Position numbers and translations under genes: made by a program
The notes under the pieces: generated by a model
Database searches by the model: none
What the model was told of the DNA's origin: nothing
What the model saw: the letters and a program-made list of their open reading frames with translations, nothing else
Assembly (NCBI GenBank): GCA_964187785.1
Contig: OZ076409.1
Coordinates: 25,794,001-25,858,000 of the forward strand
Source: Amphiscolops sp. MND2022
Taxonomy: Eukaryota
Reading direction: 5' to 3'
DNA length: 64,000 nucleotides
In this document: positions 1 to 64,000 of the stretch, piece by piece
Numbering within the stretch: position 1 is the stretch's first letter
Layout of the letters: the number at the start of each line of letters is the position of its first letter

Positions 1-1858
1 GACGTTCAACAAGGAACAAATTCGTTGTCAGAGAGGTTTTTGTGAAGAAGTAGACAAAGTTTTCTACTGAAAAAAAACGCACAATTTGCGACCAAAAATG
101 ACGAAAAATTCAAAATGTACCAATTTTTCACCTTTTTCTGCAACTTTTGTAAAATTTCTAGAGATTTCGTGGATCAAAACGTTGAATACGATCAACAGCG
201 AATGATTTTTTTGTCCAATAGGGTCGTTTGCGGAGATAAATGCATTTTTGTAAAAAAAATTGCAACAAGGACCACGAAACAGTCAACACATCCTACTTTT
301 TTACATTTTTGTATTCTCCAACGCAACTTTTGTAAAAACTTCAACCTTTTCATGGATCAAAACTCTGAAACGGTTCAAAAACAACTGAAGGTGTTCTCCT
401 GTAGGCTTTTTGATGGGATATGTGCCAGTTTCTGATAAAAAATTAAGCTTCAATTTGACACAAAAATTGTCGAAAAGACCTAAAAAGTCCAGTTTATGTA
501 CGTTGTTCATGTTATTTGAGTATCATTTTTGAGAATATTGGTAAGTTAGATGATTCAAAACATTCCGAGGTGATCGAATTAGGTTTGTAGTTTCCTTTCT
601 GATGAGAAAATTACAGTGTTTTACATCAGAAATTTTTTAAGTTTGTCGTTTTTCCTGCAGTTTGTGCTCAATTTTTGAAAGTTTCTGTGATCAAGAAAGT
701 TCAAAACACTCAAAAACAATGAAACTAGCTACGCAGTATGCTATTTTGAAGAGAGTTGCAGTATTTAGCTTCGAAAGTACTTCAAGAGTGGCCCTGATTA
801 GTCCGATATAAAAAGTCTGAATTCAACGTTTCTTATACAAAGTTCCGAATTTTTTTGAAAAGTTACCATGTTGGAAGAAGAAAAATCCTCAAAAGCGAAT
901 GAATGCGTTGTTCAGTAGGTTTTTTGCAAGTGAATTGCAGTTTCACGTTAGAAAGGAGCCTCAAAATGACCCCAAAACAGTCGAAAAAAGTTTTGCCAGT
1001 TGTTTGACAAATTAGTGAATTTCTATTGAAAGTTACCAAACTTTCGTAATATTCTAAAAATCTAATTTCTTTGAGTAGGCATGCAGAATGTCCAAAAAAG
1101 AAATCTACAATTGTGTATGCAAAAAGTTCGTCACAATGACTTGAACTTTAGCGAAAATCCGTTTTTTTGTTTTTGAAATGTTGATATACTTTTATGTAAA
1201 CGTTTCGAGCAATTTTGTAATTCAAGAATGGTGGACCCGTTATCCAAAACGCGTTTTTGAAAAGACATCTACAGTTTCTTATAAAAGTTCCTCAAATGAC
1301 CGCAAAGTTGTCGAAAAGCAAATTTCCACAATTTTTGACATTTTTGGCAACTTCACGCAAATTTAAAGAAAATTTGATTGGTTAGGTTACACACAATCTG
1401 ACGAAAAAACAAATAGGTGTTTGGTGTCTTAAAGTGTTTCCTTCTGAAATGGCATAACATTATTCAAAAAGTGTCAAACCTTTTTCCATCAAACCTCTAA
1501 GCGTTTTCATAGTGTAATGGCTACTCTTGAGTCTCGAAAATATGAGTCTCAAAAACCTACACAAACAGTTTGCACGGAAAATATCCTGCTGGTCAGCGGG
1601 CGTCTTGTTATACACTAGAAAGCTTTACATATCTCGCATTTGTAATTCTTTTACGCTATTTGTATATTTTATAAAGGATTTTCCCAAAGTTTCATACTTT
1701 TTTAAATGTGAAAACACTAATTAGAACTAGATCTCCAGATGGAAAATTTTTTTGTACAATTGTTTTTTGTTTACTTATTTTTATCTTCCATTTGTGAAAT
1801 CCTTTTGTAGAATTCATGAACCCTAGATAAATCAGGTTACTTGCAGATGATAATTAAC

Positions 1859-2009
1859 CTGAAGAGGTCTTTCATGAGGTCACTGATGATTATCCCCCAA
1901 GGGCCAAACATGTGGTGGAAGGTCAAGAACTCGAGTATTTGCACGAAGCAGCACAAGAGTACACATCCCAGGATCTGGTTGCGGATGTAGATCATGTTGT
2001 ATCGGTTCT
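1859..2009 (-). CDS. nompC: TRPN exon (S4 and S4-S5 linker; YIRNQ...HHMFGPWGIIISDLMKDLFR)
   Basis: accacag/gttaat, 151 nt, phase 1/2; translated by hand. Confidence 0.92.
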
Positions 2010-5000
2010 CTGTGGTTGTAAATACAAAAGATTAACATTACTTTGTTTGAAAAGGTTCATTCGTGTGGGCTGTCAGAGCTTTTTGGAAGTCAGAGGAACA
2101 AAACGACAAAACGACAATTATAAAATGTTATGTATGAAGAAACTGAAGTTTTCTGTGATTTCAAAAGAGGGTTCCAGAAGGGATCCCAAAAATTGAAGGC
2201 AAGCTCAGACAATTGCCATTGCGAAACTCCCATTTTTTGTTGAATTCGATAAACTTGTTGACTCCTGCTCTGTAAAGTTGCAGAGTTGCAGAGTTGCAAA
2301 GTATATTTTCTGAAGACTGGTAAAAGTACAAAATCTTAATTGATAAATATGTCTGAAAAACAAATTATGAACTCGTGGCAAACTTTATCTCTTCGCGGAC
2401 AGTGTCCTTCGAGTTCAAAAGATTTTATAACATTGAAATGGATAACTGAATTACCATCATCTGCCATTGAGAAGGCTGCCAAGTGGATTAAGACTGAGAT
2501 GCAACCCAGAAGGAGAACCACGATATTTAGGATCCCAAGTCCACCTTTGTCTGATGGGTGCAGCAACTCCGAAAGAACGAGTCCACAGAAAAACGCCACT
2601 GAAAAAGAAATCACTTGATCACAGGTTACAAAGTCATCAAGTTAACTTGATATCACCAAATACTTAATCGCATATAAGATCTTTTATTAGAAGTAGTCAG
2701 AACAATACCCTGTCTACAAAGTTGCTCATCACGGGGTTTAATTGCGCCAATTTCTAAAATCTCTTTCAACTCCCATTATTAGACTCAATATACTATTGAC
2801 GCAATTGTATCCTGCTCTAGTAGTTTCCACTCTTTTGAACCCAAAGAAAATCTCTTGGTTCCGAATTGCACTTTGTGGAATTACCCTCCATGGTGGATAG
2901 CGTTGGATGTCGCAGTGAAAAACAATTCAACAAACTGCGACTAACAGTTTTTGCAAATTGTTTGCTATCAACACATGTTAGAATTAAGAATGGTGAAACA
3001 AAGCACCAACCGATGAGCCATTCACTCCATTTGGGCATCAAGATTGAATCCCCCTCGAATGCCTGGACCCTGAATGCCACCGCCACAGTCAGCAGCGTTA
3101 TGAAGTAAATGTGACTGTAGAAGCACAGGAATGATGAAACATGTTTTCACTGTAAATGTCAACTAGTTTCCTTGATCTTTCGATGCATGATCATGAGTTG
3201 TCATGCTTTATGTAGACTTAGTGGTTTGTCTAACATTTCCAGAAATTGTTATATTGCCGAAAAACAGAGTACCATATCTTATTCTTGGCTTAAAACTTTT
3301 CAATTCGTCGGCAATGTCACCAAATATCAGGCCCACAAAATCGGATTTTTTGGCATCGGAATTGATCACTATCAAATATTTCATCCGATTGATTTAGAAT
3401 CGCAACTTTTTGCGCGAAGACGAGAAATTTCAATTGATAGATCATGACTTGCAAACGTTCGCGGTGCTCTCAAAATCAACAACTTGAGTAGGAAGTTTGC
3501 GATGACCAAATTTGTATAAAAAAATGAAGAACTAACTAAAACTCCTGCCTTGTATCCATTTGATTGGTGCGATAAACAGATATAAAGAAATCTCTACTCA
3601 ACATTAATTCTAAGCATAGCACAAAAATTAATTATTCAACATCCCTGGTGATGTAAAGCAGCATCTTGACAAATGGGATCCTGTTGATCTTGATCCACTT
3701 GAGGGGCAGACAGAGAACTACAAAAACAGGGGGTATGATCACGGCCACAAGCAGAAGTAGCATGTGCCACGTCTCCATGGCGTACTGTCCCATCCACACA
3801 TCGGACAGGTACTGCTGGATAGAAGCATGGGCGACCACCTCTTTTTGTTCACACTCTATCATCACGTCCAACATGCTCACCCCGTGAAGGTCCTCAGACT
3901 AGAAGAATGGCGCAAAAAGAGATAAAAACTGATAAAAACTTTGCCTTTTTTTACAAAAGTGACCCTAATTTCTTCATTTATTATTGGTTGTACAATTTAT
4001 ATGAACGTTTTTCGGCAAGTGCTAAACCGAAGATTGGGTATCTGTCAATAGAAATTCTTGTGTGTCATTGTAAAACTCGATCATTGTCGCGCCCCCACTT
4101 GGGCCTGCTTTGAAGGACCTTGAGAGATAGATGGCTGACTCTCATTACTAGTTTTGTCAATAACTGCCATCATCAAATCCTTCAGTTGACTAAATTCTAA
4201 ATGTAATTCATTGATTTTGCGTTCATAATTTTCTTTCATTTCAGATAACTGAGAAAAGATATCAGAATTGTCATTGGCGTCAGAGTCATTCGGGTTCGAT
4301 TGTGCCATGTTCGAGTCTTCTGGAGCGTTCATTTCAGATGGAGAGTCAATATTTTGCCGTTTCTGAGTACTGTACCTTGACTTAGACTCATATAATCGAG
4401 TGAAAACTATTTGTGAGTGAAGACTGGATTATTGAGATGTTTTAAGGATGTACTTTGTTGTTTATAGTTCAATGTCAGATTCCAAAATTCACTAATTCTG
4501 AACTGAGATGTTTTATAGATGAAGTTTACAGGAAGATTGAGTATTCAGCGCGTAATATAAATCAGAGAAAAGTATTCGAGGAAGTCATCCAATTCTCATC
4601 GTAGTGAAGATTTACCAAAAAGATTATTCAGAAAGGTTGCGTTATCGTTTCTGTAGATGAAATGTAGATGGTTTTCTAGTTACTTTTGACATAAATTGAT
4701 CAAATGAACGGTGGCTTGTCGCAATCTCTCTCTAAACATTCTCTAATGGCGGCTCCAGCTACAGCAGTTCACGTGTTTTTTCTGGTTGGTAAGACGCTAA
4801 ATCTTTTACCAACCTTCTTTCATTGGCCGTTGCCTGTTGGTGCTAATTGGTAAGTCACGTGACCGGTGTTGCGAACCGCCGCAGGGTGGCCGCACATCAT
4901 GGTAAATCTACATATATGCAAATAGCAGTGAATCATCAACTTTACAGTGTCGCAATTGCCTGCACAATAACAATGGTTGCTGTAGAGACAGAAACAGGAT

Positions 5001-8000
5001 GAATGCATTCACTATTACACTAATTTCAGGTCAAATTAAGACAAAATACATTGCGAGATGGGAAAACGATGTTTTCCGACTAATAATAGCACTAATAGAT
5101 GATGTTTCGCACGCGAAGATGAAAATGCGATGAAAACATTGGAATATTTACTAATTCCAAGTCTGGTTTAGCTCAGGATGAAAATGTGATGAATTGCAGT
5201 CATTCTCGCTCAAAAAACAGCACAATATAAAATTACGATGACAAAGAGATGAACTCCCTCCGTTATTTGCTATTTCCAGCACGAACTAAAGTATCGATGA
5301 ATTAGGGATGAATTTACTCAACAAAACTGATAATCCAGCACAGTCACTCTTTTAGGATGAATTAAAGATGTACTTTCTCATTTCCTCTTTCTCTATAGTT
5401 TTTCACGATGGATAAGCGATGAGTTGCTTGTCTTAAGAAATGAGAAGCACATTTGAAATTTCCAAGTATACTTTGACGATGAATTTAGGATGAACTAGTG
5501 AAATTAAAGTCCCGTAAAATCCGCTGATGGATTGATGATGAAATAAGTAAAAGTCCCACAATTAGTTCTTTCGCAACTCTGGGGATGAGATTGCGATGAA
5601 CTATGTTAAAATAGCGTCAGTAAATCCGCTGATGGATTCAGAGTAAGTTATCACAAACAAATTGATTTCACCGGTTAATCCGCTGATGGATTAACGATGA
5701 ACTTTAGGAAAAGTATCGTCACGACTATAGTCCTGAGGCGGGGAGCATGTAGAAGTAACGTGCTTCATCTCTTTTATATCTCTCGGTCCAGTCTGACCGT
5801 AAAACTTCTCTCCCTTGTCGTGACAAGCCAATATTCAAAGAAATATAGCACCTTATGGCTATAGGCAAGATCATTTATGCGGACACCGGAACTAGAGCGT
5901 TCAGTATTAAAAATATATATAACTTACACTCAGGGGGGAAAGGGATTCAAGTACAAGTAACGTAGGGTTGCTCACAACCATAGCTTTTCTTATATGACTT
6001 CATATTGCCCACATATCTAAGTACATAAGACATAGTTTTTACATTACAGATATTTAGTAAACTATATTTCCATCATGCTGGCATGACAATCATTTTCAGC
6101 TAACAACAGTTTCATTGATATAGTTTCTCTTTGAAATATACCCACTCTACATATTAGGGTCCAAAGTATTGATACCAAGGGGTTTTTTCAAAAGTGAGGC
6201 CATAACCGCGTTCGCGCCTAATTTTTATCTTAAAGTTAACATTTTTCACTATTAAAGATGATTGTTTTACTGAATTTGTAATCGAAGAGGGACTTTGATG
6301 ACTCACTTTGACAATTTTGGTGGTAGCATCGGACGTGGTGGAGCTGACAGCTGTCAAATCAACTGCCATCTTCTGGCAGAACTTGCTGGCTATGAACAAG
6401 TCTTTAGCCCTGTCCACCCTCACTGCCGACTGCTCCATGTAGTTAGCGGCCAGCTTCACGGCTATCTCCAGGGGGGCGGGAGACCACAGGATGAAATCCC
6501 TCACCATGTTGTGGGTGTCCTCCGAATCCCCGCACAAAATCAGGTCGAAGATGAACTGAAAACACACACACTTCAATGGAATTTTTAGAGTTGGTTAGAG
6601 TTGGGGGTATCTGGTCGAGATCTTCAGACGGGCCCTAATAAAATATCAATATCAAGATCTACTTGACTTATAAATGATTTTGAACCCGTGAAACAATTCC
6701 GTCTCATTCAAGTACCAATTGCATATGATCGTGGACCTGTGATACAATGAATATTGACTGCAATACTTGTAAAAACCGGCATTTTTAAAACACTCTGGTG
6801 TTCAACATTTGCTTGTAAAGTATATTGAAGGAATTGAAAAGTATTTGATTAATTGTTTAATTAAATGTTTCGTTTCTAATGTGATATTTTGTTCACGTTG
6901 TTCACTTTACCCTATTGTCAGCGATGAGTTTGTGTGAGTTGTGTTCCTTCTTCATGAGGTACTGCAGCGCCTCTTGATGGTTGTTGGCGGCGGCATAGCA
7001 GATGGGCTGTTTCAGGTCACTTGTCTCTACCAGGGCACTAGCCCCGTTCTGGATCAATGTCTGGATCACTGCTTGGTGGCCCGCCTTGGCTGCAAAATGC
7101 AGGGGCGCCCAGTGAGCCTGCAATTGGAACCATTGTTAAGTATTTTATCCTAACTGTTTATCGTTTCGACTAAAAATTTACTATTCTGACATTTTTTGAA
7201 ATAAATTTTTAAATTTTTAAATTTTTCATTTGCTCTTTGATTATCGAGTATGCATTATGGGTAGCGATATTTTGTGGTTTCTAGTCGGCGCTTCATGAAA
7301 TGAAACGCGAATATTATAGTGACTTTTTTCAATCCACGCAAACTGTCCAAAATAGTTCTACAAAGTTCTACAAAAATTTTATGGTGTCAAATTGAACCAT
7401 ACCTAGGGAACTGAACCAAAAAGATTTTTTTCCTTTTTTTGCGTGTAACATATTATAGAGGGCGAGACTAAAGGGCCCCTTTCAGTTACTTTCGGCATTG
7501 TGAAACTTTTTTGAACAATTTTTGCCCAAAGTGCCCCTTCAATTTTTTGATGTTTTGCAACAAGGGTTTTTCGGGTACTATAAAAGAATACTTGACACTT
7601 TGAAGTCCTTTTGCAATTTTTGAGCATTAGATATGGCGCCGACTTATGCTGTTCCCGGCTTGTTTGAATTACATTGTCAAAGATGTTTTAAGCCTTTAGG
7701 TATACTTTTTAGTCTATGTAAAAGATAGACTATGTAAAGTTTCTTTCGTATTGCAATTTAAAAGTTCGCTTTTATTGGGGTTTTTCAGATACACCCAGCC
7801 CGGTGTGAAATAGAAACTGATGCCCTGGTTGAAAATAGATACAATTCTTGAAAGATTCTTGCAAGATCTTGACAAAAAATACAAATCTTACAAGATTCTG
7901 GCAGAAAATACATTTCTTGCAAGAACCTGACAGAAAAATCTTTCTTGTAAGATTCTTGCAAGAAATACTTTTTCTGTCATCAGATTCTTGCAAGAAATAC

Positions 8001-11000
8001 ATCAAGGCGAGAGCAAACTTTTTTCGTCAAAAAATTCACTAAAAATGGCCAACACGGGCACCGGAGAGTTTCTTGTCCATTTTCGCTTCTAGAGAGAGAC
8101 AAACACAGACACAATCACTGGTGAAAGTTTCCTTTCTTAGATAAAAGGCGCTTTAGGAGCAAAAGAACCCAGAAGTTACAGTTACTAAGTTGTAATACAG
8201 TCGACCTTTCCAGGGAAAAAGCACGGCTCTTGCAGTGACTAGTTTTTTCTCCAGTGTTTTTGATCAGTGCACTAAAAACGAAAAAAAATCAATGGAACTG
8301 ACAAAACACGGAGTTGATAGAAAATTGCAAAGCACCGGCACTAAAATTCTGAAAAAGTACCCACGAAAAAAAATGCCATACGGTTGTCTTTCTGTCGAAC
8401 TAGAATATCAAAGGCACGAGGCTGAAGCATGCTACGAGGACTTTTTGGAACATGCTGAAAACAATCTAGAAATTGCATATCTTGCAAGAATCTTGCAAGA
8501 GAAATGTTTGTCTTGCAAGAATCTTGCAGGCTAAAGTTTCATCTTGCAAGATTCTTGCAAGATTTGTATTTTTTTCAACTAGGGTGATCAATGACATTTT
8601 GAACAGGCATTTTTGAAATTTCAGATTTTCTTTTACATTACTTATCTATCGGAACCATAAATTATCAGAGAATTCAGAAACTGTCAATCAATTATCAACC
8701 AATTTGGAATAGTAACATTCATTGGAGAACAAATATAGTATTGTATGTCTTGACATACGCAGAAATGTGTTCTCAAAGTAACCAATGAGATGTCAAAGAA
8801 ATGACAAATGTTAGAATGATTACGTCATCGGTGCGGTTGACGTCAGCGCCCTGACCAATGAGGAGAGTGACGAGACTGGTGTGTCCGTTGGCAGCCGCCA
8901 TGTGCAAAGCAGTCCTCCCTCTGTTGTCGACGACCCCGAGAAGAGAATCGTGTTTGGACAACATCAGACCAATCACAGACGAGTGACCCTGCTGAGCAGC
9001 CAGGTGAAGGGGTGTCGTGCCCTGGATAATGATATGAAAACAATCATGCATCAACGTCGATCAAGTATTAGTTAGAAACCCATGGTTGCAACTGAGACCC
9101 CATTGATGTTATGAGTGCAATCCCGCAAAACCCATCGAAGGAATTACATAATTCAGTCTGTTTGAACGAATGAAGTGAACTCTCCTGCTTACTTAGTAAG
9201 GTAAATAGTTGAAAATTAAATTTTTGGACCATGTTTCTTATAATCAACCCGAATAGAAGTCATTTTAATGATATCGATTCTATGAAAAAATTCTCAAATG
9301 ACGGAAAAGTTCAACCATATGTGAGCAATCTTCTAATATTGACTTAAATTTCAAAATATTGGGAGATCGGTCATCCGAAATAAATGAATGTGGTTTGCTC
9401 GAGATATCAGCAGAATGTGAACTCTACACTTAATACTACTTAGCTTCTCCGGGTGTCATTTTTTTCATACCAATATGACACATTCTCGCTGCAGGTAAAT
9501 ATTATGGAGCCACAAATGGAACGCTCTCATGAACGACAGCCCGCCCAAGTCCTCGTTAGAACCTGCTCTACAGAAGAGGTGTTTGGGGGTTGTTAATCAT
9601 AAGATTCGATTGACGAACAAACAAAAGACGCAACGCTTGACCTGAGGCATAGCAACACCTTGATAACTGAAAAACAAGCAAAAGTCAAGTCAAGTAATGA
9701 AGTGAACATCGCGGAAGACCTTCGCTCCGCCTTCAGCATTACTGACTACGGAATCAACTGAAAACAATGCACTCCAATTTGGTTGTGTAAAGTTCGAAGT
9801 GTGTAAAGTTCGATAACTTGTCGAATGTTCATTATTTCATGTTCAAGTGCTATCATACGTGGATTCTTGATTGATTGGCTTTCAGATTCGATGAAATTAA
9901 AATTTAAAATGATTGAATTTGATAAAGTTAATTTTGGCAATTTTTACAATTTCTCATGTCTTTTTAGTCGGCGCTTTATTCTTTTAAGGAAAAATGCCCG
10001 AATATAGCAGTGACCTTTTTTAGTCGGCGCTTTATCCTTTTAAGGAAAAATACCCGACTGTAGCAGTGACCTTTTTTTAGTCGGCGCTTTATCCTTTTAA
10101 GGAAAAATACCCGACTGTAGCAGTGACCTTTTTTTTCTTCAGACTACAATCCTCACACTGATCGGTCCACTTTTTAGAAACAATCCTGAAACCACCTAAG
10201 GCCGAGGCAAACTTGGTCCAAAGGGTCCCGCTTTCATTTTTTACTTTGTCAAGGAAACCTACAAAGTCGGACGTGCCTAGAGGGTCCCCCCTTTGGATTT
10301 TTTTGGCACTGTGCGACATTTTTTCGAAAATTTTTTCATGTCCCCAAAGGGTCCCCCTTCGAGTTTTTTTTGAAATTTTGCAACAGAATGTATGTTAATA
10401 AATCCAAAAGGGTCCCCCTTTTACATTTTTCGGCACTATGCGACATTTTTTGAGAGAAAAAAATCAAAAATTTCTTCCAAAAAAATTCCAAAAAAATGTT
10501 TTGCGCTTTTTGAGACTTAGATATAGCGCCGACTTTAGACGTTCTCGTCTTGTTATTCGGTACTTTATGAAATTATTCGCTACTATTCTACTTACTTTCC
10601 GTCGTGTTTTTAGTCGGCGTTTTCGAAGAAAATCCCGACTCTTACAGTGGCTAGTTTTTTTTTTTCGTCAGTTCAACGCGTACGTCCACTTTTTGTGCAT
10701 TAATCCAATTAATGCACATTTACCAACTTTTACCATATGTACTTAGTACATCCAAAGCGTCAAACATGAGATGAAAAGCGTCCCCCCTTTTACATTTTTC
10801 GGCACTATGCGACTTACCGGAAACTTCGAAAAAAATTTTCAAAAAAAAAATTTTTCTCAATTTTTAGTTTTTTGAGAGCTTTTGTTGTTTTTTCTTAAAA
10901 GGGTCCCCAATTCACCAATATTTTGACATTTTGAAGTCCTGCTATTTTTGAGCCTTAGATATGGCGCCGACTTGGGCCGTTCCCGGCTTGTTTTCTTGTC

Positions 11001-14000
11001 GAAGTGACCATTTCGTGCCAAATGCCAAAATCCAAAAGTTCTACAAGATGGCAATTTTGTCGGAAGGGTCTCGGCAATTGCATTTTCACATACTTACTCG
11101 GACTCGGATCGGATTAAAAGTGTTATTTTTGGAACTGTGCGACTTTTTTCGAAAAACAATCAATTTTCAAGAAGAACACATCTTCTGGTTTTTTGAATAG
11201 TAAAAAGCACTTTTAAGCCCAAATGGTCCACTCTTTGGGTTTTTTTCGACACTGTGCAATTTTTTTTGAAATATGGGCGGAAAAAACAAAAGCAATTGAG
11301 TCTCAAAAAGCAGAGAGAAGGAGCAACTCCCTTAATGCAATAAACCATACGAGTAATTTAATATAACTGAAGTACCAATACATAGGAAAATACCAACATT
11401 GATGGCTGTGTGACATTCGGGCTGGACGCCAGTGGAATTGAGCAAGATTCGAACCACGTTCTCATGACCACGTTGTGCCGCTAGATGGAGAGGAGAGAAG
11501 CCGTACTCAGAGTCTGCATTTGCAGAAGCCGAACTAAAAATTGCCCCAAAACGAACAGTAGCCCCGGGTTCCATTCCTGCAGGAGGAGCACTCACTTGTT
11601 GCCCGTTAACCTGTGTGAGAAGATAAAATTTGGTAAACCAGATGAAAGGCAATCTTTAGTAGGAATGGTTAGCTGCTTAAATTGTAACATTTTTAAACTT
11701 CAAAAGAGTTCTTTCGAAATGAAAAAACTTTCCCTTTTTAAAAAATATTATGCGGTACAGTTCAAACTAATTTTTTTCCGAAAGCAAATGATAAGGAAAG
11801 CACAATCATGTATTATCCATTTAAGAATCAAGGACTGTGAGAATAATTCGATCGTTTTCCAAACCCAACGCTCTGCTCATAGAGTGAAGAATATGGTTTC
11901 CCGTACTGGGATCCCATCGCAGTTCATCGATGGTCATCGCAGTCCCATTGATGGCCATCGATGGGCTTTTGTGAAGGATGATCCCGTCGATGAAAATCGA
12001 AATTTTTTGATCACAAAAATTCGTTCGAAGCGGCCATATTCAAAATTTCGGCGGGTTCTATACATTCAACCAAAACTGTAGTTTTTCACGTCTTTTAGAC
12101 CTGAAAACTGCAATCTTGGTTGAAAAACAGTTTAAATACTCAAATCTTCTGATCGGGCATCGTTGTATCTGAAGATTTTCCGTTTTCGATACAATTTCGC
12201 CCTAAATTTGATGGATCTCAAAGCTGAACTGAACTATGTGGCGAAACTGCATTATGTGGCGACCGGAAACTTTTCGGACGTCACCACTGCTGCTAGTTTA
12301 GCAACAACCAATCGAAAAGAACCAATGTCTAGGCAAAAAAAATCGAAATTAGTGATTTTCAGGCGCGATAAAGCTTAGATAGGCTGAAAAGGGAATGTCA
12401 GTTGGTTAAAATTAGAAATTTCCATTTCTAAAAGGCTCCCAAGGGCCACAACGAGTTGGGTCATAATTGAAATCTATCGATAGCCATCGATGGTTCAATG
12501 ATGCCCATTGGGAAAAATTGCGATGGCAATCGATGGGATTGAATGGAATAACTTGTAAACAATTTATAATTGTCTGAATTGCATATATAACTTTTTGATA
12601 TGTAATATACGAATTATACATCAATTCAAAAATTGTTTCAGTTATTACGTTCTGTAGTAACTCTTGGACGAACTCTGCTTGGCCGAAAAATGCGGCAACA
12701 TGGATTCCAGTCATTCCAGTTATCTTGCTACAGTAGTTCAAGGGCACTCTGGCTACTTTTAGAGCCTCCAGCACTGACAGGTGTCCATACTGGGCTGCCA
12801 AGTGCAGGGGAGTCAGCCCCTCCTGGAAAAAAAAGGATTAGACAGGGATCAACTGCCAAGAAAAATACAATTTTGTCTGCAAGCATAGCTGAGCATATTA
12901 CAAAAACTCTCGTAAAGTTGAATGCACATTCGATTGCATAAATATATTTGTTGAAACCATATATCTAATTTTTGAGACAAAATTGCCCTAGATATGCAAC
13001 TCAATTCTCTAGTGAATTGTTTTGCTATGATTTGATCGCAAAATTACTACCTCGAAAAAAATATTCCACACTCATTAATTGATACATATTGAGAAACAAA
13101 GCCGTCTTGTCATTATTCAAGGTGAATAATTACGTCATTTTCCTCCAGTGGGTTGGCGCCATTCTCAATCAAAATCTTCACTATTTGTCCGTAGCCTCCC
13201 GCGGCCGCTAGATGGAGACAAGTCGACCCAGACACCTACAAAAGGTAATTGTAATTGTTCGGCGAAACCAAAAACATCACTTCATTCTTTTAAAAAGTCT
13301 CATTCAAGGTTGAATCTCAGTTCAAGATTTTGAAATCCTTATAAATGTACCAAGAACATGAATGATTTGTATATTTTTCAGTGAATGAGTATATTCAGTT
13401 TTTCAAAGATCGGTTGATTTATACTTGAAATTGTATACGTCAAAGTTCTGTAACTCAAAAAGGAGGTTAACATACCAGGTTGTCTTACATGCATTTCGGA
13501 CAATTTACTTACGCTTGGGCTTTGATATTCGAGTGAAAAAATCATACATGCACTTTTGTTATGTGTAACCTACTGCAAGAACCCAAAAAACGATAGCCCT
13601 AGTAGCCAACAAGATGCTAAAACATTCCCTATTCTCATTTTTCACTTGTCAATCATTCAGAACAGTGCCACTTTTTAAAACAAAATCACACAGAATTGAC
13701 TGCTGATTTAAACTGGAATAAAAAACGCGCTGCTCAAATCGTACTTTTTTCTTTCACAAGCTGTTTAAAACCAAAATTAGCGTTTTTCAATTAGCACCTC
13801 AGTTCAGACTCACTCTGTATTAGAGCACACATTTTGTTGTTCTGTTTACTCACATTTAAATCTGGATTTGAGCAAAGAAAAAATACAGTAGGCTACCAAA
13901 AGTTTACGCACACCAATTTTCTTTCGATCAATGCGGTAAACAAAAAATGAAGTTCATGATCACAAAACTTTTTTGCGTGAACTTTGTATACATATACCGG

Positions 14001-17000
14001 ACCGATCTTTCGGTGACATTGCCAATCAAACTTAGATCTTTTCGTAGAGCTACAAAGATTATGTTTATAAATGTTTGTAAACACTGTACTATTGTCTCAT
14101 ATTAAGACTACATCATTTGATACAGATAGCCTAGTTAGAGAAAGGTCGTTTGGCAATACTTTGTGTTAAAAGAGATTTTAGATAAAACCATTTGTTTTCT
14201 TATTCAAACCAAGAAATAGAACAAACTTTTTGTAACTTCTTGTACGTGTACTGTTTTTAGTCGGCGCTTTTCTAGGGAAAAGTGCCCGACTCTTACAGTG
14301 GCTAGTTTTTTTTCTTTTTTTTTTCGTCAGACTACAATCTCACTCTGATTGGGCCACTTTTCTTACAATCGAAACTACTAAAACTACTAGCATAAGAGGC
14401 CAAGTCCGGTCAGCGGAAATTAGTGCAAAAGGGTCCCCCCTTTCATTTTTTACCTTTTTTACGTAACCTACAAAACCGGAAGAGACCAAAGGGTCCCCCC
14501 TTTCAATTTTTTTTCGGCACTGTGCGAAATTTTTTTCGAAAATTTTTTAAGGTCTTAAAAGAGTCCCCCCTTCGAGTTTTTTGATATTTTGCAACAAAAT
14601 GTATGTTAATAAATCCCAAAGGGTCCCCCCTTTTCATTTTTCGGCACTATGCGACATTTTCGAAGTTTTTTCAAAAATTTTTCAAAAAAAATTTCAAATT
14701 TTATTTTGTTCCCAGTCGGGAAACAGTGATTTTCCAGTCATATAGAGCATGAAAGGCACACTTTGGGTGTCTCCAAAGTGTTTTCAAAGCTTTTCATGAA
14801 TACGTCCTGAGCATATTTAGAAAACTTTGCGCTTCTTGAGCCTTAGATATAGCGCCGACTTTAGACGTTCCCGTCTTGTTGCTTTCTTTATACGCTTTCT
14901 TTTCTTGGGACACTTATTAGGTGGCCTGCAAAAATAGTCCACGTACAAGAAGTTACAATTTGCCGAGAGAATCTGCCATTATTGTTTACAGCAAAGTTCA
15001 CAGACTTCTAGAGTTTCCTGAAAATGCATAACGTCAATTCACTTCAAAAAATTATTTAATTTTTGAGCGAATGAAGAACATTCGAGACTCGAGACCTCAA
15101 ACTTTGAAAACTGCAGCAAATTGCAAACAGTTGAAAAATTCGCATTTCACACTGCATTTCACGCATTTTCATTTATTCAAAAATTTAAAAAAATTGAAGT
15201 GAATTGACTTTATGCATCTTCAGGAAACTCTAGAAGTCTGTGAACTGTGCTGTAAACAATAATGGCAGATTTTCTCGGCAAATTGATAACAGTCCTGGAG
15301 ACATTTTCAAACTCTTGTTGACAAACAATGCAATTTTGAAACTGAAAAACATCCACGCCTTCCGTTCATTGGGTGAACTATTTTGTCAACGAACTGTACT
15401 TTAAAAACAATTTGCGCTTTCTCATCCTTAAGTTCAGCGCTGACTTGGACCATTTTCCATTTGCACTACCTTAAGTTTGAACACAGTGTTTATAACATAC
15501 CGAGTCTCGATCCTCTATGAGGCCCTCTCGATTAAACTTGGTCATGCTCTTCAACACAGCCAAACTGCCGTTGGAGGCGGCTATATGGGCACACGTGCGT
15601 CCATTACCGTTGGTGACGGAAGCCAGCTCTGGCTTATAGTTCAAGAACAGCTTCACAATCTCGGGGTAGTTGTTCTCAGCTGCCAAATGCAGTGGTGTTT
15701 GCTGGTCCTAAACAAAACATGATTCCGAACAACCGAAACTCATTTTCGAAATTACCACCAGATGTTTTGTTTGAAGGGGAAAGATCACTCGCGGAAAATT
15801 GTTCCCCAAAAATCATAATATTTTGCAAGAGTAATTCTGGGATTTTAGATTGATCATGATGAGTTTTACATCTCGATCAAACTTTTGAAAAACATTCGGA
15901 GATTTGTTGTCTATAATGACGCGTGAGTTGAGTTTCTCCGTACTAACCATGTCTTTGGCCGCTGCATCAGCCTTGAGATCTAACAGCACATCGCAAACAT
16001 CGAGTCTTCCTTCAAAGGCTGCCATGTGCAAAGGGGTCCGTTTAGCCTAGAAATGGTAGAACACAACATTGGTAACAACGCACAGAAACAAGTTGCTGCA
16101 ACTCAGTTCTTCTCCAACAGCAAAAAGGAAAAGGAATCAAAAACTTTTTTCTTTTAAACCTTCAAGTGACAAAATTAGTTTTCAACATTTTATTTGACAT
16201 TTTTTTAATCAAAAAATGGCACAATTTCAAGATTGTATTTCATTTTTAGTCGGCGCTTTTCCATTAAGGGAAAAATGCCCGACTATAGCAGTGACTGTTT
16301 TTTTTCTTCAGACTACAATCCTCACACTGATCGGTCCACTTTTCTTACAATTCTTACAATCTTGAAATCTTACAATTCTTACTTAGCAAATTTAAAATAC
16401 TGGCGCAAAAGCTTGCGAAGTAGTATTTTTACATCATCTAAGAAACTCAAAGGGACCAAAGGGACTTAGAGTATTTTCGGCTCTGTGAGACTTTTTTCAA
16501 AAAAAAATTCCCCAAAGGGTCCCCCTTCAATTTTTTGATATTTTCCGACAGAATGGATGTTGAAAAATCCCAAAGGGTCCCCCCTTTCAGTTTTTTTGGC
16601 ATTGTGAGACTTTTTTTCATTTTTTTTTCACCAAAATTGCCCCTCCTTCAATTTTCTTCGATGATTTGCGACAGAATGGATGAAAAATTTCAAAGTGTCG
16701 CCTCTGGTGTCGCCTCTGGGTTTTTCCGGTACCGTAGAAGAGAATACTTGGAAGTCCTTTCGCTGTTTTTGAGCCTTAGATATGGCGCCGACTTGGGCCG
16801 TTCCCGGCTTGTTTCTATTTAACACTTGATTTTCTAGAAAAAATGGAGTGTAAAACATACCCAACTGCAATAAGGACATTTTTGTTAGGAGAGGCATTTA
16901 GTGGGGTATGTTTTACAAACTAGGAACATTGTTTTGGATGATATAATCGGAAGAAAAAACAACCACAACTCTGAAAACATTGTTCTGGGACTTTTTTTTC

Positions 17001-20000
17001 TTTTCGCTCAGCCAAACTAAACTATATTGTTTGAATTCAGAGTTCATTTGCTTTAGAAGCTTTCATCTGGAATCTACTGTTGGTTGTAATGGAGGAGTTT
17101 CACTCGTGACTGTTACAAATCTACTCTGACGTTGGTGTGATCACGGTTTTTTGACATGGCAATGAGGGTTAATTTGTTTCGGGAAAATGTTGATACATCA
17201 TGTTTTCAATTGGAAACTATTCATTCTTTAGACAGTTTGTATGTTTGAAGGTGTAGGATTCTGATTGTTAGAAAGGCTGTGGTGATAAAATATTCAAAAT
17301 AAAACGCGAGGGTTTGAAGGTGACAGTTAATCAAAAATTCAATTCAGTGTTGGGTGGGTTACAGTGAGTGCGAGTTTACCCTTAAAATGAAAAATGGCTC
17401 GACTCACCGCCTGAAATAAAATGTGTACATTGAAAATTTTAAGTTTAAATTACATTTTTAGTGAATATCTACAATGGAAGAGTGACAATGGATGAACGTG
17501 GGATATGACATCAAAATTTGGTAAATCATTTGGGACAAATTTCATAGGGTTAAGTGGAAAAGCTTTGAGAGTGAATTTGATTAAAGGATAATTATGCGCA
17601 GTGTTTGAGCGAGATTTTGCTACAAAAGTAATGAATCAAAAACAAAAAAATCAAAAGCAAACCATACCAAATGTAAATGGGCTCAAATTGAAGTTAGTCA
17701 CGGAATGGCGTCATGCACACACCGGACAACAAGGTAATTTGCTTTGATACGTTTACATCTTCATTCATAGCGAGACTTTTTCATATCCTTGTAACTCTCC
17801 GTTCAAGAGCTCTCAGTAATCTAACCATAAAATCAATTCGCAGTTTTGTCAATTTTGAAAAGAAAACATTATAACATAATCATAACTTATTCACAGAACA
17901 AGAATCTCTTTCAATGCATGCATACAAATCTTTGATGATTTCTTCAAAAGCAATAAAAGTTTCTTCGAGGTTGATAAAAGTTAGTGAAATGTAATTGAGT
18001 GCTCTTACGAGTGATAGGATGTCGAGTTGTGCGCCGTGTGACTCAATCAACAGCTGGCACAGACGGGAGTGTCCGTTTTTGGCCGCTAGGTGGAGAGGAG
18101 TGACTCCCTTTCTGGTGCGGGCACTCACAAATGCATGGTGCCATAGCAACTCGTCTGCCACGTCCGTGTTCCCGTTCTCACACGCAAAGTGCAGAGCCGT
18201 GCTTCCTTGCTGAGCAACAAAAATTTCAGTGAAAAAGTTGGTTATTTTGAATTACAAAAAAATTTTAGTAACTATTTGAGCAAATAGTTTGATAAATATC
18301 GAAGTTTCTGTGTAGCGATCAATGTTCATCCAAGCCACAAAAGTGGCATCGAGGAAAACAAAAAAATATGATATACTTGACTTGAGGACTTGAGCAGGAA
18401 AAAATTTGAAACCTATTCTAAGTCCTAAAAATCAATTTGTTGAATTGGAGGTGTCAGAAATCATTTTTCATTTCTTTTGAAGGTGTGAGGATATTACGCC
18501 CAAGGACATTAAGCCTAAAGCGGACATTACGCCTAATAATTATAAATACAACAAACTTTCAAAATATTGGGTATAATGTCCGCTTTGGGCGTAATGTCCT
18601 AGAGCCCTTGTGGATATTGCAGCAAAATTCAACACAATTTCCAATTTTATTGTTGATCAAGTAAGAAAACTTTCGAATCTCCAGAAAGATCTCGAGCGCA
18701 AATTGATACTCGACATCATTCAAATGAGATGATATCGTCCCATATCTCCGACCTACAAGTGTAGAAAAGAAAACTATCACCAGTTTTTTAGGAAAATGAA
18801 ACTATTTATTGTTCACTCGATATTACGCAACCCAGTCAAATGTCACGAAAGATATGGATTTGTTTTACCTCGTCAAAGAGATCAATTCTGGCATTGTTGT
18901 TGAGGAGGATCTCGACCACCTCTGGGTGTCCGTGCTCTGCTGCCACCATCAGGGGAGACCAGCCAGCCTGTGTGCAAACAAACAAGTACTTTGAAAAATC
19001 ATCGATGCACATGTATGTCCGGATTGCATCTGGTTCCATACAATGCTTTCATGTTTCTATGTATGAAATCGTATAGAACCATATCATATTCGTATGGAAC
19101 CACATGATATTCGTATGAAATCACATGATATTCGCATGGAACCACATGATATTCGCATGGAACCACATGATATTCGCATGGAACCACTGGTTCCATTTGG
19201 CAAATGGTTCAATACATGGAATCTCATGGAATCATATGGTTTCATATTTGAAGTTGTATGAAGCCGTGTGATTCCATATTTGGAATGGTCCTAAATTACA
19301 TCACACCGGGCCAACTCGCTCGGAGCTCTTCAGGCACTGCAAAAAATACCGCGTCAATTCCCGTTCTCGGGCAATTGAAATCGAGCGTTATTTTTGGCAA
19401 AGTTGGCCGTATTTAACGTGTTTTTGCTTGATATTCGCATTTTTTTACCATAATTGTCCCATACACATTCATTGAAAGTATCCAAGAAAATTTTTTCATT
19501 TTTTTCTTCAAATTGTTTTTTTCACGTGGAAAAAGAACAAAATATTGAAAATCTCAGAGGTTTTGATAGCTTCATGACAGTGCATCTTTGTCAACGAAAT
19601 GAAAATTCAACTAATGGAAGTTAGTTTTTCCCAATTGAGCAAGATTGCTGCTCCAAGTTTTCCGGTCGCGAACTTGTTTTACAATTTTGCTTTTTCTTAT
19701 TAAAAACGTAGCCTTGGTTGAATAAAAGCAGCATGGAAAACTTCGCAGCTGTTTCAACTATGGGTATTTTCAGCTGAATTATCGTCGTATCCACTGTTTT
19801 CGAACACGCAGAAATCCTTTGGACTTTGCGGAACTCTTTTAACATGAAACGAAAGAAATTATCCAGTAACAGCAGAAATAATACCTCATTCCTGATGTTT
19901 ATCGTCCGAATTTGGTTGTTCTCTAGGGTCTTTGACTTTCCTGAATTACCCTAAAACCACAAAAACCTTTTACACTCTTATATTTGGAACTAAAATTAAC

Positions 20001-23000
20001 AAGACGGGAACGTCTCAAGTCGGCGCTATATCTAAGGCTCAAAAAGCGCAAAACATTTTTTTTGGAAAAAAACTTGAAATTTTCGGAAAAAAAAATTTTC
20101 GGAAAATGTCGCACAGTACCGAAAAATGTAAAAGGGGGACCCTTTTTGATTTATAAACACGCATTCTGTAGCAAAATAACAAAAAACTCAAAGGGGGGGC
20201 CCTTTGGGGACATTAAAAAAATTTCGAAAAAAAAGTCGCACAGTGCCGAAAAAAATCGAAAGGGACCCTTTAGTCCCGTCCGGGCTTGTAGGTAACGTTT
20301 AAAAAGTAAAAAACCAAAGGGGGGATCCTTTGGAATAATTTACATGCGTTTCCCTGGTATTTAGTTTCCTTTAGTTGAACGTTAACGTTCGTCGCTTCGA
20401 GTCTGTCTTAAATAAAAAAAAAACGAGTGACTGTAATACTCGGGCTCTTTTCTTAAGAAAAGCGCCGACTAAAAATATATATCAAAAGAAGGCCGGAAGT
20501 TCAGAATTGGTAAAACAAATTTTTCAGCTTTGTTCGTAATTTGAAAAACTGGATGAATTTTTTTGCAGCTGATTTAATAACACTGAGAAAAAATCCCAAC
20601 TTTTTACACACATATCCATTAGAAATACTTTAGTGCAATTTCCCTGATAAAATAAAATCCCTCATTTTTCAATCTTTTCAACCGTCAATCGCTTCACCAG
20701 TAGTTAATTGATACCAGCGCCTTTGTCCATCGATCAACTTTTTTTTATCGGTGACCATATATGTGAAATTCAGTGCAAGAAAAAGAAGGTTTCGGTGGTG
20801 ACCAGTTATTAGTGGGGTTTCATGGAAGGAGGATCGGTGGAAAAAAAACAAGTGTATTTGAGGGGGGGGGGTAAGAAACATGGTCCCAGGGAGTTAATAT
20901 ACTTGGTGGAGAAATGTTTTGGGCAAAAATGAGGTTAGGATCAGTTGGAATAAAGCAAATTTGTAGTGATTCATATAAATAGGTGAATGGGAAGCTGAGG
21001 AATTTTTACTATATACTAAACCTTCAAAAGCATTTGTAACATCTAAAATATTCAAAAGCTGATTCAAAAGCTCTTTTTTGAAAATATGGAATTATTGCGT
21101 TTATAAAGGAAATCTATTATAATTGATGACCAAAATTATTGAAAATAAAGTATGATTAAATATAAAAAATATTTTAATATTATCATTCCGCTAGGTTGAT
21201 GATACCAATGTTTTTCCTTCAACATAACGAACCATTCTTCGAATCCGAAAAAGAATCGAAAAGTGTTATTTAAGAGTTAAATGGACGTGTTATTTAACCT
21301 AAGGTACCGCAATTTCCTAGAAAGACATTTTCGCCCCAATATGCATCAGGTGCCAACAGCTGTCTGAAATGGCATTTTGACAATAGTAAACGAGCTCATT
21401 ACCATCAGAGGAAGACTTATAAGCTGACATTTTCAGACAGATAGGGGATTACGAAAACTTTTGACTGAATGCCCCCGTCACATGACAGTTAGAAGTTTGC
21501 TAATCGAGGGAGACTGTCACTCTTCTTCAAAAATCACTTCAGTCTAGGAATTAACTCCAAGCATATTTGGGTCAAAGTTCGCATCAAAGTTAACCCAACG
21601 TTCATCAACGTGAGCATTATAATGTGGTCAATAGTTGAAAATAAACAGCGTGAATGATTGCAATTATAATTTAATTATATGCTCATTATAATCGTTTTTA
21701 TCATCGACCTTTTTATAGAAAAAAGAATCAATATATCGCAGTACCACTTCCAATACACTAATTTGCTGTTATGATCGTACTCAAAAACGTTGACTCCGAG
21801 GTAAAAAACCATCGTAAACGTTCGAAGTGAACAATCTACGATTCGTGGCTTTTATTTGTTTCTTGGTTCATCAACAAAAAGTATGCAGCTACCTAGGATG
21901 ATGTATTTTAGAACAATAATTACGATGCATTCATTTTTTTCGAACCGTCACTCGAACCGGCGTTTTTTAAACTTCAAACAAATCAGCGAAATTTTGATTT
22001 CGCAAATCTTCCTAATGGCGTTTTTCTGTACGTAATTATTAAAAGCTTCATAACATTGTTCCATCGTCAGCAACTTCAATCATATTTGGTTCAGTTTTAT
22101 TTTGTTATCAGAAAGAAAACAAGCCAATCACGGCATAGGTTGGCGCCGAACTTTAAGGCTCCAAAATAGCAAAAGCGTGAAGTTTTCTCTTCCACAGTAC
22201 CCGAAAAACTCAAAAGGGGTTCTTTGTCACATTTATACTTTTGCCATTTTATCGGTGGCGGTAAAACGGATTTTCTCTATCTGTTCTCAACCTCTCATTT
22301 AGTGTTCTAATCATCCTCTGCACCTTTCCGTTTCCCCTATGATCTCTAATCGGACACACTATATGACTAATATAATTTTCTTTACAAAATTGTCCAAAAT
22401 TTTCGTTTTTAAACACCGTTCCTGGGTCAGATCTTACCCTTTTCGGAAATCCATGCTTTGCTATATATTCACTCATGAATTCATTTACTTTATCGGCTGT
22501 AGGGTTAGGTAAAAGTAACGCCCCCGGCCAACCTGAGTTATGGTCTACTGGAACTAATAAGTACTTTTTGTTCTTTTTGGCATTTTGGAATCGTCCGGCA
22601 AAATCTATAGAAATTTCATCATTTGGATTTCCGGCATTTGGCAATTTTCCATACTCGTTTTGGGTTTTTAAACACTTTATGTTCTTACCTGCTTTTGAAC
22701 ACCCTTGGCAGTTATTTGCCTTCTCAATAATTTCCCGATTAATGCGGGGCCACCACACGTCCGCTGCCTCGCGCAGCATTGCATCTCGGCCTGTATGCCC
22801 GATGTGTATTGCATTTAGCATGTTCTCCCTCATATTCTTTGGGATAACCAATCTTTCGTCAAAAAAAGCAAGTCGCGATCCTCAACGCTAAAGAAATTGA
22901 ATTTTTCTCGCCACGGTGGCGGTAATCGAGCAATTTGGGAGGCGTTGTTAACTTTTACCAGTTTTATTTTTTTCAATAAATGTCGGTCTTCTTGATAATT

Positions 23001-26000
23001 TGCTTGCAGATACACTTTATTAATTCGCGCATTGCTATATTCACGTAATTTTGGCTTCGTCCATTTTGCTTGAATTACGCTTGTTATGTAATTTGTATAA
23101 TTTGTTACTCTCACGCTTCACTGTATTGTTTGCTTTATTTCTCTCAACTGTCAACCATTGTCTGTTTATACTTTTGTCACACTTTGGCGTTTGCTCAATT
23201 TTGATTGGTTGTTGGCTTTTGCCAGTAGTATTTTCAAAGCCTTTCTCAAATTCTTCTACCACATTGACTGTAAACCAATCATTGAACAATTGCTCTGCTT
23301 TAACACTTTTGCCTTCGTATGACGACGGGTGGCGAGATAGATAATCGGCCATTCCCAGCGTTCTAACTGGTGTGAGGACCACTTCAAAATCGTATGATAA
23401 TAACCTATCTGCCCACCTCGTCAATCTACTTGAATTTGTCTTGTTTCCTCTATTTGACTTCAAGACACTTTGTAGCGCTTTGTGGTCCAATACAATTTTG
23501 AAAATCGTTCCGTACACATAATTTGTGAAGTGTTCCACAGACCATACCACCGCAAGCAATTCTAATTCGTTTATTGAATATTTTTCTTCAAAACTTGTCA
23601 AAAAACGGGATGCGTATGCAATGGGCTTCCAACAATTTGCTTTTTTTTCACTTTGCTGTAGCGCTGCTCCCAGCCCTTTTTTGCCAGCATTGCAAATTAT
23701 TCTCAACTTGTTTTGTCTTTTGAAATGTGTTAATACGGTATTTTTCTTGACTTTTTCGTTCACTTCTTTAAACGCTTTTTCATGTTTTTCAGTCCACTTC
23801 CAATCTGCGTCTTTTTTCAGTATGTCTCTAAACGCAAAACACAACGAAGCTAATTCGGGTATGAATTTATTCATTTGGTTCACCCGCTCCTAAATATGAG
23901 CGTAGATCTTTTATATTCATTGGACGCAGTCTTTCTGTTAAGCCTTGTACTTTTTCATTTAGTGGCGATATTCCGGATCTTGTTAATTTGAACCCAAGCC
24001 ACTCAATTTCATCTTTTGCAAATTGGCAATTTGTTGCCTTTAATAATAGATTTGCTTGGTTAAGTGTTTCTAGTATTTCTCGCACTTTTGCCAAACGTTC
24101 CTCCTTAGTTCCTTTAGTTACAATTAAAATATCGTCTATGAATACAAAAACTTCACTAAATTTTACTAGAAGAATATCCATAATTTTTTGAAATTCTGTC
24201 GGCATAACCGTCAGACCATAAAATCCAGTAATAAAACGATACGTGCCTGTTGACTCTCCTCCTATTATCTGAATTGCAATGTTTAGACGTGAGTACAGTA
24301 GTGTGAAGAAAGAATGCGACTTAGTTGCTCAAGAAGGCTAATTTTGCAGTCTCATATCTCCGAAACTATTCGAAATGGTTCAATTTGGTAAAAACAAAAG
24401 TTTCTTGAATTTTTGCTATGAATACAATAGTTTTTGTTTGAAATTTTCAAAAATCATTGTGTCCGAAGTTAGAAACATGTGATTTAGGGAGGAAAATAGT
24501 TGAAATTGCTAATTTTGCAGAAAATATCAGTGACCCAATAAATATTTTTTGATAAAGTTTGTATTGCAGATACACTTGAATCTCTCGAAAACGGAGATAA
24601 AATTTGTTGTTGGAATATTTGGAAAATGTATATTGGTGGGAGTTTTACCAAGTGTAAGACTGAAATTTCTATCTTAATACATGTATTTTCAATTTCACTT
24701 AACAAAAAGGTGCTCCCATTTTTGTTTTCTTGGTGATCTCCACAAACAAAAACTATCATGGGTTTGAGAAAGATCAGAGAAATTTTTTGGGATAATTTTC
24801 ATGTAAAAAGTATCCCCGAAAGACGGCAAACAATTGAAAATACTGATTTTTGCGAGATCGAGGCTCGTTAAACCAATGGTATTTGAGGAGCGAAGCTTTG
24901 TGAACCAATCAGATTAGAGAACTCTTTGCATTCTGAGCAACCAAGTCGCATTCTTTCTTCACACCACTGTATATCCAATGGTACTTGACCATATGCGTAT
25001 GTCATATCAAGTGATCCATACCAAGCTTCGCCTTCTTCATTATCTAGTTTTTCCGCTACCATATCTATTAGATTTTCCAATTTACGCATTTGACTTTTAT
25101 CTTTTCGATAGCTTGGTTAAGAGCGCGTGCGTCAAGTGCTATTTTAACTGATCTGTCCTTTTTGACTGTGATGACTGTTGGCTGAATAAATACATTATCG
25201 CTGATTTTGTCAATTTTCTCAATATGGGCTTCTGCCAATAATCGTTTAATTTCCGCTTCAAACGATTTTTGTAATTGGATTGGTACTCTTCTACCTTTTG
25301 CTGAGTAATTTTGGCTTCATCTTTTACGGTTATTTTCACCTTATGATTTTTTATTTTCCTTTTTCTCGAAAATAGTTCTGGAAATTCTTGACGAACATTT
25401 TTGTTTCATCGCTTTGTTTCTCGCATTCTTCTTTTTCAATTGAATTAACAATATACTCATCCTTATCTTGACTTTTGGGGGCAATCTCTATCTTCAGCGT
25501 GGATAACCACTCTCTTCCAATTATTGACTTCACTCCTTGTCTTGCTACTAGGATCCTTGCCTTTCTCACATACTGGTTGCCTACTTGCAATTCACAAAAC
25601 ACATAGCCTAGTATGTTCAGAGACTTTCCGTTGAAATCCACGTACTTCTCGTCATCCACCTTTCTTCGAACCTGCAATTGGTCTCTTTTCATGATTATCT
25701 TGATTTCATCTACAGCAAATATTGTGACCGGGGATCCCGTATCTATCACTGTTTTGAATGGTTGTCTGTTAATGAATCCTTCCATGTAAAATGGCTTCGT
25801 TCTTCGTTTCTTCATCTATCTTCAAGACCATTGTGTCTTCGTCTGTGTCGTTTTCATCCTGATCGACCATTTGCACTCTTTTGGTAAACTCTTTTGTCAT
25901 TTCTTCGTCCTATGGCAGGCGAAGTTCTTACGAATTTTGTCTTTTTGTTTGGCGTTACATCAACGCTCGAAATGCCCGTTTAGTCCGCAATAATTACAAA

Positions 26001-29000
26001 TTGTCTCCGGTCCTTTGCAAGAATTTAGATGTGCGCTTGTGAAATTTCCTTTTCCACACCTCCAACATTCTCGGTCGTTTGGTATTTTGTTAATTGCGTA
26101 CACTGGCTCTTCTTTTATTTCGATCGAAGTCTCGAAGTACTCGGTTGACCAATTGTCTTTTGACGTTTTAGACATTCTTCAAAGGCCACTGCAAATTGTA
26201 AGGCTTCTCTTGGCGTATCTTCCGGCTCTGTGCATAATTGTTCCTGCACTTGTTTGTTTTCAGGATATCATATTCAGGATAAAATATCGTACACAAGACT
26301 TTCGGACTGGTTACCGAAATCACATTTTGACGCTAGGCCTATTAATACGTTCCAAAATTGATGTAAGGATTCGTTTTCTTTTTGTTTTCTCGAGAAAAAC
26401 TTATGGCGGCCCAGGGTTCTATTTCTTCTTGTTTCAAAACAGTCTCGCCAATTATTCAGTATTCCCTCTAGTTCGACGGTGAAAATGATTATATTTGGAT
26501 ATTCATCCATGAGCTTTTTTCGCCCGACTTTCCCTATCGAGAGGTATAATAAACTCACCACTTTTCTTTGGGCCATGTCTCTTGTCATACCCCCAATTAG
26601 GGCAGCATTTCTGGGGTTGTTCTGCTCTTCTTCCCGTGTGATTTCTTCTACCAAGATCGAGTGGCGCGCTAAGACAGCTAATTGAAATAGTTGGATCCAT
26701 TGCGCCCAGTCAACCTCTGGTTGCTTTTCGGTCTCTTGCCAGAAGTACGATAATCCAGGGATTGGTGCATTTCTACTTGAATTGTCTTCATGTTCATTAG
26801 CGCGCAGCGCCATGTTTTAGCGTAAGGTCTGAATATGGCAGAATAAAAAGAATTGGCAACAAACTGTGAATTGGCGTTATCATGCAGAACACTGAACTAG
26901 CGAGTGTTGCTTTTCTCACGGTCAAGCCGTTAGCAGGTACTTTGGCGTTCACATCAGATTACTTCATTACTGGAGTATTACGTAATCTACCACAGGCGAG
27001 CTTTTGGAGACATTTAAAAAATTTTCGAAAAAAAATCTGACAATGCCGAAAAAAATGGTACAATTTGGCCGCATAAAATTTTGTAGAACTTGTAGAACTG
27101 ATTTAGTCTATTCCTCTGGATTGAAAAAAGAGTCACCTTGTCACTATTACAGTCCCGTTTCACTTCATGAAGAGCCGACTAAAAAATGTAGCTTTAACGT
27201 TTAAGAATTGTCAGAGATCTAAACTTCAGCAAACATAGAATTTGAATTACTACCCAATAATTACTACCCAACTACTCCCATAATTTTTAGTAGGCGCTTC
27301 ATGAAGTAAAACGCGACTGTAATAGTGCAGCTATTTATTTTTTTCAAGTTTGTGATTTTTAGCAATTTTGTATCAGCAAGATTCATAATATCATTTGAGT
27401 CAAATATTTTGAATCCTACATCTACTCATTACAGATTCATGTTCGGCATGAATTATATTGAAAAGTCGCCATTATTCTTTAGCAGTAATAAGACCAAGTA
27501 GAAATTTATTGCATAACAGCTGAAATCTGACCCTTGCCAGCCTTTTGATACTTCGGGGTCAAATTTTATTACACTTTGTCGGTACAAGAATACCATCGGT
27601 ATGCATTATAAATACTCTCCTTTAATCAAAATACGTAAAAAACTTCACAGGCTACCAAGCCATTCTGCAGGCATGACCTCAAACGAAAAAAAAAAGATTT
27701 TATCTTGAAGGAACTGAATGCCTGCGCATATAAAGTTTTCAAGTTGCATCGATGTTATTGCACTTCACTTAGAATGCGACCGTTGTTTGCTCCTCCTTCT
27801 GAATGCGACTTGAATGCACTCTTAAAAAAAGTAATCAAATAGCCATCCCCGTGTTCCTAAATGGAAACATCTTTTTTTCTCTAAGCCGATTGGAAAGTTA
27901 ATTAAAACTGTTCTATAGATTATGCATTGCAGATTAGTCGATTCATACAAATGGAAAAGTAATTTTCCACCACATGTTCATCAAATGCGAATTTAGTGGA
28001 ACAAAACTAAGTGAAATTGCTCCATTAGTGTATGGTAATTTTGAAAGCGAAAGGTCATTCTAACTCGCGATTTTCTGTTTACGCAAGTAGTTACGAACCA
28101 TGTTTTTCCAGTTTTTTGAGCAGATCAGTGATTGAAATGAATAGTTTTTGAAAGACAGTTTTCCACAATTGGGTGTTTTGTGAAACGTAAATTACTGGAT
28201 TGAAAACTTGAAAAAATAATTCATTGAAATGGTAATGAAGCTCCTCAATAAAAACATTACGAAACACAAAAACATATAGGGAAATAAAACATTCTTATCG
28301 ACAACCTCTTGGACTAACTGAGGCGGGTTGCTATTTGTGTCAATATAGTTTTTTTTCCGAGCCAGCGTCAAAAAAGTAATTAGAAAATGGTGAAAATTTG
28401 CAAACAAATTACATTTCAAAACAGTTGCTTTTTCTCAAAATAAACACGCTTTAAGTTTTGTGTTTATTCAATGAAGCTTCAGCTATGAGAAATACAGGCA
28501 ATTGAAAGCCAAGCTTTGGACTGAACTACAATCCCTGGTTGAAACTGATTGAAATTTTTACAACTTGTAGGTTACCAAGCTGATTTTTCATGATATTACA
28601 AAGTTCTTAAAGATACTTGCGTTAGAATTTCACTGATTCAATTTAATTTTATCATAACGCCTCAAAGATGCATCCTAAACTTGGCGGTAATTCTGAGACA
28701 CGAAGTGTTGCAGGTTGCGTAAAGTAGGTATTCTACTTTGAAAAGCAGCTGTGAAATCAAATATTTACGGCGATTCCAATCCAGATAAACTTCAGACACA
28801 TTATCAGTTTCAAAGTAGTGTCATATTATTTGACCAATGGTGATTACATAAGTTCCTTACATGGGAAATTTACGCGTGGCAACGAAGTGATAACGACAGT
28901 GAAAAGTAGAAAAACTTTCAGTTTTAATTCAAATAGTGGAAGCTGCATTGTAATCCTGCAAAAAGTTTCCATGTGTGCACCCTGACTTTTTTTGTTTGTA

Positions 29001-32000
29001 AAAACAAAATTGGCTTGGATGTTCCCATGAAGTATGTAAAACGTTCAAGCAATCTCGACTAGGGAATGGAAGTTCGTCAAAAGTCTCTATGATGATGATT
29101 CAGCTACGGTTGACATATTGAATATGGAAACATTTATTCCGAATATGTTCTGAAACATATATTCATTGTTTTCCGTCCAAATTTCTTTCGGTTCAAAAAC
29201 GCAGCAGCGTTTTCTTCCAAAACTTGCCATTTCCCAATTTTTAACCAAGTTGAAGGGTTTCACCCATAGAATTCAACTGACGTAAATTTAATTTCGAGCG
29301 ACATGTATTTGATGATTTTTCGGATGTTTTTGGTTGACCACAACGAGAACCCCGAATTCACCCCAAAAATGGAGATTAATTTTTTACAAATCTTATGCAC
29401 TGTTTGCCAAATTTTCGACAGATTCTGTTGATTTAAACATTATAACCGTCTAACAACGAATGAAGTCGTTGTTGTGAAGGATTGTTTTGTGGAGATGGAA
29501 CTCAGTGGTAGAAAATTGTCACAACATGACCTAAAATTAAAAAAAAAACATAATTATTCCATTTTTAATGCAATTTTTGTAAATTTTCAACGATTTCGTA
29601 AATATAACTTCAAACTCGTTCATCCACAATTGAATCCGTTTTGCAGTAGGATTCTTAAACGGAAATATGCAGTTCAGCATTTGAAATATGCCTTCAACTG
29701 ACGCCAAAAACGTTGAGAAATCAATATGTTTCCAGTTTATGTCGTTTAGCATGCAATTGGTATACAATTGTTGAAGGTTTTTGTGAGTTAATAAGACTCA
29801 AACCGTTCAAAGACGAATAAATTAGCTATGCAGTATGTCGTTTGAAGGGAAAGATGAAGTGTTTTGATACAATGAGTCGGTGAATCAAAATATCTATATT
29901 TTGAAACTTTCCTGGAACCTTTGTGAAATTTCGCTGTTAACAATTTGGGAAATCTTTAACAATTGGAGTCGATATCCATTCCGCTTTTTTGAAGCGAATT
30001 TGTCCGACTTATAATTGAAAAAAGCATCACCATGACGCTTAGAAAAGTCAAATATTTGAAAGTTTCCAATTTTCGACAATGCTAGTGAATATTTGTGAAA
30101 AGTGTCACGAGTTAAACGGTTCTAAAAGCTCCAGACGAAACATCCGACTTGGCAGTACGCCTTTTGAAGAAATAATTTACAATTTTCTAGTGGAACAATT
30201 AATCGGAATGACCCGAAAAATGTTGACATACAGAAAATTTTCAGAAAGTTCTGAAAATTTTCTGTATTTCAACATTTTTCGGGTTTTTCATTTTTATTGT
30301 TTAAATTTTCAATCAAGTTCGTTGGTTGGAATAATGAAAATATTCAACAACAAGCAAACGCTTGATCTGATCCAGGAAGCTTTTTGAAAGTCAATCGCTG
30401 TTTTGAGCAGGAAAAGAGCCTCGAAAAAACCCTAAAATAGTGAAAAAACTGAGAGTTAATCTTTTTCATATTGTTTACAAAGATTAGAACATACTGGAAC
30501 GTTTTTGAGTTAGGCTTTTCAAAACTTTGACAAAGAAAAAGCTATGCAGCTTGCTCATTTGATGAGAATTTCGCCACTTCGTGCTCAACAATCAGTATGA
30601 ACTCAATAGGCCGAAAAATTCACACACCTGCTTTTTTTCTCTGTCGTGGACAAGATTTTGAGATTGAATGGAGTAGTTATCCAGTGCGCTTTTGTTGTAG
30701 AAACACATGCAGATTGTGTTAGAAAACTGCCTCCTAAGGACCACAAATTAATCGAGAAAATAATCATTTTCCAGTTTTTGACAATTTCAGTTTTCTCATG
30801 AAAATTAGAACAATAACATCTGTTCGAAGTTCAAAAAGCTCGGAACGATAAAACTAGGATTGAACTGAAAACAAGGATGACTTTGGAGCTTTCCAGAGTG
30901 TCGCTCTTTTGAACACTTTCAAATTGATCTATACTAATACATTTAATTGAGCCAACGCTTTGAATTTAGGGTATAGTTCGGATATAACGAACAGAACTAG
31001 AAAAGTAGCAAAAATGGTCTTTTTGTCCGGACAAAATTTTAAAGTTTTAGACTATTCAAAGCAATGTACAACTTTTCAAATCTGTATGATACTTTTAGGC
31101 GGATAGATTATCAAGTGACAGTTCCAATATCAAACTCTTTTGGCTGGTTTCAATATCAAACAGTTCCAATATCAAACCAATTTTCTCGTAAAGGCGTTTT
31201 TCAACATTTTAAACTAAACTACGCTTTTTGGGGTATCCTCGTCTTGTTCAGTCCATAAAATTCTGTTCTTTTTTCTTGTCGAACAACTTTTTGGGGCTGT
31301 TTTGAGTGAGTATACAAAAAAAATTCAGTGCCACTCCATATTTTGTAAGTAATTTAACTACTGTGGGGTTGCATTCATACCAACTACGCTGTATCCGGAT
31401 ACAGATTCAATCGTACAATAGATTACAGCTAAAACTTGAATACACATTGACGATTTCGACACCAAATGTTTTGACTCACTTTTTCCTCACTAGCACCTTC
31501 GTGCATGTAAGCCAAAAACGCAGAAAGAACAGAAGAGTTTCCACCTCGGGCGCAGTAATGCAAGGGGGTTTCAGCCGTCTGAAAAAAACATGCTATACGT
31601 TAACAGCAAAGTTAGAAAAAACCGTTTCGGAAGTTGTTCATACCAAAGTGGAGCCTTTAAACAGATCTGCTTCGTACTCGAGAAGTAGTTTCGCTATCAT
31701 TAGTTCTTCTAGTTCATAATGTGCGCTTTCTGGGGTTAACTCGGCTACAAGGTGAACCGCAGTCTCACCTTCCTGTAAACAGAAGAACGTGACATTGTAT
31801 GCATACAATGCATATCAAAAGTACAGTAGTGATGTTATTAAAAGCCACAAAAGGCAAATCTCAAAATCGAATATCTCTAAAACGGTAGCGTTTTTTTAAA
31901 AGTGATAAAAGTAAAATCTTCCACGATTTTTATCTAGTTTACAAATATGCTTGTTTGAAGATTATGCCATTTTTAGCCAAATTTAGGTCAAAATTGAGGT

Positions 32001-35000
32001 TTTTCTCACTTTTGATATACTTGTGCTCAAAATTTTTGAAACATGTTATGTTCAATTGACCCCCTGATTTAACTGAAGCCCCTGATATGTTTTGATTGAG
32101 AAATCATTCTAAAATCTCAAGCTCGTACTAATACATTTTACAATATTTTCAAGAAAAAATTATATTGTCAGATTCAAGATGTTTGGGAGAACTTTTTTTG
32201 TCAAAATTGGTTTTGAAATCAAAAAATTTGAAAAAACTAACGAACGATGTTTTGGAAATCGCTCTCGACCAATGAAATGAGCGCGTGAGACGTTATTTTG
32301 ACAATGAAATTTGTTTATTTGCACTCTTTCCATTTCCGCGTGATTTGTAGCTTTTAATAATATCAATATCACTACTGTAGTCAACCAAGGTCAACTGATA
32401 GCATAGAAACTATAAGTGCAAATCTCAAGCATTCAAATCTCACCCACATGTAAAAGAATTTAATTTACCGAAAAAATATCAGCCACTCTTTTATCAAACT
32501 TTTAAAATTGCAAAACAAAGGGACTTTTGTCATAACCATATTCATCATCACTTTGATGAGAATCCACTGAATTCTTTCTATGGTGATTTATTCTTCGGTT
32601 ACTACTCGTTGCTACTAATCTGGGGAAATCTGTCTGAGCATCATGGGCCACTTGGCTAACATCTTCCGGATGCTGTCCATTTGACCGACAGTCCCTCTGG
32701 GGATGTACTTGACTAAAATTACTCGGATGCGGTCCATCTGACCGAAGGTCCAAATTTGTTTTTTTTTAGCTGAGTTTTGGCTTCCAACAGCGTTTCTAAT
32801 GCTCGGTAACACCCTGTTCTCAATTGCAGTGTTAATCGCATCTAGTATGCGTGTATTCAGATCACATGTCATTTCCGCGAGTTTTCTAGACATCTGTGAT
32901 GAAACCTCTGAGCTAATTGCTCTACTAGTTTCTACGGTTAAACCACTATTCTCATCAAGATTAGTGTTCAAGTAAGACCTGAATTCACTATCATTTTGGT
33001 TCAATTGTCTTTTTCGTCTATTTAACCTTTCGTCCATTTCGTTATCGATATTACCTTCTTGCATTTCTATGTTATCTCTCTGATACCTTCCTAACATTAC
33101 ATCGAGATTTTCAATATCAGACATTACGTCAGATTGTCTGGAACGCTTTTCCTTTGCTTTCTGTTTTCTAGTTGAAGGCATATTCAAAGAGAGATTTGAT
33201 TTCAACAATGAATTGTCAGAATAACAAATGAGCAATATCGTGTATCAAGTGTAAGCAGTGTATACTATCAATGAATGTTTAGCAACAAATTCCGTGTATA
33301 TATAGTCAAAACAGCATGACACATACAAATTTGTGCGTCAGGTAGCTAATTTTAAAATTAAATCAGTCTAAATTTAGCTCTAGCTTAGTTATTAGGTCAC
33401 AAGTTCTAAAAAGACATTGGGAAGCTAGGCGTTACGTCATTTTGGGAGGCGAGGTATAAATAGCGACTAACTTGTGTTATATTTCCTTACATATTACTAA
33501 TTCTAGATTAAAACAACATTTCATGTAGCGGCAGTATCAATTTTCAACAAAATAACAATTCTGACTGAACGTCAGCATGACTGCAATAAGTGGTTCGTTC
33601 TGCATTCTGATTTGCTAAGAGGTTTTTGGACCACGCTTCAACTGGACTGCAACAACGAGTTAGTTGAACGCGTTCCCAACACCCTAGCCTGCTTCACAAG
33701 TTGGTAAAGCACCTCTTTGCCTCATTTAATGTTCAACTACAATCTATTGCACCGGAAGTATATGTCGCACCGTCAAAGTATTGGAGTTACCCAACAGATT
33801 ACATATGAAATGATACTAAGGACGGTATTGAAAATAGTTTAAGTAATGAGCTGCCGTCAAATTGACCTTTGGTCAAAGCATTGAAATATCAATTAACAAA
33901 TTGGCCATTTAGTCTACTTTACATGAAATCATATTGGAAATGAGATAAAGAACGTAACATATAATGTTTCAAGTGTTTTATAAAGGTAGTACACCGGGTC
34001 CAGGGTTACTTCGGTCGTTCTCTGGGGCGATTTGATAATACATGCCATCACAGGCGGCAGTCTCCGACAACTATATATACCAAGATGGTGCCTGTACTAA
34101 TGGAAAACAAGCCGGGACCGGCCCAAGTCGGCGCCATATCCAAGGCTCAAAAATAGCAAAAAGACTTCCAAGTGTCAAGTATTCTTTTACAGTAGTCGAA
34201 AATCGAAAATTTTTCGAAAAAATTTTTTTTTGAAAAAATTACATATTAAAAAAATGGACCGAGTGGCGCGCCAACACCTCACAATGCCGAAAAACTGAAA
34301 GGGGGACCCTTTGAGGTTTTTCAACATCCATTCTGTCGCAAAACATGAAAAAATTGAAGAAAAAAATTTTTTTTATTGTCGGGAAAAAATGTCACAATGC
34401 CGAAAAAACTGAAAGGAGGAACCCTTTGGGATTTTCCAACATCCATTCTGTCGCAAAACATCAAAAAAATGCAGGGGGACCTTTTGAGGAAAAAAAAATT
34501 CGAAAAAAAAATCCGAAAAAAATGTCTCGCAGTGCCGAAAAAAAAATTGAAAGGGGGGACTCTTTGGTCTCGCCCGGTATGGTATGTTACGCGGAAAAAC
34601 AGGTAAAACCATTTTGGTCCAGTTCGCTAGGCCAAATGGTGCAATTTGACACCATAATATTTTGTAGAACTTTTAAGAACTATTTTGGTCAGTTCGTGTG
34701 GATAGAAAAAAAAGTCACTATAATAGTCGCGTTTCACTTCATGAAGCGCCGACTAAAAACAGGCGCAATAGCGTTTTGTGAACACAAATTTTCGTTGGCT
34801 GACAAAAAGTGAAAAAAATCATGCTTTCTGTCAATTAAAAACAAAAATTCCATAGATCAATCGGATGATAGAAATATTTCATGTGAGATATCTTGCACGA
34901 TTTTGCAAAAAGGGTGCATTATACTTGAAAAATTAATTTCTCGATAAAAAAGGGAGTTATTGTTTCTTTCAAACCGCTTTGGAGTGAGATTTTCGTATTC

Positions 35001-36004
35001 AAGTCTTCCACAGAACCAATCATCCTTCGTAATTTTTTTCACGTATTCCTGCTAGACATAAGTACAAAACTGTAGGTAACTAACAGCGTTGGGCAAGTTG
35101 ACTAATTTGACTGCATCGGCGTGAGTCATTTCTTCGACAGTGTACTCGAGAAGCTGTTTGGTGATCTGGTAGTGACAAAAGCGCACACTCATATGCACAA
35201 TCGTCTCGCCAGTCTAGAAGAAACGAAATCTTAATTCAGCAATAATTCAAACGAACGATGTCGGGTTCTATATTTGATTGATCGACACATTAAGTCACTT
35301 AAGCAACCCTTGTTGATGAAAAATCACAAAAAACATTACGTATTTTACAGTTTTTATGTGTTTTTAAACCGGGTGAAGTGATTAAATAGGCAGCCATTTA
35401 AAGAATATTCCAAGAATTCTTGGAAACTTTCTTGAAATTTGAGAACAACAATTGCATCATTGTTGCATGTATTGATAAATTCAGGTTTCCTGAATATTCA
35501 ATTTTCCACTTAAGACCTGTTTTTCCATATTCGGTGACCTTTTGACCCCATTTTTCAACCGGACCTTCACCTTTTTCAAACTCAGTGCACTTCTCATACC
35601 TCTGACGTAATAGTTGGGTCTGCGTTCTCACCCAGCAGAAACTTCAACACTTTCATGTTTCCGTGTCGCACTGCAACATGGGCCGGGGTTTCTCCTGTTG
35701 CATCTTGTGCGTTTACATTGGCCCCAGACTTGATCAACATTTCGGCCACTTTTTCCCCATTGGTGAGAACCTTGCTCGCAATATGTAGTGGGGTCTGTTT
35801 GTCAGTACTCGCAAACAACTGGACGTTAGCTCCAAAACCCAGAAGTGTCTGGACCACTATGGGTTTGCACTTGCGCACAGCCAGATGAAGGGCAGTCTGG
35901 CCGTCTTTGTTTTTGAAGTCCACATTGGCTCCTTTTTCACAAAGGGCTTTAACTACAGCAACGTGACCTTGAGCGGCCGCCACATGAAGACAAACTGATC
36001 CAGT
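1859..36004 (-). CDS. nompC: TRPN/NompC ankyrin-repeat mechanosensitive TRP channel, partial multi-exon gene (18 exons in window)
   Basis: Exons splice in frame into a long ankyrin array, then linker SPAPLEIAVKL...RAKDL, then LDVMIECEQKEVVAH, ELLHPSDKGGLG and QILEFLTFHHMFGPWGIIISDLMKDL. This is colinear with Drosophila NompC as I recall it (LDVLIENEQKEVIAH; ELTNPSDKSGLG; QILDFLSFHHLFGPWAIIIGDLLKDL). The N-terminal exons and the pore/C-terminal exons were not found in the window. Confidence 0.95.
2455..2598 (-). CDS. nompC: TRPN exon (S2-S3; ELLHPSDKGGLG)
   Basis: ttttcag/gtaatt, 144 nt, phase 1/1. Confidence 0.92.
3011..3114 (-). CDS. nompC: TRPN exon (S1; SHIYFITLLTV...WSEWLI)
   Basis: tctacag/gttggt, 104 nt, phase 2/1. 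Confidence 0.88.
3645..3898 (-). CDS. nompC: TRPN exon (pre-S1 elbow; SEDLHGVSMLDV...LLYIT)
   Basis: cttctag acceptor; the frame requires a phase-2 donor at ACCAG|ggatgt (non-canonical). Confidence 0.88.
4085..6088 (-). mobile_element. Solo LTR (2004 bp) in a TRPN intron, containing a gag-like N-terminal coding stretch
   Basis: TG...CA termini; perfect TSD ATCAT at 4080-4084 and 6089-6093; MSLSQGTVLRNGK and the coiled-coil ORF at 4081-4332 lie at its 3' end. Confidence 0.85.
6307..6555 (-). CDS. nompC: TRPN exon (linker FIFDLIL...SPAPL...KIVK)
   Basis: ttttcag/gtgagt, 249 nt. Confidence 0.92.
6911..7117 (-). CDS. nompC: TRPN exon (last ankyrin repeats, AHWAPLHFAAKAGH...LIADNR)
   Basis: attgcag/gtaaag, 207 nt. 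Confidence 0.92.
7278..7664 (+). mobile_element. Helentron-associated (HINE/DINE-1-like) non-autonomous repeat
   Basis: 5' tagtcggcgc; 3' gcgccgact sub-TIR, short hairpin, ttgtt. Confidence 0.65.
7823..8584. mobile_element. MITE with CCC...GGG termini and subterminal TCTTGCAAGA palindrome arrays (EnSpm/CACTA-like)
   Basis: ccctggttgaaaa / ttttcaactaggg TIRs, TG on both flanks, many tcttgcaaga copies near both ends. Confidence 0.65.
8824..9021 (-). CDS. nompC: TRPN exon (GTTPLHLAAQQGH...VNRTDD)
   Basis: tatccag/gtaatc, 198 nt. Confidence 0.92.
9961..10554 (+). mobile_element. HINE-like repeat with triplicated 5' head
   Basis: tagtcggcgct heads at 9965, 10021 and 10078; 3' gcgccgactttagacgttctcgtcttgtt. 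Confidence 0.7.
10607..10992 (+). mobile_element. HINE-like repeat
   Basis: Same termini; 3' ggcgccgacttgggccgttcccggcttgtt. Confidence 0.7.
11398..11610 (-). CDS. nompC: TRPN exon (VNGQQV...GFSPLHLAAQRGHENVVRILLNS...AIN)
   Basis: cacacag/gttggt, 213 nt; matches NompC GNENVVRLLLNSAGVQ. Confidence 0.9.
12649..12822 (-). CDS. nompC: TRPN exon (EGLTPLHLAAQYGH...ELLQN)
   Basis: tttccag/gtaata, 174 nt. Confidence 0.92.
13134..13235 (-). CDS. nompC: TRPN exon (VSGSTCLHLAAAGG...LEEND)
   Basis: tttgtag/gtaatt, 102 nt; translated by hand. Confidence 0.9.
14254..14880 (+). mobile_element. HINE-like repeat
   Basis: Same termini; lies inside a small TIR element (tgtaacttcttgtacgtg at 14231, cacgtacaagaagttaca at 14940). 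Confidence 0.7.
14956..15285. mobile_element. Foldback/MITE with about 110-bp TIRs
   Basis: caatttgccgag...gtcaattcacttcaa is mirrored by ttgaagtgaattgac...ctcggcaaattg. Confidence 0.75.
15501..15707 (-). CDS. nompC: TRPN exon (DQQTPLHLAAENN...EDRDS)
   Basis: tgtttag/gtatgt, 207 nt. Confidence 0.92.
15948..16046 (-). CDS. nompC: TRPN exon (AKRTPLHMAAFEG...AKDM)
   Basis: tttctag/gttagt, 99 nt. Confidence 0.92.
16243..16813 (+). mobile_element. HINE-like repeat
   Basis: Same termini and internal aagggtcccc repeats. Confidence 0.7.
18009..18209 (-). CDS. nompC: TRPN exon (QGSTALHFACENG...LDILSL)
   Basis: tgctcag/gtaaga, 201 nt. Confidence 0.92.
18869..18967 (-). CDS. nompC: TRPN exon (AGWSPLMVAAEHGH...IDLFDE)
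   Basis: cacacag/gtaaaa, 99 nt. Confidence 0.92.
19074..19187. repeat. Minisatellite, about 5 x 21 bp (atgatattcgcatggaaccac)
   Basis: Direct tandem units; produces the spurious PCEYHVV ORF. Confidence 0.85.
19998..20475 (-). mobile_element. HINE-like repeat
   Basis: aacaagacgggaacgtct...agcgccgactaaaaa on the plus strand (reverse orientation). Confidence 0.7.
22270..26995 (-). mobile_element. Decayed Ty3/Gypsy internal region (gag-PR-RT-RH-IN), no LTRs seen
   Basis: Fragments CNYCGLNGH (gag), VIDTGS (protease), FIDDIL (RT), YSINELELLAVVW and ADYLSR (RNase H), HTGRDAM...CQGC, SIDFAG and RSDPG (integrase); many frameshifts; boundaries approximate. Confidence 0.9.
24296..24969. mobile_element. 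Non-autonomous Tc1/mariner-type MITE inserted in the Gypsy RT
   Basis: About 40-bp TIRs (cagtagtgtgaagaaagaatgcgact.../...agtcgcattctttcttcacaccactg), TA duplication; removing it rejoins RT VPLDI|LTSKHCN. Confidence 0.88.
31480..31578 (-). CDS. nompC: TRPN exon (TAETPLHYCARGGN...EEK)
   Basis: ttttcag/gtgagt, 99 nt; matches NompC ETAFHYCAVAGN; donor position uncertain. Confidence 0.85.
31644..31772 (-). CDS. nompC: TRPN exon (EGETAVHLVAELT...KGSTL)
   Basis: tttacag/gtatga, 129 nt; translated by hand. Confidence 0.88.
31824..32377. mobile_element. Tc1/mariner-type MITE
   Basis: TIRs cagtagtgat...ttattaaaagc and gcttttaataa...atcactactg, flanked by TA. Confidence 0.75.
32528..34069 (-). mobile_element. 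Solo LTR (about 1540 bp) containing a gag-like N-terminal coding stretch
   Basis: TG...CA termini; flanks ACTTT/ACTAT (1 mismatch); ORF MPSTRKQKAKEKRSRQSD... with a frameshift, ending DDEYGYD at the LTR edge like EEDYH in the full-length element. Confidence 0.7.
34106..34758 (-). mobile_element. HINE-like repeat
   Basis: aacaagccgggaccggcccaagtcggcgcc...gcgccgactaaaaa. Confidence 0.7.
35085..35213 (-). CDS. nompC: TRPN exon (TGETIVHMSVRFCH...VNLPNA)
   Basis: cttctag/gttagt, 129 nt; not in the ORF track, translated by hand. Confidence 0.88.
35600..36004 (-). CDS. nompC: TRPN exon (ankyrin repeats TGSVCLHVAAAQGH...ADPTITSE)
   Basis: ttttcag acceptor, gtatga donor, 405 nt, phase 0/0. Confidence 0.93.
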
Positions 36005-37387
36005 CTGAAAACAAAATCAAGGTCACAAAAACACCTCTCATTTTGAATTACGATCTGGGTTGGTACAATTTAAATATGATTCCTTTGAGTTGTTAAATAC
36101 TTTTCAACACACGAGTATCAATGTGTAAAGTCTAACCTTAAAAAATCCATAATCACTGGATTGAACAATTTGAATCTTATCGAACAAGTTGATTTCAAAA
36201 CACTTTTCGAAAATTATCCAGATTTTACTTTTGCTGTGTGTGCGGTCCAGAAGCTTGTTCCCAGGGAAAACAGCGATGTTAAAAAGACGGTATTTGATTC
36301 GTAATCGGTTAGATTGTTGATGTTGTCTCAATGTTCGATTATGAAAATCAAAGGAAAAAACGATGTATTTTTTCATAAAAGACTATTCAAAAAGTCTCAG
36401 AAAAATTTTCTCAGAAAAACTCCGTCAAAGCCAAGTACTTGTCAATCACAGGAATTCAACGTGGGCAAATATTGAGTTTTAATGATCTTCCTCGAACTAT
36501 TCACGAGTCTCATTACACTTTCTCTGTATTTTTATACAAAGGTCAAGAATTGAATTTTCTAAACGCAAGTGAAGAATCGAAGTAAAATTTAGCGCTCAAA
36601 AATTCATCGTTAGGTTTTGAAGAGCATATAAAAATTCGATGACTTATTTTAGTTTCAAAATTGCTCTTTAAGATTTCTTCAGAACGCTTTGTTGAATCCA
36701 GTAATTTGTTCCGGTGTTTACACCAGGGAATGAAATGTTGGTGCTTTTGTGGATGAAACCTAAATCTTTGTCTGGCACACACATTCAGTCCTGGAACTTC
36801 ATGGTCTGCTTCTTCCAGTGTTGCCAGACAAATCCCACCGTCTCAAAAACTGGATTTCTGGAGCTTTGGAATAGACTCAATGGTCCGGTTATTAGGATTA
36901 TTAAAGCTCCACTTTTTCTACAGTTTTATCGATAACTTTTAAAGTTGCTGAATTTTATTTACAAAATGTTATACAGAAAACAAGAAAATATTACAATACT
37001 TCTATATGTACACGCACTTTCTCGTAAAGCCAGTTCTAGAAGATTATCTCGCGACAAGAGGCATTAGTAAGTGACTGTAATCATGTTACAGTAACCTGTG
37101 ATATTTAGTTGTGACACTGCAAAATCTCTTTTCAATTTTGCTTTCTTTGATTTCGTGCCAATTCGATTTAACGGTTGTTTGATTTCCAACTTTCCTAATA
37201 AATAATACTTTGAGAGTTCCAAATAAATTTCACTCTTTCTAAACACCGTTGCTGATCTAGTTTCAACAAAAACTGCTTTGTAAAGTCTAGCTCTTGTTAT
37301 TGGATCAAAATTCAACAAAATCGTTTCTTCGAGTCTTAGCTGCAGATAAATTAATTTCCTGAGATTAGTGGGAAATACAAAAATTTG

Positions 37388-37496
37388 ATGACAATGGAGA
37401 ATGGATACGCCGTGCAACAAATGCCCAAAACATCCTGCTCACTGAAGTTCTCCCAAAAGATGCGTCAGAGTTTGGTTCTTGCGGGGATTTTTGCTG
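37388..37496 (+). CDS. SLC1-family (dicarboxylate/amino acid:cation symporter, EAAT/ASCT-like) transporter, coding exon 1
   Basis: ATG start, MTMENGYAVQQMPKTSCSLKFSQKMRQSLVLAGIFAG, perfect G|gtaagt donor in phase 1 that matches the phase-1 acceptor at 41149. Confidence 0.75.
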
Positions 37497-38126
37497 GTAA
37501 GTGAGACACTGTTCAAAACTCCTGCTAATGAAACATCAATTTTTCAAATAGAATTTTAGCGAAATTAAGTTCAGGAAACTTTCATATGATAACTGTTGGA
37601 TTCAAACCACGTAAGGAAGATTTAGTGTACAGGCAACAGTAATGCCCTCTACAGTAATCTCGGAAGAATAAATAAGTTCAATGTAAGCCGGGCCTTTCAG
37701 AGGAATATGACTTTATTCAATTGAACAACCCCTTATCAAGTTATCAAGTTTGTATGAGAAAAACGTACTGTACCGAGAAATATCCCATAAAACATTCGAC
37801 CTAGTTACGCTTAGCGAATTTGAAAAAATATGTATTCGTGTGAGTGGTTCGAATTGAAGCACTTGTTTGACGTTTAGTGAAAATAGTGATGTAGAAACTC
37901 TCAAGAAATCAAGAAAAATGCTTCAAATTATTCTTGCATTTAAACAAGTCGGGAACGTCTCAAACCGGCGCTCCGCTGAGGGCTCAAAAAGCGAAGAGTT
38001 TCTAAATGCTCAAGTAAAATTTGATAAATATAAGCGGGTGGAAAATATCAAAAGGAAGCCTTTCGTACTCGGAACACGCTGTTCACTAACTAAAAACGTA
38101 TTGCTCTAAATAAGTTTCCTTGCTTG

Positions 38127-40143
38127 AAAAAGTTTCCGAAAAAAATTCGGCTTCATGGTTTTTTTTCAGAACTTTTGAAAAAGCGCTATTTTTGACTATT
38201 TTTCATCTTTGATCCCCTATATCTCAGAACTGAGACCGAATACAGGGTCCATGGTTTCGTAAATTGTACAACCGTTTTATAGGCTACAATTTGGCCTAAA
38301 AATGACGTCAATTTTTTCCATAATCGGTGTTTTTGGGAAAAAAAGACAAAAAAAAATTCGAAAAATTTTTTCTCATTCGTAGCTCACATTTCTCAAAACT
38401 GATAAAAGATACAGAAACCGTTCTCTTTCGAGAAGAACAGCATAGACATAGGCTACTTTTTGGACCAACAAAAGTTACCGTCATCAAGTATGATGCCTTC
38501 GTTTTTCTGCCAAATTCTTCAATTTCTTTCAAAAAATTTCTTGGTTCTTTTTTACTTGAGCTCGTATATCTCATGAACGAGACCAAATATGGGGTTCATG
38601 GTTTCGTTAATTTTACGAGGCTTATGTAGGCTACGTTTTAGGCTAAAAGTGATGTCGAATTTTTTTCGCTCTGGATTTTTTTTAGCAAATAAAATAATGA
38701 AAAAATTTTTCTGCATTTTTTCCAATTTTTTTCCAAATTATAGCTGATTTTTCTCAGAACTAAAAATGAATACGAAAACCATTCTCCCTCACAAAGTGAG
38801 GCAAGTATGTGGGCTACCTTTTGTACTATCAAAGTTTCCGGCATGAAGTATGACGCCTTCGGGATTCTGCCAAAAATACATTTTTTCATTTTTCCCAAAA
38901 AAATTTTTCTTCATCTTTTTAGTTCTTTCATCAGAAGATCCTCATCCTGATCTGAGACTGTATAAGTTCACAAGGTTGTGGGCCCTGGAACAGAAAGAAT
39001 TTTTAACATCTTCTGCAGACCATTAAACGTTTCTGCTCGTGCCCAAGCGCGACATGCCGTCGCGCCTATGTTTTTTTCGCAGATTGCGTGACATGTGCCA
39101 ATTTTTCAAATTTGTGAGACAAATTTATCAAAACCCATAACAGATACGGACACCATGTTTTCGCTAAAAGTTCTGCAAGATCCTAGGCTACACTTTCGCC
39201 GAAAAAAGTTTTCGGAAAAAATTCGGCTTCTTGGATTTCTTTCGAAAGAATTTTTGAAAAAAAGCTTTTTTTGACTAATTTTCATATTTCATCCCCTATA
39301 TCTCAGAACTGAGACCAAATGCGGGGTCCATGGTTTCGTAAATTGTACAAGCGTTCCATAGGCTACATTTTGAACGAAAAATGACGTCAATTTTTTTTCA
39401 TACTTGGTGTTTTTGGGCAAAAAAAAGGACAATAAACTTTTTTCGAAAATTTTTTCTCATTCGTAGCTCATATTTCTCAAAACTGATAAAAGATACAGAA
39501 ACCGTTCTCTTTCGAGAAGAACAACATAGATATAGGCTACTTTTTTGGACCAAAAAAGTTACCGTCATTAAGTATAACGCCTCCTTTTTCTGCCAAAAAA
39601 AACTCCATTTTTTTCCAAAAAATTTTCTCGATTCTTTTTTACTTGAGCTCGTATATTTCATGACCGAGACCAAATATGGGGTTCATGGTTTCGTTAATTT
39701 TACGAGTTTTTTGTAGGCTACGTTTTAGGCTAAAAGTGATGTCAAATTTTTTTCGCTCTGGATTTTTTGTAATGAAAAAAATTTTCTGAACTTTTTCCAT
39801 TTTTTTCCAATTTGTAGCTGATTTTTCTCAGAACTGAAAATGGACACGAAAACCATTCTCCCTCACAAAGTGAGGCAAGTATGTAGGCTACTTTTTGTAC
39901 TATCAAAGTTTTGGTCATGAAGTATGCGCCTTCGGGTTTCTGCCAAAAATCCATTTTTTCATTTTTCTCAAAAAAAATTTTCCTTCATCTTTTTAGCTCT
40001 TCTATCAAAATAACCTCATCTGAGACTGGATAAGTTCACAAGGTTGTGGGCCCTGGAAAACAAAGAATTTGTAACACCTTCTGCAGACCACTGAACGTTT
40101 CTGCTCGTGCCCAAGCGTGACATGCCGTCGCGCCTATGTTTTT
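38127..40143 (+). repeat. Two tandem copies of a roughly 1 kb repeat, each ending in a GC hairpin and T run (Helitron/Helentron-like 3' end)
   Basis: Copies at about 38127-39077 and 39203-40143; each ends gcgYgacatgccgtcgcgcctatgtttt. Confidence 0.7.
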
Positions 40144-40286
40144 AAATGTGGACAATTATGTGTAAGGTCTATGGTCTCACGAACAGAATTGCCTCCGAAC
40201 ATTTGCTCCCTGATGCGTTTCAGAGGTATCATTTAGTTGAACAAAGTGAACAAAAGTTTCGTCGCTTTCGCGCCTGTGTTACGAAC

Positions 40287-40928
40287 AAATAAGCCGGGAA
40301 CGGCCCAAATCGGCGCCCCGCTGAAGTTCAAAAAATTTAATATGTGTTTATATTATGCAAAAGGACACTACAGTTAAAATTTCATCAATTTCCTGTGCCA
40401 AAAAATACCCGAAGGGATATGCACAAGACTCGGAAATCACCGTTTCCCCAACTGGAAACAGCAAAGATCCCATCTTGCTCACCCGAAAACCTCTCAAAAA
40501 ATAAAAAATTACAACAAGAAAATTCGATTTTTTCCAAACAATGTCTCCGGTAAGTTGCATAGTGACGAAAACCGGAAACCCTACGGAGGGGACCTTTGGG
40601 TTTTTTTAACCATTCTGTTGCAAAATATCTTTAAAAAATTGAAAGGAGATACCATCTGGGGATATTGAAAAATTTTCGAAAACAAGTCTCACTAAGCCGA
40701 AAAAAGGGGGAAGTCTCATAGCGTTGAAAAAAGTGGAAAGGGGGACCCTTCTGCTTTGGAATGGTTTTGTATTTCATGTTAGAGGCTTTGGGTGCGTTCA
40801 CAATAAACAACTAAGTTCTTATAGTAAAAGTGCATAATGCACTAAAAGTGGACCGATTGTGTTGAACTGACGAAAAAAACTAGCCTTTGTAAGAGTCGTG
40901 CTCTTTCTCCGAAAACACCGACTAAAAA
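40287..40928 (-). mobile_element. HINE-like repeat (diverged)
   Basis: aataagccgggaacggcccaaatcggcgcc...accgactaaaaa. Confidence 0.6.
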
Positions 40929-41148
40929 ACGAGTGACTGTGACAGTTGTGGTTTCTTGATCTAAAAGCGAAAAAACAGCAATTAAGCCGCCAATCATTCA
41001 AATAACCAGCCAGTTGACCTTCTTCACCATTAGTCACCGCAAAATGTGACATGCCCACAAAATATGAGGCTGTGTCTAAATTTTTGATATCTTTTTTGAG
41101 ATCCAATCAGCCCCTACAAATCAACTACAGAATGTTGTTTTTCTTCAG

Positions 41149-41391
41149 GTTTAATTGTGGGCGGTGTTTTGGGATGTGCTCTGAGAGTCTTGAATCTGGG
41201 CGATGATGTCATAGAAGTTATTCACTTCCCTGGGGAGCTTTTTGTGCGTGTGCTTCAGCTGATGCTGATACCCTCGATTACATGTAGCCTGGTGTCATCA
41301 CTTGGCACCCTGGATAGAAAACAGTTGAAGAAAATAGGGTCACTCACCCTCGGATATTACCTCTTCACTGCCATCTCAGCTGCTATAATAG
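41149..41391 (+). CDS. SLC1-family transporter, coding exon 2 (TM1-TM3)
   Basis: ttcttcag/gtcagt; LIVGGVLGCALR...IHFPGELFVRVLQLMLIPSITCSLVSSLGTLD...KIGSLTLGYYLFT matches the SLC1 signature FPGELLMRMLKMLILPLIISSL. Confidence 0.9.
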
Positions 41392-42012
41392 GTCAGTTAA
41401 ATCATTACGATACACGTACCGGTAAGCTGCATTTCAGTCAAGCAGCGTAATCTGTGTAATCCGTAAAATGGTCATTCAGCGTAAGTTAGTCAAGACGGTC
41501 TATGCTTCAACGGTGTAGCTGTGTCAACGCGCGTAATGGAAAATAGTGTAAGCTAGTCAAAACACGTAGTTAGTGAAAAGTGGAAGTTAGTCCAAAAATA
41601 CTCTTTTTCGTAAATCAGTCAAAACTTTGACTAACTTCCGCTTTTTGCAAATTGCAGATCGCTATACTTACAATAAGTGGAAGTTAGTCAAAGTTTTGAC
41701 TAACTTACACCATGTTTATATGCATTCAAAACTCAGTGTTCATTTTAATTCCAATTCATACCACAGCATCGTAAACCAGTCAAAGTAAACAATGATTCAA
41801 TAAATAATTAGTTATCATTACAAAGCTCTACCGTGCATAGTACGTATAAACTGCATTCAATGCAAGTTGCACACGTGAACACGTGTGTTTCATCCACGCA
41901 TTTACGTGCAAATAAAATACCTTGTAGCTTCTAATTAGTACAATTGATTGATCTGTCAACAGGTTTCCTATTTTAACAAAACATAATTAAAATCATCAGT
42001 TAAATCATCAGT

Positions 42013-42317
42013 TAAAATTTTATGATAAGATTCACGTTACGCCTTTTTACACTTTTAAATTTTCGCAATCGGGACAAAGTCTTTTTCCTGTGCCCTGTGA
42101 TATCAAAATCTCCGTCAATATTCCGTAGCCCAAAAGTTTTAGAGACCAGCATTGAGGATATTATGATAATATCCTCAATGCTGGTCTCTAAAACTTTTGG
42201 GCTACGGAATATTGACGGAGATTTTGATATCACAGGGCACAGAAAAAAGACTTTGTCCCGATTGCGAAAATTTAAAAGTGTAAAAAGGCGTAACGTGAAT
42301 CTTATCATAAAATTTTA
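42013..42317. repeat. Near-perfect 305-bp palindrome (152-bp arms, 1-nt centre)
   Basis: Centre at 42165; one arm mismatch seen; gives mirror ORFs on both strands. Confidence 0.95.
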
Positions 42318-42920
42318 TCGTAAAATTTTAATGTGACGAAAATCACAGAAGAAAAGTGTGTGTAAGATTTTTGGATTTTCCAGTAGCTTTAACTATTTGA
42401 TGAAAATAGCTCCACTACAACTCAATTAAACCCGTAGGAACCATGCACGAGACAAGGACTGGCTGAGTATTCACATAAATTTTTATTAATTCCGAAGAAG
42501 AGACGAATCAACTTAATCGAAGGCGGTGGGGGTAAGTATGACAAGGAAATCACCATCTTCAAAACTTAGTTATTTTACCGTCTTTCAGGTCTTTGTCTCG
42601 CTACTCTTGACCTGTTTTAATGTGTCTTTTCGCTGATGAAAAGAAACAGGTTGAACTTTAATTAATACGCAACAAATAAATAAGTCGATTTTTAGACACA
42701 AATACAATTTCACAACCACGGATAATAGAGTGAATAATATGACAACATCGATAATAACGGAGAATAGTACGGAGTATATTGGGAGGCATATAACACAAAA
42801 AAACAATAAACAAGGGTTTCAGCAAGGCTTAGTTTATGTATCCGTGAGGATGGGGGTGATATCGAACATATCGAAAGAACCAACTCGCCGCAAAATCTCA
42901 TCGGTCTTGGAGTGAAAACA

Positions 42921-43129
42921 AAATCCGTGTATTATCAGCCCACTTAGGCAAAACTGTGTATTATCAGCTCACTTAGGCAAAACCGTGTTTTATCAGCCCA
43001 CTTAGGCAAAATCGTGTATTATCATCAGCCCACTTAGACAAAGTCGTGTATTATCATCAGCCCACTTAGGCAAAACCGTGTCTTATCAGCCCACTTAGGC
43101 AAAACCGTGTATTATCAGCCCACTTAGGC
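42921..43129. repeat. Minisatellite, 7 x 29-32 bp (aaaaccgtgtattatcagcccacttaggc)
   Basis: Head-to-tail units with no spacers. Confidence 0.9.
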
Positions 43130-45086
43130 AATTATACATGTAATACGATGGACCAGCTGTCCATTTTACTCCCGGGTCGAAATCCGTACTAGGAGATGGC
43201 GGGGTAGCAATATATCAGGCTGCTTCAGGTTGTTAGGCTGAAGGCATGTGCTAACCGGCACATATGAAGTAAATCTGCAGTTTCGATAGTCCGGGGTCTG
43301 ATGCGGGATGCTATCGAACCTAAAGCAGCAAACCGTTTTCTAGATTTCAACTCACTTTGTGTGTCGCTAAAATGGCGCACACTTCGGTCAAAGTTACTTT
43401 TTCGGTAGTTTAGTTATATCATTATTCATATTTCATCATCTTTACTTTTTTGGGGGGCTGACTAACTGTTGAGCTTTTACAGTTGAGCTTTTACTAATAC
43501 AGTTTTTCCTACTTCGGTACTAAAAGTTCATCAGAAGTACTTTTCACACCACGACTCAGTCCTGGTTCCACGTTCTTGTCAATCATGACTAGTAGTTTTA
43601 CTTCGTTTTCAATAAAATTGAAGCGGAGTTGTTAATGACTCAATTTTTCCCACTTTTGTAAGCACGACTTGAACTACGGCTTACTGATTAATATTGCACT
43701 TTTTGTCAGGCCTGTTGTTTCCAAACGGCTCCTGACAACTCTCTCTAGCAAAATATGGCTGAAGGAAATAGTTTCCAACAATTTACAATGACCTAAAAGG
43801 CGATTTTAATTCATCGTAAAAAAGTCGATTTTCGTGTCCCAATTTTGAAGGTCAAAACCTAAGTGTTCCGATCGGGGGCGGCTAGAACCAAGTACACTAT
43901 TTGAACGTACAATTCAAACTTGCGACTTAGTCAACTTTCTATTTAAACTCCTTCATGATGAAAAACGCCCTTAAAGATTAGTGGTCAAAACTCACTTATC
44001 AACTTTTGCACAAATCTCAACTTTGGAGAGCTCGTACTCTGTCAATTCAAAAGATACAGCCTGGCGCCTATATACATCGCTAGCCCAAGCTCTTGGCAGT
44101 ATTTTGCACTTAAGTTGAGGTCTCTAGTTTGTTTCAACAAAGTTTGACAACGCTTTTTCTGAAAGGGGTCTTTTTTCGATTTTTGGTGACCTGACCTCCA
44201 ACTTTAGAGGTCAATATCTCATCACCTGGTCATTTTTCGGAAAAACGCTGTGCGCCAGTCCCTTGTGCATCTACCCTAAAATTTCAGCTCGATATTGCCC
44301 AAATGCGGGGGGTTCTCATTTTGGTAACTCGATTTCACTACTGACAACAAAAATAATCTACTTTCAACTCTTGGGGGTTTCTCGCTAGCGCGCCGCAGCA
44401 CTCGATTTAAGATTTCTTTCACTCATCCACTTCAACTCTCAAGTACACTTCAAAAGGGGCGGCTATTGTGCGCTTATACGTTGAGTCCTAAGCGAAAACA
44501 CGCGCAAAACGGCTATTTAGGCCAATTTAAGGCCCTTTTTAACGTTTGCTGGGCCAAATCTCAAAAACTACTGAATATTATTTGTTTTCCAATTACCACA
44601 AGATAGGAAATTCATTCAGTTTTAATTTAAGCCATATTTGAAAAGTTTCTGACAACTGTAGCGATCACAAGAAACTTTTAAGTGTAACTCCTTGTGGAAA
44701 GTCGTCAAAATTTTATGAAAACTTATTTTCAAAGCTTCCCCCAATATGTTCCCGTTAAAATCTCAACGTAAGCCCCCTTTTGATGGGCTGTCGAATGCTG
44801 AAAACCATTTGTTGATATCTTTCGTCATCTTAGAGATATCAGGTTTTGATTTTTAATTTCTATTAGAAGGAGGGATTAATTCATTGTGTGCGGCGGCCGT
44901 TTTCTTATTAGATAAGCGTACAGCCACTCACAGCGCGTTCTTAATTTCATTCCTATCGCTTTCTGACACGCTTTGGTGAGTTGCATTCATTGCTAATACC
45001 GCGCACTGTGAAGTTTCACTCTCGCATGCCCTCAATTACACGTATTAACATAGCGATTTGACTGTAATTCTGTACACTGTGAAAAA

Positions 45087-46119
45087 TGGCTTATTCTTCT
45101 AATTCTCGTTCTTTAAAGTACACTACTGATTACTCAACACCTAGTCAGGGTGTGGTTGAACGTATGAATGATATTTATAATGAAAATTTTTAAAATCAAT
45201 AATAACACTGTTTCCGACTTGACTATAATTCATGAACCTTGGCCGCGTTTTCCTACTATTTCCCTTGTTACCTTCAATTTAATCTCTACCCCACAGCCTT
45301 GCATTCTTGCCGGTGTGAATGCTCAGCCTAGAGGCGTTTTAAAGTAGCTTTTTGATGACTTTGATTTAAATTGGGCCGATTTTGAGAATGTTCCTGATCA
45401 TCCTTTGATTAATTTTACAAAAGGCCCGGATTATTCTGTAACTCGTGAATTTGGTAATTCTATGCAAGGATATGGATTTTGCAAATTGTCTTACGTCTTT
45501 TTCGTTTACTGATCAAATTGTAACCGGTTGTATAGGTTTATTAGTACGGGGCCCTTGGTTTTCGTATGCGCATATTGAAGTTGGAGGAGGTGCTTCTTAT
45601 GCACTTTTGCATACGGGAATTAAAGTATGGTGCGCCACTACTACGAATAGTTCTTCCAGCCTATTAGAAGGGTGCTGTAATATTGCCAATAGTTTCATCG
45701 ATTTCATCCAAAGGGGGCCGCGTGAAAAGGAGTCTAATTATTTAGGATTTACCATTCAACGGCTGGGGGATTTAAATTACATTCCTAATTTGCGACCTCA
45801 CACCGTACTCACCCTAGATACAGGTAAGCCAACTATTTTATTGGGGTGGGACGCTTCTACCATCGCTGATTCGACTATTATCAGGAGGACGTTGGACGAG
45901 TACATTGTGGGAGTACGACGTGGTACCTGGAGGAAAGTTCTACGGACTCAAGGCAGAGAGGAATTACGAAATTGGGTGTTTGCTCCAGTGGTGGGCCATG
46001 AAAAGAACAGTTACGCAAGCACTGGATTTATTGGGAGACTTATTTTCCGCATCCACTTACTAATTTATCTCTTTAACTCTTTTATTTTATTAGTGGATAT
46101 CACCCCCGGTTCGTTTTAG
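45087..46119 (+). pseudogene. Decayed, intronless JmjC-domain (2-oxoglutarate/Fe dioxygenase-like) ORF
   Basis: SYAHIEVGGGASYALLHTGIKVW and QRLGDLNYIPNLRPHTVLT resemble KDM2/KDM7 JmjC [21 protein letters not shown] and QGHTLFVPTGWIHAVLT (HxE...H triad); the upstream ATG frame is broken by stops. Confidence 0.68.
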
Positions 46120-46284
46120 TAAACCTTGCTGAGTAATAATTTAAATAAACTTCATTTAGACATATGTAAAAGATCAAAAATCCTACAGTGTGTCGCAATC
46201 GAAAATGGTGCTTGTCATTTTTTCGAGGTCAGTTTTGAATAATTGAAAAGCCAGTTTTTGGAATGTTTTGAATTAGTTGCAACT

Positions 46285-47916
46285 TGTCGCAACCCTACTA
46301 TTGCGCTGGACCCGTGGTGCAACAATGAAAAACAGAACAGCACGAAGAGAGGGTATAATCACACATTTCAAACTTCCTAAACTGTATGAATAAACAACTT
46401 GATGTCATGTATTTTCTTTAAATAATTTGGATATTTGTAAAGGCAAATAGCCAATTGGATGATGTCTTATCCCATTCATAATTTACATGAAACCATGGAA
46501 GGTACTATTTGCGGTGGTTCTAAGATGCTAATTTGTGTTATGCGTCACACCTCGTGTAGTATTACAATGAGACTACGTGCATGTGCATTTATCAATGTAA
46601 ACATTATGCTAAATTGTACGTTTATGAATACTATGAGTATGCGTCAATATACGCTTTCACGGCCACCAACCATACGTGATCATACGCATTTGTGTTTTCA
46701 GTATATGCGTCGTCATGCGTTATAGAATGAATTATTCAGAATGTGCTGTGTATTCTCCAATTATGCAATAACATGCGGTAATGAAGCAATGTACATACGT
46801 TAACATACGTTTTTGATTATACGTCATTATACACACTTCTGACAACCTTATGAGCGTTAGGATACACTTTTGCTGTTAAATACGTGTAATTGCGCATATG
46901 CTATAATGTACATCATTTAGCGTTTTCCATAACACCAATTGTGCGTTAATATACGTATAGGAGTATGATGCCTATGCGCAAACGTGCAGTTTCAGTGAAA
47001 ACCCTAGATTCAGCTTTTTGGACGTCATGTAACCTCGAATTTGTACTTTATAAATAGTCTTTACGTCATCTGACGCAATTCTATTTATATTTTGAATAGC
47101 AATGATGTGCTAGAAAAGGAGTGTCATGTAAAATATTTTTTCTTGGGTAGATAAAGAGTGAAGGGGAGAACACAACGAGAGTATCTCTCTACGAATGCAG
47201 TTGCATATTTCTCTTCCTAACTTCGCGACAGTTTCTTTGATCTATTTCCCGTTTGTCTCTTTGATTTGATTTAAAGTATAGACTTTGAATAAATTCAAAT
47301 TCTTCCCCAACAATCAAATTACCATTTTCACTCGAGCAGAATGGGAAACAAAAGAAGCAGGAGATCTAGAAGATTGAGAACTCTATCCCCTGATGGAAAC
47401 TTAAGCGAAACACAATTAGAAACTTCTACCCAAGGTAATGATACATTAACTAATATTGGATCCAACACACAAGGAACGTCATGCAACGATGAAATTAGAA
47501 CTCAACTGATAGAACCTAGTCAGATAAGCAATGAGATCCAAGCATGGACGAATAATTTTGAACAAAAGAATAATGATAGAATCATGAAAATGAGAGAAGA
47601 AATGGAGAACAAACTAGAAGCTATCTTAAAGGAAATAAAGTCTAATAAAAGCGCATCTAATCTTTGGCAACAAACTCAAGATCCGAAACGAATGATGTTC
47701 AAAGCATGCAACCATCAGGGTCCAGGTTAGGTCAGTCTAATGGGGTACACGCATCTTTTGATGAGAATTCAGAACCGGATGATGTAGATTATCCTCCCCA
47801 AACTTCTAAAATGAGAGACCTTAGGCATCCAGCTAAACCATTGTTTCGAAGCGAATCTGATGTAGATGTAACTATACATTCAGACGAGGAGTCTGACCTG
47901 GAGGAGGATTATCACA
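46285..47916 (+). repeat. 5' LTR
   Basis: tgtcgcaacc...gattatcaca; about 19 substitutions versus the 3' LTR by eye (about 99% identity). Confidence 0.95.
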
Positions 47917-49036
47917 TGGTGACAGGAGCCAATAGACAACTCCATAGACAAAGTTCGCAAAACTCTCAACCTTTAAACGATCACACTGGACCCCATGCAG
48001 AACAAACAACGTCAACACTGGCGGATAAACCCCTTGACCCAGTTAACCAAATCGCACTTGCAATTGAGAAATTAGCGAACAAAAACCCCCAACAATCACT
48101 CTTCCACCCGAAAAACACATTAACCTTCAACGGCAAAAACGAGAAAAATGAAAAATTTGAATATTTCGAAGTTCTGTTCCATACAACACTTCGAATGCAG
48201 CCAAACCTGACCGAGGACATGAAAATCAACCACTTTCACGCACACCTCAGAGGTTTAGCCCTAAAAACTTTCAAAAATATACAAAGAACACCAAATACAA
48301 CACTGGAAGACATCTTGAAAGTCTTTCGCAGAAAATATGTCAAACCGGAATCCAGTGCATCAGCAAAACACAGATTCAATAGACTTTTCTTTGACCCCGA
48401 AAACCAAAAACTACCGGACTTTCTAGAAGAACTCCAGGAGAGTGCCGAAAAGCGTTTGGCGACAACGCGCACCAAATGATAGAAAACCTACTCTACGCAA
48501 AAATGCCCCCTCACCTCAAAAAATCCATTAACCAAGCATATCTCGAGAATGGAACATACAACCAAATCGTAAAACACCTCGAGAGGGAGATGGAGTTAAA
48601 CGGTTTGGAGGCCGATGAAACTTCAGTCAAAACCCAAATGACTGTTACCAAAAAAGAGCAAAAATCTGAAAAACCAACCAAAAAGCAAAACGACAAACCC
48701 AAAACTCAAAACCCAAAAACAGTACCAAATAAGACACGTAAAGATGATCAGTGCCGTTATTGTAAGGAGACAGGCCACATGATGTCCGATTGTCCCAAAC
48801 TAGCAAAAAGACGTAAACTCGAAGAGGACCCGGATGCACAAAAATGTCAAAACTGTAATACACCAGGTCATGAAGAAGAAAACTGCTATTTCGGCGCCAA
48901 TATGGAAAACCGCCCACCAAAATGGAACCTCACAGATGCTCAAAAGAAAGCCATCGAAGCTTACAAACAAGCGCGAAAACCCATAAAACCAAAAATAGAA
49001 CGATCTCAACAATCCTCTTCCAAGGATTTAAACTAG
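47341..49036 (+). pseudogene. gag: gag (frameshifted near 47660 and 48450)
   Basis: ORF pieces 47341-47730, 47664-48479 and 48476-49036; two CCHC knuckles CRYCKETGHMMSDC and CQNCNTPGHEEENC. Confidence 0.88.
47917..47930 (+). promoter_or_regulatory. Putative primer-binding site
   Basis: TGGTGACAGGAGCC directly follows the terminal CA of the 5' LTR; cognate tRNA not established. Confidence 0.7.
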
Positions 49037-52000
49037 AAACGCCACGCCTTAACAACCAAAACGCCCAAATAAATACAAAACCACAAAACGACTGGCAACG
49101 TCAAGTGGAATCCATAAATATACAACTTAAACAACTGACTACAGAACCCGACGACATGCCTCAAACACTTACACACTCAGATAGTAATCAACTTACACAA
49201 GAATCCTACTACGACCTCATGAGAGATGCCCCCGACAAGTATTTCTCAGACCACATCCAAACCCCTCCTGCATGCACAGAAAACCCTCCAAAAATTCATC
49301 ACCTGAGCACCTTCTCTTGCAATGAACAAAAACAACCCCTTTTGGATGCAGATATCACAAACCACATCCAATTTGACCAGGAACGTAACCTGTCATACCT
49401 ACCTATGTCAACCTCGCTAACATTGAAACGAAAACGTCACATGTACTACATGCCAATGGACTTCGAAAAACTCACACTTGATGGACTCATCGACACAGGA
49501 GCCCTGACTAGTGCAATCTCCGAACAAGACCTTAACAAAATCAAATTAATTGCAAATGAAGCAATAAAAGATACTGGCCCACCGCCAAATTTCCAAATTA
49601 TGGTGGCCAATGGTCAACTAGAGGTACCAATCGGCACAGTACTACTCGAATTTGAAGTGGCTGATTTCATGTTACGCGAAAACTTCATCATCATGAAAAA
49701 CCTACCAAACCCACTCATTGGTCTCTGCTTTCTTCGCAGAAACAATGCAGTTTTTGATGTCACACAAGGCATCCTAACTTTTCCATACCTCTCATTGCAA
49801 TTAAAGCCAGATACGCAAACAACAATGCGTCAAGCAACGCCTTAATTTGCTGAAAAAACATACACGCTCCAACCAGGTGAAACCCTCGCTATAGTAAGCA
49901 GAATGCCCCACCTGTTAGACCATTTTGAAAGCCACGACAGCATTTTCATCACATCGTCACTTAGTACGGTCAACAATAATGCTATCGGGTACCAAATAAT
50001 CAACTTTTCAGAACTTCCATACACAATAGTTTGCGACACCCATTTAGCAGAATTCAAAATCCTCACACCGGAACAAATCAAACATATACAACCGGTAGAT
50101 CCAGCGATGTTGTCATTCATGATACAACATGAAGAAACCACTGAAATCTACATAAGTGAAATATTGAAAGTTCCTTCACAAAACACTGAACAAGAATCTT
50201 ATTGGTTCCCAACACCAGAAGATCCAGAAGATCCTACAACGTATACCCCAATCCAACAACGAATCTACAATGAACTCCTTGAGCTCAAAGAACTTGAACA
50301 ACTCAACCCACAAGACAATGACAAATCCAGAAAAAGTTTTTTTTTCGAATTTCGACTGGACCGACACCACGCTCAACCCAGAAGAACAGAAACAAATTGA
50401 AGAAATCCTCATTGAATTCCACGACATTTTCGCCAGACATCGATTCGACATTGGCACCAATCGTGAATTCAAGGTTAAGCTTACACCAAACGATGACCGA
50501 CCAGCATACAGTCAAAGTTTACCGACACCAATCAACCTTAAAGATGATATTACGGTAGAACTAGCACTTCTACACAAATATGGAATCATAACAACCCTAC
50601 TTTTCTCAAAATACGCTAGTCCAATCTTTGCACAACGCAAACCGAACGGACGCCTCAGATTACTAGTGGATATCAGGAAAATCAACAACCTAATCACCGA
50701 AGACTACATCAACAACAACCATCCGGTAAGCACTTCATCGGATGCCGCACAACATATGGCAGGCAAGAAACTTTTCTGCAAATTAGACTGCTCCCAAGCT
50801 TACCACTGCCTTCAAATGGCAGACTACCAATCTATTCAGATGCTTGCTTTCAACTTTGCAAGCCGAACCTTTGCTTACCGCCGACTCGCCCAAGGGCTTA
50901 GCAGATCTCTTTCGGCTTTCTCAAGCTTCATGAGGGAATACCTTGACAAGGCGATCAAGGCCGACCAATGTGCACAGTACGTTGATGACATTGGTATAGC
51001 AGCAAATGACTCACAACAGCTATGCGCCAACATAAAGACGGTTTTTGAATGCATTCGAAACGCTGGTCTAAAACTCACAATGTCCAAATGTCATTTCGGA
51101 GTCAAAAAAGTCGACTTTCTGGGCAGAACAATTACGCCTGAAGGCGTCGCTCCGCAAGCCGACAAAGTCAAAAATTTCTTATCAAAGTGGAGATTCCCCA
51201 AATCCAAAAAAGCACTCCAAAGGTATATAGGATTTTTAAACTATTACCGCAATTACATCCCGAGACTTTCTGAACGATTATCTCCGTTCTTTAAACTTCT
51301 CAAAGAAACCTCCAAATTCTATGTACCCACGAATCTGGTCGAAGACTTCACCAATCTGAACAAACTTCTTGAGAATTCTTGCAAATTAGCTCTAAAACAA
51401 CCTCTTAAAGAGAAACAACTCATAGTCATGTCTGATGCAAGCTTTACAGCAGCAGGATACGCCATCATGATAGAAGATGATCCCAGTCAAAAACTTCAGT
51501 CCAAACGCAAAACATATGCACCTATAGCATTTGGTTCTAAAACCTTCAACCCAACACAAACAAAATTATCGATCTATGCGAAAGAATTCCTTTCCATCTA
51601 CTTTGCTTTTGTCGAATTTGGACACCTCATGTGGGGCAGCACATTCCCAATCATAGTGTTCACGGACAACAGAGCGGTTACCCGTTTCTTTCAAGCAAAA
51701 CTCATTCCTCCAGCACTCTGGAATGCATGCGATTATGTCCTACAATACAATTTTGTCATTGCCCATGTTGCTGGTTCAATGAATACGGCGGCGGATTTCC
51801 TATCCAGAACGGAAGTCAACCCAGTTGAAAAACTTGAAATGAGCATAAGAAATGATATACAAACGAAAGCGATAGAAGTCAATATACAATCCTCAGGTAT
51901 CGTAGAAGAAGAACAATTTTATATCCTCCCCGACGATGAGTTTGATGAAAACAAACTTTGGGAGGAAAAACAAAATGTGAGAAATCAGGCTCAAACTGAA

Positions 52001-53871
52001 ACTCACAATGACCCAGAAAACAACGTTACTGAACTTCAACAGTTTCACAAACCGACATCAGGCTTAAATACATGCTCCGAAGGACATTTCAGAGACAATG
52101 CCAGAATCAGACTCGAACAAAACAATGACATCGTTCTCAGAAATCTCAGAGCTAAAATCGAAGGAAACCCGTTTGATGAAAACGACTTGGCATCTGACTA
52201 CAGATACCAACATTATCTCCAAAACATAACCAGAATTGAAATCAAGCAAGAGGTTCTAACGAGAAAATACTACACAGACACAGGAACCACTTCACATTAC
52301 CAGATTTTGTTACCAACACAACTCCTAGAAGAACTACTTCAAGCCCTACATGGTCACAACTCGAACCATCCAGGTATCACAAAGATGATACAAGAGGTGA
52401 GGCAGAAATACTATTACCCGTGCATTGCAAAATACATTAAAAAATGGGTGAGTAATTGTCAAACCTGCATACAAACCAAAAGGATCAATAATGACCTTCT
52501 CAGAACCGAACTACTTAATTGCCCCGAATGGGACCTCGGCCCTGAAGACATTCTCCAAATGGACATTCTACCAAATCTTCCACCCAGTGGTGGATACGAC
52601 CACATTATAACAGCGATTGATGTCTTCTCGCGATACCTGTTTGCTTACCCAGTGACTCGTATCACCGCAACATCAGTCGCTCGAGTAATAATGGACATTT
52701 TATGCAAACATACATACCTTCCAACAACCATCATCACAGACCTTGGCACAGAATTCAATGTCCAAGTAACACACGAAGTCACAGCAGTCCTAGGTGTTGA
52801 GCTTAAACATGCAACAATGAAACACGCTCAAACAATAGGACTCCTGGAAAGAACACATGCTTCAGTCAAAACCCAACTTAAAGCAGCAACTGGAGAATTC
52901 CGACATAACTGGCATAAATTTCTACCGTTAGCGGTTCTAAACCACAACACAACATACCACGCATCGCTTGGTTGCGAGCCTTCACGAGTTTTTCACGGCC
53001 GCATACCACACAACATACTGGATTATAAGTTAGGATATAATCCTAATCCGAAATACCACATACAAACTGATGTCGGAGAAGAAATACAAAGAAGAATGCG
53101 AATATTACTAGACCAGACCAAAAAGAACATATTGCAATCCTATCTTAAATATAAAGCTTATTATGATAGGAAGGCCAAGGCATCACCGCTGGAAACAACG
53201 GACTACTGCTACATTCTTAATCCGAAGGCTGACACACAGGCAGCAAAGATACCATTCCGTGAATTCAGGTGGCAGGGTCCTTACAAGGTTGAAAAAGTCC
53301 TTCCTAACAACAATTACATAGTTAGAAGACTAGGAACAAACAAAACACAACTCTTACACCGAATTCGGTTGAGGAAATTCACACCGCACGCACCTTTAGC
53401 TGACATTTTTGTCCGAGAAACCGATTGGCAAAAAGATGATCAAATGCCAGTGGCTCACGATGACTTATATGCCCAATCATGGAACACAAACTTTGGACCT
53501 AATCCCTTCGAAGATAGTCATCCGGATAATACACAAGACACTGATGCAGTGGAATACGTACCTGTCGATGCACCTGAAAATAACCACCCCCCTCCCTCGA
53601 ATTTCCAAAAAACAGTGGGGGGAGCCCTGTGGAACAGCCCACTGAGCGTGAAGAAGAAAATTATGATGAAATTCAGCAAGAAATTCAAAATGATGATACA
53701 GAAATCTCCCAAAAAACTCCAAAAGAAAATACACCAGAAAAACAAACCCAAAAAACCCCAGAAAACTCACAAAATACCCCATTGCAAAAAGAAACCATAA
53801 ATACTCGTGGTGAAAAATACAACCTACGTCCCAACCCCAACCCAAACTTCTCCGACTCGTATAGATACTAA
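48922..53871 (+). pseudogene. pol: pol polyprotein: protease, possible dUTPase-like remnant, RT, RNase H, integrase (premature TAA at 49843, frameshifts near 50340 and 53620)
   Basis: LIDTGA (protease), QYVDDI (RT), SDAS...FTDN...ADFLSR (RNase H), HGHNSNHPG...CQTC plus MD/TD/ER catalytic triad and WQGPYKV (integrase). Confidence 0.93.
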
Positions 53872-54050
53872 AAAACTGACAAATGAAGACTTCTTATCTT
53901 TTTCTCCGGAGCTTTTTTCATTGTTTTTACTGTTGTTGGCTTTAATAATGTACAACAACTGCTCCTCTAAATACACATAGTAACATCAGAGACATAACAA
54001 TAACATACAATCAGTAAATATAAAAAACGAAAATTGTCTTGAACAGTACA

Positions 54051-57000
54051 TTAGTTCTTGGAACTCTTGCCAGCCTTTGCCGCATGTTTCTGACCACTAC
54101 CAGAAGCGCCATCATTAGCACAGCGAGCAACACTGACTGAAATCCGTCCAAGATTGAGGCCAGAGCTAGGGGAACCGCTTGTACTAGGAGAACGACTAAC
54201 AGTGGGGGTAGACATATCCAGAAACAGAGGTAGCCCTTCACTCGGCAACACAGACTTCTTGTATGCACCCTCCATTTTCTCCAGCAAACCAACTCTCCGC
54301 GGTACATTTCCCTTTAAGAAATCCCAGATTGAAAATTTTCTGTCTTTGATCAGAGCAGGCCCTCGTCCCAGAAGGCGAAAGACGCGACAGATAGTTTTCG
54401 TGTCCCTATATAAACTGGAGACATTGGGCACTGTGGAATACGATAATTGCAAGCTTCGAATTGCAGAATTGTATGAATCCTTATCGGATGCCAAATCAGG
54501 AATGGACAAGTCAAACTTTGCAGGGATAGACAGCACCGGAGGCAAACACAAACAGGCGAATCTGAATACCTGCAGAAGCGAAGGGCGGCACTGCATTTCA
54601 TAATGGGACACGAGATAATGTATCCAGCCATCCCTGGGAGTGTTGTCCACGAGACGCAATTTCACGATAAAAGCACGGTACTCGCTCACACATGTAACTT
54701 TGTTACTGGCAGTCAACCAGCCTTTAGCGACAAAATAACTACTCAGGCATTCAATAGCTCCGACGTAGTTCTGTTCCGGACCGTCCAACATGACAGCAGG
54801 GTCAAATGCCGACAAACCCCGCATGAGATCAGAAGTAACGATTTCGTGGGTGAGGAGGACAGTGCAAAAGGCCTTGCAAAAAGCAGGAGACTGTTCCACG
54901 AACTTGCTAGGCCGTGGGAGCCGACTAGAAGCCACTAAATAGTGGTAAGTTGGATTCATAGCAAATTCTGCAGGAGTTTTGTATGGCAGATTGGGATCAT
55001 TTAAATCAATTTTCAAAAAACCATCCCAGTTTGAGACGTCTCCGAGAAAGCTATCAGGAAACAGATTCTGGAGCTGGCTGTATACAAAGACTGAATATTG
55101 ATTATACAGTCTAAATCCACACTCAATGCTGCCAAGGATGCCCGAAAATGCTGAGTTATCTGAAACAAGAGAAGAATCTAATCAAAACAACGAAAGAACA
55201 ATAGAACACTGAGAAAAATAGTGAAATAAAGCGCTTTAAGGAACAGTGACGTCACCCTACTGAATCCAGCTCACGTATATACACTGCAGTACAAACTTAA
55301 TTTCTTGATTATGCGTCATTGCACAGAGTTCTTCTGACAGTACACACGCTACAATACGTACTTGAGCAGCCGACCATACGTCAACATGCGTAAAATGTCT
55401 TGACGCATATGCGTCAACATTCGGTCCCGAGTGTTTGACTGCGCGTCACTATGCGGAAAGTAACTAAACGCTTATACGTCAGTAGTATATCTCACAACCA
55501 GGTTATACGTCACTATGCGGATATCAGTGAAATGAATATACGTCAATATACGGCGTGGAATGATTTGTCAAAAATGAATGGCAAATTCCAAAAATTCCAA
55601 GCATCTTAACAAGCTGAGATTAATGATTTATACACGTGCAATTTTCAGTTCATGAAGCCTCAAGTCTATTGTGTTTACGAAAGACACCGCAAATAATATC
55701 AGCGTCATCACGCGGAAAAGGGACTGTGTATATACTAACAAATTCGGATCCATACCAAACGGACATGCGGTATTGTATGGAAATGGAATGCGCGAATATA
55801 CGCGAGTATACGGATTTTGGAAATAGCGCAGCTCATGGCAATACTAACGCAAATGCGGTAGCAAAATGTGAAATATACCAAACAAACTTAAAGTTGCGAA
55901 AACAATTACATGATCTTGAGCCCAAAAGGACAAAGAACGAAACAGTAGGAACCAATGTAACAATGAAAGACAGTTGGCCGATTCAAAAGATACAGATAGT
56001 GAATTACACTAACAGTGGTCAATGACGCATCGAATGATAAACAGGCGAGCAAGGTAGGCGGTATCCAACGGAAAACATTCGTCTAGTGCACTGGGCTAAA
56101 ACATTCAACAAGGTATTACATTTTCGCGTTGGGACTCAACAAGACATTCGTAAAGATCAATATTGTACCTCTTTCATGTGGAAACGGTAGGCAGGGAGAC
56201 GGGCAACTTGCGACAGATGTTCCCTGACCCGATCCCAGTTGCGAGAAAGGCATTCAATTAGCTCTGAGGCTTCTTCCAATGAGTATTGCAAAGAGAGGAC
56301 ACACTAAAACCAAAGATAGGATGAACATAACTAACTAGAAATATCACTCTCAAATAATAGAATAAAGAATATTAAATGACCTTGTGGAGTAGAGGAAGTG
56401 ACTGCAACCAATTTTTGTCGAGGGCAGTACGGAGTTTCATCAACAAGAAGTCAACGATAGTACGAAAATCATGTCGCTCGATAATCTTTGCGGTAGGTAA
56501 GGCCAGGCATCGTTCAAATTCCTCAAGACCGAAATTGTTAACAATGCAAGGACGTTGTCGGCCAGGTAATTCAGAACTCAGACAAGAATTCAGTTTCTCA
56601 CCCATTCCATTAAGGCTAAGACAAGGTGGTGGAGACTCAATAAAACTGACGAAGGAAGCAATCAGTGACAGAATTTTACGTGGGATCAATAACCCACGAG
56701 GGCCAGTGCCAATGCACACTTGATGAACCACGTTCCCAGACCAAAAGTTGACAAATAAATACGTCTCTGTATCTGTGTAACACAAGGACAAAGAATAACT
56801 TCCGCTAGATGAGGAATTGGTAACGCAGTAGTGGATTAATTCACGGAACATGTGCACTATAATTCCCTGGAAACAACAAGACTCTAAGTATCATTAGCTA
56901 AATTTCAACAGAACAATTAAAAACCGTAGTGATGAAACTACGTGATAATGACAAAAGATTAGAAAATGATGAAGGAAACTTACAAATAGCCGATGAGGGC

Positions 57001-58237
57001 TCCAATTGAATGCACCAGCAGATCCACTTCCCCCAGCGAACTGAGTAACTTCATCGTAGATGTCAGTTAAGCAAGACAGATGTCCTCCATTCCGTAACCC
57101 AATCTCGATCACACAAATTTGAGAGATCACAGTTTCGACGGGACTTTTTCCTACCCCAGAGCTTGGGAGTTCATCCTGACCGACAAGCAAACGACATGGG
57201 TCAAGTTGCAGGGCAATGGGATAAGTCTCCTTGGCAAGTTTCTTGGCGTTTGTTAGTGCTTGCCCTTGCTATTCATTCTCGTACTTATCAAACAGCGGCA
57301 TTCCAGGGGTTTCCATCCGAACCCTGTGCTCTTTGACTAAGTGTGACTCGGTCCTGTAGTGGGCAAGCAGTTCCAGTATTCCACGACTCATTAAAGATAA
57401 TTCGAGTTTACAAACCCGACACCACCACTTGTATGGGGTTTTCTCTCGGTCTATTGGGCCAGTTGCTGATAGTTTGAGAACGGGATGTTTTCGGAACATA
57501 CTCCCCTTAAGGGAATACCGTGGGCGTTGACGTTTGCCTCTTACGGTTGGCCGTTCGTCGGACTCACAGAATAACTGCTGACCAAACGCTTCTGCCCCAA
57601 CATATTCACTTGTGCCAGACTGGCTCAGATATCGATGAGACGGCCCAGGGGGGTTGTCTATTACGGACACCGACAATCCCATATCAGCTGCCACGTCAGT
57701 TCCTTGTAGGAAAGATGGTGGAATCCTACCCAGCACACTATTCAAGGCGATAATTTCGTTGCGGGTTATGCTGATACTTGGTGTGATCTGCCCCGTCATA
57801 TGCCTATTTGCCTCCGCTTGGGCTTGCTCCTGGGGAGGCCAATCGCTAGTTTCTCCCTCAGAAGGGACTTGGTGCTCAGCCAACTCGTCAGTCTCTGCTG
57901 TTTCACTCGCGGGTTGTGGAGATTGAATGAATTGAGTAAATCGTGGGGAGGAAGTCTGTAATTTGGGTGGAGACAGATTGTCAACGTTTTCTTCCATTTC
58001 AACTCCTGGTGGGCTCTCCACTTGCAAGGTAGTGATTCCAGAGAGAAGTGGTGTGACTAATGCTTCAGGGGTGAGAAGACCGCCAGCAGGAAGTGTCTCA
58101 GTTTGTGGATTTGTTGTTTCAACAATTTCAAGTGGGAGATCTACGGCTGAACTCTCGATGGTTATCACGCTGACGTGATCTTGAACGAGTTCTGGTGCAA
58201 ATTCAGAAGGATGAACGGACGGGGCTTCCAAGGGCAC
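54051..58237 (-). CDS. Antisense, spliced BED-zinc-finger / hAT-transposase-derived gene inside the retrotransposon (about 1020 codons; one in-frame TAG at 57269-57271)
   Basis: Exons 56984-58237, 56381-56866, 56169-56303, 56014-56095 and 54051-55159 are joined by GT-AG introns with compatible phases; BED-like motif WCRVCKLELSLMSRGILELLAHYRTESH; possible further upstream exon ending at 58575 (gtaagt). Confidence 0.72.
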
Positions 58238-59997
58238 ATAAACTTTTGTGGGCGACCGAGCTGGTGATTTCTCCGTTGAGCCGACTTCAACTGAAACAGA
58301 CGTTTTTATAACTGTTTGTTCAGTAAAAGCAAAGTCAAATTAACGATTTCTGCCTAGCAACATTTTCAAACCGGACGCGGTTTCGAGAATATTAATTTGG
58401 GCGGAAGTTGTCTAAAATGCGACCGGAAGTTACTTCTTCTGAAAATTCAAATCTGTTTCCACCTTTGAAATAAGGAAACAGTATACTCGCTAGCCTGGCC
58501 AGCTTAGCAACCGAAACACTGACTAGAAATCAGACAAACAAAACAAACATTAACAAATTAGAATTCGGACTTACCAGGGGAGGTTGAAGTCGGTGATTTG
58601 TACCCCCAAGTAGCAGTTTGCCTTCTGGAGATTTGATCCTTTCGGGATTTCCGATTTCGCCCTGGCTCCTTTGGAAAGGTAAAGTAAAGTGGAACACACC
58701 AAATTCAAAAGAGCAGAAGAGAGACTCTGGATTATACAAGCAGAATGTTGATGTATTAAGAGATGCGACGACAAGTTGAAAATAACCAGTAACAGAACTC
58801 AAGAATGTAAATCGCAATGGAGAAAAATGAACGATGAAGACTTACTGAAACTTTTGTACTTTTAACAGATAGAATTGCAAAGCAAGATGAAGGCGTGGCG
58901 TATACAATGAAAGGCAAAAAGAGCAAATGACTAATGTAAATTAACATGGTGAAAATGGACCTTAATGCTGATTGGCTAAATAAATCAATCAATCACTACT
59001 GCCAGAGTGATCGATTTGACGTAATTGACATGTGAAAGAGTCACAAACATTCCCAAAAAGAAGTACGCGTTAATGGTGGAGATTTTCAAGTTGGTTGAAC
59101 CAATATCCTACGCCAATATGCTGATTCGTCATGAACGAATATACGGTAATATACGGTAAAGATAGGATTGGATATGCGGCATCATGCGGGGAGGAAACAA
59201 CAGCATATGCTGCATTATGCGGAACTAAAGAGAACCGAGTATGCGGTAACCTACGGATATAATAATGAAGTATAAGCGTCAACATGCGGCGTGGAATGCA
59301 ATTTGTGGCGATACAGTATGACAACAATCTAAGCAGATGCACCACGTAAGGACCAATTGGAAGTGAACATAGAAGGGTGTAAGACAACACACACACGTAA
59401 TACGATGACCAAGATGCTAACTACTACATATACCACTGCCTTCAAACATGCAGTTCCGAGTATCATTCTGATAAAATAAAAGGCTGGTGGGTCAATTTCA
59501 ACCTACATATGGATTTGATGAATAAGAGACGCAGCACTTTCCAAGTGCTGGACCTTATGACGGAAGACCGGGCAACGAAAAATAATCTAATGGTATATAT
59601 CACGCAGATCCTCAGTTGGTGAAAACTTATTTTTGTAAAACTATGAAACTCTTTATGGAAGTTTGTATCTGGATAGATCTTATACATGAAAGATGTATTG
59701 ATCATTCATACGTAGTGAACACTTTAGTCATCATTTTGTTTACATTATATCTAAATGCTGTTGAAGATATGGAAGTAGAGGTCAAAAGAATAGCCACTCG
59801 AAGTGAGGAAACCCTCACAACCAACCCTAAATTGTTTACAAGTAATTGATGAGAGCCTTAGTGGAGCTTACCTTAAAAGGGCTATCTACGGCTTTTATGG
59901 ACTCCTTATATGGATTCTACGAAACTGATAACCATGACAAGCAACTTTTTGGAGGGAAAACTTATTCTCGAAAGGGAACTAGAAGAAATTTCACCAT

Positions 59998-61149
59998 ATG
60001 GTCTTAGTGAATCTAGAACTCAGTCATCTCACCAGAGTTTTATTCAGTGTCGCAAACTCTCCCAAACAAGTGAATTTATATCGGATAATAATGAATAATC
60101 TTCAATTCAATGTCGATGATGACCCACTCTACTCTCCAATTTCACCTGAGGTGGTAGATATTTCTAGCGGATCTGAAGACGGTTTCCTAGTGGAACCTGG
60201 CAATATGTTCAAAATAGACGAGAAGTTTAGGATTAATCCTACAGGAACAAACTTGATGTCAGCATTTATGGGTACTACATCAGCATCCCTGTTCCCTGAA
60301 ACTAGTGACACCGCAACAATAGTAGAGGAAATGGACACTGCAGGGACTCGTTTGGAAAAGGAACTGATGGAACTGGTGGGGGATACCCAAGGAAATCAGC
60401 TGTTCTCCCCTAATTCATTCATGGACAGTGAATTTGAGGAAACTGATTTATCCCCTCCTGATCTACTGGAAGGGACTACGGTGAGCACAAACAGTTATGG
60501 GTGGCCTATAGCTGCCATACTGCCGACACCTAGGGCCCCGCAAATAAATACAAGGGAAATCTCTCAGCCAATTCCGATATACCCACCTAATTTTCGTCCA
60601 GGAAATACAGATTTCCAAATCGTCCAAAACAATGAAATGGTGTTTGAAAACACGACGGACCAGCCCATGCCCTCACTCAATACAATCCATACTGTAATGC
60701 CTTTGAACAACATGACCCCTGTGGTCATCCAGCTTCCAATGAGAGGAGCGCCAGACAGACATCCCCAGATGGTCACCTCATCACAACCGTTAGCTCAAAT
60801 GGGGTTCCCTTTTAACGTAGCCCACAGTACAAACCATCTGCTTCTCCCAACAGAAGAGAGACAAAGACACAGGTTAATCCCCACAGTCATGCCTAATGTT
60901 GCGGGCTATTGTGACTGGTGCGGAAAAAGCTTCGACCAAGTGGCAATGGAGACCTTAGGAGAATATCTTGCAGCAACAGCTTACGAGGGGGAGACTGTGA
61001 GAGACAGAGGCGTGCGTTCACGAGCATTTATTGACGGTTTCGAGGCCGCACTGTTCTGTTTCAAAAGTGCTGGACTGTTGCAACCCTACTATTGCGCTGG
61101 ACCCGTGGTGCAACAAAGAAAAACAGAACAGCACGAAGAGAGGGTATAA
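59998..61149 (+). CDS. Orphan accessory ORF of the retrotransposon (383 aa, acidic and Pro-rich, C-terminal CxxC), ending inside the 3' LTR
   Basis: Long uninterrupted ORF in AT-rich DNA; GYCDWCGKSF motif; no recognisable family. Confidence 0.65.
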   Translation: MVLVNLELSHLTRVLFSVANSPKQVNLYRIIMNNLQFNVDDDPLYSPISPEVVDISSGSEDGFLVEPGNMFKIDEKFRINPTGTNLMSAFMGTTSASLFPETSDTATIVEEMDTAGTRLEKELMELVGDTQGNQLFSPNSFMDSEFEETDLSPPDLLEGTTVSTNSYGWPIAAILPTPRAPQINTREISQPIPIYPPNFRPGNTDFQIVQNNEMVFENTTDQPMPSLNTIHTVMPLNNMTPVVIQLPMRGAPDRHPQMVTSSQPLAQMGFPFNVAHSTNHLLLPTEERQRHRLIPTVMPNVAGYCDWCGKSFDQVAMETLGEYLAATAYEGETVRDRGVRSRAFIDGFEAALFCFKSAGLLQPYYCAGPVVQQRKTEQHEERV

Positions 61150-62707
61150 TCACACATTTCAAACTTCCTAAACTGTATGAATAAACAACTTGATGTCATG
61201 TATTTTCTATAAATAATTTGGATATTTGTAAAGGCAATTAGCCGATTGGATGATGTCTTATCCCATTCATAATTTACATGAAACCATGGAAGGTACTATT
61301 TGCGGTGGTTCTAAGATGCTAATTTGTGTTATGCGTCACACCTCGTGTAGTATTACAATGAGACTACGTGCATGTGCATTTATCAATGTAAACATTATGC
61401 TATATTGTACGTTTATGAATACTATGAGTATGCGTCAATATACGCTTTCACGGCCACCAACCATACGTGATCATACGCATTTGTGTTTTCAGTATATGCG
61501 TCGTCATGCGTTATAGAATGAATTATTTAGAATGTGCTGTGTATTCTCCAATTATGCAATAACATGCGGTAATGAAGCAATGTACATACGTTAACATACG
61601 TTTTTGATTATACGTCTTTATACACACTTCTGACAACCGTATGAGCGTTAGGATACACTTTTGCTGTTAAATACGTGTAATTGCGCATATGCTATAATGT
61701 ACATCATTTAGCGTTTTCCATAACACCAATTGTGCGTTAATATACGTATAGGAGTATGATGCTTATGCGCAAACGTGCAGTTTCACTGAAAACCCTAGAT
61801 TCAGCTTTTTGGACGTCATGTAACCTCGAATTTGTACTTTATAAATAGTCTTTACGTCATCTGACGCAATTCTATTTATATTTTGAATAGCAATGATGTG
61901 CTAGAAAAGGAGTGTCATGTAAAATATTTTTTCTTGGGTAGATAAAGAGTGAAGGGGAGAACACAACGTGAGTATCTCTCTACGAATGCAGTTGCATATT
62001 TCTCTTTCTAACTTCGCGACAGTTTCTTTGATCTATTTCCCGTTTGTCTCTTTGATTTGATTTAAAGTATAGACTTTGAATAAATTCAAATTCTTCCCCA
62101 ACAATCAAATTACCATTTTCACTCGAGCAGAATGGGAAACAAAAGAAACAGGAGATCTAGAAGATTGAGAACCTTATCCCCTGATGGAAACTTAAGCGAA
62201 ACACAATTAGAAACTTCTACCCAAGGTAATGATACATTAACTAATATTGGATCCAACACACAAGGAACGTCATGCAACGATGAAATTAGAACTCAACTGA
62301 TAGAACCTAGTCAGATAAGCAATGAGATCCAAGCATGGACGAATAATTTTGAACAAAAGAATAATGATAGAATCATGAAAATGAGAGAAGAAATGGAGAA
62401 CAAACTAGAAGCTATCTTAAAGGAAATAAAGTCTAATAAAAGCGCATCTAATATTTGGCAACAAACTCAAGATCCGAAACGAATGATGTTCAAAGCATGC
62501 AACCATCAGGGTCCAGGTTAGGTCAGTCTAATGGAGTACACGCATCTTTTGATGAGAATTCAGAACCGGATGGTGTAGATTATCCTCCCCAAACTTCTAA
62601 AATGAGAGACCTTAGGCATCCAGCTAAACCATTGTTTCGAAGCGAATCTGATGTAGATGTAACTATACATTCAGACGAGGAGTCTGACCTGGAGGAGGAT
62701 TATCACA
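61076..62707 (+). repeat. 3' LTR
   Basis: tgttgcaacc...gattatcaca, followed by TSD caact. Confidence 0.95.
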
Positions 62708-64000
62708 CAACTAATTCAAACAATTTCCAAAACCGGCTTGTCAATTATTCAAATTGATAACCTCAATTCGAACTGAATCAACAATATTCATCAAAGTTGA
62801 AAAGAATCTCGCAGGAAATTTTGTATGAAGTTGATGTGCTACTACACAGGTTGTAGGTGAACCCAAAAAACGGACACACAAAATATTCAAAATCGTAATA
62901 TTTGTAAACAATCTCTCACTTTTCTGTCAAACTTCAGCTATCATAACGTAACCAATTTTGAACCAAGGTTGGTTGAAAGATTCTGAAAATGTCTATAGAG
63001 AACAAATGTCAATTAATTGAGATTTTGAGAGCTCAAGAACTTTCATGCGTTGTTTTTTTCTCATGTTTTACTGTCAATCATCCGAACTGATTTTGCTATC
63101 ACAAAACCAATACCTTCAGAAAAGAAATTTCGAAGCTTCTCGACATGTCCTCCGAGTAACCATTGAATCAGTAATACTTGTCCATCTATTCTCATTTCGA
63201 AGACAAAAACTAACTTAATTTGAACAGAAGTTGCCATTTGGAAACATTGCGCGCCTGTTTGGAAAAAAGCAGCTGTAGTCATGGCTTTTTGTCAGTTTTT
63301 TCAATTCACCTGAACTAGCCAAAATAGTTCTACCAAAATGTCTTCACGTTCAGCGATGTCCCTTTTGGCCATCTACATACTCTATTTAAACTGTAAAAAG
63401 CGCTAAGGAGTCCCCTCTGACAAAAACGCTACCAATACCAGATCTAACATATTCCTGACATTACACGTTCCAGGTATAACATATACAGGATATAACGTTT
63501 CCTGGAGAACTTTTCAATGATACAAAAGTGTCCCCTTTTTCAATTTTTTGGAATTTTTTGGATTTTCAAAGTTCATACAAAATCATTTGAAGCCAAAGCC
63601 TCGTTTTTGGGTACTGTGAGACTCTTTCGAACCTTTTGGTTTGCAGTTGAGGAAAAAGTGGTTTTCGAGCCTTACGCGTATCCCTTGGGGTATTATTGGC
63701 ACTGAGAAATTGAAATTGTTATATTCGGTTCATACCGACTTGACCTCTACCGTAAATTCGGATACCAGCAGTCTAGAAGATAGGAGTTGTTTACCAACAA
63801 ACTCTAAATAGACTCTCATACCATACATACATTTATACATTTGTTTTGGTCACAATACAGTGATACAAACATAGATCTATCTCTTTTAACAATTTCCTTT
63901 TCTCTTAGCCTATACCCTTAGAATAGAACATGGCGCAGTCAGCCGATTTTTAAACTGTGTAAACCCTTCATAACGAAAAATAATGGCTGAAAAAAATACC

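Follow-up and report, generated by a model that had tools for sequence, protein, structure and literature searches.

A strand-biased array of GATG-N7-GATG dyads in a Ty3/gypsy solo LTR, a predicted protein-binding array with a word distinct from that of a sister element

A solo LTR of Ty3/gypsy type in the window (the whole 64-kb stretch of DNA analysed) carries 15 exact GATG-N7-GATG dyads, which, judged from their sequence, are probably a selected protein-binding array. Our preferred reading, to which we assign a probability of roughly 45%, is that the dyads bind a dimeric or cooperative protein that keeps the LTR promoter active or unsilenced, and that this reader is encoded by the retrotransposon lineage.

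The solo LTR (4085-6088, minus strand, 2004 bp) was placed correctly by the first-pass annotation: it has TG..CA termini and lacks an internal region, and the target-site duplication ATCAT stands at both its edges (4080-4084 and 6089-6093), as expected for a Ty3/gypsy solo LTR. No second copy was found within the 64-kb window. Ends of hAT transposons have terminal inverted repeats and an 8-bp target duplication, and the TG..CA ends and 5-bp duplication set the LTR apart from such an end. The minus-strand 3' end of the LTR contains the gag start, with the N-terminal ~100 codons (4085-4391, minus strand) frameshifted early in this copy; tblastn with the full-length Gag P0010 gives matches in two frames, at 4391-4332 and 4350-4063. 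An apparent intron of a NOMPC/TRPN-like host channel gene holds the LTR, which shares the gene's orientation; the flanking predicted exons (3632-7135, minus strand) include ankyrin-like and membrane-like frames, and 6154-6540 matches NOMPC chain 5vkq_A with an E-value of 2.2e-8. CpG is undepleted (~0.9) in both LTR families of the window and in the window itself, and thus gives no hint on methylation. The host may be an acoel worm, and LTR elements make up half of one acoel genome (PMC9911081).

All 14 plus-strand dyads first annotated are exact, and a fifteenth, overlooked at that stage, occupies 4586-4600 of the minus strand with the identical 11-bp spacing. Six of the plus-strand dyads (starting at 5057, 5118, 5177, 5237, 5296 and 5356; 5057-5370) follow the 59-61 bp period already described, which reaches further, to a broken slot at 4998; outside this run the gaps between dyads are 47-79 bp. 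Five more (5407, 5478, 5526, 5584 and 5685; 5407-5699), with gaps of 47-71 bp, are accompanied by a second broken slot at 5631 and by recent local duplications. The remaining three (4436, 4507 and 4656; 4436-4670) precede the gag start by 45-280 bp and lie in what is presumed from the sequence to be the 5' leader, and the inverted dyad fills the 70-79 bp rhythm of this group. No dyad lies less than 350 bp from either LTR end.

Fifteen of the 16 matches to GATG-N7-GATG in the window fall in the solo LTR, whereas 100 shuffles gave 1.59 matches per window on average and never more than 5. When 300 dinucleotide shuffles of the LTR were scored for any 4-mer with at least three different letters at spacings of 4-30, the best dyad count was 4, compared with 14 observed. 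Of the 35 GATG words on the plus strand of the LTR, 28 sit in an 11-bp pair, and each other GATG spacing from 7 to 15 is seen at most once. The words are strand-biased (35 on one strand and 8 on the opposite one), as are the dyads (14 of 15 in one orientation within the window), and a scan allowing one mismatch added a single overlapping match on the plus strand and two on the minus strand.

A gap of 342 bp splits the array into 11 upstream and 4 downstream dyads in the orientation of the LTR; the dyads span 1.26 kb and flank the presumed promoter on both sides. This dyad-free gap (4671-4997, minus strand) is presumed to be the core promoter from the host-type promoter words within it: CACGTG at 4856-4861 and 4770-4775, CCAAT on the minus strand at 4846-4850 and 4822-4826, and the octamer-like ATGCAAAT, read directly from the sequence, at 4916-4923. 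We take these to be candidate E-box, CCAAT and octamer-like sites. A sigma-70 scan, which has no bearing on a eukaryote, was at background.

GATG had been proposed as the motif; its words are indeed invariant, but the real motif is longer, with an AT-rich tail after each word. Motif positions +6 and +7 are A or T in 15 of 15 dyads, while A stands at +15 and +16 in 11 of 15 and T at +18 in 14 of 15. When the six phased units are compared, the words show an identity of 1.00, the stretch between them within the dyad 0.44 and the outer spacers 0.28, the last being the background value. Invariant words with an AT-rich tail, set among near-random spacers, suggest that selection maintains sites at which a protein binds double-stranded DNA. 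The occupant is predicted to be a dimeric or cooperative sequence-specific protein whose half-site would be the 4-bp word plus its AT-rich tail; the two half-sites would face the same side of the DNA, since they are one helical turn apart. Against this reading, the 60-bp period corresponds to 5.6-5.8 turns and leaves the dyads out of helical phase with each other. The array appears to have arisen by tandem duplication of a ~60-bp unit, with selection then probably holding the words and the 11-bp spacing as the spacers drifted. The array coats the LTR on both sides of the presumed host-type core promoter; bound protein would keep that promoter active or unsilenced, and the likeliest reader would be an element-encoded regulator of the BED-finger, catalytically reduced hAT-transposase type, as in the sister element.

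This sister, a full-length gypsy element in the window with the pol order RT, RNase H, integrase, has the same layout, with the gag start inside the LTR and MVT at the LTR/primer-site junction, and both families carry their code in the LTR, ahead of where gag starts. The sister code consists of ATRCG words in 10-bp dyads with a 33-bp period, four dyads in each LTR plus seven internal places near the cargo. That the two families use different words is confirmed by the count of zero GATG-N7-GATG dyads in the full-length element, and the exclusivity holds the other way too, as the solo LTR has two ATRCG words and no ATRCG dyad. The sister also bears an antisense BED-like/hAT-like cargo gene, whose finger is closest to the zf-C2H2_12 and zf-BED clusters (score 0.93). 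For the model of the cargo-exon family, the top match among 48,161 chains is the Hermes hAT transposase, a weak match (Z 5.6, rmsd 6.8, 168 aligned) that falls under the search tool's own trust level; Foldseek and Pfam returned nothing for the exon, and the cargo alignment found no locus in JGI contigs. The cargo-exon family comprises 225 representatives at 50% identity and is thus widespread in this Ty3/gypsy clade; the sister Pol has no locus in viral contigs. A sense ORF adjoins the sister's 3' LTR, and the sister's LTR starts with the end of this ORF, for which no family or fold likeness was found (the model is poor, pLDDT 48.5, and the Atlas gave no usable match). The corresponding candidate at the start of the solo LTR, an 11-codon frame, matches no stored protein, which leaves the idea of a like arrangement without support.

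The solo LTR belongs to a gag-bearing family of its own. Its Gag fragment has 109 homologues, several of them ~500 aa long with a zinc knuckle (PF00098), and its gag gene has about 800 relatives in public long contigs. Searches of viral contigs, JGI metagenomes and prokaryote contigs with this Gag turned up no locus; it is 25-30% identical to the Gag of the full-length element. The part of the LTR upstream of gag has no match among stored proteins, and P0006 is the only one of 152 Gag-list proteins reading upstream into the LTR dyad region. Read by eye, the P0006 residues are compatible with a kept 4436 dyad beside a changed spacer, which is too little to count.

The expectation that this family would carry a DNA-binding cargo gene fared less well, as an indirect contig test linked the solo-LTR Gag neither to three cargo groups nor to the sense-ORF family. 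Cargo exons occur on 82 distinct long contigs; none of these matches the 81 internal-Gag contigs of the solo-LTR family, one of the 82 (P0382/P0009, 187 kb) matches an LTR-only Gag fragment, and 0 of 54 sense-ORF contigs match solo-LTR Gag contigs. If the genes belonged to the same family, ~4.8 matches would be expected for cargo group P0215, 3.1 for P0213 and 5.5 for the sense ORF, so that no match has a probability of 0.009, 0.04 and 0.004, respectively. The long contigs hold at least five cargo groups; the test covered three of them, a further large one around P0216/P0222 lying outside it, as did 75 of the 225 cargo-exon representatives. The biggest cargo cluster seen has 32 members, compared with Gag clusters of 188 and 380.

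This result also suits the main rival, a serious though somewhat less probable one, in which the array is an ordinary LTR enhancer: its duplicated sites would be bound by a host factor that recognises direct repeats spaced by one turn. LTR families would simply have captured different host factors, and this family would need no regulator of its own. U3 regions of LTRs commonly hold repeated host sites, the gap between the dyad groups contains host-type words, and the evidence for selection on the words fits a host factor equally. On the other side, a GATG-N7-GATG site is not known for any host factor, the presumed promoter has four dyads downstream of it, and the sister lineage couples a similar array with a DNA-binding cargo and internal array copies.

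An RNA signal is improbable. On the transcript the words would form a cluster of CAUC, mostly YCAUC, presumably resembling YCAY clusters, for an RNA-binding protein acting in export, splicing or packaging. The strand bias of dyads (14 of 15) and words (35 to 8) agrees with this, as does the pyrimidine that precedes CATC in 13 first and 12 second half-sites of the 15 dyads. Against it, the spacing is exactly 11 nt in 15 of 15 dyads and is kept by the inverted dyad, which fits DNA rather than RNA, and the 11 dyads in the presumed U3 would be transcribed only in the 3' LTR.

Slightly less probable still is a functionless remnant of a neutral tandem repeat. The spacers, annotated as largely unrelated, are near random overall (global identity 0.47, and 0.48 when shuffled) but contain local duplications of 60-84% identity: 5470-5533 and 5576-5638 are 77% identical, 5518-5554 and 5677-5714 are 84% identical, and 5118-5260 and 5237-5379 are 60% identical. 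Traces of an old 60-bp tandem repeat persist in the spacers, and a faint spacer word is common to five of seven units, by a pattern drawn up after the units were seen. An inverted element, AATCC-GCTGAT-GGATT, occurs in three copies (5518, 5621 and 5677; 5518-5692) that overlap first half-sites and may represent either a second site or a duplication remnant. The duplication traces and the two broken slots speak for a neutral remnant; yet the words are invariant with outer spacers at background, so that the copies are not alike along the whole unit as in a simple tandem repeat, and Tandem Repeats Finder reports no row within 4085-6088. The inverted dyad and the leader group, moreover, have nothing in common except the motif. 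Intact slots number 15 of 17, compared with ~2-6 of 17 expected from neutral decay to the 60-77% block identity, a contrast inflated by the use of the dyads themselves to define the slots.

Least probable is that the array serves another life-cycle step (chromatin positioning, DNA-copy tethering or integration), or that a protein of another family reads it in trans, as the 1.26 kb of dyad cover on both promoter sides and the ability that transposase-derived readers could have to bridge DNA ends are set against LTR ends free of dyads and against the different word of the single other family examined.

Several known systems resemble the preferred reading. The VANC targets of VANDAL elements and the TnpA targets of Spm in Arabidopsis are dense, mostly same-orientation short motifs derived from tandem repeats, related families have different motifs, and TnpA is transposase-derived (PMC5735166; 10.64898/2026.08.24.746577). 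The non-coding DNA of the solo LTR likewise holds dense short motifs, nearly all in the same orientation, that tandem duplication built up and that are confined to one family in this window. VANC and TnpA, however, belong to plant DNA transposons with single 8-10 bp motifs and shown binding, whereas the solo LTR comes from an LTR retrotransposon of an animal and has dyads of fixed spacing with a putative reader. The Hermes BED domain requires AT-rich DNA after a 4-bp word (PMC10368747), and hAT subterminal repeats with their BED fingers, like the hAT-derived CGGBP factors, illustrate cooperative binding by related proteins with diverse specificities (PMC10368747, PMC8097297). The dyads share the many-times repeated 4-bp word and AT-rich DNA, a likeness of grammar only; the Hermes pairs are quasi-palindromic and adjoin terminal inverted repeats, whereas here direct repeats lie within an LTR. 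Foamy virus Tas, a transactivator whose gene lies near the 3' LTR, has response elements in the LTR U3 and the internal promoter (PMC3798896). The sister's array in LTRs and interior and its sense ORF by the 3' LTR fit this in position, although no likeness of that ORF to any family or fold was found. The plant Retand (Tat) gypsy elements (PMC11963269) combine antisense TRP28 ORFs with tandem arrays and share with the sister a long pol-to-3' LTR region, antisense, probably DNA-binding genes and arrays; the Retand arrays, however, consist of ordinary 8-100 bp tandem repeats that sit chiefly in the interior, and Pfam gave no TRP28 match in the sister element. The open-access literature yielded no report of such arrays or of hAT-derived cargo in animal gypsy elements.

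We tentatively propose, at slightly lower confidence than the preferred reading, that an animal Ty3/gypsy clade captured a catalytically reduced hAT transposase as a transcription or anti-silencing factor, and that each lineage has a private LTR code of phased direct-repeat dyads read only by its own factor. Plant DNA transposons are described as encoding sequence-specific anti-silencing factors that co-evolve with motif arrays. The same in animal LTR retrotransposons, if it proves true, would help to account for the continued activity of many LTR families alongside one another in one genome and would offer a natural panel of reader/site pairs for studying change in DNA-binding specificity. 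Should the reader be a host factor, the array would still present an unusually clean site grammar, testable with short oligonucleotides.

The dyad array of the solo LTR (4085–6088, Ty3/gypsy type, minus strand) is real and non-random. All 14 GATG-N7-GATG dyads claimed in the first-pass annotation are present where they had been placed, together with an inverted 15th at 4586–4600. The window has 16 matches, 15 of them inside the LTR; in 100 shuffles the mean was 1.59 and the highest count 5. When the search over all words and spacings is allowed for, the best of 300 LTR shuffles reaches 4 vs the 14 observed, and no other 2-kb stretch in the window is comparable, plain tandem repeats excepted. 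From the LTR 5′ end, the array is composed of five dyads with gaps of 47–71 bp; six dyads with gaps of 59–61 bp, then a broken slot at 4998; a dyad-free gap of 342 bp; and a last group of four with gaps of 70–79 bp, ending 45 bp upstream of the gag start. The 342-bp gap contains CACGTG twice, CCAAT twice and one octamer-like word, and we infer that the core promoter lies within it. Each half-site is GATG with an AT-rich tail; the two half-sites of a dyad are one helical turn apart, and successive dyads, spaced 5.6–5.8 turns, fall out of helical phase.

The dyad words are invariant, and a one-mismatch scan adds one overlapping match on the plus strand and two on the minus strand. Comparison of the six phased units gives an identity of 1.00 for the words, 0.44 for the bases between the two words of a dyad and 0.28 for the outer spacers. 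The earlier view that the spacers are largely unrelated applies to whole spacers, whose alignment identity is that of shuffles (0.47 vs 0.48), but not to the 22 bases 3′ of the dyad, which agree a little more than expected by chance (0.35 vs 0.29, p 0.013), nor to the internal duplications of 60–84% identity seen on LTR self-comparison. Survival of words and spacing alone from an old tandem repeat is the pattern that binding-site selection predicts. We put at roughly 0.8 the probability that selection has kept the array as a platform where a DNA-binding protein would bind cooperatively and support the LTR promoter.

As had been proposed, the element is a solo LTR, with TG..CA termini, ATCAT flanking either side and no further copy in the 64-kb window. 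The gene whose intron it occupies encodes a NOMPC-like channel, so the host is an animal. Several dispersed non-coding repeat families (D4, D6, D8, D12 and D13) occur in either orientation in host introns at 7278–40929. The window also contains MITE-like or hairpin-like long inverted repeats (41997–42333, 14956–15285 and 30194–30301; 1–146 bp between arms), plain tandem repeats at 19069–19187, 42919–43131 and 9961–10135 (units of 21, 29 and 56–57 bp, respectively), and, in a T-rich, C-skewed stretch at 22249–26816, several minus-strand frames of 150–280 codons, possibly a further retroelement remnant.

The gag start, at 4391, is encoded at the minus-strand end of the LTR, so that the dyad on the element's own strand reads CATC-N7-CATC; a frameshift follows soon downstream in this copy. 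An 82-residue Gag query retrieved 109 proteins out of 193 candidates, all from ENA contigs, and several homologues are ~500 residues long with a zinc knuckle. The Gag clusters total 870 sequences, of which 801 belong to clusters with a representative that extends into the internal region; the large clusters have 188 and 380 members, and the closest group comprises 11 proteins, mostly singletons, at 78–88% identity among those listed.

The full-length Ty3/gypsy element at 46285–62707 (16.4 kb, target duplication CAACT, LTRs 1613/1633 identical) is laid out like the solo LTR, with gag starting within the LTR; its own gag and protease frames are broken, and the two Gags are 25–30% identical. It follows a like grammar with another word and period, as first suggested: 15 exact ATRCG pairs with 10-bp spacing and a 33-bp period, four per LTR and seven internal, all on the sense strand. 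The codes are exclusive, with no GATG-N7-GATG in the full-length element and two ATRCG words in the solo LTR. Its antisense multi-exon gene (54051–58339, minus strand) encodes a BED-like finger, which among named Atlas clusters lies nearest to zf-C2H2_12 and zf-BED (0.93), and its last exon is hAT-like, with relatives numbering 225 at the 50% level. The last exon gave no match by Pfam, Foldseek or sequence; in a search of 48,161 chains with a structure model of one relative (pLDDT 69), Hermes transposase ranked first, though its Z of 5.6 is weak. By eye, the frame at 56372–56890 resembles an RNase H-type core without the usual acidic residues. The contigs that carry distant cargo relatives (proteins P0208, P0210, P0221, P0243, P0253, P0257 and P0320–P0343; 21–46% identity) are short and belong to other data sets, and one relative is also in JGI, so more than one host probably has such cargo. 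The sense ORF (59983–61149, plus strand) has a disordered, acidic N-terminal part, a conserved CxxC and two helices, and its relatives fall into 54 clusters with 620 members in all; Atlas, model and fold searches returned no known family or recognisable fold. It terminates within the 3′ LTR, and in relatives its final codons make up the LTR start.

That the reader of the solo-LTR dyads is encoded by the element itself and transposase-derived is a serious, if tentative, prediction, because the sister lineage couples a like grammar with such a gene, the cargo genes form an old, diverse family, and the word with its AT-rich tail suits BED binding (PMC10368747). Linkage was examined through contigs shared between protein lists, judged from equal size, an indirect sign; as a positive control, one cargo group had two of its six contigs in common with the sense-ORF list. 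Two short contigs from one cargo list and those of the distant relatives were omitted as other data sets, and coverage excluded a group of 31 fragments (~50% identical to the window's exon) and 75 unlisted last-exon representatives. Comparison with 143 Gag contigs gave one match for the 82 cargo contigs (187 kb; an LTR-only fragment of the closest Gag subgroup, which may be chance) and none for the 54 sense-ORF contigs; the 81 contigs with internal Gag matched none of either set. Linkage would predict 4.8, 3.1 and 5.5 matches for cargo groups P0215 and P0213 and the sense ORF, respectively, and none was found, which makes it improbable that these two groups or the close sense-ORF family are cargo of the solo-LTR family; for the P0207 cargo group, 0.6 expected matches leave the test without power. 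The evidence thus leans slightly against a close cargo homologue in this family. The initial proposal that each family has its own code stands insofar as the words are mutually exclusive in the window's two families, but its family-specific reader gained no support from the contig test. The reader might instead be a host factor, which, given the coupling in the sister lineage, we regard as only slightly less likely. An RNA signal, a neutral remnant and other roles jointly make up the remainder; neutral decay would leave about 2–6 intact slots vs the 15 of 17 observed, in a test biased in favour of this excess since slots are dyad-defined.

Searches of the open-access literature turned up no report of gypsy LTRs in animals with fixed-spacing dyad codes or with cargo derived from hAT elements. 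Plant Retand elements carry antisense, probably DNA-binding cargo (PMC11963269), and foamy viruses have response elements both in the LTR and internally (PMC3798896). The element class differs from that of the VANC and TnpA systems and the reader here is putative, and we do not claim membership, but a selected platform in the solo LTR would work much as their motif clusters do (PMC5735166; 10.64898/2026.08.24.746577).

Follow-up and report, generated by a model that had tools for sequence, protein, structure and literature searches.

Phased dyad arrays in an animal Ty3/Gypsy retrotransposon as candidate binding sites for the element's own antisense zinc-finger protein

Introduction

A direct dyad, ATRCG-N5-ATRCG, recurs in phased arrays in the non-coding parts of a retrotransposon from Amphiscolops sp. 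MND2022, and the question arises of what reads these arrays. The element lies in a stretch of 64,000 nucleotides, hereafter the window (GenBank assembly GCA_964187785.1, contig OZ076409.1, positions 25,794,001 to 25,858,000, forward strand). A preliminary description made from the sequence had proposed that the arrays are sites for a BED/hAT protein encoded by the element itself. In the present study, we compared the window element with its relatives and weighed the alternative readings. The reading that we favor, with a probability of about 0.5, is that the antisense protein of the element itself, probably hAT-derived and non-transposing, uses the arrays as cis sites and acts as a positive, clade-specific regulator.

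Structure of the Element and Its Dyad Arrays

The element (46285-62707) was assigned to Ty3/Gypsy on its LTRs, target-site duplication, primer-binding site and gag-PR-RT-RH-IN order. The two LTRs were 98.8% identical (blastn), and Pfam matches to Ty3_capsid, zf-CCHC, gag-asp_proteas, RVT_1, RT_RNaseH and rve were found in its coding region. Its clade is very abundant, with thousands of first-look candidates in the genome. The arrays lie in the LTR, upstream of its TATA-like box, in the region that separates the two cargo genes, and within an intron (Table 1).

Table 1. Features of the element in the window.
Feature	Position	Strand	Remarks
Target-site duplication, 5 bp	46280-46284, repeat at 62708-62712	.	
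5' LTR, 1632 bp, TG...CA	46285-47916	+	blastn; 3' third overlaps start of gag frame
LTR dyad array (U3 position)	46540-46988	+	33-bp phase in first half
Candidate core promoter, immediately 3' of LTR array	47020-47090	+	Words we take to be CRE-like; TATAAAT, presumably TATA-like, at 47049-47055
gag-protease-RT-RNaseH-integrase	47341-53870	+	Broken across several frames in this copy
Primer-binding site (TGG...) within gag reading frame	47917-47930	+	Same site in non-autonomous L051
Last exon of antisense gene	54051-55159	-	Helical; weakly like C-terminal half of hAT transposases
Intronic dyad array, 8 units at 31-33 bp	55311-55552	+	In last intron (55160-56013)
Small cluster, half-sites at 10-bp steps	55732-55812	+	Absent from the preliminary description
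82-nt exon	56014-56095	-	Conserved in 11/11 elements compared (clades A, B, C); restores reading phase
135-nt exon of antisense gene	56169-56303	-	
Strand-rich exon	56381-56866	-	Probable degenerate transposase core
Long exon	56984-58290	-	Low-complexity region, basic KRQRPRY segment, zinc finger, helical region; 58290 end approximate
Zinc finger C-x2-C-x16-H-x5-H	57350-57430	-	Most conserved part of the gene
GGCGTGG and GATTGG words	58880-58985	.	Like positions in other clades; candidate host-factor promoter of antisense gene
Intergenic dyad array, 6 units at 33-34 bp	59108-59288	+	Between divergent cargo genes
Sense cargo ORF, 388 aa	59983-61149	+	Acidic and proline-rich; conserved C-terminal CxxC domain; no Pfam family
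3' LTR	61076-62707	+	blastn; same dyad array at 61331-61779

All 20 unit starts given in the preliminary description were in register with the dyad, and the same array was indeed present in the 3' LTR. In the 5' LTR, the mismatches in the first and second half-site were 0 and 3 at 46540, 1 and 2 at 46573, and 1 and 1 at 46606, and the units at 46639, 46672 and 46705 were perfect. The 33-bp period claimed for the LTR held up to 46705 and was lost thereafter (steps of 58, 32, 24, 61, 61 and 33). Perfect dyads were also found at 55376, 55505 and 55538 in the intron and at 59141 and 59174 in the intergenic array, where three further units had one mismatch and the unit at 59108 had two. Some half-sites had been called degenerate, and the units at 55311 (0,3) and 55474 (0,4) retained the first half only. 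The array intron, previously labeled intron 4, is the last of five in the revised gene model, because the conserved 82-nt exon had been missed.

With one LTR counted (14,791 bp), the element contained 11 exact dyads, compared with a mean of 0.02 and a maximum of 1 in 200 dinucleotide shuffles; when up to one mismatch was allowed, 21 were found versus 0.7 (maximum 4). The exact dyads bore out the claims of a single strand (11 on plus, 0 on minus) and of a non-coding location (11 of 11 inside the 3,889 non-coding bases tested), and none occurred in window positions 1-46000. A 33-bp step from the exact dyads gave a mean of 3.3 mismatches versus 5.0-8.3 at the other offsets from 18 to 47. The flanks were also biased, the first half-site reading Y-ATRCG-K-C-A and the second ATRCG-G-W-W-T-T. 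Linkers of neighboring units were 29% identical (74/252), which is the chance level and agrees with the unrelated spacers described earlier, and Tandem Repeats Finder reported none of the arrays in the window as 33-bp repeats.

Duplication and Selection in the Arrays

Arrays were found at the same three places in 10 of 10 diverged clade-A relatives fetched, whose cargo genes were synonymously saturated or nearly so. Thirteen of 14 spot-checked array loci belonged to the element clade and the window flank contained none, which supported confinement to this clade. Gene-less 3.9-kb derivatives retained LTR arrays of 7-9 units, including one with 99.3% LTR identity. From 460 unselected anchors, half-site spacing peaked at 10 (121), 33 (147), 32 (51), 23 (69) and 43 bp (81), compared with a random mean of 7.4 and maximum of 20 in the same lag test. 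With outgroup-defined counts, substitutions affected 63 of 569 motif-core positions versus 401 of 1769 linker positions (p=4e-10), so the core rate was about half, with the caveat that alignment may favor motif columns. The young families E7/E8 showed 2/81 in the core versus 55/230 in the linker, and in two old, decayed pairs the contrast was small or absent (17/71 versus 71/233; 10/69 versus 31/232).

The case for selection rests on the lag test and the outgroup-defined counts. The half-site information profile and the 85% core identity were inflated by the way units were picked and were not relied on; the reversed-pattern control (323/380) was not clean, probably because its complement overlaps the same arrays; and the LTR-pair class counts were biased and were left out of the case.

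The idea that the arrays are neutral, decayed 33-bp minisatellites draws on E4, E5, E6 and E10, whose arrays are near-perfect 32/33-bp tandem repeats with linker identity up to 0.79. However, motif positions were substituted twofold to tenfold less, the window combines chance-level linkers with one motif and period at three unrelated places, and clade B has independent arrays in a different intron. This explanation is thus largely refuted and retains next to no probability. The preliminary description had invoked selection rather than tandem duplication; selection on motif and phase was upheld, but duplication is the generator of the arrays and not an alternative, because several relatives hold such near-perfect repeats. 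In summary, tandem duplication builds the arrays and selection retains the motif.

The Antisense Gene and Its Zinc Finger

The window copy of the long exon has an in-frame stop at 57269-57271, through which other family copies read. The C, C, H and H ligands of the finger were invariant in 50 aligned sequences, of which the database members had been pre-filtered on that pattern, and the finger showed a dN of 0.017 versus a dS of 1.59 (dN/dS about 0.01). In the structure model, pLDDT exceeded 90 over the finger, which formed two strands and two helices. Pfam searches of the window exons and alignments assigned no family to either cargo protein. The zf-BED profile (PF02892) matched neither the window protein nor nine clade-A sequences, and matched 3 of 50 wider relatives (best E 1.6e-4). 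Foldseek returned BED entries for the finger at E 1.9-3.8, none significant, including a ZBED3-containing complex chain (E 1.9, TMt 0.55, rmsd 4.3) and the ZBED1 BED domain (E 3.1, TMt 0.42, rmsd 3.4); there was no match at Foldseek E<=0.001 or VIA Z>=5.

Hermes (8edg) gave the longest alignment among the structural matches listed (Z 4.4, rmsd 7.6, 176 aligned, residues 1-246 on 365-609), but its Z score was tied with unrelated helical proteins. With Atlas features, a clade-F homologue scored 0.92 to a cluster that is 83% Dimer_Tnp_hAT, and 10 of 10 family matches were concordant; the window last exon had no Atlas match. Pfam and PDB profile searches detected no hAT homology, the PDB profiles returning nothing useful. 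No inverted repeat bounded the gene, and the strand region of the core exon, which we presume to fall on the hAT DDE triad, contained no invariant acidic residue. No longer homologues of the last exon were found; a 718-aa match considered as a spliced form was rejected as read-through of an in-frame intron. P0148 had no close relative in the genome (best 36%), and P0226 had no match at the strict cut-off. Of the proposed BED/hAT protein, a conserved zinc-finger gene with hAT-like traits thus remained, but membership in BED or hAT was matched only weakly. Evidence that the finger is BED-like is weak, and the protein body is probably hAT-derived.

The sense cargo ORF adjoins the intergenic array, and strong purifying selection acts on its CxxC domain (dN 0.02-0.04 versus dS >2 in two pairs), so its product might bind the arrays instead of the antisense protein. 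However, this product is mostly acidic and proline-rich and matched no DNA-binding family, and in clade F, 2 of 5 elements yielded no such ORF yet retain their motif. We give this possibility very little credence.

Co-variation of Motif and Finger among Clades

The preliminary description had suggested looking for co-variation of motif and finger, and the result was positive at clade level, with no change of motif inside clade A. In clade B, a different intron carries this half-site as an inverted pair reading TATGCxG, in two fixed geometries (+21 and -5); one half-site occurs in three geometries across clades. The distant clades F and H have a different finger tip and the motif GAC-N5-GTC instead, with 9-39 sites per element versus about 4 expected, compared with 1-4 versus about 2 in clades A, B and C. 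Among 64 palindromic trimer pairs, GAC ranked first in all 6 F/H elements tested and in none of the 4 A/B/C elements. In two H elements, 19 of 38 and 21 of 39 sites lay inside gag-pol coding sequence. Clade C has an intact finger (55-59% identical), and 0 of 4 elements carried arrays; its one dyad-like site was found post hoc. Motif class, as read from the sequences, tracks zinc-finger class at clade level, a pattern that rests on roughly two independent changes of motif across five clades. These results suggested that each family tags its own DNA for its own regulator.

Shared descent combined with host factors that differ would also lead one to expect this co-variation. Host factors commonly act on enhancer repeats in LTRs, and the Su(Hw) array in Drosophila gypsy is a set of host-protein sites in a retroelement. 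A host transcription factor or insulator protein, differing between clades, might accordingly bind the arrays: the first half-site often reads RCGTCA, which we take to be a CRE-like half-site, clade C retains the gene without arrays, and gene-less derivatives would likewise retain host sites. We nevertheless consider it unlikely. The arrays are confined as described above, many read GCA rather than TCA with R free, a single half-site is used in three geometries, and the motif changes to GAC-N5-GTC where the finger changes too, with sites extending across gag-pol coding sequence.

It is very unlikely that the motif acts in the sense genomic RNA, where the zinc finger or Gag would recognize it as an export or packaging signal. 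The exact clade-A dyads are all on the sense strand, the best VIA match of finger residues 10-79 was the RNA-binding TUT4 finger (Z 4.5, rmsd 3.1, 64 aligned), and clade-B units form hairpins (z down to -14). However, those hairpins were about equal or stronger on the opposite strand, and clade-A arrays lacked consistent structure (sense z +2.3 to -5.0 over 7 regions). Moreover, helical-turn phasing is a trait of duplex DNA, GAC/GTC sites had no compensatory variants, and H sites occurred in both orientations.

The antisense protein could also bind the arrays as a repressor for copy-number control, or non-transcriptionally on cDNA or the pre-integration complex. The motif-finger evidence applies equally here, the clade-H sites throughout coding DNA resemble a tag of the whole element rather than of a promoter alone, and the intronic array has no obvious neighboring promoter. 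Against this, the arrays expand repeatedly, non-autonomous derivatives that keep them would gain more from activation, and in clades A and B the LTR array lies directly upstream of the TATA-like box. Such a role therefore appears quite improbable.

Discussion

Taken over any role, binding of the arrays by the element's own protein is fairly probable, and a VANC/TnpA-like self-recognition switch in an animal retrotransposon, acting as an activator, stands at about even odds. One BED-like finger would read one YATRCG half-site and its A/T-rich tail, and the 10-bp dyad would bring a pair of fingers to the same face of the helix. Successive dimers may be aligned for cooperative loading by the 32/33-bp period, about three turns. 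The bound protein would open or activate the LTR and its own promoter in positive feedback, and may serve non-autonomous derivatives in trans.

More tentatively, the full scenario is that a DNA transposase was taken up by an animal Ty3/Gypsy lineage, lost its catalysis and was kept as a private, sequence-specific switch. The clade codes (phased ATRCG dyads, inverted TATGCxG pairs and GAC-N5-GTC) would co-evolve with the finger, and, in a genome that lacks CpG methylation, the switch would turn on or protect thousands of copies together with their gene-less parasites. The CpG-methylation reading offered earlier was unsupported, because the chromosomal C5-methyltransferases found were DNMT2-like, with no DNMT1/3 found, and CpG was not hypermutable: LTR-pair transitions were 20/3446 at CpG versus 104/19183 at other C/G (p=0.8), and CpG o/e was about 0.9. 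Any silencing opposed by the antisense protein is probably other than CpG methylation.

Element-encoded, sequence-specific self-activation is known in plant DNA transposons, where it counters DNA methylation (PMC5735166 and bioRxiv 10.64898/2026.08.24.746577, available sections). If the favored reading is true, this principle would be widened to a retrotransposon whose regulator comes from another transposon class, in an animal without methylation signature, as a counterpart of VANC/TnpA against non-methylation silencing. It could account for a very abundant element clade and would suggest what the antisense genes and tandem arrays of Retand-like elements, so far unexplained, might do. A BED-type recognition code can be tested directly on the finger-motif pairs that occur naturally here (clades A/B versus F/H).

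Among retroelements, the repeated sites of Drosophila gypsy are read by the host protein Su(Hw), whereas foamy-virus Tas and HTLV Tax, the latter at 21-bp repeats, are element-encoded activators at LTR and internal promoters. To our knowledge, none of these employs a transposase-derived finger. A literature search of main texts found no report of such a retrotransposon self-recognition system.

Arabidopsis VANDAL/VANC is alike in that an accessory protein encoded by the element goes with a short motif tandemly amplified in non-coding regions, related families differ in motif, and VANC targets build up through tandem repetition within introns and in intergenic and terminal regions (PMC5735166, available sections). 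Here too, motif arrays lie in non-coding regions and the motif varies with the protein at clade level; removal of DNA methylation from a methylated element found no counterpart in the indirect test (CpG transitions and methyltransferase search). The present system differs from what is described there in being an animal Ty3/Gypsy retrotransposon in a host without CpG-methylation signature, with strict 10- and 33-bp phasing and predicted binding, and its protein is a hAT-like zinc-finger protein not related to MAIN (PMC13547354, available sections). Spm TnpA and similar regulators are likewise transposases minus the catalytic part, regulating cognate and non-autonomous copies via their motifs; such a regulator stays in its own DNA transposon, whereas here a retrotransposon would carry it (bioRxiv 10.64898/2026.08.24.746577). 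The available part of that text has no occurrence of 'retrotransposon', 'LTR' or 'BED' as whole words.

The plant Gypsy element Retand, with its antisense TRP28 ORF, shares an extended pol-3'LTR region, an antisense gene whose product is predicted to bind DNA, frequent tandem arrays, non-autonomous members and a proposed regulatory role (PMC11963269, available sections). Its repeats are variable, family-specific and of unexplained function, whereas here a phased, conserved motif also occurs in the LTR and tracks the protein. Membership in the Retand lineage (antisense TRP28, PF04195, in a flowering-plant element) was ruled out, with no TRP28 match. Binding by the Hermes BED domain is cooperative, takes place at fixed positions and involves a short motif with an AT-rich tract after it (PMC10368747, available sections). 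Hermes has a CCHC finger that reads AAGT, and it transposes, whereas the finger here is CCHH, in an LTR element without terminal inverted repeats; the predicted likeness lies in a single finger per chain, a motif with an AT-rich tail, cooperative pairs and the importance of exact spacing.

Dyad arrays in the element

The arrays of the ATRCG-N5-ATRCG dyad were located in a Ty3/Gypsy element with LTRs of 1632 bp each (98.8% mutual identity) and a 5-bp target-site duplication. Pfam matches covered Gag, protease, RT, RNase H and integrase, with the coding sequence split across several frames in this copy, and the interval between pol and the 3' LTR carried a multi-exon antisense gene, modelled with six exons, and a sense ORF. 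The coordinates are collected in the table.

Table. Features of the element and of its surroundings in the window.
Feature	Position	Size	Remarks
Ty3/Gypsy element	46285-62707	16.4 kb	contains the dyad arrays
Start of gag frame	47341-47930		begins inside the LTR, ~580 bp from the LTR end, and continues through the primer-binding site; layout common to relatives
Primer-binding site (PBS)	47917
Overlooked antisense exon	56014-56095	82 nt	conserved across 11/11 elements compared
Sense ORF	59983-61149	388 aa	conserved acidic N-terminal segment; C-terminal CxxC domain extending into the LTR
Composite repeat	7277-40706		several dispersed copies, both orientations, with GGCGCCGACT core
Tandem array	19069-19187	21-bp unit	sole source of minus-strand near-dyads outside the element
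Hairpin repeat	41997-42333	168-bp arms
Tandem array	42919-43131	29-bp unit

All 20 dyad positions of the preliminary description were in register, and 8 were perfect dyads. The proposed enrichment was verified: with one LTR counted, the element contained 11 exact dyads, compared with a shuffle mean of 0.02 and a maximum of 1 in 200 shuffles. All 11 were on the plus strand and non-coding, and the 46-kb flank of the window contained no exact dyad. Adjacent linkers in the window were 29% identical, in agreement with the claim of unrelated sequence between units. The intronic array did lie in the antisense gene, but in its last intron rather than in intron 4 as first numbered, because the 82-nt exon had been overlooked. 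The LTR of the clade B element B1 has an inserted piece resembling the composite repeat of the window.

In the 1.07-Gb genome, paired exact dyads 32-34 bp apart gave 1544 + 1548 matches, whereas base composition predicted well below one per strand. Fourteen array loci were hand-picked among the first 100 paired-dyad matches listed; 13 of them had protein matches to this element clade, and the remaining one (L089) was an orphan fragment. Ten diverged clade A relatives (E1-E10), obtained by exon and finger searches and 54-67% identical in the last exon, all had arrays at the three sites seen in the window element: LTR, last intron and intergenic region. When single exact half-sites of 33 array regions were used as anchors, partner half-sites peaked at spacings of 10 bp (121), 33 (147), 32 (51), 23 (69), 43 (81) and 64-66 (52-75), compared with a random mean of 7.4 and maximum of 20. 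The arrays might alternatively act as a signal at the RNA level, but a consistent structure was absent from the clade A arrays, and we regard this reading as very unlikely.

Duplication and selection

The preliminary description had favored selection over simple tandem duplication. The part on selection held, while duplication was not excluded: near-perfect 32/33-bp tandem runs in E4, E5, E6 and E10 indicated that the arrays were made by duplication. Over eight pairs, substitutions amounted to 63/569 in the core, 35/157 at R positions, 74/385 in the spacer and 401/1769 in the linker (p=4e-10), with motif positions set on a third sequence, pairs that are partly non-independent and an alignment that may favor motif columns. 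In the young families E7 and E8, the core had 2/81 substitutions versus 55/230 in the linker. Two old-copy pairs exhibited little or no such contrast, as would follow if copies decay once they have inserted. These results demonstrated that the dyad observation is real and that the motif is under selection; that the arrays are neutral is scarcely credible.

Antisense and sense proteins

From its N-terminus, which is of low complexity, the antisense protein runs through a basic KRxRPRY segment and a C-x2-C-x16-H-x5-H finger into a helical region; a strand-rich exon follows, and the C-terminal exon is again helical. The finger was the best-conserved part, with 77-85% identity within clade A versus 54-71% in other exons, and between E7 and E8 it yielded a dN of 0.017 and a dS of 1.59. 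In the window copy, an in-frame stop lies shortly after the finger. A zf-BED profile matched 3 of 50 relatives, Foldseek rows to ZBED3- and ZBED1-type fingers were non-significant, and a Hermes structural alignment was collinear (Z 4.4, rmsd 7.6, 176 residues). Atlas features tied a clade F homologue to Dimer_Tnp_hAT clusters, and the Atlas search with the window exon gave no match. A BED and hAT identity is suggested, not established, by these comparisons.

Wherever a source was shown, the homologues were unnamed ENA proteins. Four such proteins on short contigs (P0148, P0164, P0165 and P0212) belong to the finger family as distant members. The genome contained nothing close to P0148 (36% at best), so members of the family may also be present in other species.

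For the sense ORF, a family match was looked for and none was found. Its product could be a cofactor; that it binds the arrays itself is very improbable indeed.

Synonymous sites of the antisense gene were saturated between E6 and E7, B1 and B2, and F3 and F4, while RT dS was merely 0.06-0.30, which suggests that the cargo cassette has been swapped between families. The window element and E9 were 94.5% identical in pol and 53% in the last antisense exon.

Gene-less derivatives

Two loci of ~3.9 kb (L050 and L051) had 1.3-kb LTRs, a gag stub and the sense-ORF end but no antisense gene, and retained LTR arrays of 7-9 units; L051 had an LTR identity of 99.3%, a target-site duplication and the PBS of the window element. 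The arrays thus act in cis and rely on a factor supplied in trans, be it the element's protein or a host protein. A host binder appears rather unlikely overall. Together with L052, they make up a set of young, non-autonomous LTR elements of 3.9 kb whose LTR arrays are enlarged and whose PBS is that of the window element.

Motif and finger across clades

Eighteen elements from clades B (5), C (4), F (5) and H (4) were compared; all were LTR elements and carried the antisense gene. Clade B elements (finger 55-62% identical) had 0-1 exact ATRCG dyads; their arrays consisted of TATGC(G/T/A)G and its own reverse complement at +21 or -5 (weak in B5), with periods of 38-40 bp in another intron than in clade A and of 24/26/50 in the LTR. 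An array was looked for in the four clade C elements (finger 55-59% identical) and none was found; a sole dyad-like TATGC site in intron 3 was spotted post hoc. Clades F and H (finger 36-40% identical, differing finger tip) lacked ATRCG dyads in the elements examined. Counted in 20 of 29 elements, GAC-N5-GTC occurred 9-25 times per clade F and 35-39 times per clade H element versus ~4 expected, and 1-4 times in each of 12 A/B/C elements versus ~2 expected. GAC ranked first among 64 palindromic trimer pairs in all six F/H elements tested. The clade H site was longer (TGCCGTC-N4-KGAC-N5-GTC, both orientations), and about half of the clade H GAC-N5-GTC sites lay within gag-pol. The palindromic word was spread across the whole element, including gag-pol, in L093-L100 (clade H, multi-block) and L065-L074 (clade F), and is possibly a whole-element recognition tag. 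In the finger tree, which covered the clades other than H, a supported branch set off each of clades A, C and F, and B was not resolved.

The predicted co-variation of motif and finger was thus partly borne out: the motif class differed between clades A/B and F/H, but clade C has the gene without an array. Since independent motif switches number about two, the co-variation is suggestive, not decisive, for self-recognition. On these sequence comparisons, we put the probability that the antisense protein binds the element's own arrays, in whatever role, at roughly 0.6.

Methylation

Nothing was found in support of the methylation-related role proposed for the CpG-containing arrays. When the two LTRs of each of 20 elements were compared, 20/3446 CpG positions and 104/19183 other C/G positions showed transitions, and CpG o/e was ~0.9. 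In the search for C5-methyltransferases, 5 of 11 candidates matched. Two chromosomal genes were DNMT2-like (E 5.5e-64 and 3.3e-36, versus 2e-4 and 8e-5 for DNMT1), a classification that covers these two genes, with one small-contig match and one further match outside it; the absence of DNMT1/3 from the genome is not proven. The DNMT2-like genes (L031 and L032/L034) sit on different chromosomes, and L032 also carries one frame that we take to be histone H2B-like and another, short one that we take to be BED-like.

Proposed mechanism and known systems

In the most likely reading, the antisense protein would load cooperatively onto the half-sites and, once bound, activate or shield the LTR and its own promoter, a mechanism to which we give even odds. 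This proposal was modelled on the way Hermes BED reads DNA, a short motif with an AT-rich tail at fixed spacing (PMC10368747), on the tandem amplification of VANC targets (PMC5735166) and on the transposase-to-regulator route (bioRxiv 10.64898/2026.08.24.746577). In the literature searched, mostly open-access main texts, no report of such a self-recognition system in an animal LTR retrotransposon was found. The layout resembles that of Retand (PMC11963269), and the proposed mode of working is like that of VANC/TnpA. The window element belongs to neither group: searches for TRP28 and for a methylation signature gave none.
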